In this document: in pieces, positions 1 through 64,000 of the stretch | Numbering within the stretch: position 1 is the stretch's first letter | How the letters are laid out: the number at the start of each line of letters is the position of its first letter | Notes under the pieces: model-generated | The model's database searches: none | Told to the model about the DNA's origin: nothing | The model's input: only the letters and a program-made list of their open reading frames with translations | Program-made: the position numbers and the translations under genes | Origin: an uncultured bacterium | GTDB taxonomy: Bacteria; Cyanobacteriota; Cyanobacteriia; Phormidesmidales; Phormidesmidaceae | Direction of reading: 5' to 3' | DNA length: 64,000 bases | Assembly (NCBI GenBank): GCA_964590465.1 | Contig: CAZPYG010000008.1 | Location: 15,418-79,417 of the forward strand

Positions 1-3000
1 CTGAACTCGACTGCCAGAGATTACAACTTGCTCTGGCGCATTAAAGTTGGAGGCACAAATATCTGGTAACCCGGCCAACCGTTGGGTGACGACCTCTCGC
101 GATGCGTTGATAGCTGCCATCGCCCCATCGTGATACTGGCAGGCTTTCAGCATCACCCTTCCCCGGGTTTCGGAAAGGCGAATAAACGACTCCCGAGATA
201 GCACCCCCGCCGCATGTAAAGCTGCATATTCTCCGTAGCTATGGCCCCCCACCATATCAGGGACCAACCCTACCCTGCGGGCCAGCGCCAGATATCCCAG
301 TTCAACGGCCCCCAGAGCCGGTTGCACCACGTGAGTATTGGTGAGTTCCGCCTCTACCCGTTCCGCTTCTGCTGCGGAATAAGGACTGGGAGGATAAATG
401 TACTGGCTTAGCCGTTTAGGGAAAACCCCATGTATCTGGCCATTGGCAAATTCCAATGCCTCGCGCATTTCACTGAAATAAAGGGCAACCTCCCTGGCCA
501 TATCCGGATATTGAGCCACTTGCCCCGGGAAGAGAAAGGCAACTTTGCCAGCCGGCTTTTCGGTTACAGTCGCGAGCTGAATGTGGGGTGGTAGGGGGTC
601 CTCTAAGGCAGGGTTACGGAGGTGTTTAAGGGCAATTGATAAACTGCTTGCAAGCTGTTCCAGGGAGGTGACCACCAGACTCAGTCCCACACCGATTGGG
701 CTTGATTGCCTTAGTCGCTTGGCGCAGGTAAAAGCTAGATCTCGCAGCCTTGGTTGGGCACCCTGGCTTAGCTGCTGGTGCAGGTCCTGAATGTCCTGAA
801 TGAGCCCTTCCCGGCTGGAGTCCCGCCACACCAGGAGCTCATAGGGCCAGGCTTCTGCCCCCACCACAGAGGGCCCGACATTGCCGCCATACTCTTCCAT
901 CACCAGGTGGAAATTGGTACCGCCAAATCCAAAGGCACTGACCCCGGCGCGACGAGGATGGTCCTTAGGCTGTAGCCAGGGTTGGGCCTCTTGCAGCAGA
1001 TACAACGGGCTATCTTCAGCCTTTAAAGTCTCTAGCGGGTTTTCCACGTTGGCATGGGGAGGCAAGGTTTTGTAATGCAGGGCTAGGGCGGCTTTCACCA
1101 TGGCGACCACCCCTGCGGTGGCCTTGGTATGGCCGATCATGGTTTTTACCGATCCCAAAACGCAGGACTTAGGCTCAGCCTGATGGGATTTCAAAACCCC
1201 GGTGATGGTTTCCAGTTCGGCCCGATCTCCGGCCACGGTGCCTGTGCCGTGGGCTTCATAGAGGCCCAAAGTATTAGGTGAGAAGCCTGCCTTGGCATAA
1301 GCCCTGGCTAAGGCCCGCTGTTGCCCCACGCTGGCAGGAGCCGTCATGCTCAAGCCCTTACCATCGCTGGAACTTGCGGTTGCCTTAATGACAGCGTAGA
1401 TTCGATCGCCGTCTCGCTCGGCATCGACTAGTCGCTTCAGCACCACCATGGCCAGCCCTTCGCTGATGACAATCCCATCCGCAGATTGGTCAAATGCTCG
1501 GGCTACTCCTTTGGGAGATAATGCCTGGGTCTTGCTGAAACAGAAAAAGGAAAAGGCTGACTGCACTGTGTCTAGACCACCGGCGACGGCCATATTGCAT
1601 CGACCACTCTCCAAGTCATTGACCGCAATGGTGAGAGCCGTTAAGGAAGAAGCACAGGCCGCATCCACAACAAAGTTCGAGCCTCCGAAATCGAATCGAT
1701 TGGCAATCCGACCCGCTGCGACATTCGGTAGAATTCCGGGAAACGATTCCTCTGTCCACTCTGGTAAACGGTCCCAAACCCTATCATCCGGGTTTTCTAC
1801 CATACGAGGCAGTTCTGCCCGGGTTGCGTATTGTTGCCCCAGGTCAGAGGAACCACCGCTAGAACCGATGACGACTGAGGTATTTTCCCGGTCAAAGTTA
1901 CCATTCTCATAGCCAGCATCTATCAAGGCCCGTCTTACCGCTTCTAGCGCCAGTAGCTGAGCGGGTTCAATGGACTTAATTGATTTTGGCGGAATGCCAA
2001 AACGAATGGGATCAAAAGGAACGTCATCCAGGAAGCCTCCCCACTTGGAGTAGACCTTATCTGGAGTACGCTGATTGGGGTCGTAGTAGAGTCTCCAGTC
2101 CCATCGTTCTCTGGGGATTTCGGAAATACCATTGACTTTCTGGAGAATATTTTCCCAGAACACAATAGGCGCATCGGCTTTGGGCAGCAGGGTACCAATG
2201 CCAACGATAGCAATATCCGATCCTCGGGAAGGGTTCACTGCCTGAGGTGATTCCGACTTCTGGGGAGACAGGTTCTGAAGCAGTTCGGTGCTGTACCCCG
2301 AAACCTCTTGGTGCAGTTCTTCAACGGTAATTACCTGATTTCGCAGGGTGGCCACCTGACCAATCATGTACATGCCGGTCGATAGCTGCTGGTTCGCTTC
2401 CACGGGATGAATCTCTGAACCCTGACGCACTAACCCCTTGGAGGCAATACGTAAGCGTCCCAAAGTCAGATCTTCCAGGGTATTCTTTATGTCTTCGGCT
2501 GAGCGCCCCTCCTGCATCATCCGCCGCCGCGTGGCATAAAATTCTTCTGCAAAGGGTGTCAAGGCGCACCGAGAAGCATGTCCCGGACCGGTTTCCAGGT
2601 TAATGGTTCGGGTGCAGGCCAGAGCCTGGCGCTGAAACTCAGGCATAATGGCACCACAGGCCACCGCTTCTTGGGTAAATAAATAGGCGGTACCCATCAA
2701 TACCCCAATTTTGATGCCACGCTCTGCCAGGGGAGCTGCCATAGCGTTAACCATCGACGCGGATCGGGCATCATGAATGCCCCCCGCAAAAAACACATGG
2801 ACTTCCGGAGCTACGGTTGGGGAAACTTCCTCCAGCAGCATCGTGATCATGCTTTCCCAGAGAACGAAGCTGCTTAAAGGTCCAACATGTCCTCCACATT
2901 CCCGGCCTTCAAAAATAAATCGCCGGGCACCCTGCTTCAGAAACATTTTCAGCAAGCTGGGGGTAGGTACATGCAGATAGGTAGCTATCCCCTCCTGCTC

Positions 3001-4305
3001 AAGCGTCTTCGCCTGATCTGGCCTGCCCCCGGCAATTAGGGCAAAAGGAGGCTTAACGGCCAGTACCGCCTTAAGTTGAGCTTCCCTTAAGGCCTGGGGT
3101 ACAAACCCCAAAATGCCCACGCCCCAAGGACGCTCACCCACCAGCTGCTGAGTCTTTGCCAGTAAAGTTTGCACCTGCTCACCCCGCATTAGGGCTAGGG
3201 CCACCCAGGGCAGCCCCCCGGCTCGGGAAACGGCATCAGCAAATTCAGCCGTGTCACTAACCCGGGTCATTGGTCCCTGGGAGATGGGATATCGGGTACC
3301 GTGAGACACGGCTAAAGGAGCGCCAGGCCCTAAGGGTCGGAGCCGCCGGGCGGTAATCAAATGGTCTTCACTAGCCTTGAGGATGGCCTGTATGTAGCGA
3401 CCCGTAGTCTGAAATTGCTCCCGAGCCGCTGCCGCTAAACCGATCGCTTGACCCATTGGCCATGCCGCTGTTCCCGGTTCTCCCCAACCCACTAAAGAGG
3501 CGACGGTTTCTTCCCAGGTAGCTTCAATTGCCTCCGTTGAGCTTAACTCGATGTCTCCAGCGGCGTTCTGCAGTTGAGCAATGGCCTTAAAACCAGGCCG
3601 AGACAACACCCGGACCGAGTCACCGAGACGCTCACCAATGGGTATGGCTTCTTGTCCATTCAGGTTATGAAGATAGGAACTCCAGTCGGTGGGCAAGGGG
3701 GACTCTGGCATCAGCCAAAGCTGGTCATCTAAAACTATTCCCGCGGCTCCTGCCCCTCGGCAAGCGGCTGCGGTATGCAGCCCGATCCCCCCTTGTACAT
3801 AGATGGGAAAAGGGCATCCGGCCTGAATTATTTTTTGACTTAAGATAAAAGCTGGGTCATTGCCTCCCCAGCCGCCGCATTCATGACCTCGGGCAACAAG
3901 ACCATCAATTTTGTCCGATATAACTCCAATGGTGGATAGTTGCTCAATATCTGTAATTTCTAAACAAAGCCGGCGTTCATCGACCTGAGGCAATGCATCA
4001 ATCAGGGTTGCCAGAGTCTCAGTTTGCCAGTGGCACAAAATTAACCAATGCGGTCGGGAACTCAGCCTCTGAAGTAGAGCGTGACTGGACTCAATTTGCA
4101 ATTCCCTAAGTCTTAGACCAATCAGTTGATCGGGACTCAAAAGGTTAAGAGCCGAATCTAAATTTTGGAGGGCCACATCAAGTTTGGCATCAGGACAAAA
4201 TTCCCGATCAAGAATACCAACCCCGCCAGCGCGACTGGTGGCAATGGCAAGCCCTGGATGTTCCAAATGGACTGGACTCAGCGATAGACAAGTAAATTCA
4301 CCCAT
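1..4305 (-). CDS. Type I polyketide synthase, N-terminal part (3' end runs off the window): two tandem FMN-dependent enoyl-reductase/nitronate-monooxygenase-like (PfaD/FabK-type) domains, then KS, then AT
   Basis: Absent from the ORF track because there is no stop inside the window. My reverse-strand translation from the ATG (complement of 4303-4305) stays open to base 1 (1435 codons). Motifs read: 'ATSRAGGVGIL', 'VARGHECGGWGG', then 'YPISQGPMTRVSD', 'IFEGRECGGHVGP', 'GVLMGTAYLFT'. KS motifs: 'VVDAACASSLTAL' (Cys codon 1654-1656), 'YEAHGTGT', 'KTMIGHTKATAG'. AT motif: 'GGHSYGEYAAL' (Ser codon 238-240). Confidence 0.9.
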   Translation of the reverse strand, partial: MGEFTCLSLSPVHLEHPGLAIATSRAGGVGILDREFCPDAKLDVALQNLDSALNLLSPDQLIGLRLRELQIESSHALLQRLSSRPHWLILCHWQTETLATLIDALPQVDERRLCLEITDIEQLSTIGVISDKIDGLVARGHECGGWGGNDPAFILSQKIIQAGCPFPIYVQGGIGLHTAAACRGAGAAGIVLDDQLWLMPESPLPTDWSSYLHNLNGQEAIPIGERLGDSVRVLSRPGFKAIAQLQNAAGDIELSSTEAIEATWEETVASLVGWGEPGTAAWPMGQAIGLAAAAREQFQTTGRYIQAILKASEDHLITARRLRPLGPGAPLAVSHGTRYPISQGPMTRVSDTAEFADAVSRAGGLPWVALALMRGEQVQTLLAKTQQLVGERPWGVGILGFVPQALREAQLKAVLAVKPPFALIAGGRPDQAKTLEQEGIATYLHVPTPSLLKMFLKQGARRFIFEGRECGGHVGPLSSFVLWESMITMLLEEVSPTVAPEVHVFFAGGIHDARSASMVNAMAAPLAERGIKIGVLMGTAYLFTQEAVACGAIMPEFQRQALACTRTINLETGPGHASRCALTPFAEEFYATRRRMMQEGRSAEDIKNTLEDLTLGRLRIASKGLVRQGSEIHPVEANQQLSTGMYMIGQVATLRNQVITVEELHQEVSGYSTELLQNLSPQKSESPQAVNPSRGSDIAIVGIGTLLPKADAPIVFWENILQKVNGISEIPRERWDWRLYYDPNQRTPDKVYSKWGGFLDDVPFDPIRFGIPPKSIKSIEPAQLLALEAVRRALIDAGYENGNFDRENTSVVIGSSGGSSDLGQQYATRAELPRMVENPDDRVWDRLPEWTEESFPGILPNVAAGRIANRFDFGGSNFVVDAACASSLTALTIAVNDLESGRCNMAVAGGLDTVQSAFSFFCFSKTQALSPKGVARAFDQSADGIVISEGLAMVVLKRLVDAERDGDRIYAVIKATASSSDGKGLSMTAPASVGQQRALARAYAKAGFSPNTLGLYEAHGTGTVAGDRAELETITGVLKSHQAEPKSCVLGSVKTMIGHTKATAGVVAMVKAALALHYKTLPPHANVENPLETLKAEDSPLYLLQEAQPWLQPKDHPRRAGVSAFGFGGTNFHLVMEEYGGNVGPSVVGAEAWPYELLVWRDSSREGLIQDIQDLHQQLSQGAQPRLRDLAFTCAKRLRQSSPIGVGLSLVVTSLEQLASSLSIALKHLRNPALEDPLPPHIQLATVTEKPAGKVAFLFPGQVAQYPDMAREVALYFSEMREALEFANGQIHGVFPKRLSQYIYPPSPYSAAEAERVEAELTNTHVVQPALGAVELGYLALARRVGLVPDMVGGHSYGEYAALHAAGVLSRESFIRLSETRGRVMLKACQYHDGAMAAINASREVVTQRLAGLPDICASNFNAPEQVVISGSRVQ

Positions 4306-5476
4306 AGTCCCGAATTGACGATACAATCATGCATTCTGGAGAGTCACAGGTCCCAAAAGAAGACTCTTAAGACCATAGGAAGGAGTAGACTCGATGTAAA
4401 CCCCTCACCTGACCCAAAAACCGTATTTCTAGGATTAGTGAATAATACCTTTGAACTCCAGTTTTTTGGGGCTATTGACGCAAACCTCCGTCGAACTTAC
4501 TCAGACTGAAAAGGATTTTATAATCGGACAGCGAATTTATCGCTATAGGTCAAAAAAAGACTTTTCCAATACTTTCAAGGATAATGAATCTCAAACCACC
4601 AATAAAACAGCAATAACCCCTAGATGAGCTTTAGTCCGCGAGCAGTGAACCATCTCTTCATGGTCATAAAGTTTTATGGACAGGTAAGAAGTTCAGAGTG
4701 AGTTGCCTGAACGGAAATCTCCGTCGAGGGCTTTATCTGTATGCCCAACAAGGCATCAATTAAGCACAGGTTACAACTATCTGACAATATCCGTAACAAT
4801 ATAGCAGAGCGATCCCGGATAACTATGTCATTTATCAGATGACTGCGAAAGGCTCTGACAGAAAATAATGACCGGGCATGGAACTCCACGGATAACCGAA
4901 TGATTAGGGAAAAAATCGGACTTTTCTGCCCCCGAGAAGCGCTTTCAGGGGTATGGTTGTCATCACTCCATCAGGGGCCGAGACAGCCTGATAAGTAGCA
5001 AGGTGAACATTTAAAGTATTCTTGGTGATCCTGACTCCTGCGGTCGCGGTAGACGCGGAAGGGAGAGGCAAAGTTTCTAAAATCCAAAGTCTTAACATTG
5101 CAGCCCTGAGGTAAACCTGGATGCTAATGTATCATTGAACTCCAGTCTGTACTGATCAGATTGATATCTTGTTGACCTCCTACGTCCTTTGCGAGTTAGC
5201 TAGTTAGAATTACTGGTCTCGAAATTTTCAAAACTGTATACTATGGTGCAGTTTCCTGTAGACATCTAAGCTCTAATCTGCTTTGATATGCTCAAATGTA
5301 AAGATTGTGTAGCTCTGTATCCCTTCAGACCGTCGAGATTTGAGTTTCATGGTGGCCGGTCGTTCACCGTAGACGTATTTTATTTTCTCTTGTTTCGTAT
5401 CCATAGGCAGGTGGCTAGGTCTAAGGTTCGTTTTCGGCTAGTTGAAAAGCCTCATTAAACTGGGAGTAAATTTTTG

Positions 5477-6508
5477 ATGACTCAATTCACACCGAGCATT
5501 AAGCAGGTTGATTCAGGCTCTGTAAGCAGTAAAGGAGATCTGAAACGGGCTCAGGCACTAGCTAAGGAGGGGCGCTTTGAAGAAGCCTCAAAAGAATATG
5601 AGGCGGTTTTAAAGGCTGACCCATCCTCTTTCCCCGCCCAAATGGGGGCCGGTAATACAAAACTGAGACTACGGCAGCCAGATGAATCCATTGTTCACTA
5701 TCAGGCAGCTTGCCGGATTGATCCCCTCAAGGCCCAACCTTATATGCGGTTAGGTCGGATCTATGCTACCCAAAAGCAATATGACCAGGCAGTTGCACAA
5801 TACCAGAATGTGATTAAGCTGGACAGTAAGTCCCCCGCTGGATATGTCGGCCTTGGGGGAGTTTTACTCTTGAAAGGCAATTATCCTGAAGCCACTGAAA
5901 ATCTCCTTCAGGCTCTCCGATTAAATCCTCGCTTACTCTCAGCTCGACGCCGACTGGCCCAGGCCTACGCCCAGCAGAAGAACTTTCCAGAGGCCGTAGC
6001 CCAACTGAACGCGGCTTTAAGAATTGAACCAGAAAATTCAGGCACCTATGTTGGTTTGGGTCGCATTTATTTGACCCAGAAAGACTACAAATCAGCCCGA
6101 CGCTCTTTTCAGGAAGCCGTTAATGTAAATCCTGATGCTCCGACTCCTGCTCGCTTAGGTTTAGCCGAGTGCTTACTGGCCGAAAATAAGCCCAGCGAAG
6201 CATCTGAAGTTCTTTCTCAAGTAGAGATACCCCAGCGGGATTCCGTGAGAAGTCGATACCACCAGCTCTGGGGAGATACTTATTTTCAGCAGGGTCTATA
6301 CAAAGAGTCCGTTGAGGAATATCAAGCGGCTGTTTTAATTACCTCCAAAGAAAAATCTGATGGAGTGCCCACTGAGTTGCCTAAAGTAGACATGACCATT
6401 TCCTCCGACAGCGAACAATGGAAAACCTTGGCCAATCAACTTCAGGGTCGCATAGCATCCGCAGTTGATGAGCGGCGCACCGACTTCGATACTGATTTCG
6501 ATGACTAG
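5477..6508 (+). CDS. TPR-repeat protein
   Basis: ORF track 5474..6508 (TTG, then ATG at 5477). Repeated 34-aa TPR-like units, e.g. 'AQPYMRLGRIYATQKQYDQAVAQYQNVIKLDSKS' and 'GTYVGLGRIYLTQKDYKSARRSFQEAVNVNP'. Acidic C-terminus. Confidence 0.8.
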   Translation: MTQFTPSIKQVDSGSVSSKGDLKRAQALAKEGRFEEASKEYEAVLKADPSSFPAQMGAGNTKLRLRQPDESIVHYQAACRIDPLKAQPYMRLGRIYATQKQYDQAVAQYQNVIKLDSKSPAGYVGLGGVLLLKGNYPEATENLLQALRLNPRLLSARRRLAQAYAQQKNFPEAVAQLNAALRIEPENSGTYVGLGRIYLTQKDYKSARRSFQEAVNVNPDAPTPARLGLAECLLAENKPSEASEVLSQVEIPQRDSVRSRYHQLWGDTYFQQGLYKESVEEYQAAVLITSKEKSDGVPTELPKVDMTISSDSEQWKTLANQLQGRIASAVDERRTDFDTDFDD

Positions 6509-6575
6509 GCACAAAGATAAGTTAAAAGTTTCCCTTGACTTGTATTAGATACCCTATAACTTAGTCAGATGAATG

Positions 6576-6636
6576 TTTACCTTCCATTTTCTGTGTGCCT
6601 CAGAAAATGGAAGGTAAATCATTAAAGTGCTTTTTT
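6576..6636 (+). terminator. Strong hairpin downstream of the TPR gene (candidate intrinsic terminator)
   Basis: Perfect 18-bp inverted repeat TTTACCTTCCATTTTCTG (6576-6593) / CAGAAAATGGAAGGTAAA (6601-6618) with a 7-nt loop, followed by a T6 run at 6631-6636. Confidence 0.5.
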
Positions 6637-6878
6637 CTACTTTAGGCCCCATGGTGACTACGGACAAAAGTCGAATTTGAATATGACCAGAACCGTTTGG
6701 GTAAGCTTTATCCCAGGTACCAGAAAATTCTATCGGTAGATTCCTTAAGCCAAACCTTTGAACTACCCTGATTTCCAATCTGGAACATTCGGTGAGGAAA
6801 GGCAGCAAAGCCGAATCTACCCATCTCTCTTGATGGCAGTACAATATGTAGAAAAATACTGTAGGAATTGAGCTGTTT

Positions 6879-7016
6879 ATGCTTCATCCTATCGAAATTA
6901 AGTTTTTAGGCCCTGAAGATCAGATTGTTCAAACAACTGCAGGCAACTCCAGTGCTCGTTTAGGTTGCCAATGTATCGTCAATGGTCCCATTGTGATTCG
7001 TCCCCTGGAAGGTTAA
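6879..7016 (+). CDS. Small ORF (45 aa), hypothetical. Its tail resembles the C-terminal motif of adrenodoxin-type [2Fe-2S] ferredoxins
   Basis: Below the ORF-track size cut-off; read by hand: MLHPIEIKFLGPEDQIVQTTAGNSSARLGCQCIVNGPIVIRPLEG. AGGA lies 13 nt upstream of the ATG. The ORF ends 57 nt before the next gene on the same strand. It has only two Cys, so it is not a complete ferredoxin. Confidence 0.3.
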   Translation: MLHPIEIKFLGPEDQIVQTTAGNSSARLGCQCIVNGPIVIRPLEG

Positions 7017-7073
7017 TCTGCAGCCTTAACCGGCTTTATCTGTTGCATCTATTCATGTTCCCGATTATCGTCC

Positions 7074-9761
7074 ATGGACACTCAAACCCAATTCCGCTTC
7101 CGCAGGGATCTGACCGTAACCGTTAAGCCTGCAACAGTTCAAAGCGATGCTCCACGCTATCTGGTGCAAGAACCCAGGTCAGGAGCAACCTTTGAACTGG
7201 GGGAAGAAGAATTTTTTCTATGCCAGTCCTTAGATGGGGTACTGACTCCAGAAGATGTCATGGGTCGGTTTGGAGAGCGTTTCGGCGTCTCTATTACTCC
7301 TGAAGACTATCATCAGTTTCTGGTTCAGATGGATCAGATGGGGCTGTTGGAATCTGTCATGGAACGCCCGGCAGATCACGAAATTGCTCTAGGTCATGCC
7401 CCAGGCAAGGACCCTAAGCTTACAGAGCCTGGCTCAGGTAAGTTTGAGCTTCAAGCCGTTGAAGATTCCCCAGGGTTATATCTCCAGTCCGAGATTAATG
7501 ATCAAGATGATGAGTCTGCAAATGAGTCTAAGCGGGAAGACGATCCGTATCGATTTGCTTTACTCAAGCAGCCGGAACCCCTTTTCGACTTTTTACTGGC
7601 TCTTTGTCGCCCCTTTCGACCCCTGTTCTTACTGTGGACCTGGGCTTTATGGATAGGGGTGCCGATGGCTCTGTTTACCTATTTCAAAAATCAGGATCAA
7701 ATTTGGCAGGATATTGAGTCTCGTCCTGTTTTGACCTTCATTGAGGCGATGATCTTATCCCTATTAACCATCAACCTGTTGATTCGCAGTTCGAAGGGAA
7801 TCGTCAGCCGCTACTACGGCATCACATTAAACGAATTGGGCATCCGCCTGCGCTTTGGGTTTATTCCTCGCTGGTATATTGCCTCCCAGGGTGCCCAGCA
7901 GCTCAGCCGGGAAGACAGGTTATGGTTTTATGGAACCAGTTCTCTGTTGAGGCTATCGATCTTTGTAATTGGGGTGTTTACTTGGAGCTGGTTGAGGGGA
8001 TCGGGCACTCAACTGGCGGTCTGGTCCATCTCCTTTGCCAAAATTGCCCTATTCACCTTTATTATTCTTAGCCTGCCGATACTACCGCGGGACGGTTACC
8101 GCTGGTTTGTCACTTTCTTTAGGTTGCCCCCCAATCTTTGGCAGCAGGCGGCTCAGGTGGCAATTCGGGTTCTGCATCGTCGTCCTTTGCCAACGATTTC
8201 ACCCTGGCTATTGCTTTATGGCCTCGTACTGCTGCCAGTGTGGGTGATTATTATTGTCCGGGTTCTAATTCGCAATTCAATTCGGTTAGCTTCCAGCTTC
8301 CCTGATATTTTTGGTCGAGCAACCTTTTTCATCGTTTTTTGCTTAGCTTTCCTGTTGATTTTGCAGTGGTTATGGCCTCGGTTAAGCAAGCTCATCAAGC
8401 CAGATCAGGCTCGTCAGGCCCCCATGCCAAGGGGGAACGGTCGTTCCCTCAGTCCGACCAACGGACAGACGGCGATCCGGTTCACCGGGTCTAGGCTTTA
8501 TGCGGGGGTACCCGCGCCAACCCCCTGGTATCGACGCTGGCAACTTTGGTTCCTTCTGGTGATTCTGGGTGCGGTGCTATGCTTACCATTTCCCTATCGT
8601 CCTGGTGGCTTCATTCAACTCCTTCCTCCAGAGCAAATGGCAATGCAAGCCCCAATTTCTGGCCAAGTTACCAGAGTCTTTTTCAATGGTGGAGATGGGG
8701 CGCTAATTCCCGCTGGAACCGTTATTGCCACGATTACTTCCTCTGAGCTGGAAAATAACGTTCTGACCCTGCAAGAGCAAGTTAATCAAGCCAAGGCAAA
8801 TCTGGACAAACAGCAGGCCAACCTGAAACAGGTGTCGGCTAAACCCATCCCAGAAGCGGTAGAGGTGGCCAGAAGGCAACTTGAAGTGGCGAAACAGGAG
8901 GTCGCCGTAGCCCGTCAGCGGGTGCAAGAAGCCCAGGAACAGATCGCCATCTTTCAAAGCCAGCTGGAGTCTGCCATGGTTACGGCAGAGTACAGTGCCA
9001 ACGACGTTACCAGACTGGAAAGTTTGGTGAGCCAGGGAGCATTTTCCCAGCAGCAGCTTGAAGAGGCCAAAGAAAGAGCGGCCACCGCCCAGATCAAGGT
9101 CGACATTCAGCGCGGTGAACTATCTGCTGCCCAGCAGAACTTGGTTGAAAGTCAGCAGCAACTCATGACTCAGCAGCGGGTCTTGGAGGAAGAGGAAGCT
9201 CAGTTCCGGTTGGCTTCCACTGGCGCAACGGTCGATGAAATTGAGGCAGCCCGTCAAAATGTTGAAGCCGCCTCAGCCGAACTCAAACGCTTAGAGCAAG
9301 AATGGAAGTTCGCTCAGTCTCAGAATCAAAGTACTAATTTGTTCATGCCTCTGGATGGCAGTCTGGTGGACAGCTACCTCAACCGTAGGGTCGGGACTTA
9401 CATCAACAAAGGGGAAACCTTTGCCTTAGCCCAAAATAACCAAACCTTGTTGGGAGAAATGGAAATACCAGAATATGATTCAGGGGCTATTACTGTTGGT
9501 ACGCCTGCTTCAGTCAAGCTCCTGGCCTACCCTAACCAGCCGTTGACTGGAACAGTTATTTCGGTAGACCCAGTGACTTCAGAAGAAGATTTTGGTTTAG
9601 TCTTTAAAGCCCTTGTCCAATTCACTAACGCAGAAGGTAACCTGAAACCGGGGATGTCGGGCTATGGCAAAATTGATGCTGGTGAGCAACCCTTGATTAT
9701 TCTGCTAACTCGGCCTTTGGTACGATTCTTGCAGGTTGAATTTTGGTCCTGGTTACCCTAG
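7074..9761 (+). CDS. Fusion protein: N-terminal PqqD-like (RRE-like) domain, polytopic membrane region, C-terminal HlyD-family periplasmic adaptor
   Basis: 895-aa ORF. N-terminus 'FELGEEEFFLCQSLDGVLTPEDVMGRFGERFGVSITPEDYHQFLVQMDQMGLL' fits the PqqD pattern. Several hydrophobic helices lie between about residues 170 and 520. The C-terminus has 'APISGQVTRVFF', a long Q/E/A-rich coiled coil and a beta-barrel segment 'VKLLAYPNQPLTGTVISVDP', typical of HlyD adaptors. Confidence 0.7.
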   Translation: MDTQTQFRFRRDLTVTVKPATVQSDAPRYLVQEPRSGATFELGEEEFFLCQSLDGVLTPEDVMGRFGERFGVSITPEDYHQFLVQMDQMGLLESVMERPADHEIALGHAPGKDPKLTEPGSGKFELQAVEDSPGLYLQSEINDQDDESANESKREDDPYRFALLKQPEPLFDFLLALCRPFRPLFLLWTWALWIGVPMALFTYFKNQDQIWQDIESRPVLTFIEAMILSLLTINLLIRSSKGIVSRYYGITLNELGIRLRFGFIPRWYIASQGAQQLSREDRLWFYGTSSLLRLSIFVIGVFTWSWLRGSGTQLAVWSISFAKIALFTFIILSLPILPRDGYRWFVTFFRLPPNLWQQAAQVAIRVLHRRPLPTISPWLLLYGLVLLPVWVIIIVRVLIRNSIRLASSFPDIFGRATFFIVFCLAFLLILQWLWPRLSKLIKPDQARQAPMPRGNGRSLSPTNGQTAIRFTGSRLYAGVPAPTPWYRRWQLWFLLVILGAVLCLPFPYRPGGFIQLLPPEQMAMQAPISGQVTRVFFNGGDGALIPAGTVIATITSSELENNVLTLQEQVNQAKANLDKQQANLKQVSAKPIPEAVEVARRQLEVAKQEVAVARQRVQEAQEQIAIFQSQLESAMVTAEYSANDVTRLESLVSQGAFSQQQLEEAKERAATAQIKVDIQRGELSAAQQNLVESQQQLMTQQRVLEEEEAQFRLASTGATVDEIEAARQNVEAASAELKRLEQEWKFAQSQNQSTNLFMPLDGSLVDSYLNRRVGTYINKGETFALAQNNQTLLGEMEIPEYDSGAITVGTPASVKLLAYPNQPLTGTVISVDPVTSEEDFGLVFKALVQFTNAEGNLKPGMSGYGKIDAGEQPLIILLTRPLVRFLQVEFWSWLP

Positions 9762-9810
9762 GAAGGAGCATCAATCAAGACCAATTTTTGTGGTCAGGCA
9801 AGGTGCCGAC

Positions 9811-10728
9811 CTATTGATAGCCAAGCTGCTGAGCCAACTCAATGACTTCGGGAAACAACCCTTTACCATCCCATCGCCAAGGTAGGTCACACTCGGCTAA
9901 GGGCTCTAAAGGAATAGGACGTTGCCGAAAAGCTGGGGAGGTTTGATACCCTGGATTATTGCCCCATTGGGCTCCGTAAGGTCCCATATAAGCATAGGAA
10001 GATTCTTCTGTTCTCAGCATGATTTGGTAAATTTCCTGGCTCCAGGGCAGGTTTAGCCAATGGCAGATTCGCTCTAGATACTGTTCCGGGAAGTTAAGAA
10101 TATCTTCCCCTCGCAGGCACATCTGCTTTTCTGGAGGAACTGTATCAAGAAAGTCGAGAATTCGCTTTTGCTTGTCGAACCAGGCAAACTGAGGGTCCAG
10201 GGTTGCAGGTTGGGTAGAATAATCAACGGCCTTTAGCCCAATCATGGCACTCATGGCGGTTGGGATCTTTAACCAGGAACGGCCTTGAGTCTGAGGATGC
10301 CTGAGTAAGTGTAAGTAGTGGGCATCAGGGAAAGTATTACGGATTCTTTCCAGGATTTCAGGCTGATCGGCGCTGGAATATAAAGGGCTCTTATCGATGA
10401 TGCGCAACGGTGCAACTTGCTCACACAATTCCAGATAAATTTCACTAGTCGATTTTTGCCAGCGCTTGAATATCCAGCGGCGGGCCATATCAACGGTTTC
10501 CTTAGTTTGTTCTCCACCGTAAAGTTGAGCCACGGTTCGTAACAGCCCATGCAACAGGATTTGGCGTGGGCCCTTCATATAAAAAAACAATTCTTCGAGG
10601 GTTTCCTGGGCAAAGAGATTGATCTCGGGAACACTATAGGCCCCCGGATGCTGCCCTACCATGCCACATACAATCGATGTAAATGAAAAAGGAGACGCGA
10701 GAACGAAAACCGGAGAAGCAATGGTCAC
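9811..10728 (-). CDS. Sulfotransferase-family protein (paralog 1, divergent PAPS loop)
   Basis: 305 aa. Alignable over its full length with the ORFs at 15089 and 16033 ('YLHLLRHPQTQGRSW' vs 'YLHLTRHPVSSSKSM'; 'CLRGEDIL' vs 'MRIRGEDVL'; all three end in GYQ). The N-terminal loop is 'SPFSFTSIV' instead of 'SPPRSFSSVV'. Confidence 0.55.
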   Translation of the reverse strand: MTIASPVFVLASPFSFTSIVCGMVGQHPGAYSVPEINLFAQETLEELFFYMKGPRQILLHGLLRTVAQLYGGEQTKETVDMARRWIFKRWQKSTSEIYLELCEQVAPLRIIDKSPLYSSADQPEILERIRNTFPDAHYLHLLRHPQTQGRSWLKIPTAMSAMIGLKAVDYSTQPATLDPQFAWFDKQKRILDFLDTVPPEKQMCLRGEDILNFPEQYLERICHWLNLPWSQEIYQIMLRTEESSYAYMGPYGAQWGNNPGYQTSPAFRQRPIPLEPLAECDLPWRWDGKGLFPEVIELAQQLGYQ

Positions 10729-10882
10729 GACCTTGACGACCTTAAAGTGTGCTTTAGTATCCTTTATAATACCGACATCTGAACGGGATGAGGGAAAACT
10801 AAAAGGAAAATATTTCTGCCGATTCTTGCCTAGAGATTGAAACCTCCAGCGGTGGGGAAATATCGAATATTACCAATAACCC

Positions 10883-11902
10883 ATGTCCAAAAAAAACATT
10901 CTAAAAAGCATCCGCCAGCTGAGGCAAGGATTGAAGTCCTGGTTTTCGGGTTCAACTTCTCCCCCTGCAGGACCTCCAGATTCAATGGTCCGTGAGCTTT
11001 CCGTTACCAGTATTCAGCAACCCGGATTGAGGGTCTATGATATTTCTCCCCAATCCACCGATAGAGCTATAGATGACTGGCTGGATCCTCACTATGCAGG
11101 GGTTAACCTGTCGGAGGCTACTCTGGGACGTCTATTCCTTTTTCTGCCCGGTTCTTACGGCCAGGCTAAGGGGCAACGGCTAATCCTGCAGGAGGCCCTG
11201 GGAATGGGCTACCACGTCATTAGTTTGAGTTATCCCAATTCGTGGACGGTTCATGACCTATGTCGACGCAGCCCTGATCCTGACTGTCATGGCCAAATTC
11301 GCCGAGCCATTTTACAGGGTGCGCCCCTCGCCGACGGAGTTTCCATTAGTAAAGCCAACTGCATTGAAAATAGAATTACCAAGCTGCTGCACTATCTAGC
11401 TATCAACTTTGCCAGCGAGGGGTGGGCAACCTTTCTCCAAGATGATCAACCCCGATGGGATCAGATCGTTGTAGCAGGGCACTCCCAAGGAGGGGGGCAC
11501 GCCGCTATGGTGGCCATGTACTACGAAGTGGCCAGGGTGTTGATGTTGGCGGCTCCCACCGATTTTAGTCATTCCCTAGCGGCTCCCGCTCCCTGGATTA
11601 CCCAACCCCGGGCAACCCCTGCAGAACGCTACTTTGGGTTTAGCCATAGGCAAGATCCTGGATTTAGGCGTCTGAAAGCCACCTGGCAGCAGTTAGGATT
11701 ATCCGAGTTTGGCCCCCCGGTTGATATTGACACCCAGCGACCGCCGTTCAGCGGTTCCCATCAGTTAGTGACCAACGCTGTTCCGGGACGTCCCAATAAG
11801 TATCATGGCAGTATCGTGGTGGACCCATGTTTGCCAAAAGCTGAATCGGCCCGAAAACGGTTGCGGGGGGCATGGCAGTATCTGCTTGGGAGCAGCGATT
11901 AA
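10883..11902 (+). CDS. Alpha/beta-hydrolase-fold protein (GHSQGG nucleophile elbow), cytoplasmic paralog
   Basis: 339 aa with no signal peptide. 'VVAGHSQGGGHAAMVA'. Paralog of the C-terminal half of the ORF at 19279..20718 ('LFLFLPGS'/'LLVFLPGT', 'GYHVISLSYPNS'/'GYHAIGLAYPNS', 'HGSIVVDP'/'HGSVVVDP'). Confidence 0.6.
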   Translation: MSKKNILKSIRQLRQGLKSWFSGSTSPPAGPPDSMVRELSVTSIQQPGLRVYDISPQSTDRAIDDWLDPHYAGVNLSEATLGRLFLFLPGSYGQAKGQRLILQEALGMGYHVISLSYPNSWTVHDLCRRSPDPDCHGQIRRAILQGAPLADGVSISKANCIENRITKLLHYLAINFASEGWATFLQDDQPRWDQIVVAGHSQGGGHAAMVAMYYEVARVLMLAAPTDFSHSLAAPAPWITQPRATPAERYFGFSHRQDPGFRRLKATWQQLGLSEFGPPVDIDTQRPPFSGSHQLVTNAVPGRPNKYHGSIVVDPCLPKAESARKRLRGAWQYLLGSSD

Positions 11903-11914
11903 AGGCTAGAAGAA

Positions 11915-12199
11915 TCAAGCGTCAAATGGCTCACTAATCATAAATTCCCAGCCTTGATCTAGTAGGGCATCCGCCTCAAAAAGGGGGAAGTCTGGGGCAC
12001 TTTCACTTAAACTCGATTCGAATACTGTTTCCCTAGCCTCAATTTGCTCCCAAAACTCATCCGTATTTTCCACATTCTTTAAATACAAATTAAGAAGTTC
12101 TGATTCCTCTTCATCCAAAGCGATTCCTTGCTGATGACGATTCAACAAGGTTTCTAGATATTCCAGTAAGATGTCAAAACCATTGGTATCAAAATCCAT
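11915..12199 (-). CDS. Small, very acidic hypothetical protein (94 aa)
   Basis: ORF track only. It is rich in D/E and has no recognisable motif. It fills the gap between the flanking genes. Confidence 0.4.
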   Translation of the reverse strand: MDFDTNGFDILLEYLETLLNRHQQGIALDEEESELLNLYLKNVENTDEFWEQIEARETVFESSLSESAPDFPLFEADALLDQGWEFMISEPFDA

Positions 12200-12391
12200 A
12201 GTCTGCCCAAATATCGACGGAAGTTAAGGATAAATGCCGATAATCATGTTAGCATTGCTAACATTCTTTCCCCATAAGATTGAGATTTCATATCCTGGGA
12301 ATAATTTAAGTTTTGTTATTCTATTATGTCAGTTTTGATACTATTCGCTGATCTTTAGATGCTTGGCAGAGATAGCTAGCTTCACAACACA

Positions 12392-13918
12392 ATGACCATG
12401 CAAACCTACAATCCGGAACCCCAACCGGGATTCCGTGCCTCAGACTTCCGCAAAGTTAATGAAAACGGCTTCGGTGACCGTTACAACGCCTATGCTTATA
12501 GTTCTGCCTGGTTTAAGGACCACCTTTACATTGGGACCGGTCGGGCAAATCTCTGTCTGCTGAAATTTGCCATGCCCTTCATCAAGATGGACGTCTGGCC
12601 AGTGGATTGCCCCCATCGGAACTATACCCCTGAATTTGAGCATAGGGCTGCGCGGGGTGAGATCTGGCGTTACAGTCCGTTAACGGATCTCTGGGAACGC
12701 GTTTACCAATCCCCCCTTGTCGAGGATGAAGACGGCACGGTATACAGTCGGGATCTGGGGTATCGCTCCATGATCGTCTACCAGGGCGATTCTGACCCTG
12801 AACCGGCCCTATATGCTGCGGCCTGGGGGCGTTCTCGCAGCACCGGGCTGGAGATTTTACGCTCTGTCGATGGGGTACATTTCGAGCCCATACCCAAACC
12901 CCGATTCCAGAGTGCCGGTGGAGATTTATTGCCCATTACCGCCATTCGGGTGTTTATTCCCTTCAAGGGGAAGCTTTACACAGCCCCCACAGGAACCGCT
13001 CGTAGTAGCGTCAATGCTGCTCTGAGTTCGTTAATTTATGAAACGAGTGACCCCGCCTCAGGGCAATGGCAGTCGATCAATGATCCTGGCTTTGGTCCTC
13101 CCATCGATATTAAAACGATTCAGGCGGGCAAGGTCGAAGTTGCCGTGGTTTACGATATGGCAGCTTTTGGAGATTATTTATATGCCGGAACAGCCGGGGA
13201 CTTTGGCTTCCAATTGTGGCGCAGTCGGTGCGAGGGAGACCGCGCCTATGAATGGGAACAGGTTTTGGCGGGTGGGGCCGGACGAGGGGGGTTGAACCAG
13301 GGACCGGTGTCCATGCAGGTGTTCCAGGATGCCCTGTACATCGGTACAGGCATTCAAAACGGCGGGTACGACCGGCGTGCTAAGCTCGGTCCAGCGGCCG
13401 CTGAAATCATTCGAGTTTACCCAGACAACTCCTGGGATATTGTGGTGGGCAATCCGCGAGACGGTAAAGCTCCTATCAGCTCTCTGAATGCTGGGTTTGG
13501 CCACTACTTTTGTGGATACATTTGGCGTATGGCTATCCATGATGGCTGGCTGTACGCAGGCACTATGGATTGGACCATCATTCTGCGCTATAGCAATCTT
13601 AAGGAAAAGCCTTTACGCATTTCTAAACTCATGGCGGGGGCCGGGTTAGACGATTACATCAATTTATACGGGGGATTCGATCTGTGGCGCACCAAGGATG
13701 GCGAAAACTGGGTTCAGGTCACCCATACTGGCTTTCATAATCCCTATAACTATGGCTGCCGCGGTATTATCTCCACGCCCCATGGCTTATTTGTTGCCTC
13801 TGCTAATCCCTTCGGGCCTAAGGTAGCAACCCAGCCCGACCGACAAAAATGGGAATGGGTCTATGAAGACAACCCAGCAGGCGGATTAGAAGTTTGGTTC
13901 GCTGCACAAAAAGAATAA
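12392..13918 (+). CDS. Beta-propeller-like repeat protein, hypothetical (paralog A)
   Basis: 508 aa. A motif recurs about every 50-70 aa: 'HLYIGTG', 'KLYTAPTG', 'YLYAGTAG', 'ALYIGTG', 'WLYAGTM', 'GLFVASAN'. Paralog of 17127..18491 ('FGFQLWRS..YEWEQVL' vs 'QGFQLWKT..YSWELVL'; 'IRVYPDNSWDIVVG' vs 'YRIYPDNQWDLIVG'). Confidence 0.6.
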   Translation: MTMQTYNPEPQPGFRASDFRKVNENGFGDRYNAYAYSSAWFKDHLYIGTGRANLCLLKFAMPFIKMDVWPVDCPHRNYTPEFEHRAARGEIWRYSPLTDLWERVYQSPLVEDEDGTVYSRDLGYRSMIVYQGDSDPEPALYAAAWGRSRSTGLEILRSVDGVHFEPIPKPRFQSAGGDLLPITAIRVFIPFKGKLYTAPTGTARSSVNAALSSLIYETSDPASGQWQSINDPGFGPPIDIKTIQAGKVEVAVVYDMAAFGDYLYAGTAGDFGFQLWRSRCEGDRAYEWEQVLAGGAGRGGLNQGPVSMQVFQDALYIGTGIQNGGYDRRAKLGPAAAEIIRVYPDNSWDIVVGNPRDGKAPISSLNAGFGHYFCGYIWRMAIHDGWLYAGTMDWTIILRYSNLKEKPLRISKLMAGAGLDDYINLYGGFDLWRTKDGENWVQVTHTGFHNPYNYGCRGIISTPHGLFVASANPFGPKVATQPDRQKWEWVYEDNPAGGLEVWFAAQKE

Positions 13919-13944
13919 ATCCGGGATGTCCTAGGGTTAGAAAC

Positions 13945-15075
13945 CTAGGCAACCGGTTCAGGGGCAAACCCCAGGGCCTCCATATAGGCCTGGTGGTACT
14001 CATAAACCTGTTGTTCAGCCTGACTAAAAATGCCGCCGCGATAGTTGTTGTCCGTAAGACTGTTGAGCCCTAGTTGGACCTGTTGACAAATATCAAAATC
14101 TTCTTCTGTTACGACCCGAGGGAAACCCAATAATTCAGGAGCAAGGAGGCCACATTCCTGCAGTTTTTGCTCTTGCTCTGGGCTCATCTTGCATAAATAG
14201 ACGTAGTTTTTGACTAAGGTTTCTTGGGGCCCGATGGGATGAACCGTAGAAACCGTTAAGATAACCCCCTGGGAAGTCCAAAATACCAGGGAGGGAAACA
14301 CAACATAGTGGTGATACCGGTTGCTTTGAAAGTCGCGGTCAGCAAGAATATCGACGAGGTGCAAAATAGCCTTACCGGCTTTGACGGGTTTTGCATGGTA
14401 ATGAAAATGAGGGGAATCCGACAGGAAAACTTCGTCCTCTACGGCGGCGTACTTGCCAAAGGTTTTTCCATGGACCGTTAACAGGTGATAACCCTCCAGA
14501 GTGTTCTCAACAAACAACTTCCAGTTGGCCTGTATTACTTTTTCAAAGAAGTCTACCTGTTTACCCATGGCTGCTGAAAATTCCAGAATCAGCTCATAGG
14601 TTTTGCCCAGATAGTCTTTCAGACCTGGACCCTGATCATCGCGCTTAATGAATACCCAAGTTCCACATTGATCCACTTGCCAGGCTTCCAACTGCAGATT
14701 GCCCTTTTCCGCTTCGGTTAAATGGTCAAATTCTGCCTGTCGCAACACATTGATAGGAACACCTTCGCTATTGAATTTCCAGCCATGGTAAGGGCACTGC
14801 AGGGGACCATTGCCTTTATCACCCCGCTGAATTCGGGTAAAACGGTGGGTACATACATTCTGGAAGGCGCGCAGTTGGCCGTTAAAGTTTTGAACTACGA
14901 CCGTTTGCCCGCCCACATCAGCACAGATGTAGTCGTTGTGGTTCTGCAAATTATCAACCGTGCCGATAAACGTCCAGTTTTTCTGCCACAGCTTTTGTTC
15001 CTTAGCAAAAATATCGGGGTCGGTATAGAAAGAGGGAGGAATCAGAGGCTTCATAACTATTCTCCACAGTGACAA
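13945..15075 (-). CDS. Rieske [2Fe-2S] non-heme iron oxygenase, alpha-subunit type
   Basis: 376 aa. Rieske motif 'CTHRFTRI...CPYHGWKF'. Mononuclear-iron region 'ANWKLFVENTLEGYHLLTVH'. Confidence 0.85.
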   Translation of the reverse strand: MSLWRIVMKPLIPPSFYTDPDIFAKEQKLWQKNWTFIGTVDNLQNHNDYICADVGGQTVVVQNFNGQLRAFQNVCTHRFTRIQRGDKGNGPLQCPYHGWKFNSEGVPINVLRQAEFDHLTEAEKGNLQLEAWQVDQCGTWVFIKRDDQGPGLKDYLGKTYELILEFSAAMGKQVDFFEKVIQANWKLFVENTLEGYHLLTVHGKTFGKYAAVEDEVFLSDSPHFHYHAKPVKAGKAILHLVDILADRDFQSNRYHHYVVFPSLVFWTSQGVILTVSTVHPIGPQETLVKNYVYLCKMSPEQEQKLQECGLLAPELLGFPRVVTEEDFDICQQVQLGLNSLTDNNYRGGIFSQAEQQVYEYHQAYMEALGFAPEPVA

Positions 15076-15088
15076 TATGGGGCCAGCG

Positions 15089-16021
15089 CTATTGATACCC
15101 CATCAGGTTGGCCAGGTGCATGACTTCTTCCGTGAGCTGCTTCTCTGAGGTCAACTCTAACCCAGCATTACTGAATCGTTCCCTGGCATCTTCTTTAACC
15201 CATATGACCCCTTCTTGTTCAACGTAGTCTGCGAAACTGGGTTCCTTCACTTTGCCCTGGCGCAATCGAGGATTTTCACAAAACTTTTTGTCGTTACCTC
15301 CGGGGGCCGGGTCTGGTCCAACGAAAGCATAGGGAGAATTTTCAGGATGTTTCATGGCCTCAATCGCCTGGGCATCGGTGCGCAGGCCCATCCACTCGGC
15401 AATTTGGGGTAAAAATATATCCGGTTCAGACAAGACATCTTCTCCCCGAATCCGCATGGTTTGCCCCGTGGGTAATTTTCGGGTGAAATTTAATATATTG
15501 GCGTGGGTTTTGTACCAAAGCAAAATATAGTTCTTGCCACCTTCCAGTTGCCACAAATCCTCAAAAAACTCACGCATGGACTTAGAGCTAGACACGGGGT
15601 GACGGGTCAGGTGAAGGTAATAGGCATTGGGAAACTGAGCATAGGCTCTTTCCAAAAATAAGTCCCGAGTGGCGGTTTCGGGACTCTTTTCTACCCCAAT
15701 TAAGGGATTGATTTCAGCTAAAAGATAGTCGTAGAGTTTCTTGGTAGGCCAGTCTCGCCTTTCCTGCAGCCAAGCAATGGCCTTGAGAATGGTTCCGGTT
15801 GTTTGCACTCCATCGTGAATCTGGGCCAAAGCCCGGACGACTCCATAGGGGCCAAAACGAACCCGCATCCCCCTTTGATGGGCAATGACTTCTTCGACCG
15901 TATCCCCATTAAACAAATGCAGTTCTGGGAAACAGTACAATTCAGGATGTTCCCCAATCATTGTGGATACGACCGACGAAAATGAACGGGGCGGGGAGAG
16001 AATGATCAGCAGTTCTGGCAT
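15089..16021 (-). CDS. Sulfotransferase-family protein (paralog 2)
   Basis: 310 aa. 'LSPPRSFSSVVSTMIGEHP' (5'-phosphosulfate loop-like) and 'YLHLTRHPVSSSKSM' (3'-phosphate motif-like, R-x7-S). Tandem with paralog 3 across an 11-nt gap. Confidence 0.65.
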   Translation of the reverse strand: MPELLIILSPPRSFSSVVSTMIGEHPELYCFPELHLFNGDTVEEVIAHQRGMRVRFGPYGVVRALAQIHDGVQTTGTILKAIAWLQERRDWPTKKLYDYLLAEINPLIGVEKSPETATRDLFLERAYAQFPNAYYLHLTRHPVSSSKSMREFFEDLWQLEGGKNYILLWYKTHANILNFTRKLPTGQTMRIRGEDVLSEPDIFLPQIAEWMGLRTDAQAIEAMKHPENSPYAFVGPDPAPGGNDKKFCENPRLRQGKVKEPSFADYVEQEGVIWVKEDARERFSNAGLELTSEKQLTEEVMHLANLMGYQ

Positions 16022-16032
16022 AATCCTATGCT

Positions 16033-17013
16033 CTATTGATAACCCATTAAATGTGCCAATTTTGTCATGGTATGGCCAATGTCATCACGGGTTCCATTTT
16101 CATACCCTAATCGCCGGGCCATTTCCCAGGTTTCCTGCTCATTGAGTTCCGCTAAAGCTTCTGGTAAAAAGGCTTCGAGGGAAGGTTCTTTTACTTTGCC
16201 TACCCTGAGTTGTGGACTGAGCATAAACTTAAGGTCGTTGCCTCCCCGGGCGGGAGAAGGACCAACACAGGCGTAGGGAGAATTTTCGGGGTGCTTCATA
16301 GCTTCGATTGCAGCAGTATCTGTGCGGATGCCCACCCACTCCGCGATTTGCGGTAAGTATTGGTCAGGATCGCTTAACAAGTCTTCTCCCCGAATCCGCA
16401 TGGTTTGGCCAGTGGGCAGTTGACTGGTAAATTCCATGATATTTCGATGCATTTCGTACCATTCAAGGGTATGGTACATTCGTTTGGGTCCCCGGGTGTG
16501 CATCGACCGCAAGAGCATGTCTTGGTTAAACTCTTTTCTTGATTTTGTAGCTGAAACAGGATGACGAACTAAATGCAGAAAGAAAGAATTGGGATACTGT
16601 TTATAAGCCCGTTTCAGATTGCGTATGCGCCGGGAGGTGACTGGGCTTTTTTCCACCCCTATCTGCGGGTTCACCTTTTCCAACAGGTAGTCCATCATAT
16701 CTTTCGTGGACCAGTCCCGACGATCGTGTAGCCACACAATGGCACGGGAAATAGATTCTGTCGTCTGAACTCCATCATGCAGTTGAGCCAAAGTTCTTAA
16801 AAGCCCATGGGGACCACAATAGCGGTTCTTACTCTTGATTTCATGCTCAATTAATTGGCCAACCGTGTCTTCCACAAACAAGTGAAGTTCCGGGAAGCCA
16901 TATAAATCGGGGTGTTCACCAATTACCGTAGACACCACCGAAGAAAAGGATCGGGGGGGAGAAAGCATGACGAAAAGTTCATCCATGGCAAAACCTTCAT
17001 ACCTCTCAGGCAA
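16033..17013 (-). CDS. Sulfotransferase-family protein (paralog 3)
   Basis: 326-aa ORF. 'LSPPRSFSSVVSTVIGEHP', 'FLHLVRHPVSATKS', 'LPTGQTMRIRGEDLL'. By alignment with paralog 2, the start may instead be the ATG at 16986 (MDELFVMLSPP), which has GAAGG upstream. Confidence 0.65.
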   Translation of the reverse strand: MPERYEGFAMDELFVMLSPPRSFSSVVSTVIGEHPDLYGFPELHLFVEDTVGQLIEHEIKSKNRYCGPHGLLRTLAQLHDGVQTTESISRAIVWLHDRRDWSTKDMMDYLLEKVNPQIGVEKSPVTSRRIRNLKRAYKQYPNSFFLHLVRHPVSATKSRKEFNQDMLLRSMHTRGPKRMYHTLEWYEMHRNIMEFTSQLPTGQTMRIRGEDLLSDPDQYLPQIAEWVGIRTDTAAIEAMKHPENSPYACVGPSPARGGNDLKFMLSPQLRVGKVKEPSLEAFLPEALAELNEQETWEMARRLGYENGTRDDIGHTMTKLAHLMGYQ

Positions 17014-17126
17014 CGTTTGACAGAACGTTTTTTCAAGATAATCTGTTCATATCATCTAAACAGCAAGGCAAATGTAGCCTAGACTAAACAAAGCCAATTC
17101 AATGGGATGATCCAAAAAACTCGCGG

Positions 17127-18491
17127 TTAAGGTTGCGGAGCTGCCTTGCACAACCATAATTGTTTCCGACTCAGATCTACGGAATTAACCCGATCCATAG
17201 CTAACACCAACCCTAGGGGCGTTGAAATCGCCTGTTGGACATCGACTCTAAAGGCATCACTTAACCCTTCGATAGCCGTCGATGACCATTGTTCACCATC
17301 CTGGGTAAACCAGAGATTAAAATTTTCAACCGTTTGGACACAGCAGTAAAGCAGGTTTTCGTGAACGGCCATGTACGGATATACCGGATTGGCCGGTGGT
17401 TCTTCAAAGCCTGGCCCCATCACAGAAAGAGGAACTTTAAGACCAGCAGGTGAATATTTCGGTGCTCCGACGATTAAGTCCCACTGATTATCAGGGTAAA
17501 TGCGGTAAAGTTCGCTACCGGCCCAGAAAAATCCCGGTTTTTCTAATGAATCTGACAGCGCCAAACTAGTAGAGCCATACAGGCAATTCTGGAAAACTTC
17601 CAGGGAGGTGATCATTCCATTTAGAGCATAGCCATAGCCGCCTTTTTCTAAAACAAGTTCCCAGCTATAAGGAGGTTCACCGTCAGCCGAGGTTTTCCAA
17701 AGCTGAAACCCCTGAACCGGATTATGGGTAGCCGCATATAAAGCATTCTGGAAAACGGTTAAAGCGGTAACGGCTTGATTTCTAGGATCTCCGAAACCTG
17801 GACAGTTTGCGGGTTGCCAATCGCCTGACTCAATCGCGTTAGCGACATAAATTACAGCCTGCTGCTTAGCACTTTGCTTTTGGCTGGCAACCGGTAGAGC
17901 AAAAAAATTACCGTTGAAAGGCTGTATCTGACGTCCTGGTTTATTGGCATCAACCGGTGAAAACGAGACCCCATCCGAAGACTTTAGCAGCTCCGATTTG
18001 GACGACGAAGAAAAGCTAATGTATAGGTTGAGAGATGACAGTTTTCCATCAGGAACTGTGACTGCCTCAGCCTGCAATTGATACCCTTGGGGAACAGGGT
18101 TTTGATCGGCATCATCGGCCTTGAAAACCGCTTCTGGCCCTGCCGGTAACGTTTCCTGGTAGATGGTTTTCCAACTCCCTTCACTCGGGTTAAAGCAGAG
18201 GACCTGACGAATTTCTTCTAGAAGTTCAGGGAAGTAGCCAATAGACGCTAGAAATAGCAGATCTTTGAAGAATACAATAGAAAAATCAACGTTCTCGGCT
18301 GGGCTGGGCAGATCCTCCGGTGTGATATCAACGAAAGTATGGGCTGGAGATGGCGAAGGCGACTGTACAATAGCTGAAATCGGTTTTTCCTGTAGCTTTG
18401 GCTCTTCTTTCCGAGTTAAACCCTGTACCAACTCGGTGAACTTTGCCTTTAATCCAGACGTCTTCTTCAACAAAGTAACTACGTTTCCCAT
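17127..18491 (-). CDS. Beta-propeller-like repeat protein, hypothetical (paralog B)
   Basis: 454 aa. Motifs 'ALYAATHNPVQGFQLWKT', 'CLYGSTS', 'LLYCCVQTVENFNLWFTQDGEQW'. Paralog of 12392..13918. Confidence 0.6.
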   Translation of the reverse strand: MGNVVTLLKKTSGLKAKFTELVQGLTRKEEPKLQEKPISAIVQSPSPSPAHTFVDITPEDLPSPAENVDFSIVFFKDLLFLASIGYFPELLEEIRQVLCFNPSEGSWKTIYQETLPAGPEAVFKADDADQNPVPQGYQLQAEAVTVPDGKLSSLNLYISFSSSSKSELLKSSDGVSFSPVDANKPGRQIQPFNGNFFALPVASQKQSAKQQAVIYVANAIESGDWQPANCPGFGDPRNQAVTALTVFQNALYAATHNPVQGFQLWKTSADGEPPYSWELVLEKGGYGYALNGMITSLEVFQNCLYGSTSLALSDSLEKPGFFWAGSELYRIYPDNQWDLIVGAPKYSPAGLKVPLSVMGPGFEEPPANPVYPYMAVHENLLYCCVQTVENFNLWFTQDGEQWSSTAIEGLSDAFRVDVQQAISTPLGLVLAMDRVNSVDLSRKQLWLCKAAPQP

Positions 18492-18520
18492 CGTTATATG
18501 GCTTTTAAGTTTACCGCTGC

Positions 18521-19132
18521 CTATGTAATCGCGGGCTCACTATTAGAGGGAGCATCGCTGGCATCGTCTGCTTGAACAGCTTTGACAGCCCGTACATGTA
18601 CCTCAATGGCTTCTAGCTCTTTTTGAGTCATCACTAGAGCCTCTTTAAGGATGTTGTAACGGTACTGAACCTCTTTTCGATATTGCTCAATTTCGTCTAA
18701 AGTCGACGAACTCGGATGGAAGGTGGTGTCAGCACTGTACAACCAAGTATGCATATGCTTCAGAAAAGCACTTCCTCCCAGTTGGTCCAGCAATGCCTGA
18801 CTGGGGGGTCGTTTATCTTTGGGTAACTCAGAATCAACGACATTATCTTGATCGGGCAAGTTCTGAGCTTCTGGATCAGGCTGAGTAAAGGGATTTTCAG
18901 CAGCTTGATTGACTGGCCCACCTTTATCTGGCCTGGGCCGACTGTTTTTAACTTCCAGGTAACGCCGAAGCAAGTCGATTTTGGTCTCAGGACCTTCTTT
19001 TACCTTAACCAGGCGGGAAATCTCTGGCCGGTCGCCCTGTACTTCAAGTTCCCGTCGAGGTTCTTTACGTCGTTCCCGTAATTGCTGTAGAGCTGTTTGT
19101 CGCTTTTGCTCAAGGTCGCCGTGATTTGCCAT
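18521..19132 (-). CDS. Hypothetical charged protein (203 aa)
   Basis: ORF track. K/R/E-rich N-terminus and a predicted helical C-terminus. It is packed in the same-strand gene string, 29 nt from the next gene. Confidence 0.45.
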   Translation of the reverse strand: MANHGDLEQKRQTALQQLRERRKEPRRELEVQGDRPEISRLVKVKEGPETKIDLLRRYLEVKNSRPRPDKGGPVNQAAENPFTQPDPEAQNLPDQDNVVDSELPKDKRPPSQALLDQLGGSAFLKHMHTWLYSADTTFHPSSSTLDEIEQYRKEVQYRYNILKEALVMTQKELEAIEVHVRAVKAVQADDASDAPSNSEPAIT

Positions 19133-19278
19133 GGTGAATTAGTAGACACGCACCGAACTGATTAATCTATGGATTGTAGCGCTCCTTTCATTATTAATGG
19201 CAACAGCTTAGCAATAAACCGGGCAGGAGGTAAATCGTGTTTAGACAGTTGACGAATTTGATTTAATGAATTTCGTTT

Positions 19279-20718
19279 TTAAAGCCCCTGATTGAGTATA
19301 AATCCCCATACTTCAGTATAAAGCGGTTCACCACTGGGTAAAATCGGAGTCGCCGGGTCTACGACAACGCTCCCATGTTCAGCTCCAGCAACTTGGGGAG
19401 ACGCTGATGTAACCAGTTGGCGCGAATTACCGTAAGGGGGGGCTGCCTGATCAACATTTACGGGTGGACCGAAGTTATCTAGCCCCAGTAGGGCAAACGC
19501 ATCTAACTGTTTCGGGAAAGGGAATATTGGGTCATTGATGTGTTGAAAAGTAAAATAGCTTTCGATCGGAGTTAAAGAATCTTCTGCTAACCATGGAGCA
19601 AAATCGTTAAAAATACGGATGTGATCCAGCTCTGGAGCGAACAAAACTGCCCCTGCTAGTCTCCTATTCTTAGCAATAATGGCTGCATGCCCTCCCCCTT
19701 GGGAATGACCAGCAAGGACAACCTGACTCCATCGAATCTCTCCATTCCCCAAAAAGGTAGACCAACCCTGCTCGGGATACTGTAAGGCTAGGTAGCGAAG
19801 GACTTGTAAGAGTCGATTCTGAATTGAATCAGCTGCGGTGATAGTGACCCGATTACTACGGTCAGTGCCATCAGCTATTTCTAAACGAAAATTTTCCGCA
19901 CAGTCAGGATTTCGGATAAAACCACACCCCTTAGCACTGGTAACCGCAGTTGAATTAGGATAAGCCAGTCCAATGGCATGATAACCAAGAGCTGCCGCCT
20001 GCTGAGCAATCAACCGATTACTCAGGGGAGAACCATTGGTGCCGGGTAAAAAAACTAATAGTCTTCCTTGCGGTTGAACAGCCGAATCTACAGTGACATA
20101 GTGCGGACCCTTCGGCTCGGCAATGTTTCGATCAGTGGCAACGGAAGGGATGACATACTCTACTAAAGTTGGACTTTTGGGAGGATTGTTTTCCAGGGCA
20201 GCGGCAGTTAAAAAGTAAGGAGTACTAAGGGCCCCAGCCTCCAACGTAATGACATAATCTCCGGCTGCAAGGGACACGGCAATCGCTTCAGGCAAAGGTC
20301 CAGGGTTAGAGGATGCGGCAATGATATTTCCATTGCCATCCTTTAAGCTCATATCAACATTGGCCTCTAACCCAAACAAGTTAATGTTGAAATTATTGGC
20401 AGCTTTTAGGGTAAAAGGTAGAGTCGATGCTTCGTTACCCTGCAAGTCCCCTTGGGCCTGCGCAATTTGAATGTCTTTTCCTTCAAGACTGGCAGTAATT
20501 TCGGACACAGGACGGGCTGAAAAAAGAACCGTTGGCTCAGACATCTCTGGGGTTTCCCCATGCATTTCTGGCCCAAGGGTCCAGAATCCAGCCTTCAAGG
20601 GATTAACAGGGACTAAGGCAGCTGCTGCTCCTGGCGTAGCCAGGGATAGGCCGAGGGTAAAACAGGACAGCCTAACGGCAAAAGGTCTGAGCATGATTTC
20701 CACTTTTGATAGTTGCAT
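19279..20718 (-). CDS. Secreted protein: signal peptide + PPC (pre-peptidase C-terminal-like) domain + GHSQGG alpha/beta-hydrolase domain
   Basis: 479 aa. Hydrophobic N-terminus 'LSCFTLGLSLATPGAAAA'. PPC-like segment 'NVDMSLKDGNGNIIAASSNPGPLPEAIAVSLAAGDYVITLEA'. 'LAGHSQGGGHAAIIA'. Confidence 0.6.
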   Translation of the reverse strand: MQLSKVEIMLRPFAVRLSCFTLGLSLATPGAAAALVPVNPLKAGFWTLGPEMHGETPEMSEPTVLFSARPVSEITASLEGKDIQIAQAQGDLQGNEASTLPFTLKAANNFNINLFGLEANVDMSLKDGNGNIIAASSNPGPLPEAIAVSLAAGDYVITLEAGALSTPYFLTAAALENNPPKSPTLVEYVIPSVATDRNIAEPKGPHYVTVDSAVQPQGRLLVFLPGTNGSPLSNRLIAQQAAALGYHAIGLAYPNSTAVTSAKGCGFIRNPDCAENFRLEIADGTDRSNRVTITAADSIQNRLLQVLRYLALQYPEQGWSTFLGNGEIRWSQVVLAGHSQGGGHAAIIAKNRRLAGAVLFAPELDHIRIFNDFAPWLAEDSLTPIESYFTFQHINDPIFPFPKQLDAFALLGLDNFGPPVNVDQAAPPYGNSRQLVTSASPQVAGAEHGSVVVDPATPILPSGEPLYTEVWGFILNQGL

Positions 20719-21058
20719 CGTTTACAAGCTTCCCAAGAGGTACAACCCAAACTCCCGTCAAGGTTGGCAATCCAAAGGGTTTCAAAATCCTTCCAAAAAC
20801 CATAGAGCGAAAAGTTATAGTATTCAATAAATCTCAGGTCAGAAATTTATATTAAGGATTAAGAAAACCTTTTCCCAAGGCTAAGAGGAATTTTACAAAT
20901 TGTCTAAACGAATACGGAAAGTCAACTTATTACCAGTTTTACCACTTAGGCTTAGTGGGCTAGTTTTTATACTTCTTCCCATGCTATGCTCAATCTTGAT
21001 TCTATTGAATAGTTTTAACCAGCCTACTTATACACCATAGATTTTAACTAATAGACTT

Positions 21059-22615
21059 ATGCGTCGTTTATCTATTCTTGTAAAAGCCGCGGTGTTAGCA
21101 GCGACAGGCGTTTCATTAACTCAGGGGAATGTCAGTGCCTGTTCTGATACAACATCTTACTGGATTGATTCTTCCGGCCAGTGTGCCGACCTGTCTAATC
21201 TGGCTCAACCGAGCCCGCTCAATGCTGAAGTAGATGCCGGACAATTGGACATCACTCCTAGACCTAGAAGCGTCAATAATTTTGTTGGGGTGTCGGATCC
21301 GGAAGACTCCTTTCAGTTTTTCCTGCAGGCTCCCAGCAGAGTTGAGTTTACCTTGAGTGAATTGACGCAAGGCGCAAATCTCATTCTCACTGATCCTCTG
21401 GGTAACATCATTGCCAGGTCTACCAATGGTGGCACTCAGGATGAACTGATTTCCGAGGAGTTGGAACCGGGAGACTATGTTGTAGTCGTCAGGTCGACCA
21501 AAGACAATAGCACCAGCTACAGGCTAACGGCCCGGGCCGTCTACTTGACCGATGAAATCGCCATTCAATTCGACCAGGCCGATATTACGGATCCAGAGTT
21601 TTATGGTGATGACAGAGCCCAAGTTACCTGGCAGGACAGAAGTGGAAATCTATGGGTGGCCCCGGTGTTGCCCTCCGGAGATTTTGACTTACCCCAGGCC
21701 CAAATTGTCACAGACGGGTTAGCGCCGATTCCGGCCCCTAATGGAACGGGTAATGGTCCGGAATGGGGCCTAACGGAACGTGGGGTAGGCATTCTTTATA
21801 CGGCGCTCATTAACGGCGACTTTTTCCTCGGGCTGGCAGAATATATTAACAACGCCTGGACCACGAGTATATTGCCCAACAGTAAGTTTGGGCATTCCCC
21901 TTTCGGGACGTTTCTCTCTAATGACCCCAAACCTTTAACGGCATTTTTCGTTGGCACCCCCGAAACTCGCAGGCAGGCTATCGCCTGGGGTTCAGTTGCC
22001 CAACCTGACGATGGAGGCCTGGTTCCCTTTACTCGCGATGATCAGGGTAATACAGAAGGCATCCGATGGGTGGAAGGTGAGCGCTCCCTGGTGTACGTGT
22101 TGCCGATCGATGACATCAGACAGGCCGTTCGCTACAACGTCGATACCGGGCAACTGGCTCAACTGACAACGAACCAAACCCAGAAAGGGGCTGTCTTCAT
22201 GTGGCAGGCTCCTGAGTATGGGGGCGAATTGCTGATTATGGTCAAAGAATCGGAGGGACCAAACTCGCGGCTGTTTAGTTCGGTTGGAATTTTCCGCAAT
22301 ATTGGGGGAGAGTGGGTTCGAATTAAGCGGATTCAACCCCCCAGTGACCTGGCTGAAATTCGCTCCCCCGAACCTTTTACTTATCAAGGAAAATCCTATA
22401 TCTCGATGTTAGTGGAAGATGACAAGCAGGATCCCTCAGAAGTCTGGATAGCTGGTATAGATCCCGAAGTCGAATTTTATCGTCAGGTTAGCGATCCTAA
22501 CCTCGATAACCTGGTCAGGAATGACCCAGAGCCGTTTGAAACCGCAGATGGTATGTTTGTGTACTATGCGATTCGGGGTAGAGGAGTCGTTGTCAGAGCT
22601 AATACTGGTCTTTAA
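21059..22615 (+). CDS. Secreted protein: signal peptide + PPC-like domain + beta-rich (propeller-like) domain, hypothetical
   Basis: 518 aa. 'LVKAAVLAATGVSLTQG'. PPC-like 'DSFQFFLQAPSRVEFTLSELTQGANLILTDPLGNIIARS...LEPGDYVVVVRS'. Full-length paralog of 27087..28583. Confidence 0.6.
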   Translation: MRRLSILVKAAVLAATGVSLTQGNVSACSDTTSYWIDSSGQCADLSNLAQPSPLNAEVDAGQLDITPRPRSVNNFVGVSDPEDSFQFFLQAPSRVEFTLSELTQGANLILTDPLGNIIARSTNGGTQDELISEELEPGDYVVVVRSTKDNSTSYRLTARAVYLTDEIAIQFDQADITDPEFYGDDRAQVTWQDRSGNLWVAPVLPSGDFDLPQAQIVTDGLAPIPAPNGTGNGPEWGLTERGVGILYTALINGDFFLGLAEYINNAWTTSILPNSKFGHSPFGTFLSNDPKPLTAFFVGTPETRRQAIAWGSVAQPDDGGLVPFTRDDQGNTEGIRWVEGERSLVYVLPIDDIRQAVRYNVDTGQLAQLTTNQTQKGAVFMWQAPEYGGELLIMVKESEGPNSRLFSSVGIFRNIGGEWVRIKRIQPPSDLAEIRSPEPFTYQGKSYISMLVEDDKQDPSEVWIAGIDPEVEFYRQVSDPNLDNLVRNDPEPFETADGMFVYYAIRGRGVVVRANTGL

Positions 22616-22621
22616 CTTGTG

Positions 22622-22661
22622 ATGCCCTTCATCCTCTAGAAGATGAAGGGATGAAGGGCAT
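22622..22661 (+). terminator. Hairpin after the 21059..22615 gene (two alternative pairings)
   Basis: TGCCCTTCAT (22623-22632) pairs with ATGAAGGGCA (22651-22660). Alternatively, CCCTTCATC pairs with GATGAAGGG (22642-22650), because ATGAAGGG is tandemly duplicated. There is no clear T-run. Confidence 0.35.
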
Positions 22662-22747
22662 TCAAGAGTCCATTTGGGAATATGGAAATTAACTAAATGA
22701 CATATGTCATATTCTTTTGTTACTTTTTGAACAATAAAAAAGTAATT

Positions 22748-24019
22748 TTATCTTTCTGTGATGTTTACCATTGTGACTTTTCGCTGTAGGGTTAAATCTG
22801 AGTAGTAAACCCCTAATAACCCACTGCTGGAAAAGAAAACAAGTTCAGAATCAGTAGAGCTAACATTGCCATTTTGCGCGATGAAAGAAGAGCCGTCTAA
22901 GGAGTACAGGGTAGCATTACCATCCCCTGTAACATAGATAATAGAGCGAGGGGTATTTAGGCTGCTGATCACTGTGGCATTCACCCGAGGCAGTTTACTG
23001 TAAGGAATGCTTAGAAGTTCAATCCATACCCCATCACTGTTGCGTGCCTTTATAATCAGTACAAAATCCTCGTTGTTGGCATCTTGATCTGGAATGGCTA
23101 TACCTGGACATCCACCAGAAGAATTTTCAGGTTGCAATCCTAAGGCTACACATTCATGAGCCGGAATTGTCCAGGTTCTAAATCCACCGAATAGTCTACC
23201 TACAGGTCTTTGACTGTAAATCAAAGCTAGGTCCTGTCCATTGTCAGAATACTCATAAATTCCATCTTCACCTGCTCGAAGAAATCGAGTTGGGTTCTCC
23301 GGATGTAACTGGCTTTTCTGAGGTTCGCTAATCGGTATGTTCTCAAACTCATCGATAGTTGTATATTCAGAGATGGTGCCGTCTGGAGCGATTGAGAGTT
23401 GACCCCAAATCAATTCATAGCGAGGATCAGATGAGTCGATGGGGAGATGTGGAGCGATAGCCTTAATTTGAAGCTTGGGAAAATTAAGCGAAAGGCCGTT
23501 AGCTGTATTCAACCAGTTGTCAGAACCCGGTATCGTTTGATTGAGAACTCTTATGTTTCTCCAACTATCCCCCAAGAATTGAACCAGTTGAACCCCTTGA
23601 GGCGACGTATACGATAGTAACGGCTCAGAGTTTGGTCCTAAGCCAAATTCTGCATCAGATCTAACAGATGCATTACATTCATTGTTGGCGACTTCTAACT
23701 CATTACCAAAAGGTAACCCGGTAAACGAGTCGAGAGCTCGTACAAAAACCCGTTGCTTTCGCTCTTGGGTCCGCCTGCAAATGCTTCCATCTTGCCGGTT
23801 TCTAACATAAGCAATTAAACCAAGTGGAGTATCACCTTTAATTGCCTCGATAATTTCCATGTCACCCCCAACATTATTCGGTAAAGTGCCTATACTGACA
23901 ACTTTTGCCCTGAGGCTAGGGAGGTCATGACCCAGAACAACTGTCGGGGTAATTCCGAACGAGACCAGCGCGCATATCGTACCAATCGAAACAGGCTTAG
24001 CTATTTTTTTGGGGAGCAT
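22748..24019 (-). CDS. Secreted hypothetical protein
   Basis: The ORF track gives 22748..24124. I prefer the internal ATG at 24019, which yields a signal-like N-terminus 'MLPKKIAKPVSIGTICALVSFGITPTVVLG'. No recognisable motifs. AT-rich codon usage. Confidence 0.5.
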   Translation of the reverse strand: MLPKKIAKPVSIGTICALVSFGITPTVVLGHDLPSLRAKVVSIGTLPNNVGGDMEIIEAIKGDTPLGLIAYVRNRQDGSICRRTQERKQRVFVRALDSFTGLPFGNELEVANNECNASVRSDAEFGLGPNSEPLLSYTSPQGVQLVQFLGDSWRNIRVLNQTIPGSDNWLNTANGLSLNFPKLQIKAIAPHLPIDSSDPRYELIWGQLSIAPDGTISEYTTIDEFENIPISEPQKSQLHPENPTRFLRAGEDGIYEYSDNGQDLALIYSQRPVGRLFGGFRTWTIPAHECVALGLQPENSSGGCPGIAIPDQDANNEDFVLIIKARNSDGVWIELLSIPYSKLPRVNATVISSLNTPRSIIYVTGDGNATLYSLDGSSFIAQNGNVSSTDSELVFFSSSGLLGVYYSDLTLQRKVTMVNITER

Positions 24020-25477
24020 GGGCTTAATACTTACAAGGAACTTAACAATTCTCTGGCTTCTAGAAAATTGAACTGTTATAGCGGTTTTAGTCGGATGCAG
24101 CATATTGAAAGCCTTGCCATACAAGAATCATAGGTTTCACCATGCACCTCACTCGAGTGACAACCGCTATAGTTCAATCTAAACCTTTTCCAAGTCCAGA
24201 AGTGGAGTTTTGCCTTAGAGAAAACTACAGATCTCGAGCTGGACTTGGTATAGATTACTAATGGCAACATCAAAGTACTTGTAATAGTCAATCTGGTTTA
24301 AGGCACCGAATCTGTTCAGTCGGAAACTGGAAACTATAATACCATTTTAACAATTTCACTTATTAGTGTTGTTTGTGAAATACGCCCCCCGTGCGAAGAT
24401 AGTGTTATCAGTATAAATACCAAACCAATAAAAGTTTGAATAGAATATTCAGTACTGCTACTCAGTAGCAAGCTAAAGGATTTAAACTTGAGCCATAAGG
24501 CAAGGCAACTTAATCAAATTTTAAGTGATTTAGGTAACGCGATTTGATAGATGAAGTTTAGATACAAGGATTGACAGGCCAAATCCAGAGAGCATTTGAC
24601 CCATCCTTTCCTTAGTAATAAATCACATTATGGCGAGGCCCTGGCAATATATAGCTAGATTTAGCCTTGCAAACAGGCTTAAGAGAGAAACATATTGCGT
24701 ACATTTTCGGGTGGAGCCTTAATTTCAAAGGAGTCCTTCGGAGGACAGCTATATACCTGACCTAAAGAGCATGCCTAAACTATACAGACAAAGGGATTTA
24801 ACCATTAGACCTTATCGGTAATAAGGGGGGGATGGCCTCAAACGCTTACTTGGTAAGGGCTTCAGTCGCTTTTTGCTGATTTTTGAAAGCCTTGTGTAGC
24901 AAGGGTTCCATGATTCCCGATTAAGTCTATTCAGTACTTATTTGATCTAAATGTTGACTGCATTGTGATTACGAAGCCATAGCCTCCTAAATACGTCCGG
25001 AGCCTCCGAAGTCAAAGCTAAACCTGAAGCAAAACGACAAAAAACTTAATATATCAGCGAACGATTGAAGCTCGAATTTCAGGCGGATCGACCATTCTAA
25101 ATCATTTGTAATTTACAATACACTCCAATTTTCAGAGAGCAAATTAACATTAGGTTTATCAGAAATGCGATAAAGCTGGAAAGGTATATTTGCATATAGC
25201 CATATAAGCGAATGAATTGTTAGTTGTGAGATGATGCCTTCAGTAGTGAGACTAAAGAGAGAGTTGGAAGCGCCTACCCCTCCTATCCAAGAGCGGGTTA
25301 TGAAGGACTGCTCGGCAAGCTGTCTGCGTCTTTTGTACAAGGAAGTGTTCATGGAATATAATCGTTCGATAAGCTTTGCCGCAGTGCAGAAGTAAAAATA
25401 TGTTTCTTTAGACTCTGAGGGTATTTCGTTTTTAATGAAAATCCTGTCTTTTGCTTCTTATAGGATGTTTGCCTAAA

Positions 25478-26992
25478 ATGACAAAGAAAAAAATAAAGAT
25501 ATTTGTTCTGTTTTTGATATCGGTCTCTTTGTCTTTGACTACCTTGTTAATGTTGCCTAGCTATGGCAGTCAGAGGCCAAATATTGTGACCATAATGCTG
25601 GATGACCTTGACGTTGGTCTACTGGAAAATGCCCTGGAAAATGGTTTAATGCCCAATTTTAAACGATGGTTTATTGATCAAGGGCTGGAATTTACCGACT
25701 TTAATACAACTACACCTGTTTGTGCTCCAAGTCGAGCATCTTATTTAACTGGCCAGTACGCACACAATCATAACCTAGTTGGTTTTAGAGGAGCTGAGTT
25801 CGATGACAGCAACACTTTACCCATTTGGTTAAGCAGAGCTGGCTATGAAACTGCGCATATCGGCAAGTATCTTAACGGCTATGGTAACGGCTTTAGGTCT
25901 GACGGAAGTATTCCTCCGGGATGGTCAAGATGGTGGGGACTGATTGATCCAACGACCTACAGAGTTTTCAACTTTAGGATTAGCGAAAACGGCCAAATAA
26001 AAACTTATGACAATGGTGAATACCAAACCAACATAATTTCTGACTTAGCTTTTGACTTTATAAAAAATGCTTCTGATGACAAGCCTTTTTATCTCGAAGT
26101 CATGCCGTTGGCACCCCATGTTGAGGAATATGGCTTATCGCTACCGAATTGCAGTATTGATCAACCCCAGAGGTGGGGGAAGTTTATCCGTCCTGATCCA
26201 AGTCTTGAAACGGACCATTCTGAGATTTTCGACTTCTTAGCAAGCGCTCCTTTGCCAACGAAGAACAAGTCCTCTTTCAACGAGCCCGATATTTCGGATA
26301 AACCAGTTGTTTACCGTGTGGAACTAGAGAGGATGTCGCAAAATGACATTAATTGTTTAACCAACCAATATAGGACGCGGCTAGCTTCCTTAGTATCGAT
26401 CGACGATATGATAGCTAAAATTTTTAGTTCCTTGGAGAGTAAAATCACTTTTAATAACACCCTTGTGATCTTTACTTCTGATCATGGACTTTTCCAGGGA
26501 GAACATAGACTGGCAACCAAGCGTTTTGAATACAATGAGGCGATTAGGACACCCCTTTATTTCTGGTATGCGAATCAAAAGCAACATAGTACAATTGATG
26601 CCTTAACTATCAATATAGACCTACCCATAACTATCGCGGACTTAGCAGGAGCAAGTCCAGGATTGCTAGTCGATGGCAAATCCCTGAAGCCCTTGGTAGC
26701 TGGTAGAAACATTCCTTGGCGCGACTCTTTTTTAATTGAATGTGTTCTCAATGTAAACCCCGGCCCACTTGTTGATACTAGCAGAGCTTATATCGGACTC
26801 GTAACAGCAAAGGAGAAATTTGTTGAAATTCAACCAACTCGAGAGGTTGAACTATTTGATTTGCAGTCAGACCCTTTAGAAGTTAGTAATATAGCTGGTC
26901 AGCAACCAAGACGTATCGGTGAATTGCGTAGTTTCACTAATAGTCTGAGGGATTGTGCTGGAGAAGAATGTTTTATTACAGCTTCACCTTGA
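25478..26992 (+). CDS. Cys-type sulfatase (formylglycine-dependent sulfatase family)
   Basis: Signature 'TPVCAPSRASYLTGQY' (C-x-P-x-R; Cys codon 25721-25723). 'NIVTIMLDDLD' metal-binding start. 'IFTSDHG'. Start moved to the ATG at 25478, giving the signal/TM segment 'MTKKKIKIFVLFLISVSLSLTTLLMLP'. Confidence 0.85.
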   Translation: MTKKKIKIFVLFLISVSLSLTTLLMLPSYGSQRPNIVTIMLDDLDVGLLENALENGLMPNFKRWFIDQGLEFTDFNTTTPVCAPSRASYLTGQYAHNHNLVGFRGAEFDDSNTLPIWLSRAGYETAHIGKYLNGYGNGFRSDGSIPPGWSRWWGLIDPTTYRVFNFRISENGQIKTYDNGEYQTNIISDLAFDFIKNASDDKPFYLEVMPLAPHVEEYGLSLPNCSIDQPQRWGKFIRPDPSLETDHSEIFDFLASAPLPTKNKSSFNEPDISDKPVVYRVELERMSQNDINCLTNQYRTRLASLVSIDDMIAKIFSSLESKITFNNTLVIFTSDHGLFQGEHRLATKRFEYNEAIRTPLYFWYANQKQHSTIDALTINIDLPITIADLAGASPGLLVDGKSLKPLVAGRNIPWRDSFLIECVLNVNPGPLVDTSRAYIGLVTAKEKFVEIQPTREVELFDLQSDPLEVSNIAGQQPRRIGELRSFTNSLRDCAGEECFITASP

Positions 26993-27086
26993 AAAAATCT
27001 AAGTCTCCTTGCCATGAAATCTGAATACACTTATCCATTCTTTGCTGGAATTTTATTTTTTCTATTGCACTAAGAGGTCAAGTTAA

Positions 27087-28583
27087 GTGAGTTTAAAGAA
27101 TATTTTCAACGCTTTTTTTGTATCACTAGCATTGAACCCCTTAATAAGTTTTGCCCCTTATTTAGCTGCCGAGGTGAACGAGCTTGGCCGAGCTGATCTC
27201 TCACCGAAAGCTAGAGTTTACTCAGGTATTTTGACTTCGGGATCAGATGAGTATTACAGCTTCTTCTTGGAATCAACAAACTTGGTAGAGTTAGAATTGC
27301 TAGGGTTAAGAAGGAATGCAAATTTATTACTTGCTGATGCCGAGAAAAATTTGCTTCAAAGGTCTACCAATCCAGGGACATCTAATGAATTGATTCGTGC
27401 CCAACTTGAGCCGGGTAATTATTACTTAGTAGTCCGCCCCGTCCAGTCTGGAGTAACGCCCTACGACGTCACAATCAAAGCAAACTTTATTACCGACGAT
27501 ACTGTAGTCTCTGATCCAAGGTTTTCATTTTTAGATCCAGAATTCGACCAAGTTAGTAATCGAGTTTCCTGGCAGGATGATCAGGGAAATTTGTGGGTCG
27601 CCCCTGTTGATCCTTCAACAGGAGATTTTCTGCTCAAACAAGTCAAACTGGTGGATAGGGGGCTTCCTCCAATCGTTAGCAATAGCTCAAGTGAAACTGG
27701 TGTTGGGAACGGCCCCGAATGGGCGTACGGTAGCAGGGGTTCTCAAATGGTTTACACAAAGAATATTAATGGTACCTGGGTTTTACACCGGGCATTTTTT
27801 GATGGCTCTTATTGGCAGACTGAAATCCTGTCAGACGGAGCCGGTGGTTTTGCACCGCTTGGTAGCAACGATGAAAATGATTTAGCCCCAAGAATCATTT
27901 ATCGTTTGGGGTCCCCACTCCCTGCAGGACAACGAATCGCAAGGAGAGAGGAAACTGCTTGGCGGGAAATCAGTAATCCTTTTCAAGGATCTATTTTACC
28001 TGATGCCAATTCAAGTGCTTCTTGGATACCAGGAGAAAGAGCTTTAGTATATACAAAGTTTATCAACGACATCTCTCAAGCGATAAGATTTGATATTGAC
28101 TCTAGAGAAGCTATCCAGCTCACGTCTGGCACTACTCAAATTCAGGGAGTTCGCTTCTGGAATGCACCAGAATTTGATAACGAACAACTTTTTTTGGCTA
28201 CAGAAAACTTCTCGCCGACATTAGAGGATCGGGAATTGGCACGCCAGATTGGCATATTTCGAAAGGTTTCAGGTGAATGGATGAAAATAAAAACTGTAAG
28301 ACCACCGACTAATTTGCCCTTTATCCGTTTCGTAAGAGATTTCGTTTATGATGGGCAATCTTATATCTACATGTTGGCGGTTAGGGATAATCGAAGTCGT
28401 GCCGGGGCCGAAATTTGGATCGCTGGGATAAATCCAGAATTTGATTTCTATAGACGAGTAAATAACCCAAATGTAGTAGCTCAACCAAGCGATCCTGAAC
28501 TTTATATTGGGGATTCAGAAGCGTTTATGTATTACACCGATAATTTAAATAGTGTTACCTACAGAGTTAGGACCGGTCTTTAA
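27087..28583 (+). CDS. Secreted PPC-like domain + beta-rich domain protein (paralog of 21059..22615)
   Basis: 498 aa. 'DEYYSFFLESTNLVELELLGLRRNANLLLADAEKNLLQRS...LEPGNYYLVVRP'. 'WQDDQGNLWVAPVDP' vs 'WQDRSGNLWVAPVLP'. 'GVGNGPEWA' vs 'GTGNGPEWG'. Both proteins end in 'R..TGL'. Confidence 0.6.
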   Translation: MSLKNIFNAFFVSLALNPLISFAPYLAAEVNELGRADLSPKARVYSGILTSGSDEYYSFFLESTNLVELELLGLRRNANLLLADAEKNLLQRSTNPGTSNELIRAQLEPGNYYLVVRPVQSGVTPYDVTIKANFITDDTVVSDPRFSFLDPEFDQVSNRVSWQDDQGNLWVAPVDPSTGDFLLKQVKLVDRGLPPIVSNSSSETGVGNGPEWAYGSRGSQMVYTKNINGTWVLHRAFFDGSYWQTEILSDGAGGFAPLGSNDENDLAPRIIYRLGSPLPAGQRIARREETAWREISNPFQGSILPDANSSASWIPGERALVYTKFINDISQAIRFDIDSREAIQLTSGTTQIQGVRFWNAPEFDNEQLFLATENFSPTLEDRELARQIGIFRKVSGEWMKIKTVRPPTNLPFIRFVRDFVYDGQSYIYMLAVRDNRSRAGAEIWIAGINPEFDFYRRVNNPNVVAQPSDPELYIGDSEAFMYYTDNLNSVTYRVRTGL

Positions 28584-28640
28584 AAGGGTGATTATTCCTA
28601 GTAAATCACACAGTTAGTTTCGTAACATCGAAGATGCTCG

Positions 28641-28680
28641 GAGTGTTGGGTTCCGCTAGCGCTCCACCCAACCTACGTTG
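28641..28680. repeat. Short palindromic element (GTTGGGT ... ACCCAAC), resembling dispersed cyanobacterial intergenic repeats
   Basis: GTTGGGT (28645-28651) and ACCCAAC (28666-28672) flank a GCTAGC-centred core. I recognise the 'GTAGGTTGGGT..ACCCAAC' type from memory only. Confidence 0.3.
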
Positions 28681-29505
28681 CAATACTTTCTGCTCAAAGT
28701 ACTAGTTCTACCTTATTTTGTGTGAGTTGGCGAAGCAAAAGTCTTCCCCCATTCAGCGATGATTCAATTAGCATCAATTAGCAAGTTTCGGTGCCAGTTA
28801 TTGTGGTAACGAACCTCCTACAATTGAGCAAAGGGATAAAGGCCTCCCCCATCTGCCATCAAGCAATAGCGGTCAAGGGCATCTGAGATAGGAAGGAATA
28901 GTGTTGTATCGTCAGGGATTCCAAGTGTCCGTTGTTGTTTGGTCATCGGCTCTGACTCCTGAGCGCTCTAAGTAGGCAGACGTAGATAAGCCAAGTTATG
29001 TAACAGAATGTAAAAGCCGCCAAGATATTTGCCACGCAACAGTTTTGGCTTTGTTTACAAAGTGAAACATACGTGGTTATTTCAAGCCCGGTCTACTTAA
29101 CTCAGCTTTACTCGACACAAACCTGAGTGGCACTGGGAGGGGTCTTTAAAGAGTTGAGTTGATAAGACTTAACCAATGAATTTCTCCGGTTAGGTTTTGC
29201 AACTTACAGATAGTTTAGAACTATTTGAAGTATTACTGGGTGACTGCCGTTTTATTTCCCGCGTATTGTTTTATACATAACCTTAAGCCTGTTAAGGGAT
29301 GCTTGTTGTTGTCAATAACTAAACCTACTCTCCCTCAGGCAGATAAAGAGATTCAGGCAATCAATATAAAATTTTGGCGTTATTATCAATGTTGTATAGG
29401 TGTATTCAAAGAAAACTAGCATCAAATTAATAGGTATTCGGAAACGAAGGTTGGCAGAAATTCGTCTCTCCCTAAAGAGAGATTCAATAATAGTCGGAGG
29501 CATTC

Positions 29506-31200
29506 ATGCTTAAAGGCCCAGAGGGAAGGAAAAGAGGGGTTAAGATCAGGTTAGTAGGTTTATTTACTTTAGCCTTGTTCATGGTTGCTGGGGCTAAATG
29601 TCAAGCCAATCAAGAATATTCATCGCTCTCTCCTGTGGGTAGTGAACGGCAATACGAGGTATCACAGACAGTATCGAATATTTCGACTCAATTCCTCCAG
29701 GAAAATTTTGCGGTTTCGGGGAATTTAGACCCCTTCGCTGATGATGTCAGGCCCCATACAGAAACACTGTTTATTACCGAACATGTAGGTAAGCTCTACG
29801 CTGCTACTGGACAATGGAAAAGCCCTGAACTTACAGGGGCTCAGATTTTAGTTAAAGAGAGCCCTACTGCCGACTGGCATTCGTTTAAGGATCTCGCGGT
29901 TGTAAGGGCATCTGCCCTGAGTTCCTTTGAGATCCCGGCTGAGTTAAATGAAGGTAACTCGGTTGAGGTTTTATTAGCGTTTGGTCGTGATTATCCTCAA
30001 GAATCGACTATAGAGGCCATTCAAGAGCTGCCTAAGGGGATTTTTTGGATGGTAGGGGACAAAGGAGGATTTGACAGTTTTTTTTCCCTGCCTTCAGATG
30101 GGGATATTCGTTCCTTTGGCGCAGTACAAGAAGGCAATGAATTTGCTTTCTACGCTGGGATTAATCCTTCGGGGGTGCTTAGAGGCGTTTGGGATCCTGA
30201 TACTCAAAGTATTCTTTGGGGTTCAGATATCGAATTGTCTGTCGTAGAAAACTTGTCGAATCGTGCGGTTCCTCCCATCGCCGGTAAAGTTACAGGCTTT
30301 GCTCCCTGTGGAGGGGATCTTTACGTAACTATTAGAAGAAATTTATTCAGGCGCTCTTCAGACACCGGTGAATGGAATAACATCTATTCCATTCCGGTGA
30401 CGGGGGATGCCAACAGTGGCTTTCGTGGGTTGACCTGTACCAGTGACAGCAGTGGTCAGCCTGCACTACTCATATCTGCCGAAGGTATAGGAGCAGTTTA
30501 TCGCCTAGAAAATCTGTCTGGACAACCGAATCCCATCCTAGAGTTGGACATTCGTCAAGCCATCGCCACGGCCTTAGCGCGAAGTGGAGTGGCGATTCCC
30601 CGACGGGGAGACGGCTCGGTCGGTTATGTAATATCGGCCTACAACGAGTTTACTCCGGTCATCATTAACGGCCAGGAGAAACATATGTTTGGTGTCGAAT
30701 GGGGTTACCGCGGACGTGGTATCTGCCCTGAAGGATTAGTGTGTCAACCTGGACCGGGGGCTTTTGCCGCCTATGCTTGCTTCTTTGTGCGAGACGCCAC
30801 AGGCACTGATCCTCAGTATTCTTTTCAATGCTTGGGAGGAGAAGACTTTACTCCTCAACCTAACTATGAGTTACCTGTCACTCGAGGAGAAGCTTTTGTA
30901 GCTGTAAGGGCGATTCACCCTTCTCCCTGGGACCCTTCCAGAATTTATCTGGGAGGGTACGATGCTAACGACATACCGTCGTTCAATACGGCTTGGATTG
31001 GTTCCATCAGCACCCAGGATATTCGCCTGGCTGAAGAGTTTACGTTTAATCAGGGAATGTTTATTAGCGAGCCATATCTCTTAAATCCAGGAATCTACTT
31101 GGAGGAAAGCCCCCAAGAGGAAAATGCCGCACCAGAAGGAAGGCCGATGAATCCTCTCCGAAGGTTGCTGAGGAGGCTTGGCGGTAGAGGGCAAAATTAA
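29506..31200 (+). CDS. Secreted hypothetical protein (564 aa)
   Basis: Signal-like 'VKIRLVGLFTLALFMVAGAKCQA'. Scattered 'KLYAATG', 'FAFYAGI' and 'DLYVTI' segments hint at a beta-repeat fold. Arg-rich C-terminus. Confidence 0.5.
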   Translation: MLKGPEGRKRGVKIRLVGLFTLALFMVAGAKCQANQEYSSLSPVGSERQYEVSQTVSNISTQFLQENFAVSGNLDPFADDVRPHTETLFITEHVGKLYAATGQWKSPELTGAQILVKESPTADWHSFKDLAVVRASALSSFEIPAELNEGNSVEVLLAFGRDYPQESTIEAIQELPKGIFWMVGDKGGFDSFFSLPSDGDIRSFGAVQEGNEFAFYAGINPSGVLRGVWDPDTQSILWGSDIELSVVENLSNRAVPPIAGKVTGFAPCGGDLYVTIRRNLFRRSSDTGEWNNIYSIPVTGDANSGFRGLTCTSDSSGQPALLISAEGIGAVYRLENLSGQPNPILELDIRQAIATALARSGVAIPRRGDGSVGYVISAYNEFTPVIINGQEKHMFGVEWGYRGRGICPEGLVCQPGPGAFAAYACFFVRDATGTDPQYSFQCLGGEDFTPQPNYELPVTRGEAFVAVRAIHPSPWDPSRIYLGGYDANDIPSFNTAWIGSISTQDIRLAEEFTFNQGMFISEPYLLNPGIYLEESPQEENAAPEGRPMNPLRRLLRRLGGRGQN

Positions 31201-31304
31201 CCCGAACCCAAACCTTCATCAATGAAACAGCTTTACTTTTGCCCTGCCCCGTCAACGGGATGGGGTTTCTCGATGGAAATATCTTAGACAGATCCTACTT
31301 TCTT

Positions 31305-32872
<1,568 letters not shown>

Positions 32873-32904
32873 TTTTGTTAACGCACACCTGATTTCCCCT
32901 CCTT

Positions 32905-33714
32905 ATGTTTGCGCTTCGTCGTTGGTGGACAAGGCACGCCCTCAAGGTGGGAATGGTTTCTTTGGCCATTTCCTCTGCCTGGTTGTTGCGCCATAACGAT
33001 GGCGTTTTAATCTATGAAGCCTATCACTGGGTTACCCGCCCCCTACAGCCAGGCTTGAGTCGAGAGCAGCAGTTCGAGAATAGCTATATTTTGGAACTGC
33101 AGCAGCGCATTGTTGAACTGGAGAATCAAAACCGATCCCTGCAGGAGTTAGCGTCCTACGAAAACTCTCAGTCTGAATCGGTGATCACCGCTGCCATTAT
33201 TGGTCGGGGGGCAGACCACTGGTGGCAGCACGTTGTGCTGAATCGAGGGAGTCGGGACGGAGTTGTAGAAGGCTACACCGTGACCGGTCCTGGGGGGGTA
33301 ATTGGTCGGGTGGTTGCCGTTTCACCCAGTACCTCTCGAGTGTTGATGATCAGTGACCCCACCAGTCGGGTTGGGGGTAAAGTCAGCCGCAGCCGTTCCA
33401 TGGGGGTGATTCGCGGTCAGTCTACTAATCGGGGGGTCATGGAGTTTTTTGATAAATTCCCCGATGTCAAAGCCGGAGATGTGGTGGTCACCTCCTCCTA
33501 CAGTCGTCTTTTTCCTAAAGACATCCCGGTGGGGCGGGTGGAGGCCATCGATTTAACTAAGACTCCGGCACCAGAGGCGATTATTCAATTTTCGGCTCCT
33601 TTACCAGTTTTAGAATGGGTGGTCATCCATCCGTTTGAGCCTTTAGAGACCGTTGATATTCCCACCATACCCAATACCGAAGAGATAGCCCCCCTTGATG
33701 GAGTTGGGCCATGA
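32905..33714 (+). CDS. mreC: Rod-shape-determining protein MreC
   Basis: 269 aa immediately after mreB. N-terminal TM helix, coiled coil 'LELQQRIVELENQNRSLQEL', 'VVTSSYSRLFPKDIPVGRV'. Confidence 0.85.
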   Translation: MFALRRWWTRHALKVGMVSLAISSAWLLRHNDGVLIYEAYHWVTRPLQPGLSREQQFENSYILELQQRIVELENQNRSLQELASYENSQSESVITAAIIGRGADHWWQHVVLNRGSRDGVVEGYTVTGPGGVIGRVVAVSPSTSRVLMISDPTSRVGGKVSRSRSMGVIRGQSTNRGVMEFFDKFPDVKAGDVVVTSSYSRLFPKDIPVGRVEAIDLTKTPAPEAIIQFSAPLPVLEWVVIHPFEPLETVDIPTIPNTEEIAPLDGVGP

Positions 33715-34283
33715 CCACCGGTTCATCTAGGATTCATCTTCCCTGGTATCGCCAACCCTGGCTGCTCGATGCCGTTGTCACGGTGGCCTCGGTATTGGTG
33801 TGTCTGATGCTATTGCCTAGCCGTATCCCGGGCATGGAGTTATTGGGAGTGGGGCCCCACTGGTTGTTAATTTGGGTTGTGGCCTGGAGCGTTAAGCGTA
33901 CGGTGTGGCAGGGGGCTGTGGCGGGGCTGGTGCTGGGACTGCTGCAGGATGCCATGACAGCCCCTCAGCCAACCCATGTTTTGAGCCTGGTGGTGGTGGG
34001 AGTTTTGACGGCCCGGTTGCAAAAACAGCGTTATCTTCAGGAAGACATCGTTTCGGTGGCGCTGATTGTATTTGCCATGGCGGTGATTGCCGAAACGGTA
34101 TTGGCGTTGCAAATCAGCCTGGATCAGCTGCTGTCAGAAGATTCCCTGTATCCGGTTCTACCCAAAATCTGGTTGTACCATCAACGGGTAGCGTTAAGCT
34201 CAGCCATTTTAAGCAGTCTGTGGGCACCCGCCATTTACTACCCCCTCAACCGCTGGTGGGATCGCCACCAGCCTGAATCATAG
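33711..34283 (+). CDS. mreD: Rod-shape-determining protein MreD
   Basis: 190-aa polytopic membrane protein. Its start overlaps the mreC stop (ATGA at 33711-33714). Position is conserved in mreBCD operons. Confidence 0.7.
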   Translation: MTTGSSRIHLPWYRQPWLLDAVVTVASVLVCLMLLPSRIPGMELLGVGPHWLLIWVVAWSVKRTVWQGAVAGLVLGLLQDAMTAPQPTHVLSLVVVGVLTARLQKQRYLQEDIVSVALIVFAMAVIAETVLALQISLDQLLSEDSLYPVLPKIWLYHQRVALSSAILSSLWAPAIYYPLNRWWDRHQPES

Positions 34284-35012
34284 GCGGTTGCTTAACACCA
34301 CCTTTTGCTGCAGTACCTGGGCGACCTGCCATAAATTTGGCATTAAATAAGTGGGTCGAAAGCTTTGCAGATAACTACTGCTCCGAATGCCGCAGGTAAC
34401 CGCCACGGTGTCTATTCCCAGGGTTTGGCCTGCCATAATGTCGGCTTCGGTGTCCCCAATCATCCAGGTGTGGCTGAGGTCGTATCCGGTTTGCCGCTGC
34501 CGGGTGATGGCGGCCTGTAAACGCTCTACTTTGTGGTCAGGGCAATTCCGATAGGCTGACCCAGAGATTTCCATACCGAAGAGATCAGCCACAGCCCACT
34601 CAAGATGGTGGTGCCGCAAGAAATTGATCACCTGTTCCGGCGGGCGCAGGGTCACAAGCACTACACGGATGCCACATTGGCTGATCACCTCCAGACTTTC
34701 TCGGGCTTTAGGCTGGAGACGGTCGTAGTGCAGCAGACTGGCCTGGTTGACCCTGTGACTGACCGCCGCCAGAAAGCGGTCGATATCCTTCCCTGTCAAA
34801 CCTGACCAGTGGGCTATTTGCCGATCCGGAATGCGGTTTTGTTTAAACGTCCAAAACTGGGTCCGGGATAGATAACGGATACTCATGCACCTACCCTCGG
34901 CCTGGAGTACGGCACCGAGGTTTGCTAGGGTGTCACGGTAAGTTGCATAGTACCGGTGGGAAACATCTACGATCGGTCCATCGAAGTCGCAGAAAATTGT
35001 GGTTTGAGACAT
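34278..35012 (-). CDS. HAD-superfamily hydrolase
   Basis: 244 aa. Motif I 'FCDFDGPIVD'. Late motif 'MIGDTEADIMAG'. Confidence 0.75.
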   Translation of the reverse strand: MSQTTIFCDFDGPIVDVSHRYYATYRDTLANLGAVLQAEGRCMSIRYLSRTQFWTFKQNRIPDRQIAHWSGLTGKDIDRFLAAVSHRVNQASLLHYDRLQPKARESLEVISQCGIRVVLVTLRPPEQVINFLRHHHLEWAVADLFGMEISGSAYRNCPDHKVERLQAAITRQRQTGYDLSHTWMIGDTEADIMAGQTLGIDTVAVTCGIRSSSYLQSFRPTYLMPNLWQVAQVLQQKVVLSNRL

Positions 35013-35253
35013 GGGTCAGCATCCATCCCGCAAAGGCTACGGACAATCAGTCGATTCACACTTTTGGACTTGTTTGGATAACTTTTAGGGATTCTTAATA
35101 AAACGAAAAGCTTGTTCAATCTAGCAGTTCCATCTCAAAATGACTACCAGGAAATCTGTATTTTGGTCTTTGGTTTAAGAATTTAAGCCTTCCCTGCACC
35201 ATAAGAGGCTGTCTCCGTGGGAGAATGGGGGGCGCTAATGCCTGAAGGTTGAA

Positions 35254-36537
35254 ATGGCTGTGAAAGCTCTAGTAATTGGTAGCGGTGCTCGAGAGCATAC
35301 CCTAGCTTGGTCGTTATTAAACTCGCCCAATGTCAAGGAGGTGGTCTGTGTCCCTGGTAATGGAGGAACAGCAACTCTGGTTAATTGTCGCAACCTGGCC
35401 CTGACCCCCAACGACTTTGAAGGCATTGCTCGGTTTGCCCTAGTGAATAACTTTACGCTGGTTGTCGTGGGGCCAGAACAACCCCTGGCGGAAGGAATTA
35501 CTGACTTTTTGCAGGGGCAGGGGTTAAGGGTATTTGGGCCCAATCAGGCAGGGGCTCAAATTGAGGCCAGCAAGGCCTGGGCCAAGGCTCTGATGGCCGA
35601 GGCAAACATCCCGACTGCCCGTTCCAGCACCTTCCAGGAGGCTGAAGCGGCGATTGACTATGTGAAGCAAGAGGGGCCCCCCATCGTGGTTAAGGCTGAC
35701 GGCCTGGCTGCGGGTAAAGGAGTAACTGTCGCCCAAACCCTTGAGGAAGCCATCACCGCTGTGGAAGAAGCGTTTGGCGGTAAATTTGGAGCAGCGGGTA
35801 ACAGCGTCGTCATTGAAGAATTTATGGCCGGGCAGGAGGCTTCTGTCCTGGCCGTTACCGATGGCAAGACGATTCGCCCTTTACTGCCGGCCCAGGATCA
35901 TAAGCCCGTTGGGGAGGGAGATACGGGACCCAACACCGGGGGCATGGGGGCCTATGCCCCTACCCCTGTGGTGACGGCACCCTTGATGGAACGGATTCAG
36001 CAGGAGATTTTAGACCCCACGATCGCAGCCCTCCAGGCTCGGGGGATTGACTACCGGGGAGTGCTCTATGCCGGGTTAATGATTACCCCCGCTGGAGACC
36101 CTAAGGTGGTCGAGTTTAACTGTCGCTTTGGGGATCCCGAAACCCAGGCGGTGCTTCCCCTGCTGGAAACTCCTCTAGATCAGATCATGGTGGCCTGCAT
36201 TGAAGGGCGTCTGGAAGAGCATCCTCCCTTCCAGTGGAAACCCGGTGCTGCAGCCTGCGTGGTGATTGCCTCGGAGGGCTATCCAGAGAACTATCCCAAG
36301 GGCATGGAAATTTTTGGCCTGGAGGCGGCTGCGGAAAAAGAAGCCCTGATTTTTCACGCCGGAACCCAGCGTAAAGCTAACGAAATCGTAGCCAGCGGCG
36401 GTCGTGTACTGGGGGTTACAGGGTTAGGCGATACCTTTGAAGCGGCCCTGGCTAAGGCCTATGCCGCAGCTGACAAAATTTGCTTCGAGCACATGTACTT
36501 TCGGCGGGACATTGGTTACCGGGTTAAGGGTCGTTAA
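35254..36537 (+). CDS. purD: Phosphoribosylamine--glycine ligase
   Basis: 427 aa. 'VKALVIGSGAREHTLAW', 'VVKADGLAAGKGV', 'GPNTGGMGAYAP', 'FNCRFGDPETQ'. Confidence 0.95.
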   Translation: MAVKALVIGSGAREHTLAWSLLNSPNVKEVVCVPGNGGTATLVNCRNLALTPNDFEGIARFALVNNFTLVVVGPEQPLAEGITDFLQGQGLRVFGPNQAGAQIEASKAWAKALMAEANIPTARSSTFQEAEAAIDYVKQEGPPIVVKADGLAAGKGVTVAQTLEEAITAVEEAFGGKFGAAGNSVVIEEFMAGQEASVLAVTDGKTIRPLLPAQDHKPVGEGDTGPNTGGMGAYAPTPVVTAPLMERIQQEILDPTIAALQARGIDYRGVLYAGLMITPAGDPKVVEFNCRFGDPETQAVLPLLETPLDQIMVACIEGRLEEHPPFQWKPGAAACVVIASEGYPENYPKGMEIFGLEAAAEKEALIFHAGTQRKANEIVASGGRVLGVTGLGDTFEAALAKAYAAADKICFEHMYFRRDIGYRVKGR

Positions 36538-36561
36538 TTAGGAGTTATTGCCTAGGATCCG

Positions 36562-37436
36562 CTAACAGCACCGCTGCTCCGTGATCAGGGTCATGGTGGC
36601 CAGGGTACCTCGCGGGTCATAGGTACGCATTAACCGCTGCCTGAGGTCGGGGGTAATTAGCCAGCCGATTTCGAGAAATAGAGGTTTCCCGGGCTGAATG
36701 GACGAGGGAAACGTTGCTGAAGCGCCGTGGTCCAGCAGCAGCACCGTCACCGGCTGTTGCCCCTGGTTAAACTTCAGCCTGTTACCCACGTGCTGTCCCC
36801 GGGTGCAGATTGGCGGACCCTGACCATACCGCAGGGTTTGCTCAAGGCGATCATGGGTCAATTTCCCTACAGAAAGTTGCGTCGGTATGGTTTGCTCGGG
36901 CTGCCAGTCAGGAAAAACCGTGACCGCCTCCCCCAACCAGGTGCCGACCAACTGGTCGAGGGTCAGGGCTGGACGGGGGGTGGGCTTCGTACCCTGCAGC
37001 TGTTCTGGCATCAGGGTCAGGGAACCCAACTGCGGTTGGCGAGGAAACATAAAGGCCATTCGCAACCGCTCCGTTTGGTGGATTAACCCTAACTCCGCCC
37101 CAAAATCGCTGATGGGGCTCCACTGGAGGGATCCCTGGGAAAAGGCACCGGTTTCACAAAACAGCACCCCCCGCCCCAAAGAGCGATAATCAAGGGTGAT
37201 TTTATCGGGAGGGAGGCCCCCGGAAACTTGCGGATGACCTGGTGCATGGTTTTCCCCCCGTCCAGGGGTTGCAGCACCACCTCAGCAGGAACATCCTGCA
37301 AAATCTCCCCCGATGAGGCCACCTGGATGAAGGAGCCAACCCAGGTGCCCTGGTTTTTAAGCAGTCTTTCCCACTGGGTGGTCATGGCGTTCCAGGGTGG
37401 TGGGCAAGGTAGGATTTTGCTAAAATAGCCCACCAA
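36562..37436 (-). pseudogene. DUF3598-like conserved cyanobacterial protein, split by a single-base frameshift (or a sequencing error)
   Basis: Two overlapping same-strand ORFs (37089..37436 and 36562..37179). The N-terminal part 'MTTQWERLLKNQGTWVGSF...MHQVIRKFPG' continues as 'GLPPDKITLDYRSLGRGVLFCETGAFSQG' only in the other frame. The switch lies at a C5/G5 run (plus strand 37217-37221). Adding one base there restores a single ORF of about 290 aa. Confidence 0.55.
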
Positions 37437-37537
37437 CGCCTGGATTGGTGGGCTGACCAGCTAAGACCGGGCAAAAAGCATCAGAACCTGCTGAAGCATG
37501 CTGGGTTCTCGGATCTTCTGCCAGGGTGCGGCTGCAA

Positions 37538-37774
37538 TTAATACTTGTTGAGATTGAGGCCCGCTTCCTTGGCCATGGCATCGATCCCTTTGATTTGCAA
37601 GGTCTTGATGGCTTTGGTAGAAAGCCGCAGCTTAACCCACCGCTTCCCCTGGGGCCACCATACCCGCTTAGTCTGCAGGTTAGCCTCTTGCAGACGCTTT
37701 GTACGACGGTGCGAGTGGGAAATGGCGAATGCATTATTAGCCTTTTTCCCGGTCAGATCACACTTACGGGCCAT
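37538..37774 (-). CDS. rpmB: 50S ribosomal protein L28
   Basis: 78 aa. '[34 protein letters not shown]'. Confidence 0.95.
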
Positions 37775-37867
37775 CAGTTTTCTCCAAAGGTTTTGACGCT
37801 ATGCTATTGACACAATCGCTAATTATAGCGGACTATCCCCCAGTTGGCTAACCCCCCAGGAACCCTA

Positions 37868-38036
37868 CAGCAATTCTCAATATGACTTTTAAGGGGATGC
37901 ACTACCGCTCAGGCTGAGCTTGTCGTTCGCGAAGCGGCTCCCTAAGGGAGCAAGCCTAAAACTGCGGCTACAGCGTAGGGTTATGGCCTTCGACCGGCTC
38001 AGGCCGAACGCTAGGAACTCAAATTGAGAATTGCTG
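37868..38036. mobile_element. MITE-like element (169 bp) with perfect 14-bp terminal inverted repeats and a 9-bp target-site duplication
   Basis: Left TIR CAGCAATTCTCAAT (37868-37881). Right TIR ATTGAGAATTGCTG (38023-38036). Flanking direct repeat GGAACCCTA at 37859-37867 and 38037-38045. No ORF inside. Internal hairpin GCTCCC-TAA-GGGAGC. Confidence 0.6.
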
Positions 38037-38440
38037 GGAACCCTACGACCCTGGTAACCAAAGCTGAGGTATCAGCTTTGTCAGCTTTTCAAGGCTTCCA
38101 TACCCCTGCAGGCCAGGTAAGATGGCCCAACGGAACCTGCAGCAATGCCTATCTCCACCCTATCGAATCCTGCTTTCCGAGGAAAATTTTCGGAGAAATC
38201 TTGGAATGGGCCAAAAACCGTCCTGATTACCGGACGATTCCAAGAAAAATGAATTGGTAGATGCACCCTGATTAAATTCCCCGGTCTATGGCTGGGGAAT
38301 TTTTTTTCCACTGGCTCAGGATGTGACAGGAGGCAGAAGCTCCGTAAGTAATGCTTAAGGGGTAGAGATATTTTACAAAGCTGGGCTAGGCTGCTTGCAG
38401 ATACCCATCTGCAGCAAATCCCAAGCAAGGTCTGCGCCCT

Positions 38441-39178
38441 ATGACCGCTCCAACAATTGAAGTTTTGTCCGATAAAGCTGCTTTGGTGCAGCGAGCCCTT
38501 GAGCTAGTCTGCGATCGCATCCATCAAGCGGTCAATAACCATGGGTATTGTACGTTGGCCCTGGCCGGGGGCAGTACCCCAAAGCCCCTATATGAAGGAC
38601 TGGCCCAGAAGGACCTACCCTGGCAAAATCTCTACATTTTCTGGGGAGATGAGCGCTATGTGCCCGAAGATCACCCCGATAATAATGCCGGGATGGCCAA
38701 AAAGGTCTGGTTGAATCAGGTCCCCATTCCATCGGATCAAATCTACGTAATCCCTACCGCAGCAGCCGACCCAACTACCGCGGCAGAGCAGTACGAAGCC
38801 ACCTTAAATCAAGTGTTTAAGCATCTGCAGGGAGTTTCTCCCGACCAGATTCCCGCTTTCGACCTGGTGCTCCTGGGTACGGGGGATGACGGCCATACCG
38901 CTTCCCTCTTCCCCCACACGGCTGCCCTTAAGGTCACCGATCGGCTGGTGACCGTAGGCACGAAGCAAGCCGATCCCCGGATTACGTTCACTGTGCCTTT
39001 GATCAATAACAGCCGCATGGTAATTTTTCTGGCTACCGGGGCCAACAAGCAGGATGCTCTGGGCCAAATTTTCGCGGCCAAGGCTGATGACTTTGCCTAT
39101 CCCGCCAGAATGATTTGTCCCCAGGGGTCCCTCTGGTGGTTGTTGGATGAGTCAGCCGCCCCCGCAGTAAGGGGATAG
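38441..39178 (+). CDS. pgl: 6-phosphogluconolactonase
   Basis: 245 aa. 'LALAGGSTPKPLYE', 'IFWGDERYVP', 'FDLVLLGTGDDGHTASLFP'. Confidence 0.9.
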   Translation: MTAPTIEVLSDKAALVQRALELVCDRIHQAVNNHGYCTLALAGGSTPKPLYEGLAQKDLPWQNLYIFWGDERYVPEDHPDNNAGMAKKVWLNQVPIPSDQIYVIPTAAADPTTAAEQYEATLNQVFKHLQGVSPDQIPAFDLVLLGTGDDGHTASLFPHTAALKVTDRLVTVGTKQADPRITFTVPLINNSRMVIFLATGANKQDALGQIFAAKADDFAYPARMICPQGSLWWLLDESAAPAVRG

Positions 39179-39381
39179 GGGCAAGATTTGCTTCATTCCC
39201 ACAAAATCCGCAACTTATCAAAATCTGCAGCATATACAGCCAATTTCTAGAAAATTTGGAAATTTAGCTGTGAGGTTGGCAGACTCTTCTATCATTGAGT
39301 TGCCAGTCTATCATTGAGTGGCCAGGCTGTTGCCGAAATTCTGACCTGTTCGTCCCTGTGGCTAGAGTTTAAATCAGTAGT

Positions 39382-39807
39382 GTGATTACCCTTTCGTTGC
39401 TACATCCCCTCCATAAAACCCCTGTACAAAGCTGGACTTTTGACCAGGAAAATGTGATTCGCGTCGGACGCTCTACCGACAATAACGTTGTGCTGTACAG
39501 TGCCGTGGTCTCCCGCCATCACGTAGAGCTACACCGCACAGAATCAGGATGGGGTGTTAAAAGTATTGGCACCAACGGCACCTACTTAGACGGCCATCGC
39601 ATTACCGAGGCTCCGGTGACTGACGGCATGGTGATTCGCCTGGCCCGATCAGGACCCAATATTCAGATCAATACGGATGAAGCCAAGCGGGATCCTCTGA
39701 AAGACCTGCTGGCGGGGCGTCAACGCCTTGACCCCGCAAAACTATCGAACCTGGCCACAGAAACTCAGTTTGATCAGCCTCAATCTCCAAATCATCCATC
39801 CCCATGA
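39382..39807 (+). CDS. FHA-domain protein
   Basis: 141 aa with a GTG start. 'VIRVGRSTDNNVVLYSAVVSRHHVEL....GTNGTYLDGHRI'. Confidence 0.8.
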   Translation: MITLSLLHPLHKTPVQSWTFDQENVIRVGRSTDNNVVLYSAVVSRHHVELHRTESGWGVKSIGTNGTYLDGHRITEAPVTDGMVIRLARSGPNIQINTDEAKRDPLKDLLAGRQRLDPAKLSNLATETQFDQPQSPNHPSP

Positions 39808-40225
39808 CCTTTGCGATGTAGCCCATGGGGTGGTTGAGCGGGCAGAAAGTCGCCTGGGGGCGCGCCCTACCGAAGATCGTTCCGCTGAACAGGCCATCGT
39901 CCTGTTTCAATGCGCCCTAGGGGATATCGCCGCCGCCTGAAGCTCATTCCTTAAGGATCAGCAGACCGTCCAGGCCGGATATTCAATCTTGGGATCAGAT
40001 CGCCCGGTCCCGCCCGGTAAAGGCTCGCAAGCGAGGGATAGACTAAAGCCCAACTGGCAGAACTGGTAGCCATGCCGCTGACCCTGGAGCGCAATCAGAC
40101 CATCTCTGACCAGCGCTTTCCTGTTAGTTTAAAGCCAGAGAACTATCGAAATCGCTTGTTAGGGTCATTGAGGGAAAGGCGAGCCTAACCCCAAAACGTT
40201 CCCCAGCTCAGCCTGGGTTCATGTT

Positions 40226-40966
40226 ATGAAGGTTGCACCTATGCTCAAAGTGGCAATTTGGAATCTGAAAGGGGGCACGGGAAAATCTTCCACGGTCCAG
40301 AATCTGGGGGCAGAATTGGCCGCGGCTGGCCTGAAAACGGTACTGATTGATCTGGATGGTCAGCGCACCTTGAGCGACAGCTTCGGCATGGATAAGGCTA
40401 CCCCCAACGTGCTGGATTGGCTGGAAGGAAAAGGACAACCCCTGTTGACGGAAGTGGACCGCCTCTACCTGGTACCCGGAGACATCGGCACCTTTCAGCT
40501 TTCCTCAGAGGACGACCAGCTGCGCCCCTGCCTCAACCGCCTGAAGGACTTTCGGGTTTGTTTGATGGACTGCCCCCCCAGCCTGGGAGCCCCAACCCTT
40601 CAGGCCATTTGGAATGCAGATCGGCTGCTGCTGCCAACCCTGGCTGAACCGGCCAGCCTTAAGGGGCTGAAGGAAGCCGTTGAGCTGATTCGAGAAGAAC
40701 GTCCCAGCCTGCCCATCGACGTGCTGAGAACCCGCTACAAGCCCCGCCTGGTGATCAGTCGCGACTCCGTTGAGCAGTTGACCAAGGGAGAGCAGGCGGC
40801 AGACTATGCCCTGATGGCTACGGCGATTCCAGAGAATGTTGCGATCGCAGAGGCCTTTTCTTACCAAACTCCAGTGAACGAACATGCTCCCAGTTCTGTC
40901 GGGGCCCTGGCCTATCACTTACTGGCCGAGGAACTGATTCAAACCTGGAACCTCAAGGCCGAATAA
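40226..40966 (+). CDS. ParA/MinD-family P-loop ATPase (orphan)
   Basis: Deviant Walker A with the signature lysine, 'NLKGGTGKSS'. 'VLIDLDGQ', 'CLMDCPPSLG'. The start may be the ATG at 40241 (MLKVAIWNLKGG). Confidence 0.85.
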   Translation: MKVAPMLKVAIWNLKGGTGKSSTVQNLGAELAAAGLKTVLIDLDGQRTLSDSFGMDKATPNVLDWLEGKGQPLLTEVDRLYLVPGDIGTFQLSSEDDQLRPCLNRLKDFRVCLMDCPPSLGAPTLQAIWNADRLLLPTLAEPASLKGLKEAVELIREERPSLPIDVLRTRYKPRLVISRDSVEQLTKGEQAADYALMATAIPENVAIAEAFSYQTPVNEHAPSSVGALAYHLLAEELIQTWNLKAE

Positions 40967-40998
40967 ACCCTGCCCATCGCCAGTAATCCCTAACCCTT

Positions 40999-41622
40999 TT
41001 ACCGCAACCGCAACCGGCCCAGATGCTCTTCCCCCCGGCGGGAGGGCATGGAGTGGGCCGCAGGCGCTAAAGTTTCCACTACAAAATAAGGTTCAAAAAG
41101 ACGGCAGATCTCCTCAGGACTGGTCCCATAGGGTGGACCACCGGGTCGACCATGGGTGAAGAACAGGGCTAGCAGTTCCCCCCGGGGTTTCAGCAACCGG
41201 GCGACAAGTTCCACATAAGCTTCCCGCTGGGCCGGGTCAATGGCACAGAAGCAAGTGTGTTCCACCCCATAGTCGAAGTGACCCTGAAATTCTGGCACCA
41301 GATCAAAAATATTGCGCTGCAGGGGTCGCAGGGGAATCCGTTCGGCTTTCGCCGTTTGGGCCATGGCCTCCACAGCCGAGGGGGCAAAGTCTACGGCGGT
41401 AACGTCAAAACCAGAGTGAGCCAATAACCGGGCTTCGTGTCCTCGCCCTGCCCCCAGTACCACTGCCGTCCCCGGACTGGGGGCGGCATCCGACTGTAGC
41501 AAATGGACAAAAGGCGGTGCCGGTTGGCCCAAATCCCAACGGGTAGTGCCCTCTTGGTACCGACGCTCCCAGGCATCGGCACTCAGGGGGGACGGGGAGG
41601 GTGTCGTCACGGGAGGCTCCAT
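40999..41622 (-). CDS. SAM-dependent methyltransferase, thiopurine/thiol-halide methyltransferase (TPMT)-like
   Basis: 207 aa. 'WERRYQEGTTRWDLGQPAPPF' (TPMT-type N-terminus). Motif I 'AVVLGAGRGHEARLLA'. Confidence 0.7.
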   Translation of the reverse strand: MEPPVTTPSPSPLSADAWERRYQEGTTRWDLGQPAPPFVHLLQSDAAPSPGTAVVLGAGRGHEARLLAHSGFDVTAVDFAPSAVEAMAQTAKAERIPLRPLQRNIFDLVPEFQGHFDYGVEHTCFCAIDPAQREAYVELVARLLKPRGELLALFFTHGRPGGPPYGTSPEEICRLFEPYFVVETLAPAAHSMPSRRGEEHLGRLRLR

Positions 41623-41685
41623 AGAGTATGCTCGGCTCAGATTTTTGTCTCAAATTTGTGCTCACAGATTTCAAGGGTAGCGTGT

Positions 41686-42726
41686 ATGCGTCGTCGAAAC
41701 TTGCTGGCCGCTCTCGGGTTGGCCGCCACGGGCACGGTGCTTGCCGGGGGCACCCGTTCCACCCAGGCCTCTTCTCCGTTGAAGGCCCCCCGGCTACGAC
41801 CAGGCGACCGGGTCGGGATTATCAGCCCCGCCGGAGCCACCTTCGATCCTAACCAGATTGACCTGGTGGTCGATGCGGTCAGGGGACTCGGGTATGTTCC
41901 CCAGCTGGCTCCCCACGTCAGGGAACGCTATGGCTACCTGGCCGGTGCCGACGAGGTTCGGGCCGCTGATGTCAACGCCATGTTTGCCGATGCCTCCATC
42001 GCGGCCCTGATGCCCATTCGGGGCGACTGGGGCAGTGCCCGAATTTTGCCCTACCTGGACTATGGCCTGATCCGGGCTAACCCCAAGGTTCTGGTCGGCT
42101 TCAGCGATATCACCGCCTTGCTGCTGGGTATCCATGCCAAAACTGGCCTGATTACGTTTCACGGCCCCCACGGGATGACCGCCTGGCGTTCTGACCAGGT
42201 GGATCCCCTACAGCGGTTGGTCATGGAGGGGGACGCTCTGACCTACACCAACCCCCTGCTGGGGGAAGACCAGGACCGACTGATGCGAGTTCGCGGACGA
42301 ATTCAGACCATCACCCCTGGCCAGGCTACAGGACCTCTGATTGGGGGCAATCTTTCAGTGTTATCGGGCATTGTGGGATCTCCCTATATGCCCATTACGG
42401 AAGGGGCCATTTTGTTCCTGGAGGACATTGGTGAGGCGCCGTACCGGATTGACCGCATGTTGACGCAGCTCAAGCTAGCGGGATTACTCGACGGGTTGGC
42501 GGGATTTATCTTCGGCCAGTGCACCCACTGCGGCCCTGGAGAAACCTACGGCTCCCTAACCCTAGAGCAAATTCTGCAAGATCATATCCAACCGTTAGGG
42601 ATGCCGGCCTGGTCAGGGGCCTGGATCGGCCACGTAGAGCCCCTGTGGACTCTCCCCATTGGAGCTCGGGCGAGGATTGACGCCCAAGCCGGCAGGATTC
42701 AAATGCTGGCCCCGGCGGTCCAGTAG
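41686..42726 (+). CDS. LD-carboxypeptidase (peptidase S66), with a twin-arginine-like signal
   Basis: The ORF track starts at 41503 and overlaps the methyltransferase gene. I use the ATG at 41686, giving 'MRRRNLLAALGLAATGTVLAGG'. 'GDRVGIISPAG', 'LVGFSDITALL' (Ser nucleophile context), 'GAILFLEDIGE', 'IGHVEP'. Confidence 0.8.
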   Translation: MRRRNLLAALGLAATGTVLAGGTRSTQASSPLKAPRLRPGDRVGIISPAGATFDPNQIDLVVDAVRGLGYVPQLAPHVRERYGYLAGADEVRAADVNAMFADASIAALMPIRGDWGSARILPYLDYGLIRANPKVLVGFSDITALLLGIHAKTGLITFHGPHGMTAWRSDQVDPLQRLVMEGDALTYTNPLLGEDQDRLMRVRGRIQTITPGQATGPLIGGNLSVLSGIVGSPYMPITEGAILFLEDIGEAPYRIDRMLTQLKLAGLLDGLAGFIFGQCTHCGPGETYGSLTLEQILQDHIQPLGMPAWSGAWIGHVEPLWTLPIGARARIDAQAGRIQMLAPAVQ

Positions 42727-42870
42727 GCCCTGGTAAAAATCCCAGGGTGGCAGAACCCGGATCCTACCCTAAACAGGATCCAAAATCTCTATGCCATAAC
42801 CTTTTCCCCGTCCTTTGACCGGGAATCAGTCCGGCCAGAGCCTAACCCTAAGAAATTTCGATGGTAAAGG

Positions 42871-43013
42871 ATGAGAAATATCTAGAGTTTTAATATTTTT
42901 TTGTTTTTTGCGCCACTCCCCACAGGGATTTCCACAACTTCTGCCCAGTTTTCCACAGGTGGATATGGAAAACTTACCTTTTGAGCCACTCCTGTGGATT
43001 TCGAGATTCCACA
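42871..43013. promoter_or_regulatory. AT-rich tract followed by a cluster of DnaA-box-like motifs (TTTTCCACA type)
   Basis: 42871-42910 has only 7 G/C in 40 nt. Boxes: ATTTCCACA 42928-42936, TTTTCCACA 42949-42957, GGTGGATAT (rc ATATCCACC) 42958-42966, TGTGGATTT (rc AAATCCACA) 42993-43001, ATTCCACA 43006-43013, and a weaker CTCCCCACA 42916-42924. Confidence 0.45.
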
Positions 43014-43285
43014 GGTAACTATGTACCAGGGGGTAACCTAAACCCCTTGACAGGCCCAGGGAGATGGCTGAAACCCCCATTTTTCCGTAATTTAGCTGGC
43101 GACGCTAGCGGATAAATTCCATATTGGCAAGATTGACATACCCCTGAACTCTGGTGAGAATAATGCGACCAGCAAACACCGCTCTCGTTAGGGTTATAGG
43201 CAGACTTCAACCGTTGGTTGAGGCCCGTTATGAACCCTATAGGGGCGAAGTTTTGGCGTCTAAATTTGCAGTTGGGGATGTGGAT

Positions 43286-43513
43286 ATGAGTGAGCGAACC
43301 GTTACAGCAACAATGACCCCTAGAATTAGCCTGAATGTGGAAGTGCCTGAAGAATTGCATAATGCGATGGTTTCCTATGTCGAAAGCCATCCCGCCTGGA
43401 GCCAACACCGGGTATTTTGTGCCGCCCTGTCTTTGTTTTTGATGCAAAATGGCGTGAGTGACCGGCGGATAAACCGGCTTTATCTGGATACCGTGTTTGA
43501 CTACGTGGCTTAA
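43286..43513 (+). CDS. DUF2811-like small cyanobacterial protein
   Basis: The ORF track gives 43154..43513. The conserved part is 'ISLNVEVPEELHNAMVSYVESHPAWSQHRVFCAALSLFLMQNG', so I start at the ATG at 43286 (75 aa). Confidence 0.55.
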   Translation: MSERTVTATMTPRISLNVEVPEELHNAMVSYVESHPAWSQHRVFCAALSLFLMQNGVSDRRINRLYLDTVFDYVA

Positions 43514-43529
43514 GGTTTTACACCGTCAT

Positions 43530-43567
43530 AGGGCAGCCTTTTCCACCGGGGAAGGGCTGTCCTTTTA
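43530..43567 (+). terminator. Candidate intrinsic terminator after the DUF2811-like gene
   Basis: Imperfect stem GGGCAGCCTT (43531-43540) / AAGGGCTGTCC (43552-43562), followed by TTTT (43563-43566). Confidence 0.5.
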
Positions 43568-44008
43568 GATGAAATAAGGCTTTTTGGCCATGGTCAGTTC
43601 TTTAAATAAAATGAATAAATGAAGGGTAGGGTTCTGTTGTATAGCACTGGGCCATAAGCTTTGAGGATTCTTTTGCGATTTCAGCACCGGAGCCAAAACC
43701 ATATTTTCTAAAGGTAAGACTGCTCTGGTTATGGCCCTAGACCCGATAAATGACCGGCCCTTGAATGGGCAGGGGGCCTGCCGTAGCTTTAGTGGCTGAA
43801 TTCCCAGGAGATGGGTGATGCCCCAAAATGAGGATGAGTAACCATCGCAATGATTGTCAATTTGGCTATAGTCATGAAATAATAGGAGATTGTGTCTTAG
43901 CTTCTAGGCACCTCGGAGAAGCTACCGTTTTTCCTGGGAAGAGCTTGGCTTCTGCCAGGGCTTGGAAGCTATTTATCATCGTTGCCCGAATATCCTAGGT
44001 GATCTGTC

Positions 44009-44197
44009 ATGGCTAAAGGCGTCCGCCTCGTCATTACTCTGGAATGTACAGAGTGCCGGACTAATCCGGACAAACGTTCTAATGGTGTATCTCGATACAC
44101 TACCCAGAAAAACCGTCGCAACACGACGGGTCGCATGGAGCTGAAAAAATTCTGCCCCCACTGCAACACGCACACTGTTCACAAAGAGATTAAATAA
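44009..44197 (+). CDS. rpmG: 50S ribosomal protein L33
   Basis: 62 aa. '[17 protein letters not shown]...[33 protein letters not shown]'. Confidence 0.95.
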
Positions 44198-44206
44198 TTC
44201 TGACCT

Positions 44207-44422
44207 ATGGCTTATTTCCGTCGTCGAGTATCTCCAATCAAGCCAGACGAACCCATTGACTATAAAGATGTCGATCTGCTGCGTAAGTTCGTCACCGAGC
44301 GAGGCAAAATTTTGCCCCGCCGCATTACCGGCTTGACCGCTAAGCAACAGCGGGATCTCACCACTGCCATCAAACGCGCTCGAATTCTTGCCCTGCTGCC
44401 CTATGTGAATGGTGAAGGCTAG
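44207..44422 (+). CDS. rpsR: 30S ribosomal protein S18
   Basis: 71 aa. '[49 protein letters not shown]'. Confidence 0.95.
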
Positions 44423-44457
44423 GCTAGGCTAGACATATCGAGTGTTGGGATAGTGGC

Positions 44458-46500
44458 TTGGTTGATAAAGGGACATTAGTTGAGTTCAAGCATCATGGGG
44501 AGCCCCGCCTGGGGGTCGTTGATCGGCCTGAGGGTAAAAAAAACTGGGTTGTGCTTGACGCCCAGGGGCAGTCCCATACCTTACACCCCCGCGAAATGCT
44601 TTACGAAGTCAGCGGGGGCAGCTTTGAGCCCACCGATATTGATTCTTTTTTAACTGAGGCGGAGTCTTATTTAGATCCCTCAAGTCTCGAAGTTGCCTGG
44701 GAGCTATTGCAAGAAGCCGAAGAGTCTACGGATCCGGCTTCTTTAGCAATGCTCCTGTTTTCAGATCAAAGCCCACCGCTGTGTTACGCGGCCCATCGGC
44801 TGTTAACGGAAGACAAAATATATTTCAAGAAAAAGGGCGACCGCTTTGACCCTCGTCCGGCCTCCCAGGTGGAAGATTTGCTGCTGCAAATTCAGCGGGA
44901 AACCCAACGGCAGCAGGAATGGGATTCTTTTATCGACAAAGCTCGTCGGGGTTTAACCGGGGAGTCGGCCAGCTGGGACAAGCAAGATCGTCCCAGGATT
45001 GAAATCATTGAGCGTTTGGCTTTATTGGGGGAAGAATCCAGTCAGAAGGCTCAAGCCGCCGAAATTTTAACTGTTTTAGAGCGACCCACCACAGCCGAGG
45101 GTGCATTCGATACCCTAGTAGCGTTGGGGCTCTGGCAACCGCACGAAAATCTTGCCCTGCGGCGCAGCCAAATCCCCAGTACCTTTTCTGAAGAAACGCT
45201 TATCATGGCGCAGCAATGGCTTCAATCGCCACCACCGGATCCTGATGGCCAACGACTAGACCTAACCCACCTCAAGGTCTACACGGTGGATGATGCCAGC
45301 ACCCAGGAAATTGACGACGGGTTAAGCGTGGAAGTGCTGGAAGATGGGCGAGATCGCATCTGGGTACACATTGCCGACCCTACCCGTTGGCTGATGCCAG
45401 GGGATGATCTGGATCTGGAAGCCCGTCGTCGCTGCACTACGGTTTATCTGCCCACGGGCATGATTCCGATGTTTCCGGCAGAGTTAGCCACCCAGGGGAT
45501 GAGTTTGATTCAGGGTAAAACCTGCTGTGCCCTGAGTTTTGGGGTTTGTCTGGCGGAGTCTGGCCAGATTGAAGATTTCATCATTTGCCCCAGCCGGATT
45601 AAACCTACCTACCGGCTCACTTACGAAGATGTCGATGAAATGCTGGAACTGGGTATTAAGGCGGAACCAGAACTCCATCGGCTGGCCCACTGGTCCCAGG
45701 CGCGGGGGAACTGGCGCAGTGCCCAGGGGGCCATTTCCATCAATATGCCGGAATCCAGCATCAAGGTGATTGATGAAGCAGATGACATTATCATCGAAGT
45801 CTTTGATGACTCTCCCGCCCGCCAGATGGTGGCTGAGATGATGATTCTGGCTGGGGAAGTGGCTGCCCGCTACGGACAAGAGCATGCGTTGGCGATTCCC
45901 TTTCGTAGCCAGCCCCAACCGGAACTCCCCCCCGATGAAGAACTGCTGCTGTTGCCCACAGGATGGGCGCGGGATTCGGCTATCCGCCGCTGCATGACCC
46001 GCAGCGAAGTCAGCATTACCCCTAACCGCCATGCCACCCTGGGGTTAGACAGCTACAGCCAGGTGACGTCGCCCATTCGCCGCTACACCGACCTGCTGGC
46101 CCACTTTCAACTCAAGGCCCACCTGCGGGGAGAACCGCTGCCGTTCAGTTCCTCAGAGGTGACGGAACTGGCCCAGGGGGCTTCCTCCGGGTCCTATGAA
46201 GCGACCCTGGTTGAACGACAGACGAAGCGGTACTGGGCTCTGGAATATTTGCGTCGCCATCGGGACCGCGTCTGGGAAGTGATGCTGCTGCGCTGGCTGC
46301 GGGAAGATACAGGCCTCGGGTTAATTATGATTGAAGAGTTGGGGCTGGAACTCGCCATGCGGTTCGAGCGAGGGGCATCCCTGGGCGAACGGCTAACCGT
46401 TAAAGTGACCCACGCTAACCCCCGCCAGGACATCATCCGATTTCAGGAGGTGGTGGCTGAAGAGCAGACCTCATCGGTTGCAGTGACGGCAGAGTCATAG
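44458..46500 (+). CDS. rnb: RNase II/RNase R-family 3'-5' exoribonuclease
   Basis: 680 aa with a TTG start. RNB-domain motifs 'VYTVDDASTQEIDDGLSVE', 'VHIADPTRW', 'TVYLPTGMIPMFP', 'HATLGLDSYSQVTSPIRRYTDLLAH'. Confidence 0.85.
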   Translation: MVDKGTLVEFKHHGEPRLGVVDRPEGKKNWVVLDAQGQSHTLHPREMLYEVSGGSFEPTDIDSFLTEAESYLDPSSLEVAWELLQEAEESTDPASLAMLLFSDQSPPLCYAAHRLLTEDKIYFKKKGDRFDPRPASQVEDLLLQIQRETQRQQEWDSFIDKARRGLTGESASWDKQDRPRIEIIERLALLGEESSQKAQAAEILTVLERPTTAEGAFDTLVALGLWQPHENLALRRSQIPSTFSEETLIMAQQWLQSPPPDPDGQRLDLTHLKVYTVDDASTQEIDDGLSVEVLEDGRDRIWVHIADPTRWLMPGDDLDLEARRRCTTVYLPTGMIPMFPAELATQGMSLIQGKTCCALSFGVCLAESGQIEDFIICPSRIKPTYRLTYEDVDEMLELGIKAEPELHRLAHWSQARGNWRSAQGAISINMPESSIKVIDEADDIIIEVFDDSPARQMVAEMMILAGEVAARYGQEHALAIPFRSQPQPELPPDEELLLLPTGWARDSAIRRCMTRSEVSITPNRHATLGLDSYSQVTSPIRRYTDLLAHFQLKAHLRGEPLPFSSSEVTELAQGASSGSYEATLVERQTKRYWALEYLRRHRDRVWEVMLLRWLREDTGLGLIMIEELGLELAMRFERGASLGERLTVKVTHANPRQDIIRFQEVVAEEQTSSVAVTAES

Positions 46501-46554
46501 CGTGGTTTGTTCCGGTGGATGGGGTTCATGCTTATGCCCGTGGCTAGCGTTTTT

Positions 46555-48471
46555 TTATCCTGGTGGCGCCACCCTAACCTGGTCGCGACCGCAGTGCTTA
46601 GCCTCATAGAGGGCATCATCAGCCTGCTTTACCAAGTCACTGGTGGAAGTTTCGACGGTTGGAATACAGCAAGCCACCCCGAGGCTGAGGGTTATGATTT
46701 TGTCGACACCGGACTTTTTGTGTTCAATTCGGCGACCGCGTATCAAAAACCGGATGTCTTCAGCCACCGTTTCTGCCCCTTTTAAGTCGGTGTTAGGCAA
46801 TACCAGAACAAATTCTTCGCCACCATAGCGGGCAACTAAATCCCCCGGGCGTTTAGCGGCTCTAAGCAGGGTACGGGCCACCAGCCTCAAGCAGTTATCC
46901 CCCGCCTGGTGGCCATAGTGGTCGTTATAGGGTTTGAAGTAGTCTATGTCGCACAGAATCAGCGCCAGGGGCTGATGTTCGCGGCTCATGCGTCGCCACT
47001 CGGTTTGGATGTATTGCTCGAAGCGACGGCGATTGGCCACTTGGGTCAGACCATCTAGGTAGGCCATGCGCTTCAGTTGCTCGTTAGCCAGGGTTAACTG
47101 GGCATGCATTTTTGCCTGCTGAATGGCGATCCCTACCTGGGTGGCTAAACTCTGCAACAGGCGCACATCTGCCGTTTGCCAGATCCGAGTGCCACTGCAC
47201 TGATGGGCAATCAGCAGACCCCAGAGGGTTTGTTCCTGCAATAGGGGCACTACAATTTCAGCTTTAATCTGAAAATATTCCATGAACAATAGCTGTTCTT
47301 CTGATAGGTCATGGGCATAGATATTCTCCACAGCCATGCCCCGGCCCTGTTGGTAGTGCTGTAAATATTTATCTCCCACAAACCACGGATCGCGTAACTG
47401 CCAACCCATCATCGTGGGAAATTCAGCTGAGCAGGATTCTTCAATCACCTCACCGTTCATGGAAGTTGAAGAGCGAATAATAATCACCCGATCCGCTTCG
47501 ATAAAGTCTTTTACGGAGGTGACGGTTTGGTCCAGAATGGTTTCCAGATCAAGGACGTTACGAATTCGCTGGGCAATTTCGGCCACCAAACGCTCTCGCT
47601 GGGTTTGAATCTTGAGTTCCAGTTCTGCTTGCTTTTGCTCTGAAACATCAACAATTAACCCTGTCAGATAGGAATCTTGAAGCGGGTCGGTAAAGGTTTT
47701 GCCCCGGGAAGATAACCATCTCTCCTGACCGTTGGGACGAGTGACTCGAAACTCTACATCGTAGTTTTGTCCGCCGTGGATCGCTTCCTGCAGAGCAAGA
47801 TTAACCCGGTGTTGGTCCTGGGGATGAACATGGAGAAACAGGGTATCGTACCGGCCGTCAAATTTTCCGGGTTGCAAACCCATCAGCTTTTCCAACTCTT
47901 GAGAAATATGGATGGTTCCCTGCTGTAAATTCCAGTTCCAGGTACCCACCTGTGCGCCTTTCAAGGCTAAAGCCAGGTGGCTTGGTGAAAAGGATTCAGG
48001 AGACTTACGGCTGGAGGGATCGCAGGTCTGACAAAGGTTGCTATCCGGTAGTCGTAGCAGAGAGGATGAATCCGGGGCCAGCACCCCCTCTGGGGTCACA
48101 AACCCCAACCAGTGGCCCGACTCATTGGTAATGGGTTGGTAGTTGGCATGAATTTCGAAGTCAAGACTCTGTTGGTCTACGGTGTAGTTAGGCAGTTGGG
48201 GGACTCGCTTTAAAGTCGTGAGGGGTGTCATCCAGGCCCGAACTACGGCTTGATTAAAGTTGACCCGACGCTCACCGGCGGCAGCAATATTGTGATAGTT
48301 AAATACCCCAATCAAGGCGTTGGCCTGATACACCAAGGCGTAATGCTTGCCGGTAGTAACCAACATTACCAGAGCCTGCTGCAAACTATTTTCCGGGTTG
48401 ACGTGTATGGCAGAACTATCAACAACAGCTGCGTTAGGTAGTTCAATGGACGTAACATCGCGTTGAGTCAC
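46555..48471 (-). CDS. Diguanylate cyclase with N-terminal sensor region, PAS and GAF domains
   Basis: 638 aa. PAS-like 'GTWNWNLQQGTIHISQELEKLMG...YDVEFRVTRPNGQERWL'. GAF 'LWGLLIAHQCSGTRIWQ'. GGDEF 'RYGGEEFVLVL' with an RxxD I-site ('RPGD') five residues upstream. Confidence 0.85.
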   Translation of the reverse strand: MTQRDVTSIELPNAAVVDSSAIHVNPENSLQQALVMLVTTGKHYALVYQANALIGVFNYHNIAAAGERRVNFNQAVVRAWMTPLTTLKRVPQLPNYTVDQQSLDFEIHANYQPITNESGHWLGFVTPEGVLAPDSSSLLRLPDSNLCQTCDPSSRKSPESFSPSHLALALKGAQVGTWNWNLQQGTIHISQELEKLMGLQPGKFDGRYDTLFLHVHPQDQHRVNLALQEAIHGGQNYDVEFRVTRPNGQERWLSSRGKTFTDPLQDSYLTGLIVDVSEQKQAELELKIQTQRERLVAEIAQRIRNVLDLETILDQTVTSVKDFIEADRVIIIRSSTSMNGEVIEESCSAEFPTMMGWQLRDPWFVGDKYLQHYQQGRGMAVENIYAHDLSEEQLLFMEYFQIKAEIVVPLLQEQTLWGLLIAHQCSGTRIWQTADVRLLQSLATQVGIAIQQAKMHAQLTLANEQLKRMAYLDGLTQVANRRRFEQYIQTEWRRMSREHQPLALILCDIDYFKPYNDHYGHQAGDNCLRLVARTLLRAAKRPGDLVARYGGEEFVLVLPNTDLKGAETVAEDIRFLIRGRRIEHKKSGVDKIITLSLGVACCIPTVETSTSDLVKQADDALYEAKHCGRDQVRVAPPG

Positions 48472-48932
48472 AGCAGGCTCGTTTAACCACAGGATAAATG
48501 GCGACGTGACTAGCGAACGATAGTCACCGTCTAATAGTACGTAGGCATAGAATTCCCTGTTACTGAGGAAATGGCTTACTAATTAAGACTCTCTTAACAT
48601 CTGCGCAATGGTTATAGCGGTTCTCGAATGAACGAAGTACGGGGAATCTTTCTGTATAAGGACTTCAGAGGCTATTTTGTACCTCGTGCGAGTACAACCC
48701 GCTGCTGTATTATTCTTCGATTCGATAAGGAACGGCACTAGACCCTGTTGCTCAGCATTGAGTTTAAGGGGGATTGCCATCGCCTTGAGGTTTTGGCACA
48801 AGGGCTCTGGTTTCCCGCCATTGCTTCAACAGTTTTTAATCAAGCTTAAGGCGACATGAAATCCTTGGGTCAGTTACCGCTGAGAAATATCCTCAGTAGC
48901 GTAGACTTCAACAATCTGGCGTATTCCTCAAG

Positions 48933-49035
48933 GCGGGAAGTTTTCCCGCGGATAAAATTCAGGAGTCAGGAACCAGAATCCGGATTTCTCCTGAATTCTG
49001 TCTCCTGGATTCTGGATTCCTACCCAACCAGAATT
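48933..49035. repeat. Nested inverted repeats built from CCAGAATCC / AATTCAGGAG units
   Basis: GCGGGAA/TTCCCGC hairpin (48933-48949). AATTCAGGAG (48956-48965) pairs with CTCCTGAATT (48988-48997). Palindrome AATCCGGATT (48977-48986). CCAGAATCC (48973-48981) pairs with GGATTCTGG (49007-49015). Confidence 0.45.
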
Positions 49036-49546
49036 TCCCGGCTTACATTACACGCCGCAATTGCGATTGCTAAAGCCACGTCAAATCCAGTCTGACTGGT
49101 ACTTTGGGGGTTTCCTAAAACAACCCGCGATCTCTTAGTCTGCACGAGGTTTACTTTCAACCAAGGGCTAGATTTTATTGCCCAAATCTGTTATCTATAG
49201 TCAGAGATAATTTATACACGGGTTCCTAAATCGTTGCAGAGTTACTGTTAGAGATTAAATTAAAAGTGAATCAGGGCAAAAATGGAAATCGATTCGTTTT
49301 TCAGCTTCGACCTGATTCAAAGAAGGTTTTGTAACTTAATTTCAGGTTGCGGAACTTTTTCCGATCTGGTTCGCTCTTGGGGTGTGTAGCTATAGTCTGT
49401 GCTCCTGACGAGTGCTGTTTAAATGTTTTTGTTTGGTTTTTAGCTGATGTCCTGCTGCTGCCAAACTGAACTTTTTCGAAGCGTTCTGCACCGCAGCTGA
49501 GGTTTATGGTGTCTGCTTAAATTGTCTAGGGAGAATTTTCAGGGTT

Positions 49547-50560
49547 ATGTCTATCTTAATGATTGGGACTCAACGCTCGGGCTCCAACCTGATGCGGTTA
49601 ATGTTGAATCAGGTGCCGACGGTGGTGGCTCCTCATCCACCGCATATTTTGCAGCGTTTGATGTCCCTGGTACCCCATTACGGAGATTTATCTGCCCCCT
49701 CTGCATTCCGCTTGCTGGTCGACGATGTTTGCCGACTGGTAGAGCTGAACCCGGTGCCGTGGGAAGGGGTGGTGTTAGATCGAGATGATGTCGCCGCCCG
49801 CTGCCATCAGAATTCCCTGGTTGCAGTCTTCGCTGCCGTGTACGACATCCTGGCCGAAACACGAGGGGCCGAAACCTGGTGTTGTAAGAGTCTGGCCAAC
49901 GTTCACTATGGGCCGGAAATCAATGCCTATTTGCCTGATGCGAAGTACATTTACCTGTACCGAGACGGCAGAGATGTTGCCGTGTCCTTTAAGAAGGCTG
50001 TTGTTGGTCAAAAGCATTTTTACCACATTGCCCAGGACTGGGCTAAAGCTCAGCGGGCTGCTCTAAAAATGCGGGCTCAGCTGGACGATAGCCAGGTTTT
50101 CAACATCAGCTATGAAACCCTGACCAGCCATACTGAGCAGACCCTGCAAGATCTATGTGCCTTCCTGGAGGTCGCCTACCATCCTTCTATGCTGGACTTT
50201 CATCAATCTGATGAAGCCACTAACACAGCTTCTTCCAGTTCCCTCTGGAGCAATGTGACCAAGCCGGTGATGAGCCAGAACACCAGAAAATTCCTGAAGG
50301 AAGCGACCGAAGAAGAAATCAAAGTTTTTGAGTTAGTGGCGGGGGATGTACTGGATGCGTTGGGTTACGAACGCACTCAAACCCGGCCCGATGAAGTGGA
50401 CAATTTCTCAGCTGAGACCATCGCCCAATTTGACGCTGAAAACCAGCGGTTGAAGGCCATGGTTCAAGACACGATGGACCAGGAAGATCGAGAACGGCGC
50501 GCCCGCCAGAGTGCTGTGCTGGAAGAAATTAAGCAGCGACGTTCGGTCTCCGTTGTGTAA
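49547..50560 (+). CDS. Sulfotransferase-domain protein (a different subfamily from the three at 9.8-17 kb)
   Basis: 337 aa. 5'-PSB loop 'IGTQRSGSNLM'. 3'-PB motif 'YLYRDGRDVAVSF'. Confidence 0.75.
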   Translation: MSILMIGTQRSGSNLMRLMLNQVPTVVAPHPPHILQRLMSLVPHYGDLSAPSAFRLLVDDVCRLVELNPVPWEGVVLDRDDVAARCHQNSLVAVFAAVYDILAETRGAETWCCKSLANVHYGPEINAYLPDAKYIYLYRDGRDVAVSFKKAVVGQKHFYHIAQDWAKAQRAALKMRAQLDDSQVFNISYETLTSHTEQTLQDLCAFLEVAYHPSMLDFHQSDEATNTASSSSLWSNVTKPVMSQNTRKFLKEATEEEIKVFELVAGDVLDALGYERTQTRPDEVDNFSAETIAQFDAENQRLKAMVQDTMDQEDRERRARQSAVLEEIKQRRSVSVV

Positions 50561-50580
50561 GTATAGTGGCCCCTTGACCT

Positions 50581-51846
50581 ATGAATGAAGAGCATAGTAT
50601 TGCCCAGTCCCAAAACTCGGTTGATAGGGTAGATAGACCAGAATTTGTTTCGCTCAGTTCCCTGTTCTGGACGTTTCTCAAAATCGGCAGCACTGCCTTT
50701 GGCGGGTTCATGGCGCTGGTTTCCGTTGTAGAAAACTTTGTGGTTCAGCGCCGCAAGCTGCTCACCCACGAAGATATGCTGGATGGAATTTCCCTGGCCG
50801 CGATTTTACCTGGGCCTATGGCGGCAAATGTCATCGCCTATGTGGGCTATCGCATTCGGGGAGCCTGGGGAGCGGTGACCTGCAGCGTTGCGTCTCTGCT
50901 GCCGTCCTATGTGATGATCATGACGTTTGCCATCGCCTATGCCCGCACGGGAGAAGTGCCCGCGGTCAGCAAAGCCTTTGCCGCTTTTGTGCCGGCGATG
51001 GTGGCGATTATTCTGGTGGCTGCCTGGCGGATGAGCAAAAAAACGATTAAAACAGTGCGGAACTGGCGGGCCATAGCTATAGCCATAGCGTCAGGTCTTT
51101 TGTTGCGATTGGTAGGAGGGTTTTACATCACCCTGCTGATTGTGATCGGTTCCGGCATCCTGGGTTACATCTGGTACCACAATGAATCTGCCAGGCAGGC
51201 CGCCGCTGAAGCAAGTGTCCAAGCGAATGGACAAAGGCCGCTCTCAAAAGTTGACATTTTCGCGTCATTCGCCTTTTTGAGCTGTTTTTTACTGCTGTAC
51301 ATCATACCACTGCCTTTTATCGCTGATGACAGCCTGGCACGGCTGTTTATCACGTTTTCAGGCATGAGTTTGCTGCTATTTGGCAGTGGCTATGTGTTCA
51401 TTCCCATGATTCAGGATCTGGTGGTCAACACCTACGGTTGGGTGACTCAGCCCGAATTTGCCAATGCCATCGCCCTGGGACAGGTGACCCCCGGCCCCAT
51501 TTTGATCAGTGCCGCAGCCATCGGCTTTGCCGTAAAGGGTTTTCTGGGGTCAATCGTAGCCACGGTAAGTATTTTCCTCCCTCCGGCGATGTTGATGATC
51601 ACCTGCTCTCACCTACTGCAGCAGATTAAACAGTCCTCTGGGATTCAAGCGGCCTTGAAGGGCATTCGCCCGGCGGTCATCGGGCTGATTTTTACCGCTG
51701 CCCTGGTCTTCGCTCAGTCCGCCACCCTGCACTGGGTATCGGGGATGATTTTTATGGCTGCCATGGTAGCTCTGCTGAGGTTCAAGGCAGACGTGATTTT
51801 GATCATTCCCATTGCTGGGGTGATTGGCGTGCTGTTGTACCCTTAG
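50581..51846 (+). CDS. chrA: Chromate-ion-transporter (CHR/ChrA) family membrane protein
   Basis: 421 aa with two homologous halves. 'FLKIGSTAFGGFMA' and 'LGQVTPGPIL' are characteristic CHR motifs. Confidence 0.8.
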   Translation: MNEEHSIAQSQNSVDRVDRPEFVSLSSLFWTFLKIGSTAFGGFMALVSVVENFVVQRRKLLTHEDMLDGISLAAILPGPMAANVIAYVGYRIRGAWGAVTCSVASLLPSYVMIMTFAIAYARTGEVPAVSKAFAAFVPAMVAIILVAAWRMSKKTIKTVRNWRAIAIAIASGLLLRLVGGFYITLLIVIGSGILGYIWYHNESARQAAAEASVQANGQRPLSKVDIFASFAFLSCFLLLYIIPLPFIADDSLARLFITFSGMSLLLFGSGYVFIPMIQDLVVNTYGWVTQPEFANAIALGQVTPGPILISAAAIGFAVKGFLGSIVATVSIFLPPAMLMITCSHLLQQIKQSSGIQAALKGIRPAVIGLIFTAALVFAQSATLHWVSGMIFMAAMVALLRFKADVILIIPIAGVIGVLLYP

Positions 51847-51872
51847 CCTGATTATGCCCGTTCAGAAGTTGA

Positions 51873-52310
51873 CTAAATCTGGCTCAATGCTCGCCAGGTC
51901 TTTGCATCAACAACACCGGTCGCTTCCAGGGCAAAATCCGTTTGAAAGAACTGAACCGCCTGATGGGTGACGGGACCAAATTGGCCGTCAATCTCACCCC
52001 GGTAGTAGTGGTCGATGGCCAGCAGTTCCTGAATTGCCGTGACGGCACTCCCATGCTCCCCCTGCCGCAGGGTTGGCATGGCTACTGGAGCGTTGATGTG
52101 AAGCGCCTGCCAGGTCAGAGGGCCCACAACCCCATCAGGTTTTAAGAACATGCGGGACTGAAAGCTTTTGACAGCGATTTCAGTATCGTAGTCAAACTGG
52201 CCTGTCAGGGGAATGGGCCAGAGTTGCTGACTTAGTAACCGCTGTAGTTCAAGCACACTCTGGTGAACTGACCCGAGCTTAAGAATGGCACCTTGTATGG
52301 ATTTAATCAT
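51873..52310 (-). CDS. Protein with two peptidoglycan-binding (PG_binding_1-like) repeats
   Basis: 145 aa. 'GQFDYDTEIAVKSFQSRMFLKPDGVVGPLTWQAL' and 'GQFGPVTHQAVQFFQTDFALEATGVVDAKTWRAL'. Confidence 0.7.
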   Translation of the reverse strand: MIKSIQGAILKLGSVHQSVLELQRLLSQQLWPIPLTGQFDYDTEIAVKSFQSRMFLKPDGVVGPLTWQALHINAPVAMPTLRQGEHGSAVTAIQELLAIDHYYRGEIDGQFGPVTHQAVQFFQTDFALEATGVVDAKTWRALSQI

Positions 52311-52627
52311 GATTTATTATGGGCTGTCGGATAGGGGCAAAGTTCGACAAAATTGAGTACCTATTGGATGAAGTTTAAAGATCAAATAACGGTCTTGAGG
52401 TTGGCCTTGAGATAGATTTAATCGCTCATTGATAGCATGACTTGGTCCTCGGCAGAGGCCGACCTGGGGGATTGAAGATTTGACTTTAGGGCTGAAAGTG
52501 AAGCAAGGTTAGCTGCAGGCGCTCTAAACGGAACAAAAGGATCTGCTTTTTCGTCAGCATTTTATTGATCGAGCCTAATTGATTTTTTCTGTCTCGGGTA
52601 ATGCAGCGCCTCAAAGCTTATAGACAG

Positions 52628-55600
52628 TTAATCTCCGGGTTCCTGCTGGGTATCGATGTGGGTTGCTAGGGCCGTCAACAGTTCTTGTTCTAAATAGGGT
52701 TTGGTGAGGTAATCAACGGCCCCCAGCTTCATGGCCAGGCGGCGATGTTTGTCGTTTCCTCTGGAGGTCAGCATCAGCGTGGGAATTTGGGCAAACTGGG
52801 GCGTTTCTCGGCGTTTTGTTAGAAACTCAAAGCCGTTCATATTGGGCATTTCCACATCACAAATAATCGCTCGAATGGTCGGATTTTGCTGGAGTTGTTC
52901 CAGGGCCTCCTGCCCATCCCTGGCCTGCAGCACCCGATACCCCGTCCGTTCTAAAGACAGCGAGAGGGCACGGCGCAGGGTGACCGCATCATCAACCACC
53001 AAAACAGTGGTCGCCTGCAATTTCTGTAGGGTTACTCCGGTAGGTCCATGGGCGGCATTTTGCTCGGCCAGCGCGGCGAGGGCCTCTTGTTCAGAAGCCT
53101 GGGGCAAGAGCACCAGCCCTCGACGAATCATGTCATCCAGCAAGACAGGGCCATCAATTACGGGCACCAGGCTGCCGTCTCCCAGCACGGTGCAGCCATA
53201 GGCGAATAGGGGGGACTGAATGGCGGTGCCGAAAGGTTTGACTACCATTTCCTGCTCCGTCACCAGACGATCCACTTCCAGGGCGAAGGCCTGGTCTCCC
53301 CGTGAAAGCACCAGCATGGGAGCTTTCCAGTTGGTGGGGGTGGGAACCGTGGCCAGGACGCGACTGGGCGGCACTTCGGGCATCAGGCAGTTGTAGTTCA
53401 ATAAAGCGGAGAGTTTGTATGCGGGAAGGTCGTGGTCTTGCCAGGCGAGGAATTGCCGGGGGCCCACCTGTCGCAGTTGGTCAGGAGCCGGCACCAGGAT
53501 TTCCTGAATGCTGTCACTGCGAATGGCCAGGGGGGTCGCTCCTACAAAGCAGATCAGAAGATTGATAATCGATAGGGTTTGGGGCAGGGGCAGGGTGAAG
53601 GTCGTTCCCTGCCCAGGTGTTGAGGTCACGGTGATGGAGCCGTTGAGGGTGTGAATTTGATCTCGCACAATGTCCAATCCCACTCCCCGGCCCGAAAGTT
53701 CGCTGACCTGCCGAGCCGTGGAAAACCCTGGTTCAAAGATCAATTGGCTCAGCTGCTCTGGGGTGGCAGTGGCCGCGGCTTCTGGGCTCAGCCAGCCGAG
53801 TTCAGCGGCGCGATCTCGAATGCGCTCAAAGTTCAGCCCCCGCCCGTCGTCCTGCACCTCAAGAATGACCTGACGCCCCTGATAACGGGCCTGGATGGTA
53901 ATGTTTCCCGCTTCCGGTTTATGCTGTTGCCGTCGCTCTTCGGCAGATTCAATGCCGTGGTCAAAACTATTGCGCAGAAGCTGCACCAACGGATCGTACA
54001 GCTTGGAGAGGACGGCCTTATCCACCAGAATATCGGTGCCGTTGAGATCGAGTGTGACGGGCTTACCATAACGGCTGGACAGGTCCCGCAGCACCCGAGG
54101 AAACCGATTCAGCACCTGAGCCAGGGGAATCATACGGGCCCACATCAGCTCATCCTGCATTTGGGAGAGCATCTTGCGGTGGCGACCCAGCATCTGGTCT
54201 GACTGGTAGCTGAAGAGGGAAATATCTTCCACCGTCTCCTCCACCTGCAGCAGTTCCTCCAGGAGGGTCTGGGTTTGGGTATACAGCTGGGTGTAGTTAT
54301 CCATTTCCAGCGAGTCAAATTCCTCCTGTTGACTCCCCCGGAAACCTTTGGAATGCCCATTCATGTGTAGTGAACGGCTGTGCTGCCGTTCGGACGAGAC
54401 CAGCATCTGGTCCGATAGCCGTCGCAGGTTTTCCACCAGGGCCTGAAAGCGGCTGAAGCGCCCGGTCAACTCTTTAACCGCCCCCCGTAACTGGCTGTTT
54501 TGCAGCTCTACCCCGTTACGGTTAATGGTGAGTTCCCCCATCAGGTTATTCATGCGGTTCAGCCGATCGGCTTCTACTCGCACGGTCAACCCGGTCAGCA
54601 CCGGTTCGCTAATCCCTTTGGCTGGAATTGGGGGAGATGCAGTAGTTGGTTCAGGCGCAAGACCGCCAGCATCAAGGGCAGGGACAGCAGCGCTTTCCTC
54701 TGGGCTGGCTTCTGGGGTTGCCGCAGCAATGGTGGGGTCAGGAACCCTCGCGTCCGGTCTCATAACCTCGTCTGTGCTGGCCAAATCTGGCTCCAGGTCC
54801 GCCAGCGCCCCCAGTTGATCAAAGGCATGACTAAACAGATCCTCCTCTGGAGTCAGGTCCGATTGGGTCAGGGAAATAGGCTCTGCTTCAACAAGGTCAT
54901 GGTTTGCCAGGTCCTCTGCCGTCTGGTCCTCTACCGTCTGATCCAGCAACCCAAGTTCTGCCAAGACCTGGTCCGGATCTCCTTCGAGTTCAAGCTGACT
55001 GAGGAGTTCTGCGGCTTCTTCCGGAGACCAGTCTGTCTCTCCATTGCGGCTGATACCGGATGCATTTTCGCTGACTAAGGCCAGCAGGGCAGGCGAGGGA
55101 GATCCCCCCTGGGAGCCCGGCTGGTTCAGCACCTCCCTCTGGCCAGCCTGAAAATCGGCCAGTGCCAGTCGGGCGATCTCCAGAGCCCGTTCTGGATGAC
55201 GATCGAGGGCCTGCAGAGTAGTTTTGGCAATATCCCCAAAGCCCGACAACCCCAGCAGTTCTGCAAAGTCACTGAAGGTATCTGCCTGAGCCCGCAGTTC
55301 CTCCGCCAAATCCTGTCCAGAGGGATCGGTCACAATCGCCGCCAGGCGCTCCAGTCCCTCCGCCACATCCACTGCGAAGATCGACTGGGCCATGTCGATG
55401 CCGAAGTCGGCAGAGCTGGGCAAAAAGTTGGCGGTGGCTGCGATCGCTTCACTGAATTGAGACTCAAGCTGACTCAGAATGGGGGCGGCGGCCTCCAGGG
55501 CTTGCTCAGCATCGAATTGGCCGTATTGGAGCTGCTCCATCAGGGGCAGCCGCAGACAATCATAGGCCTGCAGCAACTGAGTTTCCAACCCATCATTGAG

Positions 55601-55852
55601 GCTGACGGTGTCGCTATAAAAGGCCCTGAAGATGGTCTCAAGGCGGTGGGCTATTGTCTTGATGGCGTCCAGGCCGACGCTGGCGGAGCTGCCCTTGAGG
55701 GAATGGGCAGCTCGCATCATGGTATGGATAGTATTGGTATCCCGGGTTTGCCTCAGGGCTAAAATACCGGACTCAATGTCTTGCAGCAATTCCGGAGCTT
55801 CTTCAATAAAGAATTGATAGGCCTGATCGCGAATGTCAGAGTCAATAGTCAT
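52628..55852 (-). CDS. Hybrid CheA-type histidine kinase (Hpt - long acidic/Pro linker - HATPase - CheW-like - receiver), PilL/HmpE-like
   Basis: The ORF track starts at 55915. I prefer the ATG at 55852 (MTIDSDIRDQAYQFF). Hpt 'MMRAAHSLKGSSASVGL', 'DDGRGLN', 'SGRGVGLDIV', C-terminal REC 'VLVVDDAVTLR...ICDVEMPNMNGFEFL...DYLTKP'. Confidence 0.9.
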   Translation of the reverse strand: MTIDSDIRDQAYQFFIEEAPELLQDIESGILALRQTRDTNTIHTMMRAAHSLKGSSASVGLDAIKTIAHRLETIFRAFYSDTVSLNDGLETQLLQAYDCLRLPLMEQLQYGQFDAEQALEAAAPILSQLESQFSEAIAATANFLPSSADFGIDMAQSIFAVDVAEGLERLAAIVTDPSGQDLAEELRAQADTFSDFAELLGLSGFGDIAKTTLQALDRHPERALEIARLALADFQAGQREVLNQPGSQGGSPSPALLALVSENASGISRNGETDWSPEEAAELLSQLELEGDPDQVLAELGLLDQTVEDQTAEDLANHDLVEAEPISLTQSDLTPEEDLFSHAFDQLGALADLEPDLASTDEVMRPDARVPDPTIAAATPEASPEESAAVPALDAGGLAPEPTTASPPIPAKGISEPVLTGLTVRVEADRLNRMNNLMGELTINRNGVELQNSQLRGAVKELTGRFSRFQALVENLRRLSDQMLVSSERQHSRSLHMNGHSKGFRGSQQEEFDSLEMDNYTQLYTQTQTLLEELLQVEETVEDISLFSYQSDQMLGRHRKMLSQMQDELMWARMIPLAQVLNRFPRVLRDLSSRYGKPVTLDLNGTDILVDKAVLSKLYDPLVQLLRNSFDHGIESAEERRQQHKPEAGNITIQARYQGRQVILEVQDDGRGLNFERIRDRAAELGWLSPEAAATATPEQLSQLIFEPGFSTARQVSELSGRGVGLDIVRDQIHTLNGSITVTSTPGQGTTFTLPLPQTLSIINLLICFVGATPLAIRSDSIQEILVPAPDQLRQVGPRQFLAWQDHDLPAYKLSALLNYNCLMPEVPPSRVLATVPTPTNWKAPMLVLSRGDQAFALEVDRLVTEQEMVVKPFGTAIQSPLFAYGCTVLGDGSLVPVIDGPVLLDDMIRRGLVLLPQASEQEALAALAEQNAAHGPTGVTLQKLQATTVLVVDDAVTLRRALSLSLERTGYRVLQARDGQEALEQLQQNPTIRAIICDVEMPNMNGFEFLTKRRETPQFAQIPTLMLTSRGNDKHRRLAMKLGAVDYLTKPYLEQELLTALATHIDTQQEPGD

Positions 55853-56026
55853 AGCTGTTTCGCATATTGAGCGTAATACACCGTCGAGCCTGGGGCAGTT
55901 TCCCCGGGCGTCCAAACCTGGCGGATGGCTGCTATCAGGGGCGGGATTTGGGGCCTGGATAACTGAGCCCTTGATGATGCAGCCTGTTAGTCACCTTTTG
56001 GTTTAAGCGAAAGCCCTCCGAAAAAC

Positions 56027-59008
56027 CTAAGCCAGCTTAAATCGGTCGACTTCTTCCTGGAGGGTTTGAGCTACCTCATTTAGTTGCCCAAATGAGGTAG
56101 AAACCTGGTTCGCTTCCTGGGAGTTCTGATTGGCGATGGTGGCCACGCTGGTCATACTGGTGGTGACCGCCTCTGATGCTTTAGTCTGAAGGTCGGTAGC
56201 TTGGGTGATCGCCTCCACCAGGGTGCTGATTTTTTCACTGGCGGCGGTAATGCGGTTGAGGCTCTGGCGGGTTTCATCCACCAGTTCTGTACCATCCACC
56301 ACCTGCCTGGTGCCCACCTCCATGGCCAGGACCACGTCGTTGGTTTCGGTTTGAATGCTGGCCACAAGTTTCTCAATTTCGGTGGTTGCCTCCGCCGACT
56401 GGCGGGCCAGTTCACGCACCTCTTCGGCCACCACGGCAAAGCCCTTACCCCCTTCTCCGGCCCGGGATGCCTCAATGGAGGCATTCAGGGCCAGCATATT
56501 GGTTTGGGCGGCAAAGCCACTAATCAGGTTGACGACGTTAGAAATTTTCTGAGACGATTCGCCCAATCGCTTCACCTTTTTGGCGGTTTCAGCCACGGTT
56601 TCACGGATAGCCATAATCCCTTCTACGGTCCGGTTCATGGCCTGATCTCCCGACTCCACCGTTAAGGCGGCTTGCTGCACGGCTAACTCGGCTTCTTTAG
56701 CGTTGGCGGCGACCTGACTCACAGAGCTGGCCATGGACTGAGCCTGGTTCAGGGCAGACTCAATCTCCTGGGCCTGCTGCAGGGCAGAGGTCGAGAGCTG
56801 ACGAATGGACTGGTCGCTTGTGTTTGTGGTGGCCACCACCTGCTCAGCGGCAGATTTCACCTGCCCCACAATCTTGCGCAGACTGGAAATGGTGGCGTTG
56901 TAAGAGTCAGCAATGGTACCGATTTCGTCTTCGGTTACCTTGGCTCGAACCGTCAGGTCCCCTCGACTTACCGGGTCAACGTCCATCAGCAGTTGGAGGG
57001 CGTTCTGCTGCAGCCCTTCTTTAATCTGGCGCTGCTCTGCAGCCAGAGCTTCAGTGGTCTCCAGCAGCTGAATTCGGTCAATGACCAGACCAACCTGCCC
57101 CCCAAGCTGTTGCAGGAAACTGACATCCGTCTCCGACCAGCGGTAGCGGGACTGACAGTGGTGGGCAATCACCAGGCCGTAGAGTTGTCCTTGGGCTTTG
57201 ATGGGCACCGCCAGAATAGAGCGGACATCCAAGTTGTTGAGCAATTGTAAATGTTCGGGGTGGAACTCTTCCGAGAAGACGTCATCAACCCGCAGGACTT
57301 CATCGGCTAAATACTTTTCTCGGGTTCCCTCGGGGATACAGGCATCATTAAGCCCCTGTTCCAGGGCACGGGGGAATTTTTCCGCTACGGATTCAGCCGC
57401 AACGAATCCCTGCCAGTTTTGGCCAAACTGATAGACCACCACCCGGTCGGCCCCCAGAATTGCCCGTGCTTCCACCAGCACCTGGCTGAAAAGACCACTC
57501 AGTTCCGCTGAGTTAACGACATTGGCTCCGGTAATGTCTGCGAATAGTTTGGCTTTCTGGGTAGTCAGGGTCTGTTCTTCCAGAAACCCCTTGACCCGCT
57601 GCACCAGCTGGTTAAAGGTCTGGGCCAGGTTCTGGGTCTCTACGGTACCTTTGGGGTCGACCATGACATTCAGGTCCCCGGCTGACACCATCTGAGCTTT
57701 TTCGGATAGATCGTTCAGGGGAGACGAAAGCCGATTGGATAGACCCACTGTAATGAGCGTCGCTACCCCCCCCAGCAGGACGGCAATCAAACTAAATACC
57801 CCCAACAGCCCCCGGCCCTGGGCTCGGATTTCGGCGATGTCCATTGAGGCAATGGCCACCCAGTCTAAATTCGGGACCGTCGATAGGGCATACTGCTTGC
57901 CCTCATAAGCGAAGGAAACTACAAACCCCTGGCCGGCTTCGCCCCCCGGCAGCTCGCGCACCTGCAGTCGGCGAATAGGCTCAATCCCCTGCAAACGACT
58001 GGTTAAGTCTTCGACGCTGGTCCCCTGGACCCCTTGTACGGCCTCAATCACTTGGGCCGTCACCTCAGCCACGGTGCGGCCTCCGATTACCAGCAGTGCG
58101 CTACCGGTGTCTTCGGGTACTGTTGCCCCCTCTTCCGAGAAGGTCGCCAGAGCAAACCCCGAGCTTACATCCAGCAGCTGCACCCGCTGCGATCCGGTGA
58201 TCCCGGCATCTCGTAGATAACTCGTCAGAAAGTCCAGGGAACTCGAGCTGATGAATCCCCTTAATACGCCTAAGAACTCGCCGGTATCAGAATCTCCAAT
58301 CCGCTGACTGAGGGCAAACCCGAAAGCATCTACCGATTCATCCGTCTCAGGATCGCCGATCCATTGAGACTGGGCCTTACCCTGCTGCCACCAGGTATCT
58401 CGATACTGCACAAACCCAGAGGGAGGAGTATTGTAACCAACGGTTAATCCGTGGCGCTCGGTCAACAGCAGTTCAGCAAAACCTTCTGTCTCAGCCAGCT
58501 GCCTGAAGTAGTCATTCAGGGCCTGGTTCGAATTCACTTGTTTACGATCTGAGAAGCGAGCTTCTAGAGCCTCCACCGACTCCTGGGGCAGACCTTCTTG
58601 ATCAGCAAAATCAGCCGCTGCCTCCGCCAGGTTTTTAATAAAGGGGCTGATAGCTAAGCTTTCCAGCATTTCCAGCTCTTGCTCAACCGCCTCGCTTACC
58701 CCTGCACTGGTCAATAGTGTTTGCCCTTCTAGCTGAGCGTTGACCTGAGATTGCGCCCGGTTTTGCGTAATCGCATAACCGGCCATACTGGCTACCACCA
58801 GGGGAGCTAGAGATAGTGGCAAAACGGTATTCAGTAGCTGCCTACTCAGGGTGGACGGGCGCATAGCCCCGAGCCCTTTCCAGAAGCCACTCTGAGCTTG
58901 CATTTCGGGACCTTCATTGGCCGGCACTACGATTACCTCAGGCCGCGTCGTTGAATCAGCATTGCGAGTGCCATCTTCGAGGGTAGAGCGTACGGGAATC
59001 TGAGTCAT
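56027..59008 (-). CDS. Methyl-accepting chemotaxis protein with a large periplasmic domain, HAMP, one GAF and the MCP signalling domain (PilJ/HmpD-like)
   Basis: 993 aa. Two TM segments. '[17 protein letters not shown]' (HAMP). GAF '[27 protein letters not shown]'. Signalling hairpin '[34 protein letters not shown]'. Confidence 0.9.
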
Positions 59009-59130
59009 GGTGTAAACCTTGTTGCAATGAGCCTTTCTATCTATACGGAATGTGCGTAACCCACTCCCCTAGGGCCTGCGGTGTGGGCAGGCAAAAAAAG
59101 AACTTTGTTCTAAACCAGAAAACAACAGGA

Positions 59131-60144
59131 TTAGGGTGATTGCTGGTCCCAACTGCGCAGTTTTAGTTCTTCGACCAGTTGGCCAATGGCGGTGTAATTT
59201 ACTGCCGGCACAAAACTTTCAATGCCAGCAGCGGTCAGGGCGGGGCTATCCACTGGCATATCTATCAGGGTCTGCCTGACGGATTCGATCAGTTCTGGTG
59301 AGGCATTGCTAGTAGCAGATATAGGCCAGGTGGGGTAAAGGGGGGTCGTGTGGTTGTAGATAAACCCTCCGTCTTGCTTGGGATTCAAGACCCGAACCTG
59401 GTCGACCTCAGTGAGTAAATTACTGGCGACCATGCTTTCCAGTTGGCCTGTACGAACAAAGCCGAAATCGATGTCACCGTCGATCACTTTGAGAACAATA
59501 TCGTTCTGAGACGGAATTTCTGCAAGACTTTCGAAGTCTAAAAAAGGATTAATACCATTTTGCTGCACGTAGAGGATCTGGAATAAACAGCCTGCCGCCG
59601 CCGTCTCCAGGGATACACAGGCTCCTTTTTTACCGGCTAAATCGGCAACACTGGTGATGGCGCTATCGCTTCTAACGATAATTTGACCACCAAATTCAGT
59701 GCCGGTATCAGGCAGCGACTGAGTGGCAATCAGCTCCGTACCATAGAGCCGTTGAATTTGCACTGAAGCCAGGGGATTACTGATTAAAAAGTCAATTCTG
59801 CCTTGTTCAACTTCTAGAAATTGGCTTTCCTGAGCTAATGGAACCAGCAAAAAAGGACGTCCAACTTGCTGAGATAAGTAGTTTAGAATGGGTTCATACT
59901 GTTGGCGGGTAGTCTCAATATTACGAATCACCAGAGCGCCTACCTGAACCGCATCATCTGAACTGCGACCAGAAGTATTGTCGGCCACAGTATCTGAGTC
60001 TATAGCGTTATTTTGAGGGCTGCTACAGCTCACTAGCGACATCATCAATATAGTTGCCGTTCCAATGGCAAACGAAATTTTGCAAAATCGTTGAAAAGAG
60101 AAAAGCTTCGTATATTCAACCTGAGACTTCCAGCCATTAACCAT
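59131..60144 (-). CDS. PhnD-like (phosphonate/periplasmic-binding-protein type 2) substrate-binding lipoprotein
   Basis: 337 aa. Lipobox-like 'MMSLVSCSS'. 'VQVGALVIRNIETTRQQYEPILNYLSQQVGRPFLLVP', 'GRIDFLISNPL', 'GGQIIVRSDSAITSVADLAGKKGACVS', 'GDIDFGFVRTG'. Confidence 0.6.
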   Translation of the reverse strand: MVNGWKSQVEYTKLFSFQRFCKISFAIGTATILMMSLVSCSSPQNNAIDSDTVADNTSGRSSDDAVQVGALVIRNIETTRQQYEPILNYLSQQVGRPFLLVPLAQESQFLEVEQGRIDFLISNPLASVQIQRLYGTELIATQSLPDTGTEFGGQIIVRSDSAITSVADLAGKKGACVSLETAAAGCLFQILYVQQNGINPFLDFESLAEIPSQNDIVLKVIDGDIDFGFVRTGQLESMVASNLLTEVDQVRVLNPKQDGGFIYNHTTPLYPTWPISATSNASPELIESVRQTLIDMPVDSPALTAAGIESFVPAVNYTAIGQLVEELKLRSWDQQSP

Positions 60145-60229
60145 TTTTTTTCCTTGTTTGGGAATCCTTAAATTCTTCCTATCAAAAAAAGTTTGATTTT
60201 TTTAAAACCCTGACGGTCTCGATACATTC

Positions 60230-60787
60230 TCAGCATGGCATGGCGCTTAGGATGGATTCACCTTTCAAAATCCACTCAGGCTGGCCATCTTCCCCGATGC
60301 GATATCCTTTCAAAAAGGGTCTGATTGTTTCGGGTAATCCTAAGTCATCAACAGATAACAATGACTCTGGTGCGCAAATAACCATGTTGTTCACCCGGTT
60401 AACCACAAGTCCTAACACTGGTTTCTCATCCGTAGAATGAGTGTCTTCAGACTCCTTTCTAAGCACTACAACATTGTGTTTTGAGACATAATTGTTTTGT
60501 TGGTGCCAGGGAACTAAACCCAGCAAATGGTTTAGGTCAACAACCCATAAGATGTCTCCTCGCCAGTTGTATACACCTGCCACCCAGGCTGGCATTTCAA
60601 ACATGGGCACAACCTGATTGACTGGAATAGTCAGAATTTCAACCAGATTGAGAACTGACAATAAAATAGGTGTTTCGATCTCAATCGTCAGGTGTAGAAA
60701 TTGCTTCTCAGGTGGTATGACCGGGACTTCATTGTCAACCATTACCGCTGCAGTATTATTAACCTTGAGTGACAAATTAGAATTCAT
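60230..60787 (-). CDS. CheW-like coupling protein (PilI/HmpC-like)
   Basis: 185 aa. 'VPMFEMPAWVAGVYNWRGDILWVVDLNHLLG'. Confidence 0.85.
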   Translation of the reverse strand: MNSNLSLKVNNTAAVMVDNEVPVIPPEKQFLHLTIEIETPILLSVLNLVEILTIPVNQVVPMFEMPAWVAGVYNWRGDILWVVDLNHLLGLVPWHQQNNYVSKHNVVVLRKESEDTHSTDEKPVLGLVVNRVNNMVICAPESLLSVDDLGLPETIRPFLKGYRIGEDGQPEWILKGESILSAMPC

Positions 60788-60796
60788 AGGGCAGAT

Positions 60797-61171
60797 TTAT
60801 TTAAAGGATAAGCCAAGCAGTTTTTGAATGGTTTCCATGAAATCCACCTGGTCGAGGGGCTTTGACAGATAGGCGTCTGCGCCCTGCTTCATGCCCCAAA
60901 ACTTGTCAATATCAGTACCTTTGGTAGAACAAATAAGGACTGGAATCTTCTTGGTACCCATTTCGTCCTTTAAATCCCGACAGATTTCATATCCGCTTCG
61001 GTCGGGAAGAATGACATCAAGAATGATCAGATCTAGCTGATTATTCTTGACCTTATCAAAGGCTTCTTCAGCATTTTGGGCAACGATAAAATTAATTCCT
61101 TGTCGCTGCAGGAAGCCGGTGATAATTTCTTTATCGGTCAAACTATCTTCTACAACCAGGGCAGTGGGCAT
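60797..61171 (-). CDS. CheY-like single-domain response regulator (PilH/HmpB-like)
   Basis: 124 aa. 'ALVVEDSLTD', 'DLIILDVILPDRSGYEI', 'VLICSTKG', 'ADAYLSKP'. Confidence 0.9.
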   Translation of the reverse strand: MPTALVVEDSLTDKEIITGFLQRQGINFIVAQNAEEAFDKVKNNQLDLIILDVILPDRSGYEICRDLKDEMGTKKIPVLICSTKGTDIDKFWGMKQGADAYLSKPLDQVDFMETIQKLLGLSFK

Positions 61172-61245
61172 AATAGGTTCCTGATAAACAATAAAATTTG
61201 TCTGGGTAAAAGCTGAGCCGGTGAGAAGGTTAAGTCACGGGATGC

Positions 61246-62445
61246 TTAACAAACTGACACCGACGCTTCTAAATATCGGCGAGTCGTACTTAAAATGATG
61301 GCCGAATCGACCGGTTTACTGATGAAATCAGTTGCTCCCATTAATCGTGCTCGTACCTGATCTACAACGCCGTCATTACCACTCAGGATAATAATCGGAG
61401 TGTTGCTAAACTTAGAGAGTTTTCGCAGTTGGCTACAAATTTCATAGCCGTTTGTGTGGGGCATTACCAAATCTAAAAATATAATGTCTGGCTTCTTTGC
61501 AAGGAGCGTTGGAATAGCCCGTTGAGCATCTAAAACAGAGATGTATCGATAGCCTTCTGATTTAACAATCCTTTCCATGGTTTGGCAAACCAGAGGGCTG
61601 TCGTCAACACAGGCAATTAGCCCCCAATCTTTTTCAGCAGCAACGGTTTTGTTTCGAACCTCAGTAGATTCAATCGATGGCGCGCAGTCTGGAATATCAA
61701 GCAATTCGATCCACTCAAGTTGAATGAACATTTTTAATGCTTGAGTAATTTGCACGACATCTCGATTGGTCTTGAGGGCTACGTCTCGCAGGGTATTGCG
61801 GCCATCCAACAGGGTAGTTAGCACCTGATGCAGTTGCTTATTTACTTTTTCCTGTATCTTCTTAGGTTTTCTAATGACTGGCGCTTGATCCGGAGAATAA
61901 TGATGAAGATTAGATTTATCCCAAGCTTCCCAAAGTTGAAATGCCTTCCTTAACAGATCTTCTTGGTCTAAATAGAAGTTGGATGAAGCTGGCAAAATAT
62001 CGGAATTCTTGACCACCTTATATCTGATTTTTCTCGCCAGTAGTATATCAAATAAGACCTCTGATAATATGCCCTGAACCAAGCCAACGGCTTGCCCTAT
62101 CTGAATTTCGCCTGTCTTTATTAATGCACACAATTGTAAATATTCTTGATGCTCTAATAGCTCTAGATTACTGTTACTCAAGAGCTCAAGACCAGACAGT
62201 TTCGAGATTGCTTCAAGACTGAAATGCTGCTGCTGTAAGTGTCTACGCCATCGTCTGAGTTTATGCTTGCCGCCGCCTGCATATAGCAAACGTCCATGCT
62301 CATAAAAGCAAATCCATTGATCATTACTATTCTCCCAGATGATTTTTCCGGAAAAATCGATGTCTTTTAAAGCCCTGAATAGCTTCAATTTCTTGGCTTC
62401 AGAGATAATAAATAATGAATCGTTATGGGAAGAAGATGACCACAT
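61246..62445 (-). CDS. PatA-type response regulator (N-terminal PATAN/DUF4388-like domain + C-terminal receiver; PilG/HmpA-like)
   Basis: 399 aa. The receiver is at the C-terminus: 'IACVDDSPLV...DIIFLDLVMPHTNGYEI...IIILSGNDG...TDFISKP'. The roughly 270-aa N-terminal domain is typical of PatA-subfamily regulators that head cyanobacterial taxis operons. Confidence 0.8.
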   Translation of the reverse strand: MWSSSSHNDSLFIISEAKKLKLFRALKDIDFSGKIIWENSNDQWICFYEHGRLLYAGGGKHKLRRWRRHLQQQHFSLEAISKLSGLELLSNSNLELLEHQEYLQLCALIKTGEIQIGQAVGLVQGILSEVLFDILLARKIRYKVVKNSDILPASSNFYLDQEDLLRKAFQLWEAWDKSNLHHYSPDQAPVIRKPKKIQEKVNKQLHQVLTTLLDGRNTLRDVALKTNRDVVQITQALKMFIQLEWIELLDIPDCAPSIESTEVRNKTVAAEKDWGLIACVDDSPLVCQTMERIVKSEGYRYISVLDAQRAIPTLLAKKPDIIFLDLVMPHTNGYEICSQLRKLSKFSNTPIIILSGNDGVVDQVRARLMGATDFISKPVDSAIILSTTRRYLEASVSVC

Positions 62446-62982
62446 TTTAATTCTCTTAACAAGAATATTGTTTGGCAGATGATGTCAAGCCGACTAGGAG
62501 AATCCAGGCTTGGACGCGTATGCCAAAACCCAGGCTACTAAATCTGGAGAAGTTAGAAAAGTGAACTGAATATGGGAAGCGATGCTAACTCTTAAATCCT
62601 GAAATTATATTTTCTTTAGACTAAATAAACGATTTTTGAATGGGACGTATGGAAAACTCTTGCTATACAAGTGATTCAGGAAACTTTCAGGCCTCATACA
62701 AGTAAGAACCACCATAGGTTTCACCTACAGAGGTTTGCCAACTGTGCCTGGGTTAGGATCAAGCCGTTGACTGTTAGTGACGAGCACTATTATGTCAACT
62801 TCACCCGATGGAGAACAAGGACTGGACGACAGAAATACCAGGAATTTATGTCTATCTAGAAAATATCAAGGTAAATCAATTTAAGACAAAAATGTCCGGA
62901 TTAATATCCGATTGACAGAATATTGAAATCTAGATATTGCATGACTTCGCAGTTAACATGGGAGCGAAAAGAAAGTCCTACC

Positions 62983-64000
62983 TCAAAATCCCAGGTTTAA
63001 TCCCTCGGGAGACTGATCGGGGAGGGGGGAGGGGGAACTATCGTAGGTTTCCCCTGGCGTCTCTTCTTGCTGTAACAGTTCTCCCAGAGGGTCGTGAGGG
63101 GGAGTAGAGTCAGAAGATTGCTCGGGTTGAGGCTGGCTTTGAGAAGGGGGCCCTTGCTCGGCAGAATTAACTATCACCGGAGGATTGGGAGTGGGGTCAA
63201 AGGTTTCGAAGGTAACCGCCCGCAGAATGGGGGGATTCTGGCCATCGCTAACCCGTAGAGTTACGGTTGTGGTGCCTGTGGGGCCCAGAGGCAGAGGCAA
63301 CATTCCCTGCAGACCCACCGAGCCGGGAGAAGGAAGCAACTCTACCGTTGCCGTGGAGCCGCCCTCTACCTGCCAACCAATCCGAAAGCCAGGAATGGGT
63401 TGCCCCTGGTCTACGGGGATGAGATACTTCGGTTCGGCATTCTGACCATTCACCGTAAACGAGGCGATGCGTACGGGACGGGGTTGAATTTCTACGACCT
63501 CGCTGACCTGGGATTCTGGGATAGCGCCGGCCTCCTCAAGGCCGACGGGAACTGCGGTCAGTTCAAACTTATATTTACCGACCTGGGTCATGCCGGTGGG
63601 TACTCCCTGACACACCAGGGTGTTTTCCAAGCGGCAAAACGGCTGGAGTTCCTGGGGTACGGCAACGTTATCTGGCGCTTCCGGGTCACGGAAACTGAAC
63701 CGTCGGCCTCCAATCGCTGTACCGTCGGCCTGTTTCACAATCAGCAGCAAGTCTTGCAGGGCCTCAGGGTGATTCACTATCCAGCTCACCAGGATGCCGG
63801 CCTGGGTGACTGGGGGGGCCAGGGCCGGATTGTTCGCCGACACCTGGGTACCCGCCTCTGAATAGATCACCTGCTGGGGGGCCAGTTCAACCACGGTTGG
63901 ATCGGGGATATCAACAATGGTGACCACGCTGCTGGTTGCCTCCACCGGCGGCAGGTTCAAGGCGGTCTCGGGTAACAGGGATAGCTCAAAGGTGTACTGC
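62983..64000 (-). CDS. Hypothetical protein (5' end off the window) with beta-rich repeat modules and a P/Q/S-rich C-terminal tail
   Basis: The ORF track starts at 63960 (TTG). The frame stays open upstream to base 64000 ('QYTFELSLLPETA' precedes it), so the gene is partial. 'QYTFELSLLP' and 'KYKFELTAVP' suggest repeated Ig-like modules. Confidence 0.5.
   Translation of the reverse strand, partial: QYTFELSLLPETALNLPPVEATSSVVTIVDIPDPTVVELAPQQVIYSEAGTQVSANNPALAPPVTQAGILVSWIVNHPEALQDLLLIVKQADGTAIGGRRFSFRDPEAPDNVAVPQELQPFCRLENTLVCQGVPTGMTQVGKYKFELTAVPVGLEEAGAIPESQVSEVVEIQPRPVRIASFTVNGQNAEPKYLIPVDQGQPIPGFRIGWQVEGGSTATVELLPSPGSVGLQGMLPLPLGPTGTTTVTLRVSDGQNPPILRAVTFETFDPTPNPPVIVNSAEQGPPSQSQPQPEQSSDSTPPHDPLGELLQQEETPGETYDSSPSPLPDQSPEGLNLGF

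What the first reader, a model, noticed from the sequence alone, without database searches (positions are those of the whole stretch)
1..4305. PKS that opens with two FMN-type enoyl-reductase/nitronate-monooxygenase-like domains instead of a loading module
The reverse-strand frame from 4305 to 1 encodes about 690 aa before the KS. This stretch holds two tandem FabK/PfaD-like TIM-barrel domains ('VARGHECGGWGG', then 'IFEGRECGGHVGP...GVLMGTAYLFT'). No FAAL, ACP, GNAT or KSQ loading domain precedes the KS. The KS looks catalytically intact (DAACASS, EAHGTGT, IGHTKA). The usual textbook cis-AT type I PKS places an MDR-type ER after the KS-AT-DH, and PfaD-type ERs are normally free-standing or trans-acting. 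An ER-ER-KS-AT N-terminus next to a sulfotransferase-rich block is therefore unusual.
Basis: partly seen in the sequence, partly recalled or inferred. Interest (0 to 1): 0.6.

Follow-up and report, generated by a model that had tools for sequence, protein, structure and literature searches.

The report
Dead-plus-live enoyl reductase pair on lipid synthase
The gene is a real, widespread fatty-acid-like (PfaA-type) lipid synthase that starts with two FabK-type enoyl-reductase domains; the first has lost its catalytic and flavin-binding residues and probably serves as the built-in partner of the working second one, a detail that seems not to have been described.

Summary
One uninterrupted 2949-aa gene (start ATG at window 4305, minus strand) opens with two FabK-fold TIM-barrel domains, followed by an intact KS and AT. 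The rest lies left of the window: two ACPs, KR and DH.

- The protein is not a modular PKS that lost its loading module. It passes NCBI's PfaA cut-off (1103 vs 1010 bits), and this kind of iterative secondary-lipid synthase begins with KS.
- The architecture is not rare. All 80 genome loci examined, from cyanobacteria, Acidobacteriota, Verrucomicrobiota, Proteobacteria, Bacteroidota and Chloroflexota, show the same order. There are 452 clusters at 50% identity. Fused pfaD-pfaA genes are already in the literature, and this locus probably belongs with the published cyanobacterial 'hgl-like' islands.

What appears new is that domain 1 is a conserved pseudo-reductase. The catalytic His is Trp in 66 of 74 sequences, both FMN-contacting Met are Pro, and the phosphate-binding Gly-Thr is Asp-Asp. 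Domain 2 keeps every motif. The two fold as one rigid unit (pTM 0.90). I propose an intramolecular ERψ-ER pseudo-dimer, analogous to KS-CLF.

Downstream lie a second KS-AT, an ACP-like/CurM-type sulfotransferase and an α/β-hydrolase. These suggest sulfate-assisted off-loading of a sulfated lipid or terminal olefin. The product is unknown.

The parts
3331..4305 (-). ERψ: a FabK-fold TIM barrel plus lid (residues 1-325) that lacks the catalytic His and the FMN-binding motifs. The start codon is the ATG at 4303-4305.
   Evidence: The profile hits FabK 5gvj at E 2.8e-15. The AF2 model has pLDDT 93, and its best Foldseek match is FabK 2z6i, TM 0.76. Pfam gives no hit for the single sequence.
3868..3870 (-). 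Trp146 codon of ERψ, at the position of the catalytic His of FabK motif III (xEAGGH).
   Evidence: HMM alignment to tmFabK. The column reads W in 66 of 74 sequences and H in 1 of 74. The role of the His is taken from PMC13311796.
3721..3732 (-). LDDQ of ERψ, replacing the FMN-phosphate-binding 'MGT' loop.
   Evidence: Alignment. D193 is present in 70 of 74 and D194 in 71 of 74 sequences. The phosphate contacts G1836/T1837 of scERb are described in PMC13311796.
3298..3330 (-). Short conserved linker between ERψ and ER (residues 326-336).
   Evidence: P330, L331, S334, H335 and T337 are invariant or nearly so. The didomain model has pTM 0.90.
2290..3297 (-). ER: a FabK-type FMN enoyl-ACP reductase domain (residues 337-672) with all motifs intact: QGPM, ECGGH, AGGIHD, LMGT and MYMIGQ.
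   Evidence: Pfam NMO at 65 bits and TIGR03151 FabK at E 3e-30. PDB tmFabK is hit at E 1.5e-15. Foldseek gives TMt 0.82-0.84 to FabK. The motif residues are conserved in 73-74 of 74 sequences.
1042..2217 (-). KS domain with the Cys-His-His triad: DAACASS (1645-1665), EAHGTGT (1237-1257) and IGHTKA (1120-1137).
   Evidence: Pfam ketoacyl-synt and Ketoacyl-synt_C.
1..537 (-). N-terminal part of the AT domain (GHSYGE at 229-246). The gene continues left of the window through the rest of AT, two ACPs, KR and a PS-type DH, at L002 10873-15417.
   Evidence: Pfam scan of the full protein P0002. TIGR02813 PfaA scores 1103 bits, above its cut-off of 1010.

Best explanation
**What the gene is.** The gene encodes a 2949-aa iterative secondary-lipid synthase of the PfaA/HglE kind. 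Its domain order is ERψ-ER-KS-AT-ACP-ACP-KR-DH. It works with a second KS-AT protein encoded immediately downstream. No loading module is expected, because synthases of this kind start with KS.

**The two reductase-like domains.** The second N-terminal domain is a working FabK-type, FMN-dependent enoyl-ACP reductase fused in cis. It saturates the enoyl intermediates of the elongation cycles. The first domain (ERψ) is a paralogous FabK fold that cannot use a flavin in the canonical way:
- the catalytic His is Trp;
- the two FMN-contacting Met are Pro;
- the phosphate-binding Gly-Thr is Asp-Asp.

**Proposed role of ERψ (inferred).** FabK and PfaD act as homodimers, and the two thraustochytrid ER domains form a heterodimer in which one partner stabilises the other. 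I therefore infer that ERψ is the permanently tethered, catalytically dead dimer partner of ER. This would be an intramolecular pseudo-dimer, in the way CLF partners KS.

**Off-loading (inferred).** In this genome the chain is probably released through the adjacent ACP-like/CurM-type sulfotransferase and α/β-hydrolase. That would mean sulfonation of a β-hydroxyacyl thioester, followed by hydrolysis with or without decarboxylative elimination. Three further sulfotransferases would decorate the product.

**Shown versus inferred.** Shown here: folds, motifs, domain order, conservation and neighbourhood. Inferred: ERψ's lack of FMN, the pseudo-dimer, and the product.
For: - The frame is continuous and the start agrees with the homologues.
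- The full protein passes the PfaA cut-off.
- ERψ has the FabK fold.
- ER is FabK-type.
- Residue columns over 74 didomains from many phyla: ER keeps Met346 in 74 of 74, His473 in 74 of 74, the GG pair in 74 of 74, G-T/S in 74 of 74 and the lid Met in 73 of 74. ERψ has P11 in 72 of 74, W146 in 66 of 74 (H in 1 of 74), D193/D194 in 70-71 of 74 and P283 in 72 of 74.
- The meaning of these positions is taken from PMC13311796.
- The tmFabK M276A mutant is reported to lose FMN, and ERψ has Pro at that position.
- The didomain model has pTM 0.90 and pLDDT 88 over 694 residues, with a short conserved linker.
- ERψ evolves faster than ER (47% against 65% mean pairwise identity) but is always present: 80 of 80 loci show ERψ-ER-KS-AT-ACPn-KR, mostly followed by DH and a second KS-AT.
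- Dimer precedents come from PMC13311796.
- For off-loading: the ST matches CurM ST at E 9e-60 and OLS ST at 1.3e-53. Its N-terminus is ACP-like. The hydrolase is collinear with the OLS TE at E 1e-11. In the 41 genomes searched, 12 hold a full-length or near-full-length homologue of the ACP-ST, and 11 of these lie next to the synthase, including Verrucomicrobiota.
Against: - No coordinates of the didomain model were available. I could not test whether the two domains are related by the pseudo-two-fold axis of the FabK dimer. The pTM only says that the pair is rigid.
- ERψ keeps invariant charged residues at the C-terminal ends of its barrel strands (D33, R65, E116, E142, D193, D194). That looks more like a ligand or catalytic pocket than an inert scaffold.
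- Loss of FMN binding is inferred from motifs and has not been measured.
- The ACP call for the N-terminus of the ST is weak (Pfam E 0.043).
- The hydrolase is only 23% identical to the OLS TE.
- No product is known for any member of this family.
Confidence: 0.62

Rival explanations
1. ERψ is not a dead scaffold. It is a neofunctionalised TIM-barrel domain with its own ligand or chemistry. Examples would be a metal- or substrate-binding pocket that gates which cycles are enoyl-reduced, docks the ACPs, or isomerises or hydrates intermediates.
For: Polar residues at the barrel's catalytic face are invariant or nearly so: D33, R65, E116, E142, Q157, D193 and D194. The replacement residues themselves are conserved across phyla (W146, P11, P283). 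FabX, a dehydrogenase/isomerase with the same fold, is among the structural matches at TM 0.66.
Against: No known motif of another TIM-barrel enzyme family was detected. ERψ diverges faster than ER. Buried salt-bridge networks also stabilise cofactor-less pseudoenzymes. The DH, KR and ER functions are already supplied by other domains.
Confidence: 0.22
2. Both domains are active enoyl reductases with different cycle or chain-length specificities. This has been proposed from genetics for the two thraustochytrid ER domains.
For: Both have the complete FabK fold including the lid. Motif III is partly kept in ERψ as E-x-G-G, and the GG loop is retained.
Against: The catalytic His is absent from ERψ in 73 of 74 sequences. 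Both FMN-contacting Met are Pro. The phosphate-binding G-T is replaced by two acidic residues that would repel the FMN phosphate (with residue roles).
Confidence: 0.05
3. One reading: this is a cis-AT modular PKS in which ER/NMO-like domains replace the loading module and take part in starter-unit selection or processing.
For: No FAAL, GNAT, KSQ or ACP precedes the KS.
Against: The protein is a PfaA-subfamily member above the curated cut-off. It has tandem ACPs and a single KS-AT-KR-DH set, typical of iterative secondary-lipid synthases. PfaA is described as beginning with KS (PMC13291983). There is no carrier domain before the KS to hold a starter.
Confidence: 0.04
4. The fusion is an artefact. 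A stand-alone ER gene and a PKS gene would have been joined by an assembly or frameshift error, or the true start would lie downstream.
For: None was found. The only hint of fragility is that one relative (G070) has ERψ split over two frames.
Against: The frame is uninterrupted. More than 100 full-coverage homologues share the same N-terminus. All 80 loci have the same order, and there are 452 representative clusters.
Confidence: 0.01

Closest known systems
Fused pfaD-pfaA ('pfaDA') secondary-lipid synthases, cyanobacterial 'hgl-like' islands (HglE2-type), and Shulse & Allen types G and O
   Same: The synthase is PfaA-like (KS-AT-ACPn-KR-DH) with an ER fused at its N-terminus, and a second KS-AT gene follows. 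An HlyD-type exporter lies nearby. The product is unknown (PMC13291983, PMC11804610, PMC3098273). Fischerella, Microcystis and Gloeobacter homologues are 60-66% identical over the N-terminal 700 residues.
   Different: These papers describe one ER (a pfaD or hglA homologue). None mentions a second, degenerate ER-like domain. Here KR-DH is fused into the same polypeptide, and a CurM-type ST and a hydrolase follow. That this locus is an 'hgl-like' island in the sense of PMC11804610 is my inference from gene content. I did not check it against their data.
Thraustochytrid PUFA synthase ERb/ERc heterodimer (PMC13311796)
   Same: One synthase carries two TIM-barrel ER-type domains that pair with each other. 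One partner depends on the other for folding, and ER domains are fused in cis to PUFA-synthase subunits.
   Different: ERb and ERc sit on two different polypeptides. Both keep the catalytic His and bind FMN, and both are PfaD-type with an N-terminal subdomain of about 80 aa. Here the two domains are in tandem on one chain, are FabK-type, and the first has lost the His and the FMN motifs.
KS-CLF pairs of type II PKS and PfaC
   Same: The logic is the same: a catalytically dead paralogue is kept as the obligatory dimer partner of the active domain, and in PUFA synthases the two are fused in one chain.
   Different: The fold and chemistry are different. For ERψ-ER the pairing is predicted, not shown.
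FabK (enoyl-ACP reductase II, FMN-dependent; PDB 2z6i, 5gvh, 7l00)
   Same: FabK is the best sequence and structure match for both domains. Domain 2 keeps motifs I and III, the phosphate loops and the lid Met.
   Different: FabK is a free-standing homodimer of type II FAS. Domain 2 scores far below the FabK equivalog cut-off (about 100 bits against 453). Domain 1 lacks the catalytic residues.
CurM / olefin synthase (OLS) ACP-ST-TE off-loading module (PDB 4gbm, 4gox)
   Same: The downstream ST is about 45% identical to CurM ST over roughly 300 residues (E 9e-60). It is preceded by an ACP-like segment and followed by an Abhydrolase_1-type hydrolase collinear with the OLS TE.
   Different: The components are separate proteins acting with an iterative PfaA-type synthase, not the last module of a modular PKS. 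The hydrolase is only distantly related to the OLS TE. Three more sulfotransferases and several sulfatases are present, so sulfate may be retained rather than eliminated.

Membership tests
PfaA-subfamily iterative secondary-lipid (PUFA-synthase-like) synthase | Score above the curated cut-off of NCBIfam TIGR02813 (omega_3_PfaA) | tested here: met
   1103.2 bits against a cut-off of 1010.1 for the full protein.
PfaA-subfamily iterative secondary-lipid (PUFA-synthase-like) synthase | Domain order KS-AT-tandem ACPs-KR-DH, with a partner KS/AT protein encoded next to it | tested here: met
   Pfam scan of P0002 and P0003. The same order occurs in 80 of 80 related loci.
PfaA-subfamily iterative secondary-lipid (PUFA-synthase-like) synthase | FabA-type DH/isomerase domains and a CLF (the PfaC functions needed for cis-polyenes) | tested here: not met
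   No FabA-type DH or CLF was found within L002 or window 1-31200. P0003 is an active KS (Cys-His-His) plus AT. The product is therefore unlikely to be a PUFA, and the system resembles Hgl-type synthases more closely.
FabK / NMO-type FMN enoyl-ACP reductase (domain 2, residues 337-672) | Pfam NMO above the gathering score, and a FabK-like fold | tested here: met
   65.4 bits against 28. Foldseek TMt 0.82-0.84 to FabK.
FabK / NMO-type FMN enoyl-ACP reductase (domain 2, residues 337-672) | Motif I Met, motif III catalytic His, the GG and G-T FMN-phosphate loops, and the lid Met | tested here: met
   QGPM, ECGGH, AGGIHD, LMGT and MYMIGQ are present, each in 73-74 of 74 homologues.
FabK / NMO-type FMN enoyl-ACP reductase (domain 2, residues 337-672) | FMN binding and NAD(P)H-dependent enoyl-ACP reduction | not testable with these tools
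   Requires biochemistry.
FabK / NMO-type FMN enoyl-ACP reductase (domain 1, ERψ, residues 1-325) | FabK-like TIM-barrel plus lid fold | tested here: met
   AF2 pLDDT 93. Foldseek best match is FabK 2z6i at E 2e-15, TM 0.76-0.78. The profile hits 5gvj at E 2.8e-15.
FabK / NMO-type FMN enoyl-ACP reductase (domain 1, ERψ, residues 1-325) | Catalytic His of motif III | tested here: not met
   Trp146. The column reads W in 66 of 74 and H in 1 of 74.
FabK / NMO-type FMN enoyl-ACP reductase (domain 1, ERψ, residues 1-325) | FMN-contacting residues: motif I Met, the G-T phosphate loop and the lid Met276 of tmFabK | tested here: not met
   P11 (register inferred by ungapped extension), D193-D194 and P283 occupy these positions, each in 70-72 of 74 sequences.
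PfaD family (trans-acting ER of PUFA synthases) | Sequence or structure closest to PfaD | tested here: not met
   No PfaD chain is hit by sequence at E<=0.001 (domain 2) or E<=10 (domain 1 profile). No PfaD model appears among the NCBIfam hits at 1e-5. Foldseek TMt to PfaD is 0.36-0.45, against 0.71-0.84 to FabK.
Modular cis-AT type I PKS with a loading module | A loading didomain or tridomain (FAAL/GNAT/KSQ/AT-ACP) before the first KS | tested here: not met
   Residues 1-696 are fully occupied by the two FabK-fold domains.
CurM/OLS-type sulfotransferase-thioesterase off-loading | An activating ST homologous to CurM ST | tested here: met
   P0124 residues 133-434 match 4gbm at E 9e-60 and 4gox at E 1.3e-53.
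CurM/OLS-type sulfotransferase-thioesterase off-loading | A carrier domain directly upstream of the ST | tested here: inconclusive
   The N-terminal 100 residues match Pfam PP-binding at E 0.043. All 11 weak PDB hits are carrier proteins. A Ser is present in DFASID.
CurM/OLS-type sulfotransferase-thioesterase off-loading | A TE of the CurM/OLS type that performs decarboxylative sulfate elimination | tested here: inconclusive
   P0125 belongs to the same Pfam families as the OLS TE (Abhydrolase_1 and Abhydrolase_6). It aligns end to end with the OLS TE at 23% identity, E 1e-11. CurM TE is not among the best 60 PDB hits.

The most novel reading that the evidence does not exclude
ERψ-ER is an obligate intramolecular heterodimer found in hundreds of bacterial secondary-lipid synthases. 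ERψ is more than ballast: its conserved charged pocket (D33, R65, E116, E142, W146, D193, D194) binds the acyl-ACP or another ligand and programmes which elongation cycles are enoyl-reduced. That would fix the positions of the hydroxyl or alkene groups that the cluster's sulfotransferases later use. This would be a new regulatory pseudoenzyme class in megasynthases. It would also give the first handle on how iterative Pfa/Hgl-type synthases count cycles.
Probability: 0.15. Interest if true: 0.75.

Novelty: new variant of a known kind. Interest (0 to 1): 0.5.

Why it matters
How iterative Pfa/Hgl-type synthases are assembled, and how they decide which cycles are fully reduced, is an open question. 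[quoted passage not shown]

This analysis shows that a large bacterial family carries a tandem pair in one chain, with one copy systematically inactivated. The family has 452 clusters at 50% identity and spans several phyla. It offers a natural, single-polypeptide system for testing whether ER dimerisation is structural rather than catalytic. It also improves annotation, because Pfam leaves the first 330 residues blank.

The link to a trans-acting CurM-type sulfotransferase points to an uncharacterised class of sulfated lipids or terminal olefins in cyanobacteria and Verrucomicrobiota.

Tried and rejected
- A Pfam scan of domain 1 alone gave only a chance-level TMP-TENI hit. Only a family profile and a structure model revealed the fold.
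- A direct BLASTP of domain 1 against domain 2 was marginal (E 0.017). hhalign gave 146 collinear columns but only 20% probability. The two domains are therefore homologous at the fold level, and a recent duplication is not supported.
- I looked for model coordinates in the Python box to measure the inter-domain symmetry. None are provided.
- Literature searches for PfaD + cyanobacteria + sulfotransferase, and for PUFA synthase + sulfotransferase, found nothing relevant.
- I considered FabX-like dehydrogenase/isomerase chemistry for ERψ. I did not pursue it, because no conserved Fe-S-type Cys set is evident: C6 and C37 vary, and only C182 is near-invariant.
- I considered the cluster as a PUFA producer and rejected it, because no FabA-type DH/I or CLF is present.
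- A hit to an ST inside a 2913-aa Hormoscilla ORF (L083) was cut by the fetched region. It gave no hit to P0125 and so no TE comparison. The Waterburya OLS (L087) was used instead.

Full report
**1. What is in the sequence**

The minus strand of window 1-4326 is one open frame that runs off the left edge. The window is G000:C8:15418-79417. After fetching the 15.4 kb to the left (L002), the frame closes as a 2956-aa ORF at L002 10873-19743.

The public protein collection calls the gene from the ATG at window 4305, giving 2949 aa (P0004). The N-termini of more than 100 homologues align there, MGEFTC against MxxFxC.

**2. Domain content**

Pfam on the full protein gives this layout (numbering from the upstream in-frame TTG, 7 more than from the ATG at 4305, which is the numbering used elsewhere in this report):

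| Residues | Domain |
|---|---|
| 342-671 | NMO (FabK family) |
| 704-1095 | KS |
| 1264-1557 | AT |
| about 1990-2200 | two PP-binding domains |
| 2354-2583 | KR |
| 2666-2939 | PS-type DH |

The KS has the Cys-His-His triad. The whole protein scores 1103 bits against NCBIfam TIGR02813 (PfaA), above the curated cut-off of 1010. This makes it an iterative PUFA-synthase-like, or 'secondary-lipid', synthase and not a modular assembly line. PfaA-type proteins begin with KS (PMC13291983). The absence of a loading module is therefore the rule and not an anomaly.

**3. The first 325 residues**

As a single sequence they hit nothing in Pfam. They resemble domain 2 only marginally. Three further results settle the fold:
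- A profile of 23 homologues (A1) hits Thermotoga FabK at E 2.8e-15, and also other FabK and NMO chains.
- An AlphaFold2 model has pLDDT 93 and pTM 0.92.
- Its best structural matches are FabK from S. pneumoniae, F. nucleatum, C. difficile and T. maritima, with TM 0.68-0.78.

Both domains are FabK-type rather than PfaD-type. PfaD chains are not found by sequence, and they superpose poorly, with TMt 0.36-0.45.

**4. The first domain is a conserved pseudo-reductase**

I used the residue roles given for FabK, PfaD and the thraustochytrid ERs in PMC13311796 together with the HMM alignments to tmFabK.

Domain 2 keeps every functional element:
- motif I Met (QGPM);
- the catalytic His of motif III (ECGGH);
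- the GG and G-T loops that hold the FMN phosphate (AGGIHD, LMGT);
- the lid Met equivalent to tmFabK M276 (MYMIGQ).

Domain 1 has a different residue at each of these positions:

| FabK element | Residue in domain 1 | Frequency in 74 didomains |
|---|---|---|
| motif I Met | Pro11 | 72 of 74 |
| catalytic His | Trp146 | 66 of 74 (His in 1) |
| phosphate-loop G-T | Asp193-Asp194 | 70-71 of 74 |
| lid Met276 | Pro283 | 72 of 74 |

The 74 didomains were taken from genome loci of several phyla. In the same set, the domain 2 residues are present in 73-74 of 74. The register for Pro11 is inferred by ungapped extension of the alignment.

Domain 1 diverges faster than domain 2, at 47% against 65% mean pairwise identity. 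It is nevertheless never missing. I call it ERψ.

**5. The pair**

A model of residues 1-694 built on 20 sequences has pTM 0.90 and pLDDT 88. That is hard to obtain unless the relative position of the two domains is well defined. The 11-residue linker is nearly invariant.

FabK and PfaD are homodimers. The two ER domains of Schizochytrium form a heterodimer in which ERb needs ERc to fold and to bind FMN. The same paper invokes intramolecular KS-CLF and DH-DH pairs (PMC13311796).

The most economical reading is that ERψ is the tethered, inactive dimer partner of ER. I could not test the geometry because model coordinates are not exposed.

One caveat remains. ERψ retains invariant charged residues at the catalytic face of the barrel: D33, R65, E116, E142, D193 and D194. 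These could be a stabilising salt-bridge network or a new ligand site. I carry the second possibility as the main rival.

**6. How common it is**

- The N-terminal 700 residues have more than 100 full-coverage homologues at 53-66% identity. They include Fischerella, Westiellopsis, Microcystis, Gloeobacter, Chroococcus, Rhabdochromatium and Terriglobia.
- A scan of one genome per species found 103 loci, of which 80 were kept. Every one shows the invariant core order ERψ, ER, KS, AT, ACPs, KR, mostly followed by DH and then a second KS-AT. The phyla are Cyanobacteriota, Acidobacteriota, Verrucomicrobiota, Gamma- and Zetaproteobacteria, Bacteroidota, Chloroflexota and Thermodesulfobacteriota.
- In a library of 1.84 billion representatives at 50% identity, the ERψ profile finds 452 proteins at E<=1e-30. 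The match almost always begins at residue 1 of a protein of 2000-3100 aa.
- Within the window's own family the gene is absent from all 18 other genera sampled. It is found in only 1 of 30 relatives. It is therefore an accessory, patchily distributed cluster.

**7. What is already published**

- Shulse & Allen's uncharacterised secondary-lipid types G (Anabaena, Nostoc, Microcystis) and O (Gloeobacter and others) (PMC3098273).
- The compact 'hgl-like' islands, with seven hgl homologues in five ORFs and an unknown product that is not a heterocyte glycolipid (PMC11804610).
- 'Fused pfaD and pfaA homologues' in Ottowia, Aquimarina, Flavobacterium and Renibacterium (PMC13291983).

An N-terminal ER on a PfaA-like synthase is thus known. 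None of these texts mentions a second, degenerate ER-like domain. [quoted passage not shown] Within the library I could search, ERψ is undescribed.

**8. Neighbourhood**

The following genes lie downstream on the same strand:
- P0003, an active KS plus AT of 1158 aa, again PfaA-like.
- P0124, of 435 aa. Residues 133-434 match CurM ST (4gbm) at E 9e-60 and OLS ST at 1.3e-53. The first 100 residues look like a carrier protein: Pfam PP-binding at E 0.043, all 11 weak PDB hits are ACPs, and a Ser sits in DFASID.
- P0125, an Abhydrolase_1/6 protein. It aligns end to end with the TE of a canonical olefin synthase (FAAL-ACP-KS-AT-KR-ACP-ST-TE, L087) at 23% identity, E 1e-11.

Full-length or near-full-length homologues of the ACP-ST occur in 12 of the 41 genomes searched, and in 11 of these they lie next to the synthase. 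One is a Verrucomicrobiae MAG in which the order KS-AT, ACP-ST, hydrolase and three Sulfotransfer_3 genes is conserved.

Upstream in the window are a TPR protein, an HlyD-type exporter, three Sulfotransfer_3 paralogues, a Rieske oxygenase and sulfatases. I treat that note as a lead that agrees with my results, not as independent support.

The synthase has KR, a PKS-type DH and ER but no FabA-type DH/I or CLF. The likely product is therefore a long, mostly saturated chain with some retained hydroxyls, like the Hgl aglycones. Off-loading would go through β-sulfonation, with or without decarboxylative elimination, and further O-sulfation would follow. This part is inference.

**9. Verdict**

The architecture is ordinary for a large and largely uncharacterised family. 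The genuinely new points are two:
- the systematic inactivation of the first ER-like domain, with its probable role as a built-in dimer partner;
- the trans-acting CurM-type ACP-ST plus hydrolase coupled to a PfaA-type synthase.

Interest is moderate.

Noticed in passing
G000:C450 (L086 1284-2579, + strand): The same assembly holds a second ERψ-ER N-terminus, 48% identical to the window's, on a 2.6-kb contig that ends inside the gene. It is either a paralogous second cluster or DNA from a contaminating strain (the assembly is rated at 4.6% contamination).
   Followed up: partly
L002 5831-7138 (- strand; left of the window): The CurM-type sulfotransferase carries an ACP-like N-terminal domain of about 100 aa (DFASID). 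Of the 41 genomes searched, 12 hold a full-length or near-full-length homologue, and 11 of these lie next to this kind of synthase, including Verrucomicrobiota and a Zetaproteobacterium.
   Followed up: partly
L084 (G030:C40:17000-30000, Verrucomicrobiae MAG): Almost the whole accessory gene set of the window is conserved next to the synthase in a different phylum: KS-AT, ACP-ST, hydrolase, a PPC-domain protein, the unnamed 454/508-aa proteins and three Sulfotransfer_3 genes. This points to a mobile, self-contained cluster.
   Followed up: partly
window 3331-4305 (ERψ residues D33, R65, E116, E142, D193, D194): An invariant charged cluster sits at the C-terminal ends of the barrel strands of the 'dead' domain. 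It is unexplained: either a salt-bridge filling of the empty flavin pocket or a new ligand site.
   Followed up: no
G070:C72:54286-55264 (a same-class relative): In the only relative among 30 that has the gene, ERψ is split between two reading frames (a 219-aa ORF and a 2738-aa ORF). This is a frameshift or a sequencing error.
   Followed up: no
window 2887-2916 and 2575-2592 (residues 468-477 and 572-577 of the didomain model): The catalytic ECGGHVGP loop and the GPGHAS loop of the active ER are the only internal segments with pLDDT below 50 in the didomain model. These are probably cofactor- or substrate-ordered loops.
   Followed up: no
L002 7326-10802 (P0003 residues about 950-1158): The second KS-AT protein ends in a low-complexity tail of about 200 residues, rich in Ser, Pro, Gln and Ala, with no detectable domain. 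It may be a docking or linker region.
   Followed up: no

Follow-up and report, generated by a model that had tools for sequence, protein, structure and literature searches.

What does a cyanobacterium sulfate when it carries, within 11 kb, three sulfotransferase genes together with those for two alpha/beta hydrolases, two beta-propellers and a Rieske oxygenase? The question arises from positions 9811-20718 of the window (the whole stretch of 64,000 nucleotides that was analysed), which the initial annotation had described as a candidate undescribed sulfation system. The answer favoured here, to which we assign a probability of roughly 0.55, is that the block serves the O-sulfation and export of a hydroxylated lipid made by a polyketide synthase (PKS). 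All nine ORFs of the initial annotation were found at their claimed coordinates, the minus-strand intergenic gaps (146, 29, 113, 11 and 13 nt) are exact, and the families that it named are present as judged from Pfam/NCBIfam, pairwise comparison and AlphaFold2. The corresponding arm of a 'secondary-lipid' cluster would extend from position 1 to about 21 kb, and perhaps to 31 kb, of the window:

1-4326, minus strand: PUFA-synthase-like PKS, N-terminal part of 1442 residues (PfaD-like enoyl reductase, KS, AT; open frame)
5474-6508, plus strand: TPR protein (Pfam TPR), neighbour of the HlyD fusion
7074-9761, plus strand: 895-aa HlyD/membrane fusion, putative export component (HlyD_D23/HlyD_3, TIGR01730)
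9811-10728, minus strand: sulfotransferase, Glu-x-Asn subtype (Sulfotransfer_3, 66 bits)
10883-11902, plus strand: BPSS1187-family serine alpha/beta hydrolase with GHSQGGG (NF047580, 279 bits)
11915-12199, minus strand: 94-aa acidic orphan ORF (no Pfam or NCBIfam family)
12392-13918, plus strand: type-1 beta-propeller without a Pfam family (homologues, AlphaFold2 model)
13945-15075, minus strand: Rieske non-haem-iron oxygenase alpha subunit (Rieske and Ring_hydroxyl_A)
15089-16021, minus strand: sulfotransferase, Glu-x-His subtype (Sulfotransfer_3, 62.4 bits; motifs)
16033-17013, minus strand: sulfotransferase, Glu-x-His subtype (Sulfotransfer_3, 66.3 bits; 56% identity to 15089-)
17127-18491, minus strand: type-2 (divergent) beta-propeller paralog (29% identity to 12392+)
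18521-19132, minus strand: charged protein of 203 aa whose C-terminal segment is conserved and coiled-coil-like (phmmer, tblastn)
19279-20718, minus strand: secreted BPSS1187-family hydrolase with signal peptide, PPC domain and hydrolase domain (NF047580, 248 bits)
21059-22615, plus strand: secreted PPC-domain protein (PPC match), possible peripheral member
25451-26992, plus strand: secreted formylglycine-type sulfatase (Sulfatase and SGSH_C), possible peripheral member
27087-28583, plus strand: secreted PPC-domain protein, paralog of 21059+ (39% identity), membership uncertain

Pairwise identities and E-values place the paralogy of sulfotransferases, hydrolases and propellers within the block far above chance. 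The sulfotransferases 15089- and 16033- give an E-value of 1e-128, a second paralog comparison yielded 32% identity (E 5e-47), and all three proteins, including 9811-, exceed the Pfam Sulfotransfer_3 cut-off of 27 bits. Their sole matches of solved structure are CurM ST and OLS ST (E 1e-20 to 1e-23), the former being the best solved relative of 9811- (E 1.6e-23); these searches returned no match to Stf0 and, at E ≤ 1, none to tyrosylprotein sulfotransferases. Sequence comparison further showed that the motifs for PAPS binding and catalysis are retained, namely the 5'-phosphosulfate-binding (PSB) loop, the catalytic Glu(-x-His), the DKSP Lys and RHP, which in 15089- take the form PRSFSS, PELHLF, EKSP and RHP. 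In 9811- Phe replaces the Arg of the PSB loop (SPFSFTS), a substitution found in this protein alone among about 110 family members in a motif census; the enzyme may be inactive, which counts against a sulfated lipid.

CurM ST and OLS ST are part of an ACP-ST-TE off-loading module (PDB 4gbm, 4gox) and belong to the same sulfotransferase subfamily as the block enzymes, with about 30% identity over about 215 residues. The likeness extends to the PSB loop, catalytic Glu-x-His, Lys and RHP motifs, to the PKS context and to the presence of an alpha/beta hydrolase nearby. These nearest solved relatives use sulfate as a leaving group and not as a decoration, which counts against a sulfated lipid and suggests an alternative, in which the same logic would operate in trans: a beta-hydroxyacyl-ACP would be sulfonated merely to create the leaving group, and an alpha/beta hydrolase would cleave the thioester and drive decarboxylative elimination, leaving terminal alkene(s) in a sulfate-free product. 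The Glu-x-His kept in 15089 and 16033 and the adjoining hydrolases and PKS speak for it. Moreover, the 1-ene/4-oxy pattern of the polymethoxy-1-alkenes of cyanobacteria is exactly what CurM/OLS chemistry would give. The structures of these compounds have been described (PMC3497026).

The evidence that bears most directly on this alternative came from the distribution of the propeller family, which is found in at least 204 species. In a sample of 83 propeller loci, 46 of them with full 10-kb flanks, a sulfotransferase of the block's family was present in 41 of the 46 (median gap to the propeller, 25 bp), an alpha/beta hydrolase in 36 and a HlyD-type gene in 26, and the families travel together outside the source genome. 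The number of sulfotransferase genes tracks that of propeller genes about one-to-one: 16 full-flank loci hold one of each, eight hold two and three hold three. Genes for KS-AT, KR-DH, TauD and alpha/beta hydrolases recur nearby too, as do an ACP-like and an alkaline-phosphatase-like gene. The two-paralog layout appears also in Anabaena, Rhabdochromatium, Prochloron, Chromatiaceae and Terrimicrobiaceae (Verrucomicrobia), so that the 'twice-repeated module' of the initial annotation, right as to the duplicated families, is not a local repeat but an old two-paralog architecture across phyla. The conserved unit is the sulfotransferase plus the propeller. The BPSS1187 hydrolase, with homologues in only 7 of the 83 loci, and the Rieske oxygenase, with one in a single locus, are outside this unit; other loci have different alpha/beta hydrolases and TauD in their place, and both are lineage-specific accessories.

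The propeller-like call itself is borne out by the AlphaFold2 model of 12392+ (pLDDT 89.4, pTM 0.91), whose structural matches are exclusively beta-propellers of generic fold (TMq ≤ 0.43) and, like those of the hydrolase, give no clue to function. The type-1 protein has more than 1000 homologues across phyla (50-68% identity), with 95 invariant alignment columns, 13 of them Arg. Its type-2 paralog 17127- aligns with it over 290 residues (E 4e-34), retains 38 of the 95 invariant residues and has lost most of the invariant Arg; copies of this second type adjoin sulfotransferases in 18 related loci. Among 60 family members examined with Pfam, 23 are fusions of a propeller with a SAM-methyltransferase, which have the same surroundings (PKS, ACP-like, Phosphodiest, Abhydrolase_1, propeller); no sulfotransferase was found within 10 kb of these clusters. 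This Rosetta-stone evidence shows a decorating transferase to be the partner of the propeller.

The substitution of methyltransferases for sulfotransferases in sister clusters likewise argues for decoration and against off-loading, a single step that would need neither two to four sulfotransferases nor numbers that follow those of the propellers. In addition, sulfatase-like genes recur, and the hydrolases of the block and family are of BPSS1187 or Abhydrolase_1 type, with esterases and cutinases as fold matches, and not PKS thioesterase domains. Unlike their CurM/OLS relatives, the block sulfotransferases are free-standing and multiple and carry a C-terminal extension of about 90 residues. The sulfate-free alkene is therefore considered unlikely, and the sulfate is probably retained in the product of the block.

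Support for a lipid as the acceptor came from the PKS. What had been called an 'atypical PKS' is an open-ended minus-strand ORF, continuing beyond the left edge of the window, that does belong to the PKS type of the cluster family: its residues 10-1440 are homologous to PKS ORFs in 25 of the 83 propeller loci, located within 10 kb of the propeller and drawn from five phyla. That no more than 25 loci show such a PKS counts against the sulfated lipid, although many of the contigs are short. A full-length relative (in L012) has the domain order ER(NMO)-KS-AT-ACP-ACP-KR-DH, and by this comparison the ACP-ACP-KR-DH part of the window PKS would lie off the window. In other loci the propeller is preceded by ACP-like, Phosphodiest and Abhydrolase_1 genes; their absence from the window as seen counts against a sulfated lipid. 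Nevertheless, since PKS and ACP-like genes recur and a conserved small peptide gene is absent, a polyketide or lipid acceptor is strongly favoured, and the protein or peptide acceptor is no longer 'equally open'.

In protein or peptide sulfation of the RaxST/RaxX type, the sulfotransferases would act on a peptide destined for secretion or on the PPC-domain proteins, which the HlyD fusion would then export. As in RaxST/RaxX/RaxAB, a HlyD-family adaptor gene adjoins a sulfotransferase; this gene, a conserved HlyD/membrane fusion abutting the block, also contradicts the earlier claim that there was no transporter. The fusion comprises a cytoplasmic N-domain, six hydrophobic segments (183-506) and a periplasmic HlyD/RND-adaptor domain, and its family occurs in 32-35 related loci, that of the TPR protein (c6) in 25. 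The membrane part is M50-like but lacks an HExxH motif. Its weak match to LiaK/YydH (E 6.6e-4) and the several secreted PPC-domain and small charged proteins close by would suit a peptide. However, the PqqD/RRE-like look of the N-terminus is unsupported by Pfam, a precursor peptide and a C39-peptidase ABC transporter are absent from the block, its sulfotransferases are of CurM type in a recurrent context of PKS and ACP-like genes, and no family of small ORFs (25-69 aa) is common to more than 3 of 82 loci. Nor does each set have its own small charged protein: of the two, only 18521- has relatives that recur, by virtue of some 70 residues at its C-terminus (residues ~110-196 matched in about 15 related loci), while the acidic ORF 11915- had no tblastn match in 83 related loci and is probably outside the system. 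A protein or peptide substrate is accordingly very improbable.

As for the remaining enzymes, the hydrolases 10883+ and 19279- (41% identity, E 6e-73) well exceed the NF047580 cut-off of 125 bits, the second through its C-terminal half. The former has no signal peptide, its S201, H255, D258, H308 and D314 are invariant, and its AlphaFold2 model (pLDDT 88.9) found in Foldseek only generic esterases, lipases and cutinases (TM ≤ 0.46); the latter has a hydrophobic N-terminal leader and a PPC match of 22.9 bits, under the Pfam cut-off of 25.9. The Rieske oxygenase shows CxH-x17-CxxH and Hx4H motifs, has carnitine monooxygenase CntA and other alpha-only oxygenases as its nearest solved relatives, and is possibly the hydroxylase; hydroxylation followed by O-sulfation, suggested by gene order only, is plausible.

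Cyanobacteria produce sulfated exopolysaccharides, and the sulfotransferases might act on sugars, or on a glycolipid, made elsewhere in the genome. The TPR, HlyD-like and secreted proteins and the sulfatase of the window would fit. The latter has a signal peptide and a CAPSR motif, with a direct homologue in one related locus, while members of a sulfatase-like family of smaller proteins (c15) are present in 16. Homologues of 21059+ occur in only 1-2 loci. The sulfatase/PPC region is seldom syntenic and of lower GC, which counts against the sulfated-lipid reading; given this GC, the sulfatase is a possible member of the cluster. The initial annotation was right that the block contains no glycosyltransferase (Pfam), and neither such genes nor Wzx/Wzy or sugar-nucleotide genes were found in the block or among recurrent neighbours, which are PKS, ACP-like and hydrolase genes. 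Tailoring of a polysaccharide or glycolipid is thus extremely unlikely. PAPS-synthesis genes, annotated as missing from the block, are absent from the whole window, as from 82 of the 83 loci, which counts against the sulfated lipid; an APS kinase within the cluster of Anabaena PCC 7108 speaks for it.

Among known systems, the 'secondary lipid' clusters of Pfa (PUFA) synthase and heterocyst-glycolipid (Hgl) type likewise have an iterative multidomain PKS with PfaD-like ER, KS-AT, tandem ACP, KR and DH. As here, the synthase of Hgl/DevBCA has beside it genes for tailoring and for a membrane-fusion protein of the HlyD family (DevB). Those clusters tailor with a glycosyltransferase instead of sulfotransferases (or methyltransferases in sister clusters) and have no counterpart of the propeller, the hydrolase or the family's alkaline-phosphatase-like protein, whereas the exporter component of the block forms a fusion with an M50-like membrane domain and has no ABC partner in the cluster. 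The sulfolipid-1 locus of Mycobacterium tuberculosis (Stf0, Pks2, PapA1/2, Chp1, MmpL8) follows the same logic, one locus combining a PKS lipid, a PAPS sulfotransferase, an accessory enzyme of serine-hydrolase fold and a dedicated exporter. Its sulfate, however, is on trehalose, not on the polyketide, and none of its families of sulfotransferase, hydrolase or transporter is known to be related to those of the block. The swf cluster of sponge symbionts (SwfA PKS/FAS, SwfB reductase-sulfotransferase, SwfC radical SAM), proposed to make an alkyl sulfate, also pairs an iterative, mono-modular PKS/FAS with a sulfotransferase; it differs in its KS-AT-DH-ER-KR-ACP order, in the fusion of the sulfotransferase to a thioester reductase, in lacking the propeller, HlyD fusion and hydrolase, and in its restriction to sponge symbionts (PMC3908369). 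A literature search found no published description of this type of sulfation system, in line with the initial annotation.

As regards the substrate, the sequence of steps, what becomes of the sulfate, and what propellers and hydrolases do, we infer the following. The iterative PUFA-synthase/heterocyst-glycolipid-like PKS would make a long, partly hydroxylated acyl chain, to which the Rieske oxygenase (TauD dioxygenases in other members) would add a hydroxyl. CurM/OLS-type PAPS-dependent sulfotransferases would O-sulfate the hydroxyls of the chain, each with a dedicated propeller that would bind or present it. The cytoplasmic BPSS1187 serine hydrolase would release or de-esterify the chain, the HlyD-membrane fusion and its TPR partner would carry the anionic product across the envelope, and the secreted PPC-hydrolase and the sulfatase could trim it extracellularly. 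The block would thus serve for tailoring and export in a bacterial cluster of the lipid-PKS type, widespread and uncharacterised, whose product is probably a sulfated long-chain lipid from a fatty-acid-like PKS; the highly conserved core protein of this cluster family is the previously unnamed type-1 propeller.

The genes of the block and of its immediate surroundings are listed below (single positions are start coordinates); the ORF coordinates and the minus-strand intergenic gaps of the initial annotation proved to be exact.

1-4326 (-): PKS, open-ended frame
5474 (+): TPR protein
7074-9761 (+): 895-aa HlyD fusion protein
9811-10728 (-): sulfotransferase
10883 (+): BPSS1187-family hydrolase
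11915 (-): 94-aa acidic ORF
12392 (+): type-1 beta-propeller
13945 (-): Rieske oxygenase
15089 (-): sulfotransferase
16033 (-): sulfotransferase
17127-18491 (-): type-2 beta-propeller
18521 (-): 203-aa charged protein
19279 (-): BPSS1187-family hydrolase (C-terminal half)
21059 (+) and 27087 (+): secreted PPC-domain paralogs

All three sulfotransferases are free-standing genes (305-326 aa) that clearly exceed the Pfam cut-off of 27 for Sulfotransfer_3 (66 bits for 9811, 62.4 for 15089 and 66.3 for 16033) and, among all solved structures, their sole matches were the sulfotransferase domains of CurM and of the olefin synthase (E 1e-17 to 1e-23). The alignment placed the 5'-phosphosulfate loop (consensus P-R/K-S-G-S/T-S/T) at SPPRSFSS in 15089 and 16033, versus SSPRSGST in CurM, with the catalytic Glu-x-His (PELHL in CurM) and the active-site Lys found in PELHLF and EKSP motifs, and the 3'-phosphate motif RHP is present in the three proteins. 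The equivalent motifs in 9811 are PEINLF and DKSP, and its loop, ASPFSFTS, has lost the Arg and matches the expected pattern only partly. When about 110 sulfotransferases of related loci were compared, the PAPS-binding and catalytic motif residues proved near-universal (the catalytic Glu and Lys are kept in about 100 neighbouring sulfotransferases), and two subtypes emerged, Glu-x-His and Glu-x-Asn. The 9811 protein, of the Glu-x-Asn subtype, is the sole member of this set in which Phe replaces the loop Arg and, because of this replacement, it may be impaired; it could represent a pseudo-enzyme or display another mode of donor binding. Judging from the loop, Glu, Lys and RHP motifs, the block enzymes probably keep the PAPS-binding fold that the initial annotation had left in question. 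A fourth Sulfotransfer_3 gene (49547-50560, +) was considered and discarded as a block member, as it belongs to another subfamily (about 20% identity to the cluster sulfotransferases). It encodes a canonical TQRSGSN loop and adjoins a ChrA-type chromate transporter gene (50581-51846, +), and both appear unconnected with the block.

The two proteins described initially as propeller-like on account of their "LY-GT" repeats are indeed beta-propellers, as indicated by a confident AlphaFold2 model of 12392, for which 25 homologues were used (pLDDT 89.4, pTM 0.91), and by the propeller matches retrieved with it by Foldseek, all of them generic WD40, Kelch and glycoside-hydrolase propellers (TMq at most 0.43). 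Neither protein falls in a Pfam or NCBIfam family. With 29% identity between them (E 4e-34), the two are homologues, and the remaining paralogous pairs also held, unmistakably so for the hydrolases and the sulfotransferases. Of the 95 positions that never vary among type-1 propellers, the type-2 protein keeps just 38, and most of the 13 invariant arginines are gone; it is therefore unlikely, from sequence, that both propellers are functionally equivalent. More than 1000 close homologues (50-68% identity) were found in Cyanobacteria and Gammaproteobacteria, every one labelled hypothetical, the nearest named ones being those of Phormidesmis and Leptolyngbyaceae. When a single genome was scanned for each species, relatives turned up in 204 species, and the best 80 loci, with a top match 66% identical, came from Cyanobacteria, Gamma- and Alphaproteobacteria, Verrucomicrobia, Acidobacteria, Rokubacteria and Nitrospiria. 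A profile search over 1.84 billion cluster representatives yielded 3885 members at E <= 1e-3, of which 650 also reach E <= 1e-30. Many of its top matches are proteins of about 780 aa carrying the propeller at the N-terminus and, in 23 of 60 such proteins, a class-I SAM methyltransferase domain was detectable; fusions to a PlsC-type acyltransferase (two) and to an NAD-dependent reductase (one) were also present among the 60.

The window proteins were then searched against the ORFs of 83 related propeller loci.

Loci with a match to each window protein, out of 83
Propeller: 82
Sulfotransferase: 64
HlyD fusion: 35
TPR protein: 26
203-aa protein: 8 by phmmer at E <= 1e-5, about 15 by tblastn
BPSS1187 hydrolase: 7
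Rieske oxygenase: 1
Sulfatase: 1

In a stricter set of 46 loci with complete 10-kb flanks, a sulfotransferase was found in 41, any alpha/beta hydrolase in 36 and an HlyD-type gene in 26, which gives a positive answer to the initial question of whether sulfotransferase, propeller and alpha/beta hydrolase travel together outside this genome. Sulfotransferase genes lay a median of 25 bp from the nearest propeller, and propeller and sulfotransferase gene numbers were frequently matched, with one of each in 16 of these loci, two of each in eight and three of each in three. The complete two-paralog layout, consisting of type-1 and type-2 propellers, 9811-type and 15089/16033-type sulfotransferases, BPSS1187 hydrolase, HlyD fusion and charged protein, was also observed in Anabaena PCC 7108, Rhabdochromatium, Prochloron, a Chromatiaceae MAG and a Terrimicrobiaceae MAG. 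Given this recurrence across phyla, what had been taken for a twice-repeated module is not a local duplication: it is an ancient arrangement that has passed from phylum to phylum. Regarding the small charged proteins assigned to each set, the family of the 203-aa protein does recur, whereas the acidic ORF at 11915 is an orphan.

Neighbour ORFs of the related loci were clustered de novo, and Pfam was run on the cluster representatives.

Recurrent neighbour families of the propeller genes (number of loci)
Abhydrolase_1, directly 5' of the propeller gene and overlapping it: 33
Phosphodiest / alkaline-phosphatase-like protein of about 533 aa: 32
TauD dioxygenase: 24
ACP-like protein of about 100 aa, without Pfam match, its DSID motif read as that of an acyl carrier protein: 23
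KS-AT PKS: 17
Chlorophyllase/PAF-AH-like hydrolase: 17
Small sulfatase-like protein: 16
PHB-depolymerase-type esterase: 15
SDR: 10
ER-KS-AT PKS: 9
KR-DH PKS: 7

Thus, the Rieske oxygenase of the window occupies the place of TauD, and the BPSS1187 hydrolase that of Abhydrolase_1, in many relatives. In five loci (L035, L036, L070, L085 and L086) the ACP-like gene is always followed by the 533-aa Phosphodiest gene and then by Abhydrolase_1 (for instance, L035 1-2205), and this Phosphodiest might cleave the phosphopantetheine arm. The Rieske oxygenase itself contains Rieske and Ring_hydroxyl_A domains, with the CxH...CxxH cluster ligands and the His pair of the catalytic domain, and no gene for a reductase or ferredoxin partner was seen in the block. 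As noted initially, the block lacks PAPS-synthesis genes, and none exists in the whole window; only one of the 83 loci has a PAPS-supply gene nearby, an APS kinase (5207-5794 of locus L001) inside the compact cluster of Anabaena sp. PCC 7108.

Both hydrolases scored well above the cut-off of 125 bits for NF047580 (BPSS1187), with 279 bits for 10883 and 248 bits for the C-terminal half of 19279, the N-terminal half of which contains a signal peptide and a weak PPC match (22.9 bits, Pfam cut-off 25.9). The GHSQGGG serine motif is invariant in 24 sequences of the family, as are H255, D258, H308 and D314. Using an AlphaFold2 model (pLDDT 88.9), the fold search returned only generic carboxylesterases, lipases, cutinases and chlorophyllase (TM at most 0.46) and no PKS thioesterase, and sequence searches retrieved no thioesterase either. 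Since fold searches gave generic matches only, no function could be transferred to the hydrolases or to the propellers. In the literature, BPSS1187 appears solely as a PCR target for B. pseudomallei.

A connection with polyketide synthesis derives from the PKS genes. The window PKS, the one called atypical initially, shows a PfaD-like enoyl reductase, then KS and AT, and a homologous ORF lies within 10 kb of the propeller in 25 of the 83 loci, covering five phyla. Residues 13-1440 align with the complete PKS of L012 (Pfam: NMO, KS, AT, two PP-binding, KR and PS-DH), whose order, ER-KS-AT-ACP-ACP-KR-DH, is that of an iterative PUFA-synthase/Hgl-like synthase. Tandem ACPs, KR, DH, a KS/CLF partner and a PPTase were located in L012, L085 and L086; the window gene exits the left edge.

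A key observation came from three loci, in Desertifilum, a Nitrospiria-related metagenome contig and an ENA contig (L084 1-12304, L085 1-17092 and L086 1-15544), in which the propeller is fused to the SAM methyltransferase. In all three, a Pfa-like PKS and Abhydrolase_1 precede the fusion gene. The shorter Desertifilum locus showed just these three genes, and L085 and L086 share the order Pfa-like PKS, ACP-like protein of about 100 aa, Phosphodiest, Abhydrolase_1 and propeller-methyltransferase, followed by extra methyltransferases and SDRs, one of them having in addition a PHB-type esterase and an HlyD-like gene. The same context is therefore seen in two branches, one with a fused methyltransferase and one with adjoining sulfotransferases at roughly a single copy per propeller, indicating that PKS, hydrolase and propeller form a constant core around which the decorating transferase varies. 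It is this swap that hints most strongly at what the window propellers and sulfotransferases do. The chemistry of cyanobacterial polymethoxy-1-alkenes is on record in a paper that presumes a PKS origin and names no genes (PMC3497026), and our literature search found no biosynthetic genes for them. The methyltransferase-fused clusters are a candidate pathway for these compounds.

These data also bear on the possibility that the sulfotransferases act in trans as CurM does, activating the chain for the formation of terminal alkenes. The sulfotransferase subfamily and the presence of hydrolase neighbours agree with it. However, several sulfotransferases per cluster, the way in which they pair with propellers, their replacement by methyltransferases in the sister clusters and a hydrolase that is not of the PKS thioesterase type do not fit, making such activation rather improbable. 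Indeed, the block shares with the CurM/OLS module its sulfotransferase subfamily but fails two defining ST-TE features: in those systems, which turn a 3-hydroxyacyl-ACP into a terminal alkene, the sulfotransferase is embedded in the PKS after the ACP and its partner is a PKS thioesterase domain, whereas here the sulfotransferases are separate genes and the partner hydrolases belong to the BPSS1187 family.

Two other types of sulfate acceptor were considered. A peptide or protein, as in RaxST/RaxX, would call for a precursor peptide gene and a peptidase-containing ABC exporter, neither of which was found for window-type loci. When ORFs of 25-69 aa outside the conserved genes were clustered across 82 loci in the search for a RiPP precursor, the largest sharing involved three closely related genomes, and no ABC transporter appeared among the recurrent neighbour families. 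As, in addition, the acidic 94-aa ORF is an orphan and the block sulfotransferases match no solved tyrosylprotein sulfotransferase, such an acceptor is very unlikely. Even less credible is a polysaccharide, given that glycosyltransferases, whose absence from the block had been pointed out from the start, as well as Wzx/Wzy or ABC polysaccharide export, are missing from both the block and the recurrent neighbour families.

The best-supported reading, to which we assign a probability of roughly 0.55, is that a PKS lipid is O-sulfated by CurM-type sulfotransferases acting with the propellers, and then exported. From the observed gene content, motifs and co-occurrence, we infer the following chemistry. 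The PKS would build a long hydroxylated chain, which would be O-sulfated by the sulfotransferases, each with a propeller binding or presenting the chain. The Rieske oxygenase (TauD in relatives) would introduce an extra hydroxyl, and a serine hydrolase would release or de-esterify the chain. The anionic product would be exported by the HlyD-membrane fusion and its TPR partner and could possibly be remodelled extracellularly by the secreted PPC-hydrolase and sulfatase.

The HlyD fusion and the TPR protein lie between the PKS and the block. The former displays a C-terminal HlyD/RND-adaptor domain, six hydrophobic segments and a weak M50-like (LiaK/YydH) match, without HExxH; since it adjoins the block, the initial statement that no transporter is present was inaccurate for the immediate neighbourhood. 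A PqqD/RRE-like N-terminus of the fusion, suspected by eye, was dropped because Pfam found nothing there, even at E 0.05. Downstream of the block lie the two PPC-domain paralogs (39% identical), two unknown proteins with hydrophobic N-terminal leaders and a secreted type-I sulfatase with a CAPSR formylglycine motif. The 24000-30000 stretch (sulfatase, PPC paralog and secreted unknowns) has a GC content of 0.40-0.42, versus 0.47-0.50 in the sulfotransferase block, which makes its membership in the cluster uncertain, and it may be a separately acquired islet. Further on, mreBCD starts at 31838, and a match to Rfam NsiR1 (nitrogen stress-induced sRNA 1), a family described mainly from heterocyst-forming cyanobacteria, is found at 38255-38306 (+; 60.8 bits, gathering score 39). 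A chemotaxis-like operon (52628-62445, -), encoding a CheA-type hybrid kinase, a GAF/HAMP methyl-accepting protein, a phosphonate-type binding protein, CheW and a response regulator, is unconnected with the block.

Among known systems, the window PKS shares its PfaD-like enoyl reductase, KS and AT with Pfa/Hgl-type synthase clusters, and the heterocyst-glycolipid island follows a like logic (lipid PKS, tailoring and HlyD-type export), with sugar there instead of sulfate. The mycobacterial sulfolipid-1 locus is a looser analogy, and so is the swf cluster of sponge symbionts (PMC3908369), which was rejected as a match because its architecture differs. In keeping with the lack of a characterised counterpart anticipated initially, a full-text literature search found no description of the cluster, and we rate the block as part of an orphan PKS cluster of the sulfated-lipid type, whose core protein family is new.

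A broader and more speculative proposal, which we consider unlikely as a whole, is that the propeller might be a new substrate-presenting (processivity) partner of transferases that decorate long PKS 1,3-polyols, the methyltransferase branch being the pathway, long sought, to the cyanobacterial polymethoxy-1-alkenes and the sulfotransferase branch, that of the window, leading to polysulfated polyol lipids that have so far escaped detection and that over 200 species would export through the dedicated HlyD fusion, among Cyanobacteria, Proteobacteria, Verrucomicrobia, Acidobacteria and Nitrospirae. With PKS, hydrolase and propeller constant and only the transferase exchanged, the two branches offer a ready-made comparison from which the role of the propeller could be deduced, the methyltransferase-fused cluster gives a concrete candidate for the polymethoxy-alkene toxin genes, and Anabaena sp. 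PCC 7108, with its compact cluster and APS kinase gene, is a named strain suited to direct testing. Sulfate esters are lost or missed by standard lipid work-ups. If the O-sulfated lipid reading is true, a function would be gained for a large propeller family outside Pfam, conserved at up to 68% identity between phyla, and a whole class of sulfated PKS lipids would have been overlooked so far in hundreds of bacterial species.
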